64,000 nucleotides of DNA from Acanthaster planci (lineage: Eukaryota): positions 1,994,240-2,058,239 of the forward strand of contig NW_019091358.1 of assembly GCF_001949145.1 (NCBI RefSeq), in the 5' to 3' direction. Within the stretch, counting starts at the first letter, position 1; each line of letters starts with the position of its first letter. Shown one piece after another: positions 1 to 64,000 of the stretch. The position numbers and the translations under genes were made by a program. Under the pieces are notes generated by a model. It was not told the origin of the DNA and ran no database searches. It was given only the letters and a program-made list of their open reading frames with translations.

Positions 1-176
1 TTACTGAGCAGGCTACTTGGTGTGAGATGAGATACGTAGAAGATATCGACTGACACTCTTCGTATAAACCAAGTCCTGTAGGAATTGATTAGAATTATTT
101 TGGACAAAATTAACCAACCTTCTCATTTGGCTGTTGCTGGGTCACTTTTTGTAATACCTGACCCTGGCACAAAGCC

Positions 177-3100
177 ATGATTGCTGGCAGAGCCATTTTG
201 CTGTGTTTTGCCCTATGGATGACCTGTAAGTACAATGCCGTTTATTCTTCTGTTTTTGGCTGTTTGCCATTTTCTTTAATAAAATCAGGACAAGAATAGG
301 ATGCAATATGTCGAAGCACACAAGTGGAATATTTTTTATGTAAATACTTTATGGTAGGGCCTGCAACAACATACTTTTTCATGGATCGAACACCCTTTCC
401 TTTCCATCACAATTAACACGTGTTTAGGGTGAGTGTATTGCGTCAAGGATGGCACTTTCAAGATCTTTCAGTGTTTCAGAGTGCGATTAAGCATGTACAT
501 GGGCAAAATAAGTACCTGGGTAAAAAAAAAAACAAAAAAAAAACTCAATAATAGCCATACTTCAGCGTTTTGATACAGTCTGGGACAATCAAGGGATTGA
601 CACACGTTTTCGAAAATTCATTATTGGAGATAAAACATTTAATAATTAATAAGCTTAATGAAATGTATATAAGACGTTGATTACAACTCTATTTCACAGG
701 GTAAATCTCCCTTTTCACAGAGTAAATGGTTCTGAGTTTGATGCCAACATTTAGAGTGGTTAGTTTCTTCAGGGTTCATTTATGGTGAATTTCCAAGGTT
801 GCTTTCCGATTATGTTTATGAGGTCTTGATGCCACACCAGACGAAGCCCGGCTTTTTGCTGACCTGTTTCAGTGCCTCAATCCCGCGATAAGACCAGTGG
901 ACAATATCAGCGAACCAGTACTTGTGACAGTGGGAGCTGCCATCCAAATGATCGTGGAACTGGTGAGTTTTCGAAGTTATAGAAATTTTTATGTTAAGAA
1001 TCAACATTGCCTAAACCAATAAACCAAAACTTACAGGTTTACGCAGCAATAATTACTGCAATGGAAAGCTCACCAAACGAATGGGGGGGGGGTTACAAAC
1101 ACAAACAGAAGAAAACAACATTGAAAGTTAACAGCAGTGGTGCACCCCCTCCCCCGAGGTTTTCTGTTTTGTTTTTCAGTTTCTGAAAAGCGCAATTACA
1201 ATATACGATTCTATATTTTAAAGTACCAGCTCTGTTAAGTCCCAATTCCCTGTGACACAACGGAGGGGGGGGGGCGGATGAACACTGACTCTATTTGGAG
1301 TGGCAAATTCTAGACTGAGCTCCCCCCCATAAATCATGTGTTTGCCTCTGTTGACAGTAAAAACTGTGACACGATAGATACGAGTTGGGTGTACTCTGGC
1401 CACCCGCTGTTTCACAATATCAGAAAACAATTAGGATTGAGTGAAATCATTAATTCAGTCCATTAACGACTGCATTACCTTTTACAGGACGAACGGAACC
1501 AGCTAATTACCACGAGCTTGTGGATGCGGTTTGTAAGTATATGCTAATGGCTAATAACTTGTTTCTATCACCGCGTTTGATTATCACCCCCCCCCCCCGC
1601 TTGATACCGTGGTGTCACAGGTTCAGACGGGTACGTGCAATCTGTGGCGAAAAGTGAAAATGGTCCGTGCTGGAGGTATCAAACTTGGTCGAGAGGTTAA
1701 ATTTGCATCACGAATTTTAGGTGTCGAATCCACACACGTATTACTGACTTTTATTTCAACAAACTTGTGAGTCAAATGGACTCTACATGGAGTGATTTAT
1801 CATAACTGTTTAAAACAGTATCAGGTTTCTTTTGCATTTTCGAATCAACCACTTTTCTCGCATCGCACAAAGTGATACTTTCGCAAGTTGCCGGCTTGGC
1901 TGGTTGGTTACAGGGGCAGCCCTGACTGAGTGCTAATAGTCAAATGAATGTCAAATCGAACGACGCAAGTCGGGCTTGCGTGAGTAAGCGCAGAGGAAGT
2001 AATCGAATGCACTTAACAATAATTGATCCCATTAGGGTTTCCTAATTAAGGTATAGGCTGATATCGCACGCACATTCTGACTCTTATTTATTCAAGTTTG
2101 AAACGCATTTATGAATCATTTTTTTTTACATATGCTGTGATAAATCTTAAGTAAGTTCCACAAGGATGGATAAGCACCTATGATAATGGCAAATCACTGA
2201 GATAAAGTTTGGCTACGGCTTTCATTCTGTTGTGCACTGCTTCTAGCATACCAGATCACACGACGTTGCATTCAAAGATCTACTAAGTAGGGGTTACACA
2301 CATGAGTAAAATGTGGACGTACGGTACTTGTGTTACGCCAAATTTCCGACGCATGTAGAAGTTTAAAGATTACACTCAAGAAAAGTGTTTATTCAAAATA
2401 ATTTAAACAATAATATTAAATAAACAGAAATTAACCTTTGCATGTTGACGATGGACGTGGCAAAATTCCAACGTTTTAATAGAAGTTGCAACTGTACTGC
2501 CTAAAATAGGGTAAGACCCAATCAGGCAATGGAACTGTAAAAACCGTTCAAGCTACAGTTAATGTTTCAGGTAAATGAGGAAAAAACACTTTACAAAAGG
2601 TAAATTTTCCCTTACTTTTGCTCACTACTGTTTCTTTATAGTCGTGGGAAGATTCGCAGTTGCACTGGAATCCTGACGACTACGGTGGTGTGAAGAGTTT
2701 TACTGTCCCACTTCACAATATCTGGAAACCAGACATTGTCCTTTACAACAAGTGAGTTAGAATTCATCATTTTTAGCACAGCTTCCAGATGTTGTTAATC
2801 ACTGTACTTCAGCATAAGCGGGGAAAATAATACTTTTTGAGCGTAAAATAATATTTTTTTGCAAACTTGTAAAAATAGAATTGTATTCAAAACCAACAAA
2901 ACTTGAGGATGAAACTGGTGCATCGTTTATGGATAATCTGTAAAGGTACTTTCATCGCTATACCGTTCCCTTCTCTTGTCAATGCTTGAGCGTGGACTAT
3001 TTGCCTGGTACCCTTACACATCTGCATAACGCTTAGTCTGTATGGTTTTTTCCTTCCTCCCTTCCCCCCTTTCCTCTCCCCCTTCCCTCCTCTCAAGGTC

Positions 3101-5073
3101 CTATTATCCCCTCCCATACCCTCTCTGCACATTATGCCTCTCTTTATCGTTACCCCTGGTTCATTATTTTTACCTGATTTTTATGATTCCTACAGTTCTT
3201 GGAATGTAATTCCTGTTGTTTGTATGAAATGGCCGAATAGATAAATAAGTGAATAAAAACTGCATCCTTTCATCGAAGTGGTTTTCATGGATAATATTTA
3301 TATCAACTTTAATTGTTCATAGCGCCGATGCAGAATTCCAGGGTATGATCGACACTGGGCCAAGAATTAGTCACCGCGGCATGGTCTACTGGAATACCCC
3401 CGCACTCTTCAAAAGTTCTTGTCACCTCAACATGGCTTACTTCCCATTTGATGAACAGCGCTGCTTTCTCAAGTTTGGCTCCTGGAGCTACCACGGCTTT
3501 GAAATCGACCTCACCAACAGAAGCGTCAGTGGTGACATGTCCAACTTCATCGATAACGGCGAGTTCGACGTCATCGACATGCCAGTTTCTAGGAACTTGG
3601 TGTACTACAAATGCTGCCCGATGCCCTTCCCCGATATCACCTTTACACTTGTGCTTAAGCGAAGGCCCTATTTCTACCTCTTCAACCTCCTGCTGCCAAG
3701 TCTACTCGTTTGTTTTGTCACCGCCCTGAATTTCCTCCTGCCTGCTGACTCAGGGGAAAAAGTCAGCTTGGTTTTGACTGTTCTTTTGGCAATGACGGTA
3801 TTCTTACTGTTGGTTGCGGAAATCATACCGGCTTCTGATGCTACACCAGTTATTGGTAAGTTCTAAAGTGTGTTGGGCAGATAAGAACTACGTCACTGTG
3901 TATACAATGCAGCAAAAATAAAACCCCTCTGGAACTTCTAAACCAGTAATGCTCACCTGAAATATCGGTGTAAAACAACTTGCATTAAATGCATGGATCG
4001 CAGGGGTGAGTGCACAAATTAGATATGCCAAGGAAACAGACTTGATTTTTCCAATAAAAGAACTTATTTCTAAAAGTGTTGCAAAGAACTACAGGGAATG
4101 TTTAATTATTACACAAATGAACTACTTTTCATTTCGTTTCATTTTTCGTGATACGCTTACAAAGACATTCGAATCCACAAAAGACACAAAAAACATTAGA
4201 AATGAAATAAAGGATGCAATATTTAATGGGGCTCTCAAACTGGTTATATAAGAGATAAGGAAACAATTAAAATTGGAAACAAATATTTGTAAATGCAAAA
4301 ACATCAAGAAATGTTAACGTAACAGCATAGAAATACAACATTGATAAAATAATTTCAATTAATACAGCTATGAATAAAAAATATTTGAAACTAGATTGAA
4401 ATAAGAGTCTAAAATTACTTTAAGTGCACATATGAAAAAACCTGTTCAGTCAAGGCAGTGGAAAACCATGGGAAACAACATACACGTACATAGAACCTTA
4501 CAATAACAACAACAAAAATTATTGGGTGACCTTAAAGGATTTGTCCCTTTTGTTCTTTGTTCAGGTAAATACCTCATCTCCACTATCGTTATCGTCTCTC
4601 TGTCCGTTGTTATGACAGTCTTCGTGCTTCACCTTCACTATCGTCTCCCTGGGGCTAAGCCCGTGCCCCTTTGGCTCCGCAAGCTGGCTTTTGTTTACCT
4701 GGCTTCATTGCTTTGCGTCCAGGTGTCCTACAGCCATGGCAAGCCGGTTTTACCGTCACACTTCAACGGCAACCCCCACCCCCACCCTGTCATCACAACC
4801 CAGAACGGCAAGAGGAAGAAGAGGTCGTGGTGGATTTCCACAGTAGACGACAATCCCGTGTTCGCTGAGCTGGCACGAACGGTAGCGGCTATCAACGACA
4901 ACCTGCATACCATAGTAACACGAGGCAACGAGCAAGATGCGGACGACGACATTCTGACGCAGTGGAAGTATGTTGCGCTGGTCTTCGATCGTCTCTTCTT
5001 TTGTGTCTACATTGTACTCACGTCGATGACAGCCGTGATCATCCTTGGTCAATCTAAGTATTACTCCGAATAA
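177..5073 (+). CDS. CHRNA9-like: nAChR alpha subunit A (alpha9/alpha10-like), 6 coding exons, 461 aa
   Basis: Exons 177-225 (signal peptide [16 protein letters not shown]), 823-962, 1488-1532 ([15 protein letters not shown]), 2642-2751 ([10 protein letters not shown]), 3323-3855 and 4565-5073. All are GT-AG with matching phases and total 1386 nt. Motifs: Cys-loop [15 protein letters not shown], loop B WSY, loop C YYKCC (alpha type), M2 [23 protein letters not shown] (close to alpha9), M4 after [10 protein letters not shown]. Confidence 0.95.
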
Positions 5074-7745
5074 ACGCAAAATTGTGCCCTGTTTTTTCAA
5101 GGGGGACACTGTTGGTCACGATGAAACCCAATATTACTTCACACTTCACCAGATGTTACGTTTTAGTCCATGCGATGCTTTCTGCATATTGACGAATCGG
5201 CTAAGTTTTGCCTACCCATTCCCGATGGCCCTTTTCAAATGCTTAAAAGCATTGTGTTACAGAACAGATGTCGTTCAACAATTATCACTGTGCTCATCGT
5301 CATAAAAGGGATCACAGAAAATAACTAGTGACAGAGCTACTTTGTATGGTCATCGGATTAGTCTATTCTCTGTACGCGGCACGTGCACTCAGCCTGCTTG
5401 CATACTGCATTAAAATGCCCGCGGACCATCCAGATTTGTCAAACAATCCAGAGGAGCAACAGTCTCAGAAAACAAAACATTAGTTGCATTTTTTTGTGAT
5501 GGATAAGGAGTTTACCTCTCAATGTTTTGACCAATGTACCCTATCGTTATTACAAATGTAATAGCTTAAATGTAGGACAGTCTTTTTTGGCCCATTGTTG
5601 GCACAAAATGGCTACACCAAGTCTTCAAACCATTTTGCTGAACCAAATTTTGCTTGAACGTACTTTCTTTCGGTAAGTAGTTTATATTTTGGGGCTTAAT
5701 GTTATATCCTAGCATACCAAGTTAGATTTTGCAAGATAACACTCGGTTATTTTATGTTTACGTACTTGTTGGAGAATGTTGGGACTCCATCGGTTTGTAA
5801 ATTGTGGGAAACCTTTTCCAGACCTGTTGGTATATCACCGTCATGCGGATGGTTGATTTTCCCCCCTGATTTCTGTTAGGTAAATTTATTTATTCTCTGT
5901 TTGTTTTTGCTAATTCTTTGGTAAAGTTTGATTCTGACATTATTAAGGCCGTCATGCCTTTTGCTTTGGTTTATTTATACTGAGTTTGTTTAACTATTTT
6001 GCATAAGAATTTGCACGTTATATGCTTGTATTTATTAAACACAAATTACAGTAAGTCGTTGTTGTTCAAACGTAATTTTATATTGGGTAGTTATCTGTAG
6101 TTTAAGCTCTTTCTCACGTGTTTCTGTATCGAATAGAATAAAAGTGCTACATTTCCAGAGGTATTTAATGTGAGGATTTATTTTTCGTTATTATTTTTCA
6201 TTATTCTTCATGACGATTTTATTTCTTTGTTAGTCACACCCATGGGAGAACCCGAGCATGTATCCCTCATAGTAACAGAATTTTAGAAACGTATAAAAGA
6301 AGTCAAGTCTTTCACTTAAAAAGAGGAAGGGAATTAACACACATGATCCAATCTCAACCGTCAAAATACTTCTAAACGGCACGGTTTCCCCCAAATCAGC
6401 CCTGAAGACAGTTCCAAGAAACTGATAAGTAATTGTATGTTGTGCTGCACAGGGAGGCTATTTTTTGCGAAAAAGCCACTGGTTGCTGACTTCGTGTTTT
6501 GCTCAATGTGTTTTGACATATAAAATTATTTTGAAGGCTTGTTTACTACATACATGTAAATGCTGTGTGCGGCGCCCTGGCCTTTGGCCAGGACACTGAC
6601 AGACGTTTGTTGTCACATGGGGGCTTTTAGAGTGGCCTCTAGCCATCTGGTTCATTCGTTTGGTAGAAACATGTGTCTACTTTCTTTGGTATTATTAGGT
6701 AATTGGGCTACCTTCATGCACACAAGACTTGTCTGAAGGCTGAAGCTGATGATGTCATTAGACCAGAAGTTGCAATAAAAAGACATATAAATAAATTCAT
6801 TGTAAATCAACCATGAGAGAAATTGTTCTGATTTTTCCATCAAATGCCATCAAATGAAAAAATAAAGATGACAATGTTGTTTTGAACAAACCCTAAAACG
6901 TTAATAGTTTAACTAAAAATAAGTAAGGAAAAAAACAACCTTGGTAGGGATCATATTGGTATAACTGTTACAGACATCATACCAACCCCTAGAATCACCC
7001 TTCAATTTGTAGCCAAGCTCGCTCCATTATCCCTAACTCCCAAATCCTCCGATTTCAATATGATTTTATATACACCCTGGGGAGTTAGGGTTAAAGTAGC
7101 AGCACCGTTGCTTATTAAAATGCGATCCCAACAAAGACACTTAATTGACTTTCATTAATCTCTAACAGTTACACGTTTTCCCTACACTGATCCAATATCG
7201 GTCAATTTTGATACCTTGTTGATACATTATCCTTTGATCAATACATAGTTGTCATAAGTCAAAAGTGATATATGGTGCACAAGGTTTTGCTTTTAACTGA
7301 CCAACACTGAACAGGTTTTTTTTAAATCCGAAAATGTTGGTGTGTCAGCAGCTCTGGGAAAATGTCTCCGAACTTATCGAAGTTGCCCAGAGCACCGATG
7401 ATTGTCCACACCTATAAATATGTACACTAAGTAGTAGCCACATTTAACAGCGAATGATATCATTGCTCCACCAGCAACTTTCTGATTAAGTGGTCATTTG
7501 TGGGTTTGAAGCCACGCTTTTATCAGGTACCAGCACATTACTTTTTTCTTGAAAACTGCATATTTTGCAAAGCCATTACTTTTATGGGGCTATACTAGAC
7601 CAATGAATGCAAGGATTCCCGTATGTTGACAGTGCCATTAAATATTACGAGAGCACTGGTGATTGTCGTTGTTATTCAACAAATACGTTAAATTGGAGCT
7701 TGCAGTCTTATTTTCGTACAGCTGGAAGGTTTGTGTCTTTTCACC

Positions 7746-10700
7746 ATGTCAGGAATGCGCATTTCAATGTTGATGCTGTTTGTTGTCGGTAAGTAGCACA
7801 AAATAATTTTGTCGAGGCCATTACCTTATAACCTATTAATACGAATTCTGTAGAGTTCACGAAAACAACCATTATGGGAAGTGAGTATGTTTTACACAAT
7901 TGAAGTATAACACTAAACTTGTATAAGACTTCGCTTTGAAACCCATGCACCTCTCGATCTAGCAAGCAAACGAACGTGTGGTTGTGTCAAAGTTAAATCA
8001 GGGGCCTAATCGTTCTGCGTCACAGGAATGAAGAAAGCTCCCGACAATAAGAATTTGTATATATAAATCTCGACCAGTAACAAGACCACCATTCCAGTAC
8101 ATTCTATATTTTATATTTTACACTCTGGAAAAACTCAAAAGAGTATGTAGATTAATTTTATCAGCGTTTTAAATTTTCTAGAAAAGATTGACCTCAGTAT
8201 CTCTATGGGACAACTTGCTTCAAATGTCAATACATGTGACATATTCGGTCGGTTTCGAGTACTTTGTGTGTAAATCAGGGCCACTACGGTAAATTATTTT
8301 AAGTTGAATTTAGGTTTTACCCAGGCTTCAAATTTAATTGCAATTTAAAAATAGAATGTTAATTTAAAGTCAACCATCACACACATAGCCACAAATATTT
8401 GGCCAAGTCGTTATGTCGTTATGAACATTTAGGTTTTTCTCCAAAGTACGACCCTAACATGTGCAAATTTGGACAATAAATTATGTTTGGACTAATATTA
8501 ACATTTGGGAGAGTATAATGTAAACGTCGTATGACCACTTTGATTTGAGCTGCACCTCAATATACAACAGACAAAACTGGGTGTGCATACAAATATCCAA
8601 CATTAATTAACACCCACACGAGGTATTACTATCTAGTTAATATAGGGAATGGCACAGCCGGGCGCTCTGCTCACCAGCGTAGGACACCTGAAGAGCAACG
8701 CCTGATGAACGACCTGTTTAAGAATCACAGTTCCATCGTCTGGCCTGCGAAGAACCGAAACGACACCATTGTTCTCACTTGCGACACAGCCTTACAGACA
8801 ATCGTGGATTTTGTAGGTTGACTGCATTCCTCTCACTAGTTTTAACTTGAGGCATGGGAGAGATGGAAAAATAAAATTAAAGCAGACGAAAAAAATGCAA
8901 TGAACCATGAACTATATTGCAAATTGAAATCAACCAGAAACCATTAAACAAGCCAGAAAATTACGTGATTTAATGGTCTTGTATTTTTCAACTTGTATTA
9001 ATTAATTAAAACCTTAACATGCCCAACTCTTGTCTTTTCGGATGGAACACGAACTTGTAACACAATTACTTCGAAATTATTGTTTATTTTTTAGAACCAG
9101 AAGAAACAATCTCTACAGACGAGTATGTGGCTTCGATTTGTAAGTGTAAACATCTAAGGCGAACTGTTGTTTATATACTGTGATGTTTTTCTAATACTGT
9201 TTTGACAGTATAAAACGAGGATAATAAAACGTGAGAAAAGTGATACAGGAACCGATAACAGCTACCACAGATATGGCACATACCTATGAAAGTGGCTTGT
9301 CGACAACTTGCTGCTCCAAAGAAAGGCCTAAAACATACATAACTTTGTCTCAATTTATCAAAGATAATAGTTTTACTATTCTCATCACTTTTTCGTCACT
9401 TTCTATTTATGTTACTTTGTTTCAATTCTGTTTTAGGAATGGACAGATAACCATTTTCACTGGAACCCTGAAGACTACAGTGGAATAAACAATCTCGTCG
9501 TTCCCCTTGATTCTATTTGGAAGCCAGATGTTTATCTCGGTCAAAGGTAATTATCCGCGTAAGCCTAATAATTATAAGCCTCCTGCAAATTATATTAAAA
9601 AAATGGCGCTGTTTATACTTAGGGATGTAGGGCACCCAAGGCAGTGTGTCCGTTGACGGACCAGTAGCAGTCGGTGACAGTATGAAGACATCGTGCAAAA
9701 AAGTGAAAAGAAGATAAAGAATATGACTGATGGTGGGTTCGTACCCATAGTAATAATAATGATGATGATTAAGAGAGTGCACAGATCCACAAAGGTGCTT
9801 AAAGCGCTAGTACAATGAAATAAGTTTAATACCTCATTGAAGAGAAGAGTCTTCATAACCTTCTTAAACTGTACAAGAGGGGAAGATCACAAGTGTGCCA
9901 GTAAATTGTTCCAATACAAGGTGCAACACATGAAAAAGAGCGATCTCCCCATGAATGAAATGACCTGGGTTCTCTAAAAAGATTCATATTACTAGATTGA
10001 AGTCTACCCATCTTGAATGGAGACGAAGTTCTGAACTTGCAAATGTTAGACAAAACTGAACCTGGACAAAGTTTGCCTCGATTGCTACGTGACCTCCAAG
10101 TCAAATTTTGCATCTGATTTCCTGCTAATGTACGTACCGTTCCAGGGGCGGATCCAGGGATTTTCCAGGGGTTGTCAGGCCGGAGAATTTTAATGTCTCA
10201 TTTTCCGGACAAGTGCAAACCATGATCAAACATTAAACATGACTTACATTGTTTACAGTTATATTTGGTGCACTCTATTTTTTTGGTCATTAATTTTTTT
10301 CTCCCTTTATATACATTTATATATATTTTGTCTCAGACTACAGGGTTCGACATCCCCGGTTCTGCGCCTGCCTCGTTATTATGCAAAATACCAATTTATT
10401 TGTTAAAACATAATATTGAATTCTAGTGGCGAGCAACTTCATGGACACGAAGCTGATATAAATTTTAGTACTCTACAGTCTACAGCAGTGTGTATATGCA
10501 TCACACACTGATATAGCATTTTAACCGTTTTGATGGAGCTCGTGATACTTACAAACACAGTACACAAAATCTAGACGTAGAAGGGTGGTTGTTATTGCAC
10601 TGGAATAGCATCAAAAATGAAGCGAAATTCACATTACTTTGATGTTATAAAGAAAGTTTAAATGCTAGACGCCTCCTAGATTGCTGTTCTTCACCACATC

Positions 10701-12413
10701 TGGGTGATGGGGTCCCGAAAAACAGAGATGAGACAAAATAATCGGACACAATTACAACGTAGAATGTGCGGGCAAAGTGACAGAAATGTGTTCATTGCAA
10801 GTATGAGCTACATTTGCGTTTTACTGTTTCTTAACACTAGCCGTAAAAAAGGTAACAACGGCGTAGCTGACAGCCATCCACTGGTGACAAGCGGTGGCGT
10901 CGTCTACTGGAACACGCCAGCGAACCTACACACCCACTGCCGAATAGATGCGTCTTACTTCCCGTTTGACGAGCAACGCTGTCTGCTGCAGTTTAGCTCC
11001 TGGTCCTACAACGACGATGCCCTGCACGTTGAGGTGAAGAACCCATATGGAGATATATCGAAATATCAGGACAACGGGATATGGGAACTACTTGCGGTGT
11101 TGCAGAATGCAAGTGTAACATATTACAACTGTTGCCCAACGCCCTACAGTACCTTCACCATCACTATTATCTTGAGGCGTCGGCCACTGTTCTACATATC
11201 CAACTTACTCATACCCTGCCTTCTTATCGTGGCTACCACCTTGTGCAGCTTCTTGCTGGCTGTGGATTCAGGTGAGAAGACCAGCTTGGTAGTGACCAAT
11301 CTGCTGTCTCTTATTGTCTTCATGAATCATCTATCAAATGCAGTGCCCTCAACGGCGGACGGGATCCCGCTCATGGGTAAGACAAGTCATCTGTGTTCTA
11401 ATATTTCTATCGATTAGCCCAACAAAGTGCAGGGTGTGCAGTGCGAACGTATTGCTAATCCTAGGAAGACCATTGTCTATGATTCGATCATTCGCCTAGG
11501 ACTGAAAAAGGGGAAAGGTCAACGCGACTACGGTTTTAGGAATTGGAGTAAGAATTGTGGAGCAATGTGTCTTTGAAAACCACAAAGTCATATAATATAG
11601 ATTGAATAGTCACTGCATCACTATCCTGGCACAGCGGGGATGGGTAGCACCGACCAAACATATACTGCACAGGCCCGACTGCAATTTAATTCAGTACAGG
11701 TCCGGGAACTGTCACTTCGTCAACACAAACTCGTGAATAATTCTAAGACCCACGAGGCACGTATGTAGTTCATTACAAGGCTGTCTTGGTGAGATTCTAC
11801 GTTGTTTGAAAACACACACGCATGCCAAAAACGTGTAGGAAAGACTCGTTTCTTGAACTTTAACCTTGATTGTTTTCTTGGTACTTTTTATTTTTATGTG
11901 TATCCAGTTAAGTACATCGCAGTTACAATAGCCATAGTGTCCATATCCATGGTTGTTACCATATGGGTTCTACGAATTCACTACCAGCCAAGTCTGGTAA
12001 CGCCGGCGCCAGGGTGGCTGAAGAGGCTTACATTCACTTATATGGCTAAGCTCCTCCTCGTATGGGCACCACATTACAAAGAGGTGCCAGCAGCAGATGT
12101 TGCCAGAGGTGTACCTATCGTTCTGTTACCCTCTTACAGTCAACAGGGAGAATCCTCCTCTCCAGGGTCGCGCGTGGAAGATGCGGTTGCTGTTGTAAGC
12201 CAAAGGCTCAAGTGTCTCACCTCCCGTTGCAAGAGGAAGGACGCAGCCAAGGAGATCCTGTCGGAGTGGAAGCATGTTGCCAGGATCATCGACCGCATGC
12301 TCTTCCTGTTGTTTCTGGTGGTAACTATCGCCATGACCTCTCCGATTTTGCTACAGTCTAAGCCGCTCTCCACAGCAAAGCAAATTGCGATGTGGCAAGG
12401 GACCAGGCAGTGA
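7746..12413 (+). CDS. divergent nAChR alpha-type subunit B, 6 coding exons, 468 aa
   Basis: Exons 7746-7788 (MSGMRISMLMLFVV), 8646-8812, 9095-9139 (45 nt), 9437-9546 (110 nt), 10841-11376 and 11908-12413. GT-AG sites, matching phases, 1407 nt open. Cys-loop [15 protein letters not shown], loop C YYNCC, GEK before M2, WKHVARIIDR before M4. Confidence 0.93.
9750..10010 (-). mobile_element. 5'-truncated LINE (L2/CR1-like) 3' end in an intron of gene B
   Basis: The minus strand encodes degenerate SWGDRSFSCVAP...KTLLF, typical of a LINE ORF2 C-terminus, followed by an (ATC)n/(ATT)n tail. Confidence 0.6.
10142..10370. repeat. MITE-like interspersed repeat (CAGGGGCGGATCCAGG type)
   Basis: Begins ccaggggcggatccaggg and ends ccggttctgcgcctg, a degenerate inverted terminus. 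Related termini occur at ~57793-58019 and ~62381-62397. Confidence 0.45.
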
Positions 12414-13814
12414 GATGGCCATTTCAAGCCACACTCGCAGCGACCTATTCGGAAGCCATGTCGCAATATTGAAAGAGAACAAAAATTTCACGAAATTTGT
12501 CCTTGTTTTTTCTTAAAAGGAAGGTTTATTTAATGAATTACGGTATAGTCAGCACATATGTTGATAAACTTAACAGAGCGATTAGTGAGTATCTGGTCTG
12601 TAAGTGACTTTACCATACACGCGCACGCACCACTGATTGCAAGATTGCGAGCTTCCTTTGGACGAGCACTCTAGTTACACGTTACCTTTCGGTTCCATGG
12701 TACCATATAGCCGTACCTGCAGTGGGCGTGGTCTGAACTGAAGTAACGTCACACTTACGAACCGGATACGCTTGGTTTTTGTTTTGTACTCCGACATTTA
12801 AACAATCTTCAACACCTTGCTTTTTTCCTTTACTGTATTATAAGAGGGCCTGGCCCTTTCTTTCTTTTTCAAGAAGACTATCAAATGTCATTTTAAGACT
12901 GCTAAAACATTTAGCTCATGTGGAAATCTGGTGCAATTTTGTTTTGCAAGATTAGTGCGGGAAAAACAAGACAACTAGTTTTTATTTTAGTAAAAATTAT
13001 AATTTATTATAACTGAGACACTTTAAACAACATCTATCTGTTATATAAAGACAAGCGTAATGAGGACTGGATATTTCCAGGAAGTGGAAATTAATTGACG
13101 AAACGACCTATGGTGCACTACTTGGCGGGAAAGTTTAACTGAAACACTTCCACTTTTAAAGTTAAGAAAACGCACATGCCACACACATAGTATAATAGAA
13201 AAGAGATGGGCGAGGGTAACATCTTGCGTCACCAGTTAAACTACCCAATTTATCATGCATGTTGTCGATACACATTAAATGCATGTGTATGAGGAACTGA
13301 CTCTAAACATGTCAGATGAATGGGACCGCGTTCAATCCTCGACTATTGTGTCGAGTTTTGGAGCTAGGAGACCCTAGCTACCAATTTCTTCATCCTCCCC
13401 GCTGGTATTAAGTACCAGTATGAATAATTATACCAACTCGCTTAAACTGCAGAGACTCACCAGACACCATTACATGTAAATGAACTTGCTTCTCCCTTTT
13501 GTCTTTGAATAGGTTCCCCATCACTGACCATTATGAGATCTTTTAATGTTTAGTACTATTTTGTATTTGGTGTAATGAAGTCTTTTGTATCTAAAATTCA
13601 ACTGTTTGTTATTTGAATGAACGATTGTGCAGTGTGTATGGATTTACAAATTAAACCAGTTCAGTATAAATTCATCAAGTCCATTTCGTTGGACCACAAT
13701 CCTGGGTCTTATAGAGTGCAGGCATCGGAATTTTGTACTTTCCATGAGCATTTTAAAATGAATAACCAATATTTCTAATGCCAACAACACCATGGGTACG
13801 CAAAGTCATTGATC

Positions 13815-16800
13815 CTAGTCATAATTAAGGGTCATTTTAAGAATAATAATCAGTGACGTCATTACGATGGCCAAAGCAAAGAGCAGCATCAGCAATCTAT
13901 CCAGGATCACGCACATGTCAATCCACTGTTGCTGGACCAAGGAAATCTTCTCCTTTCGCTTGCATCTGTTCACAAGCTTGTCGATATATCGGCCGATCCG
14001 CTGGACTGTCGCGCCGAGGCTGACTTCCGTGGCGTCCGTGCCGTACTCGGCGGCACCTTCGGCCATGAAGCCCCCCGGCCCGCCTGTGTCCTTGGCCCCG
14101 TAGCTCCCCGGCTCCAATTGCAGCTGCTGCAGGAGGCTCACCCCGAGGGCCTGGCTGTTCAGTAGGGAGTTTTGTTGGTCGTACTCGAAGAGGTCGTCAC
14201 AGCGATGGGGGGCAGTCGCCTTCTCTCCCTCTAACTCTTCGCCGTCAGCACTGGTGTAGTCGTGGAAGGCATGGCGTCGTCCCTTAATTCGCAGGAAGTA
14301 GGCCAGGCGATCAAGAATGAGCTTACGAGCCCAACGAGGCGGGGGACGGCTGGGTATGTGGTGGTGCAGTCGAAGAATGACGACAGATCCGGCAGTTTCC
14401 AGGGACATGACAACGATGATAGTTGCCAGCAGTTGACCTTTAGTTTGGAATTTATGACAAATGGCGTGAAGGTCAAAAAATCTTTTAGAATTTCTTTTCT
14501 AAGTTCATGTTTGATCATCCCCTCCGAAAAGTTTCGTATCAAAAGAAAAATTAACAATTTTAGACAAGCAAAGGATCTCCTTTTCGGTGTAGTGTTTGCA
14601 GATTCGCCTAGTATTCCATGCATGCTCAAAGAGTGTAAACTTCCATTTTAGTTATGTGTAATGAACTAATGTAAAATGAAGCACTGGTACTTGATGAATG
14701 CATACTTGTTACTCTTCAGGCGAACAAAAAGTAATTTTGAAATGTGCTTCGCTAAGGTGGTTTTGTTATCATCCCAACAGTCTAGTAATAACGGCATTGA
14801 CCATGTGTTTCACTCACCGAGCAGAGACACAGTGTCCGAAGTTGGCGGCAACAGCTGGGCCCCAAGCAGCAAGAAGAAGACCAGCGACAGCAAGACGGTG
14901 ATGTTCAGGCCTATCTTCTCCCCAGACTCCGCCGGGAGGTAGAAGCTCAGGAAAGAGATCAGAGACATGAAGATGGACGGGAAGAGCAGACTGAAGACGT
15001 AGAACAGGGCCTTTCTGCGGAGCTTCAGCGTGAACGTGACATCGGAGAAGGGGTCTGGGCAGCAGCCGTACTCGACCAGGTGTGCGACAACAGGCATGTC
15101 CAGCAGCTCCCACTGGCCATTTGTCGTCATCTGCGACCAGTCGCCTTTTTCTGTAGTGAGCAGGGAAAACAAGCACACTTGAAAGGAACATTGACCACAA
15201 TTTCCACACCTCAGATAAAGACCTTCCTAGTAAACATTCTGAATAAATTTGCACGTTTGACCTTAAGTACTCCAATTTTGATAACTGCTATGCTTCTAGA
15301 TTTTGATGAGCACAGATAAGGAAACACTCTTTCAATTTTTTTTGAATTGAATTTCAAATGATAGGGTCAAAGGTTAAGGTAATGTGTCAAAGGGTATGGT
15401 GGCCCTCTTTTGACTAAACTTAATTTTGACAACATTGCTGATTTGAACAATAAATCGTCACTGTTTCCACGAGTATCATTTTTTTCGATTGTGATTACGT
15501 TCATGAAGTAAGGGACCAAAATCTCGATAAATGCATATTGCTTTTTAGAGTGTGACTGCCCCTCGTACACATATAAAACGTAAAACGACTGGAAAGGCCG
15601 AAAAGTAGGTCGAGTATCATTTTCGTTTACACGAAGAGCCACACATCCTTGCTACATTTACAGTGGCGCGTGCGTAAACACAATGTGCTCCTTCCCTATG
15701 AAAAATGCATTGCACAGAAGGGCCAACAAGTAGGAAAACGTCGATTTTCGATTTCAAGAACAGACGCACATGTTTACTTATTTATTTCGGCTGGCCACAA
15801 TGTTCATTTTACTCACTTGGTTCAGGCAAAAGTTTACTTTACAAAAACACATTTAAGGGTTTTACTGCATAAATTTGTTCCATATTGGTATTTTTTAAGT
15901 TTTGAACTAAGAAAAGCTTCAAGGCGATTTGTCTAAAACCAGTTTTTCTTCAAAATCTACATGTGTGGCTCTTCGAAAACACTGTGACAACTTGTAATTA
16001 TTTTGATAACAAATTAATGCAGGAAGTTTTGACGTACTTTTACTTCAAAGGTGATGTTTTAAACTAAATTCGTCACTTTTCTTGATCTCTTCCCTGACCA
16101 CGCATAACGGCAGATCGTGCCAAAAATGGTAGTGTTCATTGCTCTTCAATATCTAGGAGCACAGCAGTTGTTTATCAAAGTCAGAAGACCCAAGGTCAAA
16201 AGGTGCATGCGTTGGTCTTATATGGAATGATCCAGCAAATAGACAAAACAAAAGTCGCCAGACAGGATAATAAAAATCCTTTCATTAAGTACCGCTAGTT
16301 TTGAACTGATTAACCGATAGAAAGCTCTTAATATCATTTAAATGTATACACCACTGAGATACTTAATCGGCGTTTGTCTTTGATTGGTTAATTGATGTCC
16401 CATTACTAATAAAGCTGGGCTTACAGCTTCACCTTCTTGTAAATAACTTGAGGGTAATCGTTTGAATGAATCATCCATGGGCCCTCTGTGTCCAATATCG
16501 GGAGGAATCTCACTGAAAATGGAAGTTTCCCATTGAATTGAATAACTCAGAATTAATATGTCAATTCTTGATCAGCACGCAAAAAGTAGAGAGTTTAGGA
16601 GCTCCTGACAAAGAGAGGTGTAGTGTTTAGTTGACTAAATGAAACCCCTTGTTAGCGACAAAAATCAGGGCTTCACTAACCATGTTTGGTATTTAGGCTC
16701 ATTGGAAATGATTAATTTACCGTTACAGTGAAAAAATATTAACATTAATATAAAAAGTTGGAATAAAGGGAAAATTCCTAAGTTGATAAAATAACTCGAA

Positions 16801-19800
16801 AGATCAAATATAACTCTTGAAAAGTATTTACCGGCGACGGTCCTCATCACCACCTCGTTGCCTTTGTACGCCCAAGGCCCAAACTTCATTGGACAAGTCT
16901 GCTTGTCGAAGGGGAAATATGTTATATCGAGCGAGCAGGAGCTCTTGAAGATGGCAGGTGCGGCCCAGAAGACCCCGCCTTCGCTGGAGACGACCGCATT
17001 GGTCATCATGATGCCGGTGCCTGGCTCCTTGTCCACATCAGCGCTGTAGGGTAAAACAAATTCCGTGGAAAGATTACACCGACCAAGTCCCGGATATCGC
17101 ATATATTACCTAAAAGTTTCGTAAATGATCAGAAACTAGATTTGCATAGTTGACAACTTTCGATTTAAGTCGAAAACAAAATGCAATACAATAATTTGGG
17201 ACCTACTTGTCATATTATCAGTGGGTCCTAAAATATCATATCCATTATCAGGAGTAAAGTCTAGCTGAACACTGTCTGTTCACTCGCAAATTCACCCGAA
17301 CACAGGCTTTACATAGTAAGTGTGCTTAATGAAAATTAATTAGTCTTCTTGTGATTAACACACAACGTGTCCTACATGGGAAATGCCTAGTGGATTCAAG
17401 TACCAACCTGTCATACAAAACAGTGTCTGGAATCCATATTTGCCGAGTGGGTATGTTTATTGCCGTGATGTTATCGTAGTCTAGGGGGTCCCACACAAGA
17501 AAGTCATCCCTCCATCTCTGTGCGATTAAATTACATGGGTTATCAAATCAAAATTCCCGTTCCCCTTGCTGTAAACTCCTCCCATTCCACATTCACTCAA
17601 AATTGTCTCTATCGTTCTTGAGGAGTGTTGCCCTATCTTATCATACATGCTTACATCAACAAATTAAAACGGAAACGAGACTTTTGATACTCAACCATTT
17701 TCCCTGCCTCTTTATAAAGTATGCCCTTTTTAAGGCGATAAGAGCATATCAAACAATGTAAATCTAAGCTGAAATGGAGGTCAACCAGCAATTTTCGTGG
17801 ATAACCTGTTTTGATATTATTCACAGAACGCATAATTTTAATTAATGGACTTTGGGTTCAGTTAAGGAATAGCAAGTGAAAAATGTGAACTTACAGGCTC
17901 CCAACAGCAGAGCAAAAATCAATTAAAAAACTCTCAGGAAGGCAAGGGTTTTAAACTGCTCCCCCCACGCATACATTAAATCGTATTTTGCAGTTTTCCA
18001 TCATCGCGTTATTTCGTTTCAATTCGAGATTCATTTTTTTTACTCAGGTCTAAGCCAATTAGGACTAGCAAGAGGTAGTGCAACCCTCCCTCGTCCAAAG
18101 ATAGCCAAGGAAATTCCATATTGATAATTTGTTCTTTGTAACTTCAGTACATTAATTTGTTCTCAAATGAAATTGATGTTTAATTCTTGTTAAATGCATG
18201 CAACAAAATATCCAAATAATAACACTCAACATGCATTGGGGTACTGCTTTTTAAGAGCGGCCATTGAACCTATGATTTTTTTAATTTTTTTTTTGTAGTT
18301 GCTAAGGGGGCCTTTTTCACATTGACTGGAAATATGCAATTTTTCTCTGTATAAACGTATTATGCGGTGAAGCTATCAATACAGTTTTGTTTCTCCACCG
18401 TCTGAACAAAGTATTGAAAGGCAGCCTTAATCATGAAAGCAGCTCACATGTCATAAATAGCAAGAACACCTGGTGTCTATGTTAATACTCGTGTGTTGTC
18501 TGACCTGATGACTGCAAAAGACATAACGTAGGTCCTGAACGTACGTCTTGATTTGTGGCACATGTAAAAATATATAATCTCATATACCAAGCCAGCTTTG
18601 AAAAATCCGACATCGGGTCTCTCTCTACCTTTCCTCGAGAAGTTGAAAAAATGAAACCTTTTGGGGGGTTCGAAATTTCAAGGTAAAGTATCAGTTCATT
18701 TTGTTACAAGAAGAAAAAAAGACATCTCCATGCTAGACTTTTAATGGCATATAGTCAAAATATCCCTACCTGCTCCAACCAAAATGCTGTAGTCAGGATT
18801 TGGTTTCTCTCGTCCTGTCCAGAGAGGTGCATAACCCAGTTCACAATCAAAACAGGGTGAGGTAAATGGGGACGGGGGTGAAGAAAATAAACAACAATCC
18901 GTGCTATAAACCATGCCATATATCGAGAACGGAGGCTCACCTGTCATATGAACATTAATGCTGTGCTGTGCACCTAAGGAGATACAGTAATACAAGCGTA
19001 ATGGGAGAGAGCGCGTGAGAGTGTTGGCTTTGTTTTAAAGGACAACGACACTTTGCCATTTTCGCAGGCTCCTTATTATCTCGCCATTCAAAGAACCCCA
19101 GTTTTTTTATTAAGTGTATAAAGCATTGAAAGCTATTATAAAAAACCAAAAAACAAACAAACCAAAAAACAATTTTTTACCGATGGATACCCCCACGGTA
19201 ATGGGAAAAATTTAACCCAAGAGAAATTTTCATCACCCTGACGCTACTCTTTAGCACATCTAAAACCATGCAGATGGCTCCCTATTACTATCATGATTCC
19301 TCCCCGAAATTCCCTACATGTTGTCGTGCTGTATGTGCAGAGGTCAGAAAGAGTGCTGTGATCGGACAGGCATGCACATGCAAGTCTGTTCAAGTCACTA
19401 TGCAAAACGTATACAGCCGACGAAAAGAGGATACCTGCTCCAGCCTGACCACGGTGGTAAGGACCTGGTTCACTTCATCCTTGGGTGAGACAGAAGAAAG
19501 AGGTCAACGAGGAATAGAGGGAGAAAGTGTGTGAAAATCATAAAAGAGGGACTGGATGGTCACAGAAAGAGAGTGGCGCACCTTGGATTTGTCTGGGACT
19601 GGGATGCACGGCTCTAAGACAGCTAGTAGTTTAATTAAGACGTGGGTGTATACTGATTTTTTACAGAAAGTGTATACATTTTTTTAAAAAGACAACCATC
19701 AGAGCTCAAGCCCCCAGCCCCCCCCCCCAAGTGCGCCACTGCAGAAAGACAGAACACGAGGGTGCAGACTGTACTTGAGTTTGAAGAAAGAACATCATAT

Positions 19801-22705
19801 AGAAATAAAGAATATGCAAAACGGAAATCAAATGCAGGCGTTGGAAATGTTTACATCGGAGGGGTGTGAAAACTGATTCAAGGCAAATAAAAACGTACTT
19901 ATTTTCCTTACAAATAATTAAAATATGAAATGTGAAATCGTGCTGAAGTTTCCTCTTTTTGTCTCTTTGACCGATATCCTCTGAAAACAAACAGCAACCA
20001 ACAAGGGTATGAAATGTCAAACAAAACACTGCAATATATGCAATATGCAATTATGTACCGGTAGCCTCGGCGGTCAGTTCTGAAATCTCTGGAAACGAGC
20101 AGTGTGGAACGTGTGCGTAATACACAGTACAATTAAAGCCGCGAGTCACAACAGAAAAATTAAACACGTTTTAGGTTTTGAAAATCATGCCAATTTAAGC
20201 CCCATCGGCATGGACATATCGTAAGCGTCCACAGTAATTGTTCTCTTTTCCAAAAGAGCTTTCCAGCACACTGGCAAATTAATCACATTGCGTCGTGTAA
20301 ACTTTTTGCTCAAACACCTTCCAAAAACATACAAATAGTAATACAAATGTATCACTGGAACCGCTTTAGAATCGCACAGAACATTAATGCATACTGCGTA
20401 TCTAGACAAATTTGAACGATGTATGGTTTATATTAAGAATCTCGCTCAGCAATCTTCACACGGTGGAGTGTGTGCTGTGCCTCTTATCTAGAACACTGAA
20501 CTCTATATTATGTGGGTTTGAAAATAAACAAATATTTCAAAAATAAAACAATTACTGTATGTATTCGTCTTTGGGCAAGGCACTTTGCCGTAAATTATCT
20601 CTTTACCACACTAGGGGTAGAATGGATACTTGCAATATAGCAGAAATAGCTTAAGGTCTCGAATTCGTATCCGGAAATATCCAAGGAAACAGTGCATGAC
20701 AATGTTCAATAAAATGGCTGAAGTTGTATGTTTTGTTATGGATCTGGTTCATCATGACGTCGAGACTGTAATACATATACGCTAAAAATGTTTGCTGCAT
20801 TTATGAACGATAAAAGTAGGGCCTATTACTATAAATATAAAGGCGGTATCTTTGTGACCTCAGGATCGAAGAGGCACTATTATTGCATGTCCAACAACTC
20901 CTTAAACGTTTACACAAGGTTATGTTTGTAGGTATTACTTTTGTTTGATCCATTTGTGTTATTTGTAATTTCAAATTATCGTTCCTTGCCACTGCGAACA
21001 GGAAAATACACTTTTTGAAAACTGCTGTCAATTTATCTGCATAAAATTGGCCCGGGTCCAAAAACCTAATCAATCTATCGCTGTTTCCGACTTAGTAATG
21101 CCCCTGCAACAGCCATATGGACATTCTGCACGTTGAAGTTTTGTTTGTCTCAGATTACTTTTACGCGTCCCGGTTCTATTTTCCATTGGACAATATTTTT
21201 CACACGCTGCGCTGGCATGATTCTACCGCGATAGGCCAATTCGCTCAGGAGATTAAAACTGTGCAAACAGGCAGCATTAAAAATGCAAATTAAATCAGCA
21301 ATAATAAACATTTAACTTACTATTTTGAGAATCCGTGAGAGCTTCATGTGATAGAACACCTCCAAAACTTTAGTTTCATTGAGTACTGGGCGCACATAAC
21401 GGCTGTACTCCCGTAGAAGGTCGGACACCAGTCTTTCCTGGTGCCCCTCAGAATACAGACTGTTGCCACACACTACAAAGGGAAGATGAACAATAAGCCT
21501 CATCCACGGGGAAATCCTTTTCATTTTGGTCTCCAAATATAGCGTATTTTATACAAACTGTAAAATTGGGTGGTGCCAGACTATTTTGGGTTGAAAGCAT
21601 CCATAACCCCTTTTTAAAATATGGCTTCAAATATGTATATTTAATTTATCACAGTTTTTTCAATTATTCTACGGGCAAACTGGCATGGATTTGTAGAAAG
21701 TGCTAACGGATGACCATTTTGTCCAATATTTGAACCTTCACCTCTGCGCTGAATTGTCTTTTTTCATTGCCAGTCGTATGCTGTAGGTCAGATACAATTG
21801 GGCATTTAATCTATATTCTGTAGCTAAAAGGAGATTCTAGCCAAAACTGTTGCCATGTCGTGATGTTGATTGGTTGGAGACCAACATGTGGTTGTATGTC
21901 AATAAAAACAATTATTCAGGCAATTTCAGTTAGACGATTCCGAGTGAAAGGCTCCCAATTTGATGGATTCCCTGTACCCTGCAGTTCTGCCACTGCTGCA
22001 ATTAAGGCTGGTGTCAAACAACCTAACAGAGATATTGACAAGTCCTTTCCACACCCTTGGAACTATTGGCCGAGCAGTGACACGGTAAACAGGACGAGCA
22101 GGTTCGAGGTTGCAATCCTGGCCAAAATTGTTTTGACATGACCATAAGAATACCATACCTCCCAAATTAACCCCCCCCGCCCCAGTCTATAACTGTATAT
22201 TCAGTGTGGACAGGGACTAGGGTGGGAGAATTACTGTGAATGGAAAAAGGGATCGCAGGATAGTATTCACGTCTTGGGATCACCATCACTTCTATTAGGC
22301 ATGTTAAGATTAGTATCTATAGGACTACATCATAGATTATCAATAATTGTTTGCATTTGTATCCGTTTTGCCGAATTCATATGCACGTTACATTAAAAAA
22401 ATGCAAGTGTGTAAGTGATCCAAGCACTAAACGATTTTATGTTCCCGTGTTATATGTCAATCTCTTATTTTACAATAGCTAGTGCAACCGAGTAAGCTTT
22501 CACGACTATACTGCATGACACTGATTATCAAGCCCAAAGTACTGGCATAAGGTTTTAAAAATACTTGTGATCACAACGTTATGAAAAGACAATCCAACAC
22601 ACGAGTTACAAGAATGTACTCACCTGGTTCAAGAAAGATTACGCAGATCAGGGGCAAAGTAGCTGTCATAAGAAAACGCCATCCACAGTTGATGGTCCGC
22701 GCCAT
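13815..22705 (-). CDS. nAChR alpha subunit C, 7 coding exons per isoform with a duplicated exon 3, 518 aa
   Basis: Exons 22705-22624 ([27 protein letters not shown]), 21472-21321, [19479-19435 or 18814-18770], 17517-17408 ([10 protein letters not shown]), 17043-16832 ([20 protein letters not shown]), 15150-14818 (EYGCC, GEK-M2) and 14437-13815. GT-AG sites, matching phases, 1557 nt with one exon 3. Confidence 0.93.
18770..18814 (-). CDS. gene C alternative exon 3b ([15 protein letters not shown])
   Basis: Exactly 45 nt, phase 0-0. Acceptor ...ctctctggacag and donor CAG|gtaggg. Canonical loop D Trp. Confidence 0.9.
19435..19479 (-). CDS. gene C alternative exon 3a ([15 protein letters not shown])
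   Basis: Exactly 45 nt, phase 0-0. Long polypyrimidine tract ending ...ttctgtctcacccaag and donor CAG|gtatcc. 10/15 aa identical to exon 3b. Confidence 0.85.
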
Positions 22706-25200
22706 CTTTGTCGTTGACCGAGTTTACGAGGGATACACACTGCAGCAAATTTAAAATGCGCCTGTGTGTACTTGTGCCGTGACAATCAGAAGAGCAGACA
22801 CGCACGTATTCGGGGTGTGATGCGCTAAAGGCGTCAGCGTTGGTGAAGGCCGCATGAAGTATTACTACACTTTTCTGCGCTGACAGATTGACCAGCAAGC
22901 CGAACACTTAGCGACGATCAATATTACCGAATTCGAGAGGGAAGGGGGTTAAGATTCGATAGTCCGATATCTGGATTAACACTTAGACATCAACATTGAA
23001 CATGTCTGTGAAACAGTTTGTCTTGGGGCAGTAATTGAATTGATCGGAACTAAACGCTGCCTCTGATGGTGTGGTTTTCATGTTCCCCTTAAGGATCGAA
23101 CCAGTCCCGAATAACAATAAATTAAAACTTAAAATGAAGTGACAGAGTTATGTGCGTTAGAAGACAATTGCCAAAGGACTATCCTGATTGACTTTGGTGT
23201 CTGTACATGTACATGAAGGCTTGTCGCTACCTTTGGTTTAGAAACTCATCTTTCCAAAATCCACTTTAGACTGTATGTTTTGTCGCAATTAATATGTCAC
23301 TCGCCTCTTAGCGGTAATTGGTGGCATCGTTGCACCATGCTTATCAATTGATCCAGTTAATTAAAACAGCTGTCCAATATTTCTCTCTTCCACAGAAATC
23401 CATGCGTGCAAAACTATCCTCTTTATTTTCAGCTACAATGATACACATGAACAGTATAACCAAGTCATGGATGTATGTTAACTTCCTGTACGCGGAAGCA
23501 ATCAAAGCAACGTATCGGCAGGTCCTGTGAGCGTTTGCATGTTTAATTGTCAGATGTGTCGTTTAGGTGCAAACGCAACCCTGGTCACGGGCACTATTAT
23601 ATAATAACTCTCATAAAATGTAACACGTGAAAACGGTGCTAAAGTCAGTCTATTTCGTTATTAATTTGGACATGGCAGCCATTTCTCAATAGATTAAACA
23701 ATTACTGCCTTTTCTGGGCACTCCATTATAATGTATAATTGAACTAGATAGAATGCCGTCTTTTTAACCTTTCTCAATCCCGGTATAAGTGTCTATCATA
23801 CATTAATCTAAAGATGACAAAATTAATGTAGTTGCCGGATTAGCATTCTTGTCAAAATCAATGCCGTCTCTCTCCAGATGTATGCATGTAGGGCCTATGT
23901 CCATCTACGCCAGTTGCTGATGATACACTTGACAAATGACTGAAGTTCTTGCATCTCTGACATAAACAATTAGTATATGATACACATATACTGCTACTAG
24001 GCAAAATTAAAAGATCTATACGAAGACATTTTCCTAAAAACACTTTTTTTGTGCAACTTTAAACTCCAATTCATACAACCTACATTTGATAGACATTTGG
24101 ATAAGTCTACTAAAAATTGCATTGGATTCAGTGTTTTATATGCTCCCTGCCTTCTCGGACGAAGAGAGTACTATTACGACGTTATTCGAAGGAGACACTA
24201 CCCCAGCTGTAATTGTTTGTGTATTTATTTTTCTGTTTAAACTGTGAACCAGAAGTTTGCACATAGAACTATATCTGAAAAAGCTTGCTTCTTTGCATAT
24301 TTATATCGGCTTAAACAACAATAAATCAACGTAAAATTAAAAGAGATGTTTACACAAAACTGTTCAGCACAGATACAAGAAATCGAAGTGTATTTTTTAA
24401 TGACAGAGGAAACAGCAAAGTTGTAAAGACTCGAGTCAATGTTTCGACATGATCAAAAAATTTGGCGAATTGAACTGAAACAGTCCAGCGGCAAAATGTC
24501 TCCACTCGAAAGGCAATGTAAAAATAAGATTCGATTCAACGCTCTTTCGACTCTTTAAAAGATCCCATATCAAATATGACGTGAACCATTTAGAAAGTGT
24601 CAAAAGACAGGTTTAAATAACGTCAAGTGGCTAAAAGAAAGACTACCTTGCTGCTGTCTAATGCAGTTCTGGTAATTGAAACTTTTGCGTTTTGAATCCG
24701 TTCATATTTGAAGGGGGCGCTGTTTAAGAACAATTGAGGGAAGTACAAGTATGTAAATGGCATCACTCTGCGTAAATCTATCAGAATCAACGCCGATGAC
24801 ACTGGCAAGGTATACACGTAAACGGTTAAAACGAACTGAAAAGACGCAATAAGCAAGGCTGGTTCGGTCCTAGATCTGTAATTAATATTTTAGACATAAA
24901 AGAAAGGATAGAATCCGGTCTTGGTCGCAATGAGGAGAAACTTGTTACCTTTCGGTGTTTCGCTATTGTTTTGACCCTCGGTTCAACGGTGCAGTGATGG
25001 AGATCGACAAATATTACCAAATGTGGTCATAACTTTCTTCTCATTGACCAACTTGGCGCAGATATTTTGTAATCCTCACCCCAGGCATACCCCACAAGCC
25101 TTTAAACTCCCATTAGCCACACCCCAACCACTGCCTAGTTAAAATTCTTGAAAGATCAGTCACCCAAAGCAGGCCATATGGTCTCTAATGGGAACTGGAT

Positions 25201-25645
25201 CTCTTTGTTTAAAGACATGTGCTGAGTGGTCAGCTGTTTGGGTTGTGACCTGGTATTACTTGTACTTCCACAGCAGCATAAGGAAATGTAGTTAGAGTGG
25301 ACACCAGGGGTGCATTAGCTACCATAAAACAATCGTACAGGTTGTACAGGTTCAGGCATGAAGGTCAGGAAACTGACTTGGAGACAATTATCACCTCATG
25401 GAGTAATGGTGTGATTTTGGGGGCGTAGCTGCTCCTTTGTTTACAAGTATGTGCTGACTGGTCACGTCTGTTTGGGTTGTGACTTGGTATTACTTGTACT
25501 TCCACAGCAGCATAATGAAGTGTATCAGAGGGTACCTGAGGGATGTATTAGCTACAGTCGTGCAGGCTCAGGCATGACCGGGAACTGACCGGTGATGAGA
25601 ATCTCCAGGTGGTGACAACAGTCTTCGTTTTTGGGCGTGCCTGCA
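25201..25645. repeat. two-copy tandem repeat, ~215-230 bp unit
   Basis: The block tgtttgggttgtgac(c/t)tggtattacttgtacttccacagcagcataa...cagg(t/c)tcaggcatga occurs twice, in units starting ~25201 and ~25432. Confidence 0.85.
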
Positions 25646-26669
25646 CCAAGGGTTAAATAGCAAAATGAAGAATGACTGTCGTATATTTTTCTTTCCAGAC
25701 AACTCCATAAACATGCATTATACTTAGCGATTACGTGGCAAGGATAAAGTTCAGATGTCTTTTAACATCCCATGTTTCAGAATAGAACTTTACATGAAAC
25801 TGGCCACGTGTAACTAAGTGCGCTTAACATGATCGCCTATACGACTTCAATGTTGAAACTTCCAACAGCTTCAGATTCAATTACAGTGGACCAAAGATTC
25901 TATGTAGACGTATCGCGCATTTCATTAAGAAAAGTAAGTGTAAAGCTGTAAAAGACCGTAGAATCTAATTTACTAGTTTCAAATGCTTGAGCCCCGCACG
26001 ATTTAATTGCCCTTTGGATCTATGTCTGTAAAACTGAAATACGTACTGATATTTAAAACAACGGACCCCTTCTAAAATCTCGATTTAATCTCTGTCTCCG
26101 GCTTTGGGCTCCTACGATACCCCCCACCTTTGAGATTTTGGCACGGTATGGGAAAAACGTTTGTGACAGGAGTACTAATCCCTTGGAACAAAGGAGGCAT
26201 CTGGTAGCAACATTTAAGGCAAAAAAGTTACAAATATGTAAAATTAAAAGAACTGGGTCCTTGCTGAGATAACATAATGAAAAACCATTATGCTCTAATT
26301 TACAAAACAAATATCGAATCAGGCAAGTCAAGCTTAGCGAGGAATCCAAGATTCCGAATCGTGCTTCTACGTCCCTCTACCCACAGCGCCCTAGACTGAT
26401 TACGGTGACATATATTGAAAAACATTCGGTAGTTGAAACTGCACACGTGCTGTCAGTTTGAAAACTGATTTTTTCCTGTAAAGTAAAACTACCTGGGTCA
26501 AACATGCATATACGTGTGACGAGCACATCGTTACTGTTATGACGATGACCTTTTCAACATTTCATCACCCCCCCAAAAAACGAACAAAAAAACAAAACAA
26601 AAAACAAAGAAATAAAGAAAAATAAAAAAATAAAACGAAAAGTTTATGCCTGTTCCAGAACAGACCATA

Positions 26670-27690
26670 AAGGCTTTTCTGCATTTTGAATTTTCTTGTG
26701 AAAAGGGGAACAGGGCTTTAAAGAATGGACATTAAACATCACATTATTTCTTCCAGCTCTCTGAAAAGTTCAATCGCACATGGACTCTGGGAGATGTGAA
26801 GCTTTAAACATTGTGCCTCTTATGTCACGTTACTTGCTACTTGAAGAGGTCATCATCACGAGGGCAATTTTCGTCTATAACCCTTCCCTTTCCGGTTACA
26901 TGTATCTGCAAAGTTTTGACCAAATGTGACATGTACTTCAAAAGATTTTGGGCACCTTTAGTGTCACGTGACTTGTCACTTCATGACACCATCATCACGA
27001 GGGCGATTTTCCTCTTAATCCCTTCCCTTTCAAGTTGTCTTCAAAATGTCAACCCGATGGGACATGTACATCAGGAGAAACATGTATAGGGCTTTAAAGA
27101 GTGCACCTTTAAGGTCACGTGACCTGGCACCTGATGGCGTCTTCATCACATGAGGGCAATTTTCGTCTGTATTGCTTCCCTTTCTAGTTATCTGCAAAGT
27201 TTCAACCCAATGTACACGTAATTCAGGAGATATATGGAGCTTTCAAGAGTGCACCTTTAAGGTCAGGTGATTTGGTACCTGATGACGCCATCATCACGTG
27301 GTCGGTTTTTGTCTTTGGTACATCCCTTCCGAAATATCTGCAAATTTTATATTGGGGGTGTATTTCAGGAGAAAGAGGCCTCTGTAATTTGTACCTTAAA
27401 TGCCATGCCACGGGACACGTGGTGACGATTTCTTTTGGACCCGGCCTACCCTGAGGAGGACCGAGTGTGGACCTATTATGTATTGAGTCGGATCGATAAA
27501 AGGGCTTAGTCTTGATGTTGAAGAATACGTACAAAAATTTGGGAAAATATCATGTTACCAGTAACTTAAGCGTGTGAAGTTTTAGAGTCTTATGACTTTA
27601 ATGCCCAGTGGTGACGAGAAAAAGTGGGCTTAAACCAAGAAGAAAAAAAATGAAAAAACAAAGCCTTTTCCGCACTGTGCGGAAAAGCCC
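26670..27690. mobile_element. non-autonomous Helentron/DINE-1-like element with internal ~140-150 bp tandem repeats
   Basis: Repeat anchor catcac at 26854, 26993, 27144 and 27292. Terminal hairpin cttttccgcac-t-gtgcggaaaag at 27665-27687. An inverted match gcttttctgca at 26673-26683. A-rich flanks. Confidence 0.6.
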
Positions 27691-29399
27691 CCCCCCCAAA
27701 AAAAAAAGACACAGACTTGTAGCTAGTTTTTAAACAGTTGCATTGTTTCAAATGAAATAAAAGGAAAAAATGATCTGGAATGGTTTAAACATTTTAGATG
27801 AAACCTGATTAAACATGCTTGATTAGCGTGAGGCAAACTGAGAACTGTTCGCTCCGATTAGCATTTTATTATGATACAATATCTCCTGCCAAGCAAAATT
27901 ATTTCACATACGATCCACAACTGAACCTTTTATGGACAGAGGGCGCTGTACATAATAGGCCTACTAGCCTTGAGTGATGGGCATATTAAATAAGTTCATA
28001 TTGGACAGACGGACTCAGAATTTATGCAATCAGTAAAATGCACGCGAAAATACATGTAAGACGTGTTCATTAACTTATTTATTCTGCCATGTCATGTTAC
28101 GAATGTTACGATCCTATTTTTTTAAAGTCTAATGGCTACTGCTGTTGTATCAGAGGCAGACAATAACGTGCATATAAAAAAACATTCTTCAAGAGGGCGC
28201 TGCTACTGTCCAATGATTGTCATGAGCAGATTTTATTCTCCTTTTAAGCTTTTCCTCTCTGGAAATTCAGTGTTTTATTTTGGTGTGCGTCTGTGCAGTA
28301 AAGTATTTCAGTTATTTTTCCCCTGCAGTGTTATTGAAATCTAAGCAGGCTATTGCGAATTTGGGACTCTAGTGGGCTAGACAATGAATTGTGGAATGCA
28401 GGGTAGGCCTATGCTTTGTCTCTTGGTTGGAATATACATGTATTAGCTTGGGCGCAGCCCTAGAAGCAGAACACCACTAGTCATGAAAGGTGTAGGACCA
28501 ACTGCCCTGTAGTGTAGTTGCCCGTGTTCCAGAGTGGAGCTCATGCTTTGTGCTGACATGCAAGTTGAGCTGTGTGCTCTCGTTGTAATTTTGTGCTGTG
28601 TGCATTGTACCCAAATTTCGGTATGAAATTTTGTGCTAGTTTTGACACTGCGCTGAGCGAAGACTCTTAGTGAAGCATGAGAAGATTAACTGTAAGTTAT
28701 TCATTGATATTGATGGGATGATTAGGTCGGAGTGGAACCTTTAAAGTGCAATTTATTTTACCCCCATAATGTAGCCATGAATCAGGCAATTCTGTCCTTG
28801 CTGTTTGTAGAACTGTGGCAAAGCTTGCACATTGTTAGTATGATTCGGTTGTCTAATTTACAAGTGCCATTTGTAATTTGAACAGATATTTCCTTAACAT
28901 GAGTTGCTTTTACGGTAAAGAAATTGAAATTTATATAAAACAGTGAGCAATGGTGGCATCAGTATTCTAGTTCCAGTAAATTTTGCAGGCACTTGAGAAA
29001 TAATCTAAAGATTACGAACTGATTTTCACCGGTTCACGCAGAATTCGCTACTTTCATGCGTGTACATTACAACAATGTACAGCGCACCCTCTGTCAGCTG
29101 TGTGTAACGTCCTTCTAACATGGCTGCCATTTTATCGACAAAAAACAGAAATGTGAAAAAATCATAATCTTGGACTAAAGTGTCTCTTTATGAAAATGGC
29201 GTCGATATAAAAAGGTGATTTGTCTATCCTAATTCCAAGGCCGAAGTGTTACAATACTGCAGAATATTATAAAACCAAGGACAGTGTTTATCCGCTGCCC
29301 CGATCAAGTTTAGACCCTTGTACAGGCAGCTAGGCGTCAGTCGTCAATAAGCTGGCTAGCGCCCTCCGTATAACCCCATTCAAATTTTAGTTACATGCA

Positions 29400-30090
29400 C
29401 AAGGAATAAACCACCCCGGCCTGGCCACAACGGAAATGCCACTACTGTAGCTTACTGAGGACATGTAAGTGCTGGATCTTGAAGGCACACAACTTTGGCC
29501 AAGACGGTTGTGTTCTGCAGAGCTAGAGCACAAAGCCAAGACGCGGAGAAGGGCCGACTTACCAAAGCAACGCTTAGCTTCCCTCACACCTCCGTTCCAC
29601 GTTACTGCATGTGACTACTTTCAGGTAAAGATTGGACGCAACAAAACACCGAAGCACAATGGAATGCTGCCTGAACACAAAAGCTGTTCACCTTCAGCAA
29701 GCCACTGTATGGTCTACAATGGAATATCTGCAGATGCTCCACAGATGTTTTATCATCAAAGGCTACCCCACCACAATGCTTAGTTACAGCAGAACCCAGT
29801 TAGCCGGGGTTGGAGAACTACGAGAGATGAACTGAGGATAAGACATAGACAAACTGTGTGAGTTCGAATATGGAGTTGAGATTTATTATACCGTTTCTAC
29901 TACACTAGAAAGGGTGTGCAGAATCATTAATCAAGCAGAAAACCACTGCCTAGAAGACCATGGGAACTCAGGTACTAACCCTGTTCGAGCTTTACACTGT
30001 CTTGCTTTTGGTATAAATGTCTTCAAACACCCATTGGGTAGCGCTTCCAAGGACCCAGATGATGGCTTCTACCTCATCACAAAAGAAATG
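29400..30090 (+). mobile_element. BEL/Pao LTR retrotransposon integrase relic
   Basis: Frameshifted translation ADLPKQRL..PPFHVTACDYF..VKIGRNKT..CLNTKAVHL..STMEYLQMLHRCF..GYPTTMLS matches the BEL/Pao integrase core pattern. Confidence 0.75.
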
Positions 30091-32850
30091 CCAGTTCCCT
30101 TGTAGTCATAAGCTCCGAACGGTCCACCTGGGACTATACTGGAAATTTAAAAGAGTGGCGTAGTAACTTAAATGTATTTGGGGGTGTGGGGCTTGTGCTC
30201 GATAGAAGTTTTAAAAACTGTGGGGCTACTATTGTCTATTGATGCTTGAGATAACTTTTCCAAAGTCTGACGGTTTCTGGTAAAAAAGGCTGGATGTGTG
30301 ATGATGGACTTCAAACTGTCTGTTGTGGCTTCTTCGGGACCAGGTCAGCTTGGGTTAGCGTCAATGCCAATCTCCTGATTGAATATTTTGTGAACGATTG
30401 TATGTCTCTACATCTGGCGTATAGTCTCAAGAGAATCCCATTTGAGGTTGGTTAACATATTCGATACACTGGGTTTAGGTTGAAAATCACCGCACACGAA
30501 GCTGGCAGCTCGTCTCTGCACCGACTAAAGGATGTCTCTCTTTTTCTTGGTGCCTGGGTTCCATGCAGCAGAGGCGTATTCAAGATGTGGTTGAACAGCT
30601 GTCTGGTATACGTCTTCTTGATCTGTTCTGGAAAAATTGGCTGAAATTTCTTTGAAGTTCAGCATTTTGGGGGGTTTGGTTGAGGCATATTGTGTTTGCT
30701 TGTTCCATTTCAGTTCATTCTGCATTATTACACCAAAGGTAGTTGCCACGAGTGACTTCCTCCAGGGTTTCTCCAAGCATTTTGTAGCTTGCTATTGATT
30801 AGACCACTTTACAAGACTATCAAGATCAGAACGTAGCAATCTGTTATCTACCGGTGAACTTATGGTCTTATATAAGATGCAGTCGTCTGCAAAGAGTCTC
30901 GTACTTTATTTGACAGTTTGTGCAATGTTATTAATGATGAGTATAAAAAGATTGGGACCTAGCACCGTACCCTGGAGTACACTACTCAGCACTGGTTTCC
31001 AGGGCGAAGCTTTACCGTTTACAATGAGTCTTTGCATACAATTTGTGAGAAATGACTCGATCTATTTCAGTGGTTTATTTCTAATACTATAAAATGTAGC
31101 TTCTGGAGAAGGCGCTGGTGTGGTGCAACATCAAATGCCTTACCGAAGTCGAGTATTGCAGTATCTGTAGTCAGTTGTTTGTCATGGTTAGTAGTTAAGT
31201 CGTGCTGGGAAGTGATGTGCAGAGTGACACATGACCGGGATCTTCTAAAGGCATGCTGGGCGTCCGGGAGTTTACCATGGGCTGAAAGGAACTTCATAAT
31301 CTGGCTGTCAATTATGTGCTCCATCAATTTGCAACAGATGCAGGTTAACCTTATCGGCCGGTAATTTACTAGGTCAGATTTGGGTCCTTTTTTTAAAGAT
31401 GGGCGAGACATTTGCTCTTCTCCAGTCATCTGGAAGAATACTCTGATCTGAACTCTGCTGAAAGATGAACTGTAACGCAGGGACCAGCTCTATCTGCTGA
31501 GGCAATCTTCAAAGCAGCATTTTGCTCTTAATCTGGTCCAGTAGCTTTGTTAACTTGGATAGTAGAGAGCAGTTTCTCCACACCATCTGCAGTGATTTCT
31601 ATATCAGGTCGATCAGGAAAAGGGCTGGGTGGAAGCGTAGGTAGAGTTGGGTCTTTTTTAGAGAAGACACTCTGGAATAGGTCAGCCAATTTCTCAGCTT
31701 TTAACTGATCATTAACAAGGGTTTGGTCTCCTATCTTAAGAGTCTGGATACCAACGTTGTCTTTCTTCTGGGATCTGATGTAACTCCAGAACTTTATACT
31801 GTCGAAAGATGGTCGGACACATAATTTTTGTGCGCATTATGGATTTTTTTTTATCATCGTCACTGCGTATGTTCTTGAAATCATCCCACTGTTGTTTGTA
31901 GTTAATAGTTTTAACAGCTTTCAGATAATAACGCTCTTTTCTTCTGCAAATTCTCTTATGCCTCCGTGCAAACCATGGAGGACGTTGTTTATCTATAGTT
32001 TGTTTACTAGGAATATGTTTCTGGATAAGATTTGTGATGGCACTTTTAAAGGTATTTCAGTTTTCATTAACAGTCTTCTCTTCTGGACTGGTTCCAAGAA
32101 ACGCATCAGTAGGCTTCTGGACATTTAAATTGAAATTTTGCTCATCTCATCCAACTTGTTCCAAAGAAGCACAGTTCTTGGTGGTTTCACAGGCACTGGA
32201 GTCTGAGTTTGCATGTCAATCATAACCGTACAATAATCAGCAATAGGGGCCAGTAGATAGACATTTTCCACTGTTGAAGGTCTTGTTGTGAACCAGAGAT
32301 CCAGGATATCCATTTGCATCCTTGAGCGTTGGAAAGTCACCATTTCCTCCAGAGTATGGTTATCAGCAACACAGGCGATCTTTTCTTGAAGGGGACTGCA
32401 GGGATTGGCTGCACCATCAGAATTCTAAACTAGGTTTGGAATATCGAAATCCCCGCCAACTATGATGTGGGGGGATTTAGACTCTTGCTTGATCTTACTA
32501 AGACTGGCATCCAAAAACTCGAGGCCTTCTTTCTCCAGTACTAGGCGATCTGTAATAAATTAATACAGACACTTTCGGACCCCAGTTAGAGTTGACACCA
32601 TATCTGTTCACTATCACTTAGTGAGAGATCCAGCCTTTCCATACAGAGGATGGTATCCTTAATGGCAATGAAGATGCCACCACCTCTGTTATATTCCATT
32701 CCTAGTCAACTAATACTGGCTAGGAAAAAATTTCGGATGAGTAGACATCTCCATCTAACCACGATTCTGAACTGAGAATTACATCTGGGGATTTGTTATA
32801 AACGAATTGAATGTTATGGACGAGTTGATTGCACTTCTACGAATATTCCT
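30091..32850 (-). mobile_element. degenerate CR1-type LINE (APE endonuclease plus reverse transcriptase)
   Basis: NYRPIRLTCICCKLMEHII, QHAFRRSRSC, ILDFGKAFD..PHQRLLQKL, QGTVLGP, LFADDCILY and PHLEYASAAWNP. Endonuclease motifs near 32100-32800 (IIVGGDF, LDLWFT). Many stops and frameshifts. Confidence 0.88.
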
Positions 32851-33639
32851 CATCAGCGGCCATGTTTTCCGTGAAACCGAAAATCCGAGGTATCATGTTT
32901 AATTTGTCGCTGTTGCTGCTACTTCTCCAGTTACATCTGCTTCTTATTGAACAGTATCACTTTGGTTTTTCTTTTGAACGATCTAGGACAACAAAAAGGC
33001 CGTCCTTCTGATTGGCGAGGTCATGTTGGCCAGACTCGTCCGGTACAGGCAGGGCGCACGTGAACAAGGGCAAGCATGACAGGAGGTTGCAGACGCCCTG
33101 AAGGCAGGCGACCTTAAGGCTGACAAGTGTGCCGTTCGGGACAGAGTGGAATATTTATTGGAGAACGTGAAGGAGACGAATAGGTGGGAAAAAGCTGCAA
33201 GTGGAACGGGAGACGGACGAGAAAATTAGAGAGAGCGTGAGGGATTTGACCAAGGAGGAAGACATCGAGAGTGCACCAAAGGAGAAAGCGGACGAACCGA
33301 AGGCAGACGGTTAAGAAATGAGGAAGCAAGCATGTGAAAATTGTGGAGAAACGCAGAAAAGGTACTTATTAAAATACTAACAGAAATTAGAGACATACAT
33401 AACTGGAAAGTGAAAACTATAACGTATACAGCGAAGAGTAACTAATCTATCCTTTTCTATTTCGGTCTGTTAATGTTTGATCAAGTAATTTGGTTTACGT
33501 GTATGTCGGATAATGGTAATGACAATTTTGTGTCCAGGCTAACAGATTTGGAAGTGCTAGTTATTTTTACAACATTCAGTATTTTAACATTCTAGCTATA
33601 ATTTTATCGTCACACATTCCATGTTTATTTGTGAATTAT

Positions 33640-35280
33640 TTTTTGTGTCGTTCTGTGTAGCACCCAAACGAAAAGGAGGAACAAGGAAATGCGCAGTGAG
33701 AAGATGTCGAGCAGAGAGAAAAAAGGTATGAGAGACAAAGGGAAAGCAAGTTTTACACAGTACATCAACATTACACAATGGAATAATATGGGAGTGGGCA
33801 TCTCGCAACAGCAGTCAGCTGAACAAGTACTACAGACAACACTTATTGGTCCTCTAAGCAGCGACACTTACAAAATTGGAAAGAAATTGGAGGGCTTTCA
33901 CGTCAGTGATGAAGATGGCCACCTGTATGTGCTTGCTGTCAGGGAAATGACATAAAAGAATAAATGACAGTAACGAACAGTTGCTAAGGAAATTTTCCCC
34001 AGGACCTGTAATTTACCTCCCACTATGTCTGACAGAGCCGCTACAGAAGGAAAATTCAGTAACCTATTAGAAAGATACTGTACAACGGAAAATTCTGCCA
34101 CAGTTTTAATCTTCTTTAAATGGTGACTGATCGAATTTCCTTAGAAAAATCTGGCACTGGTTCATCTGGCCGAAGTAGCAGTGGTAACACTGCATAAACA
34201 GAAGGTATATTCACACATGGGGCACCAATTCTTGATGACGATTCCAGAAATATCCGAGCCGGGAACACGATCCACAGATTCCAACATGTTGCAGGAGGAG
34301 CTGAGAAGATGGGATATTCCATGGCCGTTTCTTGATTTTCTCCAGCCATCCATAAAAAATAAATGGGTTTAACCACTTACCTAGGAGCCTTTCCGTGGAA
34401 ATGGTTCAACAATCTGTTTCATCATGCTGCCATTGTATTCTATCGGCTGATCATCTCCAGGATTACGTTAATGGAGAAGGTGCGGTGAATCGCCTGCTAC
34501 AAGCAGTAGAATTTGATTCGAAAGTACCTGAATACCTAACAGGTTGTAAAGCTCTTGGACTGGTATCATTACTGGCCACCACGCCATTGTGGTGGAAAAT
34601 TAAAGGCGAAGAAATGGAAACTGGATGTCACTTTATACAGGCTGCTGATCTTTTGGAGATCTCTACAAGTAGAACAGCTGAATTCATTATGGCAGATCAT
34701 CTTTTATTCTGCAGTGTACCCCTGCTTGAAAAAGTTTGATGTTACAAATGTTTATCAAATCTCCGATTCACAATGAAACAGTGTAAGTCTTTCTTCAAGT
34801 AGGTTTATGGCAGCACATCTTCACTAACCACTCCCTATTGAGTAAAATAAGGTGATCTTTTGTTCAAGATGTAAAAAAAAAGTGAAGTGTCTGCCAAAAC
34901 CAACTTTCAGAAAGCACATCCAGGCACTTGAATATTTTAGGAAGGAAAAAGCCCACATCACGACCCTTGCTCATATTCACGGGGCAAGGCAGTCAGTGAG
35001 AAAAGGTCAAGACGTTCCTGAGCTGTCAGCAAGAACTTCAGGCAGCTGTCATGTCATTGTTTTGAAGGAGCTTAATCTGGCTGAAGAAGTGCACCGTGGA
35101 TGTATGGAAGAGCTCACCCTCGACGTCATGCACTGGGGTCTGTGACAAAAAGCGGAAATCAAATTGAGGATTATAAAACGGCCATCTACTAGCTTTAAAG
35201 TCCCAGGTAACTTCTGCCAGCATGTCTCTGAACAGCAACCAGCAGAAGGAAAAGAATCCTCCAGAAACTGAGTAATGAAT
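33640..35280 (+). pseudogene. decayed DDE (hAT-like) DNA transposase-like sequence
   Basis: Broken frames contain SDTYKIGKKLEG, MSDRAATEGKF, NNLFHHAAIVFY and NRLLQAVEFD..YLTGCKALGL..TTPLW. These resemble motifs of invertebrate transposase-like proteins. No intact ORF; the family assignment is tentative. Confidence 0.45.
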
Positions 35281-37917
35281 AAGACGTATTTATTAATTTT
35301 AAGTAACTCATTGCGAGATTTATGTTATTTTTAAGCCACTCAACCAGAAACGAGTACCCATCAGTGTTCCCAATCCACTCCTAGTTGGAAAGAGAATAAA
35401 ATGTCAATGCAGTACAGAGGGCGATGAAAAGTAATGGTTCTTTGATGGTTTGATGGTTCAACAAAAAAAAAGTCCCTTATCATTCACTGTTACCATTTTA
35501 TGCAGTCATACCTTGCACGGCCTATATTCAACATTATCAATTATGTTCTTATACTGTAATTTTTCAAAAACGATGTTCCCAGATATATTGTTGTGGGAAA
35601 GTGTGATAAATAACAAGTAAGGAATTGTTTTTGCACATGTACCACTTCATACATGAATGAAGTTCGATTATTAGTGATTGCATATCTGGCACCGCTTTCC
35701 TTCAGCATTGCGACCGAAGTTTTCGGCAGATTCTATTGCTTTTCCTTTTAACGTTAAGTGAAAGGTAACAGTATAAACATATTAAAGTTTAAAGGCATGT
35801 ACGGTGTCTTTCAACCAAGAAAGGTGACTCTTATGAATTTGCCATGAGTTGAAATTTTTTTGCGCACTTGTTAAATTTGTTCTTCCATACCTTTCTCAAG
35901 AGTTTCCTGGATATCCTTCATGGTTCAACGTGACGTGTGCTGCAGATTAACTGGTGTACATGTACATCATCATACTGCTGGAGGACCAAAGGAAAAGAAA
36001 CCTCCAGATCCTTGTTTAAGGTAATCTGAGTCATTTTAACGAAGTCACATTGTCATCTTCATATATTGCTTTTTATGGCTGCTATGGCTACAGCAGAACA
36101 TTTAGAAATACGAACATATCCTCCATCAACAAAAAAATTGACACACACAAAATGGCTATTATCGATGATAAAAGTTGTCAAAATATACTTAAAATCAAGC
36201 TACATGTATTGAGATGATTTTTTTTACTTTTACAGATTCTCTTTCAAATGGTACTAAATTTGTGAAGTGTAAAAATTATGTCATAAGTGCCGGGTCCTTT
36301 TAGTTAAAAATCCCCAGTCAACGTAAACTTCCACGATCTATGCTAATCCTCTGACCTAAATCTTTGCTTGTAGCTTTAAATACATGGCATGTGTGCGCTT
36401 GAAGTGCGGACGTGTTCTTGTAGGACTACTTGCTTAAATGCCACTTATCTTATCGTATCCATGATCACATAAAGTCACAGCTCTGTCAACACTAGGATAA
36501 TTGATAATTATCTTGCACGTTACTTTAAAACCTCAAACTGAGTGAACACAAGGCCCACAAACCTGAGTGTGGCAAGATCAAAAATGATAACCTTGCTCTT
36601 GTAGGATATACTTGTAAAAGCAATCTGGCCTGATATTTTAGCTACTCTGCACTTGATGCCCAGCACGATATGTGGGAAAGAGGGACCCCCTAATATGATG
36701 CACAAGCTGTATACCCTAAGGCTTTTGTGCCTACTGCACCCCCCCCTCTGAAATCTGAAAGGAATTCTAAGGATTCCATCCACCAAAAGAAGACAGAATG
36801 GGGGGGAGCCCTTTGCCTCATATCTTGAATCATATGCTGCACTTGGTTGGTACCCTTAACAATACCACATTTGCTGTCGTGCTCAGTGAAAGTAGATGGC
36901 ATCTGGTCACTGTACGACTTCAAAGAAGTGGAAGGGGAAAAGATCAGATTTGTATGAGGTGCCGGTGCCGACATGTTTGGAAAAGAAATGTCCAAGTTCA
37001 ACTGTGTTGATGTAAAGACATGACATATTCTCATAAATACCCCATTGAAATTTTTTCCACTAACTTCAACCATCTTCGCCCCCCTCCAGTGGTACACATT
37101 CTGTGCAATCACCAGATAAGGATGCCAGTCTTCTCCCTCACTCTATCATCAAACCAAATCCAACCAACAGATTATATTGCCTTGCCATTAAAACATACAA
37201 CTTTCAGTCAGATACGGTACAAATATCGTATATCTACATGTTACATTAACAACTGCAGGTGGTGTTTAGTGCGTGAGCTATTAGCCGTTTCTTATTCACT
37301 CAAGAAAATAACACCCTGCACAAATTATAGGCAGATTAGCTTTTCTTTTGCAGTAGTTTTTATGTGTTTTGCCATCTAATTTTGTACATTTTAGAGACAT
37401 CTTGCCAACCCAATGGGCACATGTATCTCGGCTTCAACTTGTTGCAGTTATTCTGTGTAAAAACACAAACACATCGGGAACCAGCCTTCCTATGGATATG
37501 TGTGACAACACAGCTTTACATACCACAGCCTTTGAAGTTGTCTCAAACACTGAAGAACACGTCCTGGTCATGAAGACCTTACCAGTGTAATGGCGTGTCT
37601 TCACATCTGTACTATGCTTGCATATTCTCAGAGCCATGGCTAACACCGCTTTAAGAAATGATCTTCAGTAGAAGAGCAGCCAAATTTCCAAATTTTCATG
37701 GCTGCTGTCTGCCCTCGTTCTGAGACCAGGCGGTCACGGTTGGGCAAGATACAAGAGAATGCAGTATGCTAAACCTAGTTATAACTTAATGGCCTGTTAA
37801 AATAAGGCAAAAGAGGTAAGACACCACTTATCAGCCATCAGTTGACCGACTACGCATAAAGTCATGGGGAGTTCTGGTTTTTCTTCATGTAGAGGCATTT
37901 CAATGGAGCAGCAGAAG

Positions 37918-40900
37918 TCAAAGTAGACTGAGAGTTCCAGTGATTTGATCCAATAATTTGGCATCCCCAAAGATGGACAGGACAGTACAAGCGCCAGAGG
38001 GTACCTTAAGGGAAAATGTTGCAACAGGGTCAGTTGAGTTTAACATAAATCTAACTATTCCTAAAGAGTTTTCTGTTTAACAACCTGTGATAAGACTGCA
38101 TTATCTTTTTGCCAGGTAGAGATCTCTATGAGGAATAATAAAACGAAAGAGGTCGAATTTCAGGTCGACTCTATCTATTTTGTTTAAACTGTTTAACTTT
38201 CAAGTGGCACTGGTATAGTTCTGCACATTATCGATGTTACATGTATGCATGCACATGTGATACCAAACGTATGCCCTGTGTACATGTGCGTGAATATAGT
38301 CTGTACGCTTACAATGTGTTTGGGTGAAATTCGTCAAAGCCAGCTCCCAAACTGACCTTCCCTCTAGATGATGGAACATTTTCAAAGAAAATAGATTCAT
38401 CCTTAAATCACGTTGCATTCATTCAAATCAAAAGAAAGTGAAACTTCTGAGGTTTATACATGTACATGTATGTACAATGAATACCACTGGGTGCACAAAC
38501 ATTGAAGGCCAAACGTTTTCTAATGATACATTGTGGAATGTGCCTCTTCTGTTACAAGCCCCTTGCATTTGAGTTTACATGTGTATTTCTGATCCATCCA
38601 GAGATGGAATAAGTATGTACATGTACTTTTGAACTGTGAGATGTTTACTTTGAAAATAATCCTACAGTAGTTTCCTTGTCAACTGAATGTATCAATTAAG
38701 TCAAAAGGAAAAGATCATTCACGTACCTCTGTTTTCCCTACATCCTGTGTGAGATGAGTAGGCAAGGATGCAAATGATGCCCTCCTCTGTAAATCTAAGA
38801 GATGCTCGGTATTTGATCCACTCAGTACTATACTTGTCTCCCTGTTTGTACAGCATTAAGAATACAATTTGTACTCAGTTCAACTAAATTTGACATGACA
38901 ACATACATGTACATTGCTCAAACAGGCTGACTGTACAGTGTATGCTGTACCGATAAAATGTTTAAAAAAAATTAAATCTCAACTTCTAAACACATTTTGA
39001 ACAGAAGCTTGTGATTGCAGGAAAAAAATGGTCAATGCCTTTTGAAATGTTGCCTTGTTGAAATGCTTTTAAGGTCTACTACAAATTCCCTAAAAGGAGA
39101 AAAACAAAGCAAAAACCTGAAATTCCATGTGCACAAAATAAAAGCATGGGAAACATGAGTGAAAAAGGACAAAAAGGCATACATGTATATATACCCCAAC
39201 CACATGTACTTGAATGCACCTTGTGGAACAACAAAACGAAAATCAATAATTACTTTCCTGGAAGTGTTTTTCTGCCGACTACTGGGGAGTTGGGTGCTTA
39301 TAAAAACAGTCTGCCATTTCCTCCAGGCCTCTACTGGCATGACAGGGGCCGGAATGTCTGCGAAACACGTTCTCAGCAAGCAATAGGGTTTGTATAGAGG
39401 GTCAAAATAAGTATATACTAGGTGCTGTGTGCAATTCAAGCTCCTTTCAAGTTCACTTGGTCAGCCAGTTCTAACTACAAGTGCATCCCAATTGTAGGAT
39501 AAAGACAAAAAAACACTTTCCAACAAAAGTCCATTTAGACATTTAAAAGCTGAAAAAACAGTCACAAAAATTTGGCAAACAGGATGTTTGCCTTTGGCAG
39601 GAGTAAGTGTAGTAATGAAACTGACACAATAATAATGAGGTTATCTTGTACGGAAAAGTCCTTATCCTGAGATTTTCTTTCTACACGTACAGTGTAGTTT
39701 GCCTTCCAAAAATGTGCTGGTCACATGGTTCAGGATTGGCCAATTTGAATCTCATTGAGTCTAAACATCAATTTAATTTTTTTTCAAAAATGTTGTTACT
39801 TTATATCAACGGTTTTTATTTAATTTTTTTCTGATTGAAATTTTAAAATAGGATTTTTGTTTATTAAAAAAAAATCACCAACTGTAGCCAGGGGACAAGA
39901 GCATACACAACAGACCTGCCAACCTTTAGAACCTTTAGAAGTGTATTCGGAGGTTCCAAAGTGAGTATTTTTCAATAAAAATGGGTATTTTCCCAAACAA
40001 ACAGGAAAGACAAGCTTACAAGTATTTTTGCTTGACTACATACTATTTGAACTTTAATACTTTACTTGTGCAGGTTTAAATGGACCTTATAATTTCCTGG
40101 TGTTGCTCGCAGCAGTTGCTTTCTTGCATTTACGCAACAGTTCACTTTGGTGTGCACGTTGCTGCCAGGGCCTGGCTGTGGCTTGGGTGTATATTTTGTT
40201 TGTGAGAGAGTCTGACAGGACTGCAGTGCTGTGGGTCGCATTCTTCGTTTCAGTGATGTCGCAGTGTTTGCTGGTCATGGTATCTAGTGTCAACACATAC
40301 AACTACACTGTAGTACTTGAACTAGCGTCAACAACTTGAAAATACCCTCCGAGGATTTAAAAGTACTTTTATCTTAGAGACTCTAAGACCTCCCACTGTG
40401 TAAAAAGAAACTCTGAATTCGCTTTCAGATTCACGCAGAAAAACGAAACTTTTTCGCGAAGTATGGAAGTCGCCATCCTTGTTTACTCTACCGTCCAAGC
40501 GAAAACAAGATGGCAGCCAATCAGGCTGCACGAGCAGGCCCAAAGTTGTCACTCAAATTTCCACCTTCAAATATAAGTTTTGATAATATGATACATTGAA
40601 TATATGTAGGAACCGTATGAATTTTGTAAATATATAATACCTGTATAAAAATGCTTGAATATTTAGTCGACGTTTTTTTGACGTTTGTTGACGCTAAATA
40701 GCACGACCTGTGTTTACTGCTTTTGACATGGCAAGATACATCATAACTCCCACTATGCCAATGTATGCGCGATACTGGAATCAGAACTACACAAAGTGCA
40801 GTACGTCGGGAAATTTTTTTGCATGCACACGAACGTACACTCTACAATGCATGCCGATCGGTTTGGTATGCAACGTTCCGATTGGTTGATAAGTGCACTA

Positions 40901-43900
40901 CCAGGGGCATGTGTACATCATTTACACTAATCAAGAACGCTCTACTTTACGAGTTCGCGATATTGAACCGTGTGACATGTGGCTAAGTCTTGCTCGCAGC
41001 TGCTTTAGCTATTTTAGCTTAGATTTCACACAGCGCCCTCTTTTTTTTCTGTCCATGTCAAAATTATCGAAATCCGTATTTTATGGTGAAAAAACGTGTG
41101 GGCGTATTTTCATCAATTTTTAGTACAAAATACGCCAAAATCATTCTAGTTGGCGGGTCTGACAAAGGTACTTGGAATACTGTCTTCCTTTATGCCAATA
41201 GGTCTTTCTTCTGGTACTAGGGCAGAAGAATCTAATCTTGAAGTGATTCAAGAAATGCTGTGCAAAAGGTTAAACATGTATTTGTTAGCACCTGCATCTT
41301 TTGCATCTCTCTCTACGCGGTAGAGAGGAGGAGAGAGAGATATCAATAAAGATATCATGTTACCACTGCCGCACACTATTAAACCTACCGTGTTTATTTC
41401 AATTCTCCGATACAACCTTCAAATTGTACGTGTAGCAAGTGGAATATCCGTATTTAGAAGTTGACTCTTACCCCTGCTTCTCCCACTGCACCATGTGCTG
41501 TCCATAACTGGCTTCATGTTGTTGCAGTGTGCGGTACAGCCCTAGGCATGCATGGGCTACCTGCAAAGAAACCATGAAAGCATCAGCTGAAAAAGGAATT
41601 CCCCAAAAAAAGGTCAAAGGTTTTTGAAAGCAGTGGTAAAATAGGGATAAGCACAAAGTATGGGTACATGTGGCTAGGAGGTGGTAATGTTATTACCATT
41701 TATGGTAAGAGTGTAACTTCTAAAGAAAAATCTGTGCAGAAATCAGCCTGAACAAAGAAGGAACTGATGAACCAAATGGGTGAAAATTCTGGACTAGTGT
41801 GTCTCAAATAACACAAAGCTTCAAGTGCAATTTACATCACCTGTTGACTAAAGAAACTATTGTTCACATGATGATGAACCCATATAGGTGTTGTTACACT
41901 GTCTTAAAGACTGTATCTTTATTGGCAGAGGAAATCACATGACCGGGCGACAAAAATGCATGCAAACTTCATTGGTGGACATCATTGTGATATCATTGAC
42001 TTGTCTATACCCAACAGTCTGGGGTCTGCTTTAAATCAGATTGCTCAGTTGTACCTCTGCTAAATTCACCATAGAACTGCCACTACGATACAATCAGCTA
42101 TTGGGGCAGTGAAGTTCGGTGAAGTTCATTTCTGCCTTTAAGTTCCTTTACATGACGTCTGATGAACTTGACTGAAGAAAAACGTATGCAAATTTTCCTC
42201 CAAAAATGTATTCATACAAGATGTAAAGATATTTCAAGCAAGATGCTTGCTATCAACTTAATTGTGTTCTGTCCAACATTTCCGATCCATACTTGTTTCT
42301 GTTAAATTTGAGCCCTTCAGGTGAAAAACAGACAAAACAATAAACAAACAAACAAACAAACAAACGATAACTGACTCTGTGACTGGGTACACAATTCTTT
42401 TATACCTCAGGGATGCATACATGTAACAGCTCACGTGAAACCTGGGATGCTAAAAGCCTCTTGGGTGGCAAAACATTGTATTGTACATCAAAGCAGTCAC
42501 TAATTGTAAATTGCTGCCTAATTTCTTTGGCAGCATATTGTAACTAACAAGAACTATAACCTTCAAAGAGTAAACATACATGTATAAAGCTACTGTATTT
42601 GTATGTGGGTCACACACAACAGTGGGTCACACAACAGTTACTCGCTAGTTGGGATCCATACATGTATGTATTCATATAAGATGTAAAGATATGTACATGT
42701 ATATCGATACTGCTCTTATTATCCTCTTATATTACCTAAGATCGAGCTGAACAAGGAAATGATTCAATGAAACTCCACATACCTGTGCAGCTATCTTGCC
42801 TTTGCCCATTTTCAGTTCTTCGTTGACAACAAATATCATCTTCAATTGGCCTGATAAGCCTCCAACCATATGTGTGCATGTAGGCAGCTGTTGGAATAAA
42901 ATGTACAAAATAATGCATTTGATCAAAGCACTGTGGGTAAAATCAAGAGAGAGGCATGCATTGTACATGGGTACATGTGTAGATTATTTCAGGGCAGATT
43001 TCAGAAAACTCTGTGGTACTGCACCTTACATGCATACAGATCAGTGTATTCTTTGTACGCAGTAACTACAAACAACTCCTTGCATGTACAGAATACACTT
43101 TTTAAATTTTGTGGGCATCAACAGAATGTGGCCACTTTGTGACAAAGAGGTCATTACCCTACCCAACTGTCTCTCAATGCCAAAGCGATCAGAGTATTCC
43201 CAATAAGAAAACGACCTTTCCAGGCACAAGTTATCTTTTCCCATCAACCATCTTCGGAAGTCTCAGGTTACCACTCACACAGTACAGCATTGCATGGAAA
43301 TGCAAAGGACTGCGGAGTGACAAGAAGGTGGCACATTGACAATTAGCAGGTATTCTATTACATTGGGCAATGGACACATTGCTTACACTGTAATGGAAGA
43401 AGGCCTGTAAACCAGAGTATGTTAGGATAGGAATGTTCGAAAGGACGACAGAACCTACTCAGATTAATTTGAAAACTTTGCACAAGCAGATTGAATTCAT
43501 ACCAGAATGTTTGTTGGTCTGGCTGGCCAGGTGCTTTCCATAACAAATGTTTCAAACCTGCCAAGATTTGACATTCTCCTTACAAACCTCATCCTACTCA
43601 ACATTTTTGTTTGGGTTTCTACATTGGTTCTTTTCTACTTCCTGTACATGCCTAACCCTCATACACACACAGGCACCCTCTCCATATTACAGTCAGTGAG
43701 TCAGAACAAAAAATGAGGGGCTCCAGGAAAATTTAGGCAGCGGTTTGGGGTTTCTTTTGTCATATCCCCCAAGGGCCAATTTTTTTTTTGTTAATTTGTA
43801 AAGTTTTGTATCATTGGTGTATAGCCATGGTTCATGAAGGACCTACATCTGCAAGAGGGTCCCCACCCCATCCAGCTTTAATAAGCAACAAAACTATTCA

Positions 43901-45171
43901 ATGCAGATGGAAGTACTGGTCCACTTCAGGGACAAGCCCATGGGCAAGTTTCACAGAGGAATAAAAGCTGTATTTACTTTCTTCCCAGTCCAATTTGTTT
44001 CAACTTCCCCCGCAAGCCGAAGAAGCTCCTCTTGATCTGCAACTTTAGGTTCATCCATCAAGTCATCAGGACAATCAAAGTACCAGGTGGCTGCTGCCTC
44101 CACCGAGTGGCCACCGGTCATTAGGAGTGCCTGCCAGCATGAGATGAAAGTGACAACTACATGTAATGTACTGCTACCAAATCAGCAACAGCATTTTCAA
44201 AACATACCTGTCTGGCACCCTGAGAGATTGGCGCTGACAACTCAAAACTAATCTTACAGGTATCCCTGGTGGAAGCTGTCAAAGTCCAACATGCCAAGGG
44301 GAATTGCTCAATCTGCCTGATCTCTCTATCTTTGTGCAAGGTTTTACTGCAAAATTTGCTGATAATTCTACCAACAGCCAATAAGACTTTCTATCTAAAA
44401 ATTGCTGTGGAAAACTGTTATGAAATAGAGAAGCATTGTCAGATTTCAAACGGAATAAACTGATTGTGCTGATCAACTGATCTTGCCCAACAACAACTTA
44501 TTTTAAAAACTATTTCTTGAAAATTTCACATTCGTAGATTCAGATTCCTGTTTATGTATTTTTGTTTTGTTTCTATTTTTTTAAAAGGGGTGTTGATAAT
44601 TTTTTTTTGTTTTAGCCCTAAAAAAGCCAAAGGGTAGAACCTGCCCCAATGACATTTCCTCTGATTTTGTCTCCATGTCTTTTCTTGTGAACCTTTAAAA
44701 GCTCTTCCTGTAAGTTCCCTTCATCATTATGAAATTTTTAAAGAAAACTTGATACACTGGTCTCTCAAAAAGCCCATATTTCTAAGACAGGCTAGCCAAA
44801 AATGTTTGACCTTTCCTTTGAGTGGCTCAATGCATGCAAGCCAATGCATGAAGCACAAAGAAAGAGTAATAAAACACCATACATGTATTCCAAGATCAAG
44901 TATGGGACAGCTTAAATCTTGTGACCCTGTCAGTGAAGTTACATGTATTTAGTAAAAGAGAAACTGCTCCTTATGCATGTAAATGGAACTTTCAGATCAT
45001 TTACCACTCACCTTTTCTCAGTTGACTCTCAAATAAAAACCAATGAGTTACATGTACCTTTTCTGCCATGGGTTCTGGTATGCCCATTTCACTAAGTGCT
45101 CGCAGGTAGTCCTGGTTGACTGTCAGGCCTCCCTCTGGCTCCGGTCTTTTCCCAAGGAGGTCTGCCTCCAT
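37918..45171 (-). CDS. pth2: UBA-domain peptidyl-tRNA hydrolase 2 family protein, 6 coding exons, 220 aa
   Basis: Exons 45171-45058, 44130-43978, 42887-42783, 41560-41472, 38841-38727 and 38004-37918, GT-AG with matching phases. UBA motif LRALSEMGIPEPMAEKALLMTGGHSVEAAATWYF. PTH2 motifs KMIFVVNEELKMGKGKIAAQVAHA, DVGKTE and GACTVLSIFG..LDQITGTLSLL. Confidence 0.92.
39911..41161. mobile_element. non-autonomous TIR DNA transposon in a pth2 intron
   Basis: 13-bp TIR cagacctgccaac / gttggcgggtctg (1 mismatch), flanked on both sides by ACAA (39907-39910 and 41162-41165). No ORF inside. Confidence 0.7.
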
Positions 45172-45449
45172 CGGGTGGGATTGGTCTGCCTCTGTTGGGT
45201 AAGGTTGTTCAATGACAGTCAATACCGGTAATAAATAAAAATGGACTGATAAACAAAAAATACAAAGTAACAAACAAATAAGGCATTGTTCCACCAAGGA
45301 CAATGTGCACGTTAGCTTCATGTACCGGTACTGATGCACACATGCACACTGCACAATCTATTTTGTTTTCATCAGGCAAACTTGAAATTTTCTCAGTTTT
45401 TGTTTTGGTTGATCCATGTCAACAGAAGTGTGACATACATGTACATGGG

Positions 45450-45661
45450 TACCTGTGAGGGCAGATTTGGTAGATGTTAGCCGTGTGCGCCTGTTAGGGC
45501 AGCATCAGCTAGAATACTCCCAAAGGAACTGAGATGGTTTCAGGAATGTTCAATTGCTGTGAGCCCAATTTGCAGGGATAATGATAATACTGCGCCTTGA
45601 GCGTCAGTTGTGATGGATATGTGCACTATAAGAATCAGCTATTGTTATTATTATTATTATT
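45450..45661 (+). mobile_element. SINE 3' fragment (Deu-SINE-like) with (TTA)n tail
   Basis: gctagaatactccc...gagatgg...gcgccttgagc...gatatgtgcactataa followed by ttattattattatt, resembling deuterostome tRNA-SINE tails. Confidence 0.5.
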
Positions 45662-47650
45662 GTGTGTGTAACTATGTTGCACGGTCCATGTCAAACCCCA
45701 GGTAATGCGCTGTTTCAACTCAACGCACTGTGCTGATTTTATGCTAAAGCAGTTACATACATGTACAAATTTAAATGGGGCGTGCTTGCACGTATAAATA
45801 CATGTAGGTCCCTATAACATTTACATGTACATGTATACCGCGCATCAAATTTGCTTGAAGACAAATTTGTTTTCATGCTCGGGCTTGTGGAACACAGAAT
45901 AATGTAGTGCATTATGCTACATTATTTTGTGTTCCACTCACGCTCGTGTGATAACCAATACACGTCAATATGTTCTACACACTACACAGTGAGGTACACC
46001 CTAACATTCACACTCAGCGTCAAGGCACTGCCTGGGGTGGGGAGGTAAAGGGGTACATGAACAAGGAGTTTAAGCAACAAAAGCATACGTACATGTACAG
46101 TATCAAGAGAACTGTTGAAAACTGCTGTGCTCTTCTAGATGCAAAACCAGAACAGTAGAGGAGCTACATGTAGTGCAAGGTGTGAAAATGTGGTTTGGTG
46201 AAATATCTTGGAGGGTGAGAATTTAAAACATGGCAGTCACACACTGTGTCAGCTTACCATTCTGTAGGCATGAGATGGAACCTACATGTACATGTACATA
46301 CACCACCAGTGCATAGGTAGGCCCTTACAGACTGATCCAAAGAGATGCCATAAATGTGGTGGCACTGCATTTAATTTGACATGTGCATACTCTTGGCATG
46401 TTCAGTGTTTGGCATATTCCAATATTCTATTGACGTGATTGATCAAAGAGTCATGTATTGCAAGCACACCTTCCTGTATACAAGCATTGTGCCACTGCAG
46501 TTATGGTTTTTAATTCATGTAATTCTGGTTGCCAATCTACATGTAGATAGCCTGGTACCAATCTAGATAGCCTGGTGGCAACAGAGGTTAAATATGTGTT
46601 GCTTGGCGACTCCGTGGAGGCTGTTTTTGTTATGCACAAAAGGTTTACTCGAACATACATGTACATGTACGTCTCCCAGTGATACGAAACTATTGCCCAA
46701 TGAGGATGCGTTAACTTAGAACCTCTAACTACACGTAAAAGCTTGAAAAGAGCTCCATTAAAGAAGAAATAATGAAAACTATGAAGTGGCTATTATTACG
46801 GTAACTGTAACATGACTTCAATTTTTTTTAGTTATGGCATTGTGTGCTGCCAATCTATCTGATTTCCATGACTTCTCATTACATGAACCACCATTTATTG
46901 CCAGTAGCTTTACTTCAGCGCTACTGAAATGGGTAAATCTGGAGCAAATACAACAGACTTTACCCAAACCAAATAGCCCCTTCCTCTTGTGTTAGCCATG
47001 CCTCAAGCTCTAAAAGGCTAGAAGGGGCCTTGTGGTGGCAGAATACATGTACTTGTAGGTATGCGCAAGCATTTCCGACATGCTAGGACTGAATCCACCT
47101 ATTGTGAAATTTTTTTCCCCATTTGTTTTTCCTAGTTTAGTTAATTTATTTTTTCAATCAGATTGCATGCTTAATTTTTTTATACATGTATATGCTTTTC
47201 TTTTCTGTTTTGGTAGGCCTGGGCCTACATGTACATGTGGATTCATGAACCAGATATTTTTTGAAGGGAAAAAGGTCACAGATCCATTTGTTATAGGCTG
47301 GTCTGGTTTCTGCTTTCAATGCAACTGCCTGGTGCAAGAAAGTACACAAAAAATCTCTCTAATCGTCCGTTACAATAGCCACTGTGTTAAAAACTATAAG
47401 AAAAAGCCTTTATATAAAAAGCAAATACTGAAATAGCGACATACCTCACAAATGTGACATGAGTAAAGAAATGCTACAAAAATAGAAAACAGAAAAAAAT
47501 GAGGGTTGCTTTCCTATCCTAACTTACTAAGTTCCATGTCTAACATAGCCCCACAAATAGGGCTGTAGCGACTCTATTTTACAATCTGTCTCTTATCAGT
47601 CGCCACCACAGCCCCACTTCAAGGCACGTCTTAAATGCCTGACATGCCTG

Positions 47651-48404
47651 AAATCCAAACTGCAGGATTGTCGCAAACTTTGAATCCTAATATCTTCTGA
47701 ATTGAGAATGACTCGACAATTTTACGTACACTGGCGTATTCCTCAGAGCTTGGACTTTTATACGAGCACCCTAAAGCTTTCCAAAATCGTAAATTTTCCG
47801 ATGTATGGCGCCTTGAAAAACCCGGCCTGTTGTATTACATGTCGACCACGGGCGGCGCCATTTTGAAAAACGAAAACGGGTCTTCGTTCGTTTGAAGTCA
47901 GGGCACCCGACAGGTGCGGAGATGCATAATTCATGTATCACAGTATTGCTTAGTAATAATTTGCGCGCGCACTTTGCCAGCGTGCAGTCCGTCAATAGCA
48001 ACGTGTGTGCATGTGGAGTAGCATGAAACAGTAATGCATGTTTATGTTATCCAATTTCACCGGTTCCTTGTTCGTTTGTCACGCAAGGTATAACAGGGAA
48101 CCAGTTTCGTATGGTACAACGTTACTAGAGCGCCTGTCGGGTACGGCGGGTGCCTTGATACCGACGCAAGAAGTGCTGCTTTCGTTTTTGAAAATGGCGC
48201 CACCCGTGGTCACCTTGTAAAACTACAGGCTGTTTTTTTTTCAAGGCGGCTTACATCGGAAAATATACGGTTTTGGAAAGCTTTAGGGTGCTCGAATCAA
48301 AGTCCAAACTCTGAGGAATATGCCGGTGTAAGTAAAATTGTCGAGTCATTTTCATTTCGGAATATATTAGGATTCAAAGTGTGACAATCTTGCAGTTTAG
48401 ATTT
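47651..48404. promoter_or_regulatory. ~270-bp inverted repeat pair at the probable pth2 promoter and first exon
   Basis: Arms ~47651-47918 and ~48130-48404 are diverged reverse complements. Each contains cctgtcgggt, aaaATGGCGcc and a splice-donor-like site (GTACGT at 47729 on -, GTAAGT at 48328 on +). The region is CpG-rich. Confidence 0.7.
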
Positions 48405-49249
48405 AAGGGGGGCTAGGCCTAACGTTGCTTCTAGACCCCCACGTTATAGGTCTAGGGCCCAGCTAGGAAAATATCATGTCATAGAGCCTAGAGGGGGAAT
48501 CTACATGATGTGATACATGTAGGCTACATATGTAGTAATAGTTATAATTACCAAAGATGGAGACATTCCCATAGGAGCGTGCACAACCCTTTTCAAACTT
48601 TACCGTCCCATAATTCAATATTCCCTGATCCGATCTTAACCAAACTTTGCACGTTTTCCTTTCAGACCCTAATCATCTCTCAAAATGTGGACGGTAAACA
48701 TTTTCCTCCTTTTCGTAGTTGGAGCATTAGGGAGACACTGAAATGTCCAAAATTGAAATGTCTCCCTAATGACCGATGTCTCCCCAATGTTGAAAAATTT
48801 ACCACAAAATGTCTCCCGAGTGACTTATTTGGAAATATATGTACCCTAACACTGGTAACAGTTTGTAGTAGGCCTATTACGTAGTAGCAACTTAGCCTCA
48901 GGCCTACATAGGCCTACGTGGGAGAGGACGTCGGACCCAAACCATACACAGTTCTGAGTTCTGTAGGGCCTACATAAATTTGTTTCAACTGCTGCCGAAA
49001 AAAAATTCCTGTATTTGTTATCATTTTCGATGTCGTTCAAATAATGTAACTTGCCAACGTCATTCTCAAGATATATTTTGTGTTATGCACTGCGCCACCA
49101 AGTACCTGAAGCGGGGAAAGAGAGTCTTCAACTGTGTGTGACGTTAACTCAATCGCATGCATCGCAAGTTTCTGTCTACATTATGTTATACCCAGCAAGA
49201 AATGAGACTGAGGGGTACCCCCCAACATGTCCAATCCCTATACACATTC

Positions 49250-49413
49250 TTGTATTTATGGGTTCTTTCTACCCAGTAAATGGGACAAAAGGAACTGACT
49301 CACCAAACGTTGGTTTAGCTTTTCATGGGGGCTGCCATCTTGTTTTTCTTTATTCACCCTGCAGACACTGTTTTAATATAAAACGTGTAGTTGGTGCCTG
49401 GGTACACATCACC
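49250..49413 (-). repeat. 3' LTR of the Gypsy element
   Basis: Direct repeat of 52988-53151. Confidence 0.9.
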
Positions 49414-49674
49414 CATCCTCTAAAAACTGTGAATAAATAAAACTTGTTAAGCACAGAAACAACAATCACATAGTAAACTGTTCTTTCAAAATGAGACATT
49501 AAGGTTTAGGCTGAGAAATGTTGGAGTTAAAGACTAATTGAATTCTCCAAAACTTTGTGTCTTACTCAATGCCCTAGGCTGTTGAAATGTTAGAATGAAA
49601 CAAAAAACATGTATCACTTCTCCAAGTCCTATTCTGTTAAATCCAAAATTAAGGTTTATTTTGTTCTAAAACTA

Positions 49675-49936
49675 NNNNNNNNNNNNNNNNNNNNNNNNNN
49701 NNNNNNNNNNNNNNNNNNNNNNNNNNNNNNNNNNNNNNNNNNNNNNNNNNNNNNNNNNNNNNNNNNNNNNNNNNNNNNNNNNNNNNNNNNNNNNNNNNNN
49801 NNNNNNNNNNNNNNNNNNNNNNNNNNNNNNNNNNNNNNNNNNNNNNNNNNNNNNNNNNNNNNNNNNNNNNNNNNNNNNNNNNNNNNNNNNNNNNNNNNNN
49901 NNNNNNNNNNNNNNNNNNNNNNNNNNNNNNNNNNNN
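49675..49936. other. assembly gap (N run)
   Basis: Run of N. Confidence 1.
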
Positions 49937-52048
49937 TTTTCAAAAAATTGATAACTGCCAATGCTGTGAGTTTGTGGAGGTGCTGTACCTCTATCCATCT
50001 GGAGTAGTGGTCCACCAGCACTAGGTAGTGTCTGCCATTGACTTCTGCTAGGTCACAAGCGAGTCGTTGCCAAGGTCTGTCTGGAAGTGGGGTGGAGATC
50101 AAGGGTGCTGCACGTTGTGCTGACTGCCTGGACTGACAGTAGGAACATCTCTCTACGTATTGGGCAATATCGGTCCCAATATCTGGCCACCAAACAGCTT
50201 GGGCAGCTCGTGCTCTGCACTTGGAAATTCCCTAGTGACCGTCTTGGATTCTGGAGAGCATCTCTTGTTGCATCTTGGCTGGGATGACAATACGGTCTCC
50301 ATAGGTGAGAAGCCCCTTGAAGTGACTTAAGTGTTCCTGTTTATCCCAGTACAGCCTCACTGTTGAAGACTCCACGTCCTTGGAGTACTTTGGCCAACCA
50401 CTAGTTACATATGGTGTAACTTGCTTGAGCACAGGATCAAGGGCAATTTCTCGTGTGATCTCCTCCAATTTTCCCTGGGAAACTGGCCAATGGTTTGTCA
50501 CCATATAGACGTTAACTTCTACTTCATCGGAAAGGTTGTCACATTCAGTAACCGGTGAAGTCAGTGGGACACGAGACATGGTATCGGCCACTACAAGGTG
50601 TTTGGAAGGTACATACACAGCGGTGCAGTTGTACTTCATGAGGCGCATGAGGAGTCGTTGACACCTCAGTGGTGTATCACACAGGTCTTTGTTGTTGATG
50701 AGTGGAACAAGCGGCTTATGGTCTGTCTGAATTGTGAAATGGAGGCCTCTCAGGTACACGTAGAACCTTTCGCATGTCCACACCGAGGCCAATAGCTCTT
50801 TTTCTATCTGGGCGTACTAGCGTTCTGCTTTGGTAAGACTTCGTGAGCAATATGCCACAGGTTTCCACTCTCAGTCTTCTTGTTGCTGTAGAATACAGCC
50901 GCAAAGGCCGTATTCACTAGCATCAGCACTGACAATCGTCGGCTTAGCGGCATCATAAAATGCAAGGGAGGTGCTGACGTCAGGAGCGTCTTCAACCTGC
51001 GGTCCCCACATCCAGCGGACATCACTCTTAAGTAGGTCATTAATTGGTGCAGCAACTGAAGATACATGAGGAATGAACCTGGCCAACCAATTCACCATGC
51101 CCATTAGTCGTTTCACTTCGGCTTTGTTAGTTGGTGGCACCATCTGTATGATAGCTGCTATCTTTGCAGGGTTTGGATGGATGCCGTCCTTGTCCAGCTT
51201 CATGCCAAGGAAGTCATGACAACCTTTCTCTGAGCTAATTTGCTCTTGTCTCGTTTGAGCTTCAGCCCAGCGTTCTGTATAATCGTGAGAACGTGTTGGA
51301 GTCGTTCATCGTGTTCTTCTTTTGTGCGGCCAGTCACCAGAACATCATCCATGTATACCACAACCCCTTGTATTCCGATCAACAGGTCACTCGTTATTTG
51401 TTGGTACATTTCTGGGGCTGACGTGATGCCAAATGGGAGTCGCTTGAAGCAAAAGTGCCCGAATGGCGTAATGAAGGTCGTTAACTCCTGGCTGTCCTCA
51501 GCAAGTGGTACTTGTCAGAAGCCGTGTTTGGCATCGAGAAAGGAGAATATCTGGGCGCCTGATACTTTTCCCAAGACTTCTTCGACAATCGGTATAGTGA
51601 ATCTCTCCCTGGTCATGGCTCTATTTAGCTGTCTGAGATCGACACATAGACGGATCGCACCATTCTTTTTCGGTGCGATCACAATGGGCGAACACCGATC
51701 AGTGGGTTTGGTGATCCGCTGAATGATGCCCAGATTCTCCATCTTGTCTAATTCTTCCTTCAGTTGGGGCATGAGAGGGATGGGGATACGACGAGGAGTT
51801 GTGACACAGTAAGGAATGGCTGCTTCATCTATCTTGATGTTGACTGTTTGTCCATGCAGACACCCCCCTCCTTCAAAAACACTCTCATGGCCGAACAGAG
51901 TGTAGACACGTTGCACCAAGTCAAGTGCTTCACAGGCGTGCTTGCCTATGACTGGTTCCCCCTGAGCCAAAATGAGAAACCGCAAAGTATAAGTCTTGCC
52001 TTTGACTTGGCATATCCGTGTGGTCTCGCCGATGGGCGTGGCTTTCTC

Positions 52049-52192
52049 NNNNNNNNNNNNNNNNNNNNNNNNNNNNNNNNNNNNNNNNNNNNNNNNNNNN
52101 NNNNNNNNNNNNNNNNNNNNNNNNNNNNNNNNNNNNNNNNNNNNNNNNNNNNNNNNNNNNNNNNNNNNNNNNNNNNNNNNNNNNNNNNNNNN
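52049..52192. other. assembly gap (N run)
   Basis: Run of N. Confidence 1.
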
Positions 52193-52987
52193 ATAGCTAC
52201 ACTTATTACACAATCCCCCACTAGGCCTAGGGTGGGGGGGACACTGATCCTTGCTTGGAGGTTTGTTGAAGCGCCGTGGCTGGCGCGGTTTCAACTTTTG
52301 GACATCCTGGACAACAGTGCTGTCTCCCCTAGCCTTGATTTCCTGTAGATTCTTTGTGGCCGTCTCGAGTGTTTTGGCTAGTTCAATGGCCTTAGAGAAT
52401 GTCAAACCATCTTTAGTCAACAGATGTTTCTGGATAAACTCACTGCGTATACCACAGACCAGGCGATCACGGAGAGCATCGTCTAGAAAAGAGCCGAATT
52501 TACGGGGTCCTGCCAGGGTTTGCAGTTCAACGGAATACTGTGCCCCGGTTTCACCAGGTTTTTGACCGCGCTGATAGAACCGAAACCGTTCAGCGATCAC
52601 AAGGCGTTTAGGCCCATAATGAGACTTGAACAGAGTGCACAGTTCAGTATGTGTCTTTTCAGAGACTGCCGCAGGGTCACACAAACTCTTAACGGTTTTG
52701 TACACAGGTGCCCCAATACAACTCAACAGAACAGCAGACTGTTTGGCAGCTGGAATGTCATTGGCCTTGAAATACAGGTCCAAACGTTCAAGGTAGTTGG
52801 TGATCTCTTCTACTTGATCATAGGGATCTGATCGCCCGATCAAAACTGAACTAGCATGCGCCCCCTCTGACTGCGACATGATCGGACAAGAACTACTAAA
52901 CTTTGGGTCCCGAAATTCTGCACTACAATGCTGTAAACGTGACTGTTATGTCCGCTAATATTTACTGGGACCACTGCTGCCACTATA

Positions 52988-53151
52988 TTGTATTTATGGG
53001 TTCTTTCTACCCAGTAAATGTGACAAAAGGAACGGACTCACCAAACGTTGGTTTAGTTTTTCATGGGGGCTGCCATCTTCTTTTTCTTTATTCACCCTGC
53101 AGCCACTGTTTTAATATAAAACGTGTAGTTGGTGCCTGGGTACACACCGCA
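52988..53151 (-). repeat. 5' LTR of the Gypsy element
   Basis: Direct repeat of 49250-49413, next to the PBS. Confidence 0.9.
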
Positions 53152-56100
53152 CATTCCAGACTATTGTTACTTAACACATCCCCCCAAGATGTCTGAAAGG
53201 AATTCCCCAGATTCCTGCGAGACAATTACCAACACAAAGCAGGGGGGGGTTCTCTCCGTCTCATACCTCGCTGCATACGTATTATGTACAGTGCATGTAT
53301 ATGTATTCTGCAAGTCGGGCATCCTATTTAAGCTGCTCTTGTCTTTTCTGTGCTATTATGTCTGGGATTAAGTCGGCACCTAAAATTTAGACTAGTTCCA
53401 AGTCCCTACACTGTTTTCCTATTTCAAGAACCTGTTATGTAAATACGCTATTGTATGAAAACCGTGATAAATACCTCCATGTGAATTAAAAAACTCAAAA
53501 CACTCGCTAGTTCATCAGTTGTTAAAGACACACATCAAATTGAAGCTCATTTCCTTATCTCTCTTTTCTTTTCATTTGGTTAACCGATGACTTATAAATG
53601 ATAACCCGTGGAAATAGCCGTGTGGCCCATCACCACTTTGAAAACGGATCCCATTGCAAAAAATCGTGGAAGGCTTTGATTTGTTCATTTTTTTCATAAA
53701 AAGGGGCTGGAAGTTGTGAACCCTCCAGTCCCTAATCCATATTCTAAGAGCAAATTTGACCAAAAATAAATATGAGGTCAAATTATGATTTTTTTGCATT
53801 AACAGTATGAAAACATACAAATGGAACAAAACAAGGAAACAACGACAAAAACATGTGAAGAATGTGGCACATGCCAGGAAAGGAAAAAGTTAACTAAATA
53901 ACTGTATCTCAAAGGCCTTCCTTTCCAGTGCCACAGACAATAAAAACATCCGTATTGCTAGTCAAAATTATAATATAACCTACATAGTACGAGTTAAAAA
54001 CTAAAAAACTAAAAATGGTTAAAAAGTAACAAAAAGGAAAAGCAAAATAATTAAAGTAAAAAAAGTAAAAGGTAAGTTTAACAAAGTTCAAAGACATCAA
54101 CCATCAATAAACGTAAAATAAATAAAGTATTTCGTGTAATTTGTGTTTTCATTATTTGTACAAACATGCTCGTCAATTTATTGCCACCAAAATGTTAAGT
54201 CCCATTTTAGTTCAACTGTAAAAAAGCTTCCACCGTTTGTATGGGATGTTTGCTTCATAGTGACCAATTGAAATGATGATGAACCATTACATGACATGTA
54301 TTGCTTACAATGGTATATGCGCACTTACTTTAGCTATTTATATTAGTTCCCCATTTGTTACTTTCTTGTTTTTTTAGAGTGGGAACCCCCCCACCCCACT
54401 TGGATCGCTTGTGAAGTACTGTTCATATCATTTTTGTCTGAAGCATTAATTTCACAAAGATCCACATAATCGTCCAGTGACTTGTCGTTCAGGAAGAAAG
54501 AACCGACACCAAATTGGAAATCGAAGGAAATTGCTTCACAAAAAATGTGAAACTGACTATTTTTCACCAGTGAACAAAAATACCTTTTCAACAGTTAGTC
54601 AAGTTTCCAAATCATGATTTCTTGATGAGATCAAAGATTACTTCGTTGGGAGAATTCGATGATAAGTTATCCCCATTTATTTGTAGCCCAATACACTAGA
54701 GGGATTTCCCGATATTTTGATGACGGACATCAAAGTGCTGTGACGTTATTAGACAGGAAAACGGAGTCTACACGAAATTCAGGCATAGCTGTAGGAGGTT
54801 GACGCAGGTTTGATGTTTTGTGAGCTGTTAAATCTTGTCATTGAGCTCCCGTACATAGGAAGTTTTAATATCATGGTCACATGTCCGCCTTTGGTATTTC
54901 ATTTTTTATTTTGTATGTACAACGACAACATCTTTTTAGCATTTAGTTTGAATGTCTCATATTTGTGTGCTTTCCAGGGTACCCTGTTTAAATTTTTTGT
55001 ACAGAGGGATAGAGTTCAGCGATTCCAAGCTATATCTTTTTAAATGACTAACAGTTGCATTTCACTGCAACTAAACTCCATATCATGAGAAGCACAGTCA
55101 CAGACATCAAGTCCTAAGTGTCTATTTGGTAGTGTTACTGTAATGCCTTTTCCATGTAATGCAACGTTTTGAGAACTAATTTTCCCAAAATCGATAAATG
55201 GTGCAACAAAAACAGATTTTCTGAAGAGTTTTCATGCTATATGAAATTTAAAGCCCCTATGTATAAAGACAAATTTAAATGTTGGCCACTTGTGGTTGGA
55301 ATTATTAAACACTGTGCTTTCTCACAGTTTTATTTTATTTCAGAAAATGTTCAGCTAGATGCAACGTTTCTTTTCCCTATTCCGTCTCGAATTGATTGCG
55401 TTGGACACCAACATGCAATTATTTTCAAATCAGTATGGGAAATCAAAGCATGTAAAACAACCCCGGGGCTGTGCTGTGTTCTAACGTCAGTTTATATCAT
55501 ACACAGACAGACTAAATCTGTAGGCCTATGGTTGCTGGCTGCTCTTTGTCAGAAGTAATTATGTTTTATACAACCTTGCAGCATTTTGTCTCAGCGCGAA
55601 AGACTTTCTGGAAACTTATTGTGCCTGTAGTGACTGCTGATGAGAAACTTCGGGCTTGTCCGTTGACCTCATCCATCACATTCGATTGTGAAGGTGTATG
55701 ACCCGAACTGATTTTCCAGCAGCTAACCATATGACTCATTTTGCAACCGAAAACACGGAGCAGGAGTTTACTATCCTATGTAAAGTGTGTCGGTGACTCG
55801 CGCCGCGATCCTTTTTGTTTTCCCTTAAAGTCAATTTAGGCGGAACAACTGAAACTAAACACTGCCCTCTGTTGTTTGTAATCACTCATGCAGTCATACC
55901 CAAAACGCAAAAGCTGGAGATTTTACCATCTCACAGTTGAGAGGAGGATGGCGATGTTTTGAAACTTGGCACGCATCGGAAGAAATTGCTTATTACAGTA
56001 TGTTTGTGAAGTTTTAGTTCAGTTAAACTTGAAAAGACATGGTCATTTCAACTTCATGACCTCACGCTTGTCGGTCCAAGTCAGTAGGAAAAGTTAACAC

Positions 56101-58091
56101 TTCATTTTGATTGACATCTCTCGGACAAGTATGGGCGTTTGGCGAAAGAAATACGTTCAATTTGCTTAGATCTGGTGTACGAACGATTTTAAGACATTAG
56201 TTATTGGAAAAAATCCTTCAGTTTTGGTAGGAAAGCAAAAAATTGTCGAAGGCGATCCGCTTCAGCTCTCTTAAAGGGTTCAAGTGTTAGAATCAGCTTT
56301 TTTGCACACATTAGAAACGGCAGACTGCTCGAGGAGGATAAGTTCAATTGGACTCTTTGGAGAATAGGAGGAAGGTACAAGATATTAAAAGCAGACTCAG
56401 GTATGTTGTGAACAGACTTTCATCTGACAAATTTGAACAGAAATTGTCATCATCTGTCTTTTACTTTTTCAAAAGCTCTACAATATTTTTACCTTTGTGA
56501 GTGAGCACTATGGGCCATATTTAATGAATTGAAGCAGCCGTGTCGGCTCCCAGGTGACTTTTGATGTGCAGAGAAGTGCCTCGGTAAGTGTTGTCACAGG
56601 TGTGCCCACAAGCGACGCTCTTCAAGTCGCCAATTTGGGGGAGGAATAACGCGGCTGAAATTAGACAAAAGTGATCAAGGGGTGTGCAGACTTCATATCT
56701 CATGGTTTGACGGCAGCTACCCCCTCATGTAAGGCATCATGACCAGATTCCAAATCGCAGATTGTTTATTAGCGTATCTGGCTCTGCTCCGTAATAATTG
56801 ACAGGATTTTGATTTTGGTGATTGGACTGCACGGAAATCAATCATACATGTACTCGTTCTTGAAAGCTTGGTGCTCCTGTAACAGCAAGTGGACCGGGAT
56901 CAGATTGACTCTTACAATACGTCAGCAGCTTTAAGTTCTAAGCTGTAGAGCCCAAATTGCAGCAGAGCACGGAGCTCAGGTCAAAAAGTCCAAACTCATT
57001 CGGGACTTTCGACGCGTAGGTTGCCCAGCCAGGCTTGCAGGTAGCAATCCTAGCCTGAGGAATTTATGTAATAACAATAAACGCTTCTAAAAATGCGACC
57101 TAACCCTGGCAGGACGGTACACTTGGAGGTCCACAGAAACTACCCAAACGTACATTATCTGGACCTCTTTTGTTCTCAAGTCCAAATTATGTAAAACAAA
57201 CAGAATAGCAGGAAATTAAAGTCCTGGAGTATGGGGATACACCCACTACACTTTTGAAAGGTACTACTTGTTAAACTTTCCCCAAACCAAAATGTATTCA
57301 GGGGTGGTGGGAAAAGGAAAAAATTACAAATGCTTTAAATGTGCTGTTTTGATGTAAGGTAAAGGGTGCAAGTGTGCATATGATGTACATCTGTATTGTG
57401 AACATGCCCCCCCCCATCGTGTCGTGTGAAGCAATCTCCACCCCACCCCAAGCGTTTCGAATCTCAATGATCATGCATTTTTTTAAAGATACCCCCCCGA
57501 CCCAAGCACAGATTTACGGACTACAAAGGAAACGGTCACACTTGTGACCTCAGCTGGATGAGACTTTTTGCTTGTCTTTCAGCCAGATTTGGGTTTCTGT
57601 TAAGTGTTAAAACTCTCAACAAAACTTAGGCCTTATATAAAGTAACATACACAGTTCCTATTTTTTACGAGGCATTCACCCCTTTCAGCTTACATGAAAG
57701 GTCAGGTAGGAATCTTCCCCCATCCTTTACATTTTTCTCAAACATTAAGTATGGAAATCCGTTGAATTTTATGGATTTATTTGGGCTACAAAAGGCGTGG
57801 ATCCAGGGGTTGGAAGCCCCTCCCCCAACTCTGAGACAAAAAGAGGAATAAAGTGGGAAAAAATTTAAAAAGTGACTAAAGTAAGAGCATCAACACAGTG
57901 GTAAGAAAATGCTTGTCATGTATAATGTTTCATCATCGTTTCCGCTTGTTGGCAAAAACTCGAGACATTAAAAAAACTCCGGCCTGACCTTCCCAGAAAA
58001 ACTCCTTGATCCACCCCTGCATTGTCTTAAGAAGTTTTTCTAAAGATTGCAGAATTAATTCATTAAAATATGAATCGACCGGTTGCGTCTG

Positions 58092-58320
58092 CTAAGTCAC
58101 GTGATCTATAATGGGTATCTAAAATCGACAAACATGGCGTTTGCTCCTAGAAAAATTGGTTTTTATAGTGCTTTTTATCAAATATAAAGGCAATTTTTGG
58201 TAGAGTGCTTAGAACACCAGTAGTCTGAGTACTCCTTATTTTGGTACATGATACTTATGGTAAGTGGAAGGACGCCATGTTTGTTGACGTTTGATATCCA
58301 CAATAAGTCACGTGACTTAG
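58092..58320. mobile_element. MITE with ~50-bp inverted termini
   Basis: ctaagtcacgtga...acaaacatggcgt is mirrored by acgccatgtttgt...tcacgtgacttag. Confidence 0.65.
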
Positions 58321-61300
58321 TGGCCGCTCTCAGTCTGTTACATGTTATGCCCACGTGTAGTGTCCTTGCTCTGTGTTCGCCAAACTCACGGACATTCTGA
58401 ACACTTTCTATTCACATCTTTACTCATTCTCGATCTTTTGAATTATTTTCACAGTTCAAAATTATCCACTTATATGTTCTGTGTCTTCATTGGTCTGTGA
58501 AATATTTCTGTTTCATATTTTGTCCGTCACACGATTGTGCAATAAGCGTGCATCCGACTACGCGCTCGATTCAAACGAGCTTGTGAAAAAAAAAACCTTA
58601 AAGTTGTATACCCGCACCCCGAAAATATCGATTCGTCTGCAGACTGCCCAGCCGTGGAATGAACAATTACTGTTTCCCGGAGTTCTGTACTTAATAGAGC
58701 CTGAACAAACGAAGGTGACCGTTTGATCTCTTCAGCTTGCAGAGAACATCGGCGTGAAATTGCCCAGTCTTGTGGACACAGACCCTCTTGCGCCCCCAGA
58801 TGATTACTTTTGGTGGCACGGTGAGGTCCCCCAGACAACAGTGTAGGGGCATATAATAAAACTGGCGCAGTTTGTGCGGGAGGGGGTCGGGAGCGACACG
58901 TCCCCAAGGGCAAATAGGCCTAAATGATTTAATCAGCAAGACGGTGCATTAACAGTGACATTTAACACAGTTTGTCCTGCGGGGTAGAGCCTTCTTGAAT
59001 ACCACAATCGCGCAATGTGCTGGTGGCATTTGAAAGAGGACCCAGACGCGTTGTACGCTATTGCTGCTTGTTATCTGGCATTAAACTTAACTCAACGCCG
59101 GATCGCATTCACGAAGCAACGACACTGTCTTCTCGGAATTTACACACAATTAATTTGAAATGATCTCGATCACGTGGTTAGTCTAATTGCACGATAGACG
59201 CTCAAGTCCCTTCACGAGCTGTCCATTTATCTGAACTGTAAGTACATGTCTCACTGTTGGCCGTTGGCTATTAACACGATTTCGGAGACAGTTGCCAGAC
59301 CACATGGAGGTTGTTCTAACAGAAGAAGCGGTGTGTGAGAGAGTGCTACATGTAGTGTGTTTTGTCCCGTTTCGACTTAAAAAAGTCCCAATGAAGGATC
59401 CCGGTTCGGGGTCCGTACTACATTATATGAAAGGTGAAGTGCTAAGCTAAGCGACGGGTAAACTTAGAGGGGTGTAAATAAAGATGACAGCAATCAATTA
59501 GAAATAAACAAATGAACAAAGACCCGTATTTAAAAACAAAAACCTGAAATTGCCAAAGCTGAGAGATTCAGTTTTCTGAAAGCGAACATATGCGGAACTC
59601 CGTTTTATAGGATTTCCTCGTTACTTTTTTTCCTCCTTTGCTCAGTGAATCAGATATTTGAGTAATGCAGTATGCCTGCTAACAGACATAGGCGTGAAAC
59701 CCAGGGAGTGGGGGTATATATCCCCCACTTTTTGACCGGGAGTGAATTATTGAATCCCCCCCCCTACAAATGGGCTGAGAAAAAAATTGAAGCAAATTGT
59801 GTTTTTTTCTTGACTTCCCAACAACCAAAATATATTCAATACCTCTGAAAAAGGAAGAACTATTTTTGTAAAGGTCACAAATACGCCGGTTTAATGTAAG
59901 GTTCTGCATCAGTGTAATACATGCAGATGTACATTAATCATGAACATCGCCCCCAATGTAGTGTCATATGGTTCAGCTCCCCCCCCCTTCAAATTTTCAT
60001 CCCACTCCCCTTAATTCGTGGCACAAATTTACGCCACGAATCACATTTCAGATGAATGCGTCGCTATTGTAGCCATCAGTCGACATCCGGATATCCATTA
60101 AAACCAGAATGGAACTCTCCTAGGAAATCTAGAGTCGAGTCAATTAGAAACAAAAACGTGCTTCATTTAACCATAACGCATGACAGAACTCGCTTGTCCT
60201 TTCTGGATCTTCTCTCCCTATGACTACCCGTGGATTCGTTCCATGAAGCGCAGTCTTCTGTTTCGTGCATAAATTTTGCTTGTATATTGGACGGAAAACT
60301 TGGGAACTCACATGGTAAATCACATGCCCCTGAGCTACAACACACCTGATGGTTGATTTATGCCCAGCTTTAACATTCTGTTATGGGTGTTTCTGTGGTA
60401 TAATGTCGCGATTTATGACCCACGATTTACCGATGAAGCCACTTGAAATGTGTTTGGGGAACTTCTGTCAAAGCTGAGTGTAAGGCCTTGGGTATTGGGG
60501 GAAGGGTGTTCACCGTGATTGATTTTGAAATGGACAGGGACATATTTTGATCTCCTGGATAAAGAAAAATAATAGAGTGTGCGAATCCTATCCTGGTTTT
60601 CCTGCGCTGCATCATATTCTCATGCCAAACCTTCTCATGACTCTCTGCCTCTTCAAGAAGTGAAGATTTCAAACGGTATAATGAATTACGGAGCAACGGA
60701 AAACGGTTTCGCCGCATCATTCTGAAACCTCAAGGGTAAGTGAGCGCTAGCCTATTGTCCAGAAGAAATGCTTAAACCTCTAACCATTTTGTGCAACGGC
60801 TAGCTAGGCAAGGTTCCCCATGGTTACTTTAGGTGCATGAGATTAGCGTCCACGAGTTTGAATCAGGTTTAACCCCGACCTGACTCGGGTTTAACCCCGA
60901 CCCCAACGGTCTCGCTTGTTTGACGAAGTAAACACGGCTATCCCCAGGTCAGTGTTGCCCTGTGAAAGTTAACCAAACGCACCTATAATGAATTTGCCTT
61001 GCCAGTACAATGCACCATCTTAAAGCTCTAATTGTCTTTATGCCAAACATGAAACCTCAAACTTAATGAATACCGGAACTTCAAGCTGTATTATACACTT
61101 CATCAATAACAAAATGCTCAAGATTAACGTTTCTATGCACTTGCATCTGTATGCCAACCAGTAGGGTTTTAAACAGTCTTGGTAGACGCAGTCAGAGCAT
61201 GGAGGAAGGACGCAGAAGATGTTTGAACTGCCAGGGCTATAACATCTGGCCAAGTACCGCTTTCTGGCATACCCGGTATGGCCGGAGCGCAGCACACGCC

Positions 61301-63747
61301 TGCTACTCACGACCTGTTTTGCAACTACAAGCCCTCTTTGTACCCTATGATCGTCGCCGCAATTTTTCGTTGGTAACCTGTATCCCTAAAGCGTTGTGTA
61401 CTGCAGTATAGGAAGTTGAATATTTATGCCATCGTTGGTGCTTGATAAGATCCGACAACAACATCAAATTTATTGCTTGCATAGTTGCTTTTACTAGGCT
61501 GTGTACCCGAAGTGTTCATGTGCAGTTGTTGCCCTTATCGAACGTTTTCTTCTGGACTTCTTTTTGGAATAAATAACAAAGCTGTTTGTAAGATATTGTG
61601 TTTTGTTTGAATAATTTTTATCATGGAATTTCTACAAAGGCGTAGTTTTTATATTTCACGATCACTCCCTGTGATGAAATAGCGCATTTTGTTCCTAATG
61701 AACTGAGCTTTCCAGAAGTAGTGAAGACTTTGATGGCCAGTCTTAGCCAAATTCTTACCTAGTCTTTGAACACTGATGTATTGGACGGAGGAGACTAGAA
61801 TTACAAACAATGCATGGATAATGAAACAGTGTGTCAAAATTTAAAAATTTTATTTATGATGGCAAAAGTAGGTCTAATATCAGGAATTTTTCTCTCTCTA
61901 TTTCCTGGTCACATCGATAATTTGTATTTAATTGCAAACAAAAAATTACAAGTATTGCCAGGATATTACTGGCCCCACTTGTCCAGCTAAGATGCAGGCA
62001 GCAATAAGGCATTTTTGGAATGTTTTCTATTATTTGTAAGACTCGTCGGCGACCATCATTGGACGCTTTGAAGTGCCTGAGTTACAACTCCTTCTGTGTC
62101 CTTCCTTCAAGGTCAGAGGGTGTTGATAGTGATGCAGTCTTTTCCATTCTTTCATGGACAGCGTGACTTCAGAATTATTCGAATTATTCCCCCCTCAACA
62201 ATATGCACAAAGAATCTAAATATAAATAAATACATAAAATTATGAAATAACAATTAAAGCAATAATAAAATGACATCTTAATACTTGTATAAAGGCAAGT
62301 GCATACCTATATTTGTGTACACCTGTCAACAGCAACTGGACATAAAAAATAGACTTGCCTGAACCCCCTCCGGTAAAATTCCTGGATCTGGCCCTGATTT
62401 CCTTAGTAAAGTGCACGACTTGGGGCAATTGCGCCTGTACACCTGCCATAGAGTTATACGTATTTATTTTTATTTGTTGATTTTTCTGTTTCTGTTTCCT
62501 TTTATTAATTCATATGCATTGAAATAAAGGTGTGAACTATCCTTTAAGCACAGACTCGACTAGTATGGCGACGAAGAAAGGTTATCATGATGAAGGTACA
62601 CATGACGGTGTTCTTGCTGGCTCTGCAATATACCTTTTAAAGTTTATTTTACATTGTGTCCTTCTGTATCTACCGTTGGTACCTATTGTAACTCATTTTC
62701 AATTTTCATTTTGTCGCTGTTCAGGGCATTTTAATATTTTCCTTGTTTTTGTACCACAGGTATAGCAACACATTTGCATATTCATAATCAAAAGTGTAAT
62801 GCCAATCAGGGAAAAACTATTTCAGCATTAAGACTTACCAAAATGTTTTATATTTTCCCCTTTCAGCTTGTTTTGGTGAGTCATTGTTTTGGTACAATTA
62901 TTCCAGTAGACTAGTCTGCAATTTTTCTTTTACAAATGTTTTCAGTAGGCAATATTTTGTGTTCAAAATTTAAACAGAAAGATTGATATTCCTTCAGTGA
63001 CATCAATATCAGCGCGCCGATTTTCCAGGAGAACCTGAGAAAACGAACAGTGTGTGTTTCAACGCGACAAATCAAAAGTATATTCAAAATAGTACATGTA
63101 CACGAAATCACATATTATAGGATGGGCGCAGAAAGGAGCACGAAATACGTTCCCCGAGTAAAATTCATAACATGGGCCCTTTAACATCTCCCCATTAATT
63201 TCTTCCCAGAATAAAGACCATTACTTCAACCAGAATCATTCTACAGATTTCCATGAATGGCGAAAACGTTCATTTTAAAAGAATTCAACCACGGGCCTAG
63301 GTTTACACCCTCTCCCCACAGAAAAAAAAGTAGGCCTATGCAGGTCTACCCACAGGACAACCCGTCAACGCAATTAGGCCCAGGAACTACGGCATTGATT
63401 TTCTATTCAATTTGAGCGAAGGGAGAAGCCAAGAAATTACAAAAGGGGGGCCTTAACGAAATTACTCGTGTAGATGGCGCGGTGTGCCTCGATATTCACC
63501 TCGTCATTGCTTACAACGCGCCCGTCGCAGGTTGCGCCCTGTACTCTCCGGCAGAGATCCGGCGCTTCCCCCCGTCTTGTAATCACCACCAGTTTGTACT
63601 TGCATTATTCCGTCGGCTCCTTTTACAACAATCGATGCAGTTTATCCAGTGTAGACTTGAGAACAACCGCAAATAAAAAGAGGGAATGCGGTCAGCAATT
63701 GCATTTGAATAAACCTATTACGGACTAGCGATGTGATACACGTCAAG

Positions 63748-63800
63748 ATGGCGAAGAAAACACACAAGAAAAGGGTAGAAAACGATTTGCATAAAAAGCG
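63748..63800 (+). CDS. first coding exon of an unidentified gene that continues past the window (MAKKTHKKRVENDLHKKR...)
   Basis: aagATGGCG start in a CpG-rich region and phase-2 donor cg|gtaagc. A strong acceptor ttttttcttgcag at 63989 continues in frame (R-D-L-I). Confidence 0.6.
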
Positions 63801-64000
63801 GTAAGCGCTGTCATTTGCATATCGAGATTCAATAACCTATAAGTAAAGGACAAGCCATTAAAATATTAGATCGACATTCAGTGAAGCTCTTATTAAAACA
63901 CACATCACACATGGTGAGCAATATTGCTAGTAGGAGTACGTTCTCGTTTCTCTGTGTATAGACACTGGTTTCATTTTTTTTTCTTGCAGTGACTTGATTT

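What the first reader, a model, noticed from the sequence alone, without database searches (positions are those of the whole stretch)
18770..19479. Tandem duplicated loop-D exon in a nAChR gene: a candidate Trp55/Arg55 splice switch
Seen: gene C has two 45-nt phase-0 exons 620 nt apart, 3a [15 protein letters not shown] (19479-19435) and 3b [15 protein letters not shown] (18814-18770). Both have good splice sites. Of 10 identical residues, 7 use different synonymous codons, so both copies appear to be under protein-level selection. Known: this exon encodes loop 2 (D44/E45/position 46, gating coupling) and loop D, whose Trp55 forms the complementary face of the agonist site. Muscle alpha1, which offers no agonist-binding complementary face, reads DEVNQIVTTNVRLKQ (V46, R55), much like 3a; alpha9/10 read DERNQ...W, like 3b. 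Insect alpha6 has mutually exclusive exon 3 variants, but I know of no W/R loop-D switch in an alpha9-like gene. Inference: one gene could make a W55 subunit able to supply a complementary face (homomer-competent) or an R55 principal-face-only subunit, tuning pentamer composition, agonist-site number and toxin sensitivity.
Basis: partly seen in the sequence, partly recalled or inferred. Interest (0 to 1): 0.88.

Follow-up and report, generated by a model that had tools for sequence, protein, structure and literature searches.

The report
Starfish receptor exon drops binding tryptophan
A starfish acetylcholine-receptor gene holds two intact copies of one small exon, a pair also annotated in a brittle star, and the second copy lacks a tryptophan of the transmitter-binding pocket, so splicing likely lets one gene make either a normal or a weak-binding subunit.

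Summary
The gene is an Acanthaster planci nicotinic alpha subunit. Exons 3a and 3b are intact 45-nt phase-0 copies of the loop 2/loop D exon, 620 nt apart, saturated at synonymous sites (pS 0.99, pN 0.18). RefSeq already lists three isoforms (3a, 3b, 3a+3b), and the brittle star Amphiura ortholog has the same three, its 3a 13/15 identical. An unnamed contig holds an intact 3a with 15 nucleotide but only 2 residue changes. So 3a is old and under protein-level selection.

Corrections: brittle-star 3a has Gln55, so the conserved switch is Trp/non-Trp, not Trp/Arg. Val46 is shared with alpha3/alpha6, not muscle-specific. The exons are probably not strictly exclusive. The gene forms its own echinoderm-hemichordate clade; alpha9 orthology and homomer competence are unshown. 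Low-depth contigs, presumed RNA, show only 3b joints; no read counts for 3a were obtained.

Duplicated exon 3 is known in insect alpha6, where the one pair seen here keeps Trp55 in both copies. Ten literature searches found no Trp55-removing splice choice. The scan noted twin nAChR exons before in other genomes, but other exons. Verdict: new variant of a known kind; function untested.

The parts
22624..22705 (-). Gene C coding exon 1 (start codon, signal-peptide region), 82 nt
   Evidence: matches RefSeq protein P0003
21321..21472 (-). Exon 2, 152 nt, ends in phase 0 at the end of strand beta1
   Evidence: donor used in a contig of run X1
19435..19479 (-). Exon 3a, 45 nt, loop 2 and beta2/loop D; Val46, Val49, Val53, Arg55
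   Evidence: in RefSeq isoforms X1 and X3; conserved in Amphiura and L001; not covered by the four contig runs laid
19480..19553 (-). Long pyrimidine-rich, AG-free tract upstream of 3a, with a branch-point-like motif at about -29
   Evidence: a similar tract precedes 3a in L001 (pyrimidine fraction 0.78)
18815..19434 (-). 620-nt intron between 3a and 3b; too long for steric exclusion (inference)
18770..18814 (-). Exon 3b, 45 nt, canonical loop D; Arg46, Ala53, Trp55
   Evidence: joints exon 2-3b (X1) and 3b-exon 4 (X1, X2); RefSeq X1 and X2
17408..17517 (-). Exon 4, 110 nt (loop A region)
16832..17043 (-). Exon 5, 212 nt (loop E, Cys-loop, loop B Trp)
14818..15150 (-). Exon 6, 333 nt (loop C with vicinal cysteines, M1, M2 with Phe13')
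13818..14437 (-). Exon 7 coding part, 620 nt (M3, intracellular loop, M4; stop follows)

Best explanation
The gene carries an old tandem duplicate of the loop 2/loop D exon, present in a starfish and annotated in a brittle star, and alternative splicing likely makes a main 3b subunit with Trp55 and a minor 3a subunit without it, whose complementary binding face is predicted to bind acetylcholine poorly. Shown: two intact exons, selection on both, Trp replaced by Arg or Gln, 3b joints in contigs of runs presumed to be RNA, and three annotated isoforms in two classes. Inferred: 3a is really spliced in (from RefSeq models, which by my recall of NCBI's pipeline need transcript support for alternative variants) and is the minor form. 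Inferred from mutagenesis of vertebrate receptors: the 3a subunit keeps a principal face (loop A Tyr, loop B Trp, loop C Tyr-x-Cys-Cys), so it would still assemble and gate, but interfaces where it gives the minus face would have lower affinity or efficacy. Val46 in place of Arg46 would also shift gating coupling. The cell would thus set the number and strength of agonist sites per pentamer by splicing, probably in a heteromer.
For: 3a is 13/15 identical between Acanthaster and Amphiura (0.87), against 0.61-0.75 for the other extracellular exons and 14/15 for 3b. Against L001, 15 nt differ but 2 residues; pS about 1.0, pN 0.13; 0 of 50,000 random trials keep 13 residues. Splice signals are intact in L001. 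Both species have 3a-only, 3b-only and 3a+3b models. Trp55 in 118 of 126 homologs; the only Arg and Gln there are the two 3a isoforms. The 3a isoform is predicted to fold normally, with beta1 64-79 and beta2 84-96 at pLDDT about 84-93. Mutational precedent: alpha9 W55T raises EC50 about 60-fold and double W55T alpha9alpha10 gives no current (PMC5325082 passages); alpha7 W55G lowers ACh sensitivity 6.5-fold and slows decay (PMC4560414 passages); polar residues at muscle alphaV46 lower the gating constant (PMC2217457 passages). 3a-specific Val46, Val49 and Val53 are shared by both species.
Against: No direct read evidence for 3a was obtained. In the four contig runs laid, the only joints at this place are exon 2-3b (X1) and 3b-exon 4 (X1, X2), at depth 3-13, and one X1 contig joins across 3a. 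Two Logan-assembled full-length ortholog proteins (P0006, P0020) carry 3b only. The closer asteroid Patiria has one annotated model, 3b; its genome could not be checked. Position 55 differs between the two 3a copies (Arg, Gln), and the crinoid ortholog model has Ser there, so the site may be merely relaxed. L001 encodes the same peptide as Amphiura 3a and may not be a third lineage. In ticks the 3a+3b form gives no current (PMC13578988), so co-inclusion could be the relevant product.
Confidence: 0.58

Rival explanations
1. 3a works mainly as an in-frame dampener: it is spliced in together with 3b, adding a 15-residue loop that gives a non-conducting or poorly assembling subunit.
For: 3a+3b models exist in both species (P0016, P0022). 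Both exons are 45 nt, so co-inclusion keeps the frame, and the 620-nt intron gives no steric block. In Ixodes alpha6 only 3b and 3a+3b were cloned, and 3a+3b gave no current (PMC13578988, section 3.1 and passages). Bombyx makes the double form in a stage-dependent way (PMC1919356 passages).
Against: A looped-out spacer would not need 13/15 residues conserved with saturated synonymous sites. 3a-only models exist in both species. My 3a+3b model shows 3a as a low-confidence loop, but 54 of 55 alignment rows sat under 3b, so it is no support.
Confidence: 0.18
2. 3a is a real alternative exon, but its selected role lies in loop 2 and beta2 packing (Val46, Val49, Val53: gating coupling or partner choice). 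Trp55 was lost only because this isoform sits where its minus face binds no agonist, as in muscle alpha1.
For: The residues fixed in both 3a copies are the three valines, whereas 54 and 55 vary. In muscle alpha1, R55A and R55W barely change gating (L2 ratio 1.58 and 0.71; PMC2217457 Table VII), while V46 changes do. The crinoid model has Ser55. The clade-wide Phe13' (21 of 21) hints at a heteromeric, possibly accessory role (inference).
Against: Both 3a copies lack Trp while 3b keeps it in all other ortholog models that have the exon except the crinoid one, so the minus face matters for 3b and its loss in 3a still changes what the subunit can offer.
Confidence: 0.18
3. 3a is a decaying or rarely used duplicate with no function; the RefSeq isoforms reflect splicing noise.
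For: No 3a joint among the contigs of four runs; Patiria has a single 3b model; the 3a donor is among the weaker ones, 6/9.
Against: Synonymous saturation with near-identical protein across two echinoderm classes and intact splice signals.
Confidence: 0.05

Closest known systems
Insect/arthropod nAChR alpha6 exons 3a/3b (PMC1919356, PMC5111602, PMC2064938, PMC13578988; passages read)
   Same: Same 45-nt exon (loop 2, loop D) duplicated in tandem; either-or use with some co-inclusion and skipping; similar spacing (899-nt intron in Tuta).
   Different: In the one insect pair seen here (mosquito model P0266) both copies keep Trp55; here one copy loses it. Gene C lies outside the alpha7 plus heteromeric clade (SH-aLRT 97.5), and both copies share the ending typical of gene C orthologs, so the duplication is likely independent.
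Insect Rdl and GluCl exon 3a/3b/3c (PMC2064938 passages; PMC13512814 and PMC13762713 search listing only)
   Same: Tandem alternatives of the exon next to loop D in Cys-loop receptors; Rdl splicing alters agonist affinity as cited in PMC2064938.
   Different: Anion channels gated by GABA or glutamate; not nicotinic alpha subunits.
Vertebrate muscle alpha1 (Arg55) and mammalian alpha10 (weak complementary face)
   Same: Alpha subunits with an intact principal face and a minus face that contributes little; alpha1 has Val46 and Arg55 (PMC2217457); alpha10 asymmetry in PMC5325082 and PMC8634148 (passages).
   Different: There the state is fixed in a separate gene; here it would be chosen by splicing. 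Alpha10 keeps Trp55. Gene C is only 38% identical to alpha1 over 321 aa, so the resemblance is convergent.
RefSeq annotation of this locus (XP_022096675.1, XP_022096682.1, XP_022096691.1) and of Amphiura (XP_072037861-3.1)
   Same: All three isoforms are already predicted.
   Different: Automatic models named 'alpha-10-like'; I found no paper that describes or tests them.

Membership tests
Cys-loop receptor, nicotinic alpha subunit | Neur_chan_LBD plus Neur_chan_memb domains, 13-residue Cys-loop | tested here: met
   Pfam scores above cut-off for all three isoforms; Cys166-Cys180; Foldseek top hits are nAChRs
Cys-loop receptor, nicotinic alpha subunit | Vicinal cysteines in loop C and principal-face aromatics | tested here: met
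   Loop A Tyr, loop B Trp, loop C Tyr-x-Cys-Cys align with alpha7; the second loop C Tyr is Phe
Cys-loop receptor, nicotinic alpha subunit | Cation-type Glu at M2 -1'; gating by acetylcholine | tested here: inconclusive
   Glu at -1' present; ligand and conductance cannot be tested with these tools
Vertebrate alpha9/alpha10 group | Orthology to CHRNA9/CHRNA10 in a tree | tested here: inconclusive
   Tree of 67 of 126 sequences held no vertebrate alpha9/10; gene C forms its own clade (SH-aLRT 100, stem 0.79) outside alpha7 plus heteromeric subunits. Exon 5 scores beta3 > alpha2 > alpha9 > alpha7 in the PDB
Vertebrate alpha9/alpha10 group | Forms functional homomers or alpha9alpha10-type heteromers | not testable with these tools
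   Needs expression; clade-wide Phe at M2 13' against Val in 99 of the 105 other homologs leaves it open
Tandem duplicated alternative exon | Same length, phase and homology; both copies intact and under selection | tested here: met
Tandem duplicated alternative exon | Each copy is used alone in transcripts | tested here: inconclusive
   3b alone seen in a contig of X1; 3a alone only as RefSeq models in two species
Strictly mutually exclusive exons | Never included together; an exclusion mechanism (short intron, frame clash, RNA pairing) | tested here: not met
   3a+3b models in both species; 620-nt intron, both frame-neutral; best RNA pairing over the 3a donor reached by 13 of 200 shuffles, one of five tests
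Insect alpha6 exon 3a/3b system (homology) | Host gene in the alpha7 group and shared origin of the duplicate | tested here: not met
   Gene C is excluded from the alpha7 plus heteromeric clade; no insect alpha6 was in the tree, and its place in the alpha7 group rests on its annotation and recall

The most novel reading that the evidence does not exclude
Since the ancestor of sea stars and brittle stars, one nicotinic alpha gene has used a regulated splice switch to turn its complementary agonist face on (Trp55) or off (Arg/Gln55). It thereby does by splicing what vertebrates did with separate genes such as muscle alpha1: make a principal-face-only subunit that sets agonist-site number and subunit order in the pentamer.
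Probability: 0.35. Interest if true: 0.75.

Novelty: new variant of a known kind. Interest (0 to 1): 0.56.

Why it matters
If 3a is a regulated isoform, it is a natural two-state experiment on one of the most conserved agonist-binding residues of nicotinic receptors, in an otherwise identical subunit. It would show that the division of labour between principal and complementary faces can be set by splicing, add an independent deuterostome case to the repeated duplication of this exon in Cys-loop genes, and give a handle on echinoderm cholinergic signalling, whose subunit-level pharmacology the review I checked treats only briefly (PMC10603993 passages). The isoforms are already in RefSeq and the design is known from insects, so it refines rather than overturns.

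Tried and rejected
No whole genome is held for this window, so paralogs outside it and introns of relatives could not be read. The run search listed no holder on record as RNA; that is no evidence either way. Four of the seven presumed-RNA contig holders were laid: bin 19198-19508 had no cover, which contigs cannot turn into absence. No raw-read junction counts were obtained. An intronic contig at 18874-19077 in X2 shows that unspliced RNA or DNA is present.

RNA pairing as exclusion mechanism: 22 inverted repeats in 4 kb, one overlapping the 3a donor, but duplex energies were not beyond shuffles (13, 84, 84, 54 and 127 of 200); rejected. AlphaFold model of 3a+3b: discounted because of alignment bias. 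No complex prediction was run; both isoforms would likely pass by likeness to solved pentamers. A region search with the 3a isoform found no further 3a-type representative (5 hits of 16 candidates); clustering hides isoforms. No Asterias ortholog appeared. The Asterozoa node of the tree is unsupported (25.4), so the tree does not date the duplication. 'Special kinship of 3a to muscle alpha1' rejected.

Literature: ten searches found no description of this gene's isoforms or of a Trp55-removing alternative exon. The library lacks most subscription papers, and I opened no supplements, where echinoderm receptor catalogues could list these isoforms.

Full report
Observation. Ten of 15 residues match and seven of those use different codons. 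Nei-Gojobori gives pS 0.99 and pN 0.18, and 10 of 50,000 random trials with 16 substitutions keep ten residues. A scan of all 342 open AG-45-GT/GC candidates in the window lifts only these two and the single exon 3 of neighbours A and B above background; no further copy lies in the adjacent introns.

The gene. Seven coding exons give a 518-aa protein with either copy, 533 aa with both and 503 with neither, all without stops. Exon 6 matches at 100% a RefSeq protein of Acanthaster planci named alpha-10-like. Its cluster has three members: X1 with both exons, X2 with 3b, X3 with 3a. The protein has the Cys-loop, loop A Tyr, loop B Trp, loop C Tyr-x-Cys-Cys and Glu at M2 -1'. A tree of 67 of the 126 full-length sequences held (410 columns, LG+G4, fast search; isoform duplicates, many redundant vertebrate entries and the 827-aa crinoid model left out) puts it in one clade of echinoderm and hemichordate orthologs (SH-aLRT 100, stem 0.79), outside alpha7 plus the heteromeric subunits (97.5). 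No vertebrate alpha9/10 was in the set, and exon 5 scores beta3 and alpha2 above alpha9 in the PDB, so 'alpha9-like' is a label, not a result.

Conservation of 3a. The ortholog of the brittle star Amphiura filiformis has the same three models: 3b (X1), 3a (X2), both (X3). Its 3a is 13/15 identical to the starfish 3a, more conserved than the other extracellular exons (0.61-0.75) and close to 3b (14/15). A degenerate motif scan of metagenome contigs gave one hit, L001, an AT-rich 1,156-nt contig with an intact 3a exon behind a long pyrimidine tract and a GTAT donor like the starfish one. It differs from the starfish 3a at 15 of 45 nt but 2 of 15 residues (pS about 1.0, pN 0.13; 0 of 50,000 trials). 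Its peptide equals Amphiura 3a, so I count it as DNA-level support, not as a third lineage. Sea stars and brittle stars split in the early Palaeozoic (recalled). Protein models of Patiria (1), sea urchins (8), sea cucumber (2 full-length), crinoid (1) and hemichordates (4) show no 3a, but their genomes were not searched.

What the switch changes. The twelfth residue aligns with alpha7 Trp55 and muscle alpha1 Arg55. It is Trp in 118 of 126 aligned homologs; the rest are 4 Phe (one a misaligned truncated model), 2 gaps and the two 3a isoforms. Among 146 further cluster representatives, 29 gave no scored segment; of 121 segments 114 have Trp and 2 have Arg, one a mammalian muscle alpha1, one a rotifer protein. 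Starfish 3a has Arg, brittle-star 3a Gln, so the conserved feature is loss of Trp together with Val46, Val49 and Val53. Val46 is common (50 of 126) and is shared by alpha3 and alpha6, which keep Trp55, so the likeness to muscle alpha1 is one convergent residue in one species. The crinoid model, outside the 126 by length, has Ser at 55, which shows some tolerance in this clade. AlphaFold folds the 3a isoform normally, and it matches solved nAChRs.

Use in RNA. Seven contig runs presumed to be RNA hold part of the gene; four were laid. One contig of X1 runs exon 2-3b-exon 4, skipping 3a, and one of X2 joins 3b to exon 4; depths are 3-13 and 3a is uncovered, which contigs cannot turn into absence. 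Two Logan-assembled ortholog proteins carry 3b. Junction counts from raw reads were not obtained, so use of 3a rests on the RefSeq models in two species (NCBI's pipeline, as I recall, makes alternative variants only from transcript evidence; I could not see that evidence) and on selection. Each of the three models needs a joint of its own, which argues for leaky rather than strict exclusion. Nothing enforces exclusion by frame or intron size, and RNA pairing was not beyond shuffles.

Mechanism. Most likely 3b gives the main subunit with both faces intact, and 3a a minor subunit with an intact plus face and a weakened minus face. Precedent sets the range: W55T in rat alpha9 shifts EC50 from 18 to 1022 uM and double mutants give no current, while W55T in rat alpha10 does little (PMC5325082, passages); alpha7 W55G stays a functional homomer, 6.5-fold less sensitive and slower to decay (PMC4560414, passages); in muscle alpha1 R55A/W barely alter gating but V46 substitutions do (PMC2217457, passages and tables). 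So 'principal-face-only' is one possible outcome, 'low-affinity, slow' another. Whether 3b forms homomers is unknown; all 21 clade sequences have Phe at M2 13' where 99 of 105 others have Val, and five Phe in the pore would be unusual, so a heteromer is at least as likely (inference). Rivals are a co-inclusion dampener, as the silent 3a+3b form of tick alpha6 suggests (PMC13578988, section 3.1 and passages), and a loop 2/assembly role with position 55 merely relaxed.

Known systems and novelty. Tandem 3a/3b of this same exon is established for insect alpha6, with co-inclusion in Bombyx and skipping in Tuta (PMC1919356, PMC5111602, PMC2064938; passages), and for Rdl and GluCl. The one insect pair I could inspect keeps Trp55 in both copies (P0266). 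Ten searches showed no paper on this gene or on an alternative exon that removes Trp55; PMC6896357 has no mention of echinoderms or alternative splicing, and PMC8634148, PMC10603993 and PMC12843386 (passages) do not cover it. Four earlier scan notes report twin exons elsewhere in nAChR genes of other genomes, none for this exon, and no look-alike window exists; I did not test them.

Verdict. Real, old and selected; a likely independent deuterostome case of a known design with one new twist, removal of the loop D tryptophan. New variant of a known kind, interest 0.56.

Noticed in passing
window 14818-15150 (-), M2 of gene C: All 21 sequences of the gene C clade have Phe at pore-lining 13' (Val in 99 of 105 others); the clade mostly also has Gly2', Asn4' and Gln20'. 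This suggests an unusual gate or an obligate heteromeric role.
   Followed up: partly
window about 800-5070 (+) and 8550-12410 (+): Two further nicotinic alpha-type genes (A, B) lie tail-to-tail with gene C; each has vicinal cysteines, a single exon 3 with Trp55 (1488-1532, 9095-9139) and Val13'. B has an atypical loop 2 start and a polar outer M2.
   Followed up: partly
proteins P0009, P0041, P0013: Hemichordate ortholog models of Ptychodera (X2) and Glandiceps lack exon 3 altogether, and the crinoid model has Ser at position 55 with Trp at 54; exon 3 may be labile across this clade, or these are annotation errors.
   Followed up: no
window about 49000-53200 (-): Broken LTR-retrotransposon-like element: gag/pol-like reading frames in pieces, an RT RNase H Pfam hit, two N gaps, and similar stretches near 49285 and 53023 that may be terminal repeats.
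   Followed up: no
window 31067-31489 (-): Fragment of a reverse transcriptase (Pfam RVT_1), probably a LINE remnant.
   Followed up: no
protein P0254: A rotifer (Seison) alpha-type subunit with vicinal cysteines also has Arg at position 55: another apparent convergent loss of Trp55.
   Followed up: no
window 19419-19434 and 19948-19963: A 16-nt inverted repeat overlaps the 3a donor; 13 of 200 shuffles pair as well, so it is treated as chance.
   Followed up: yes
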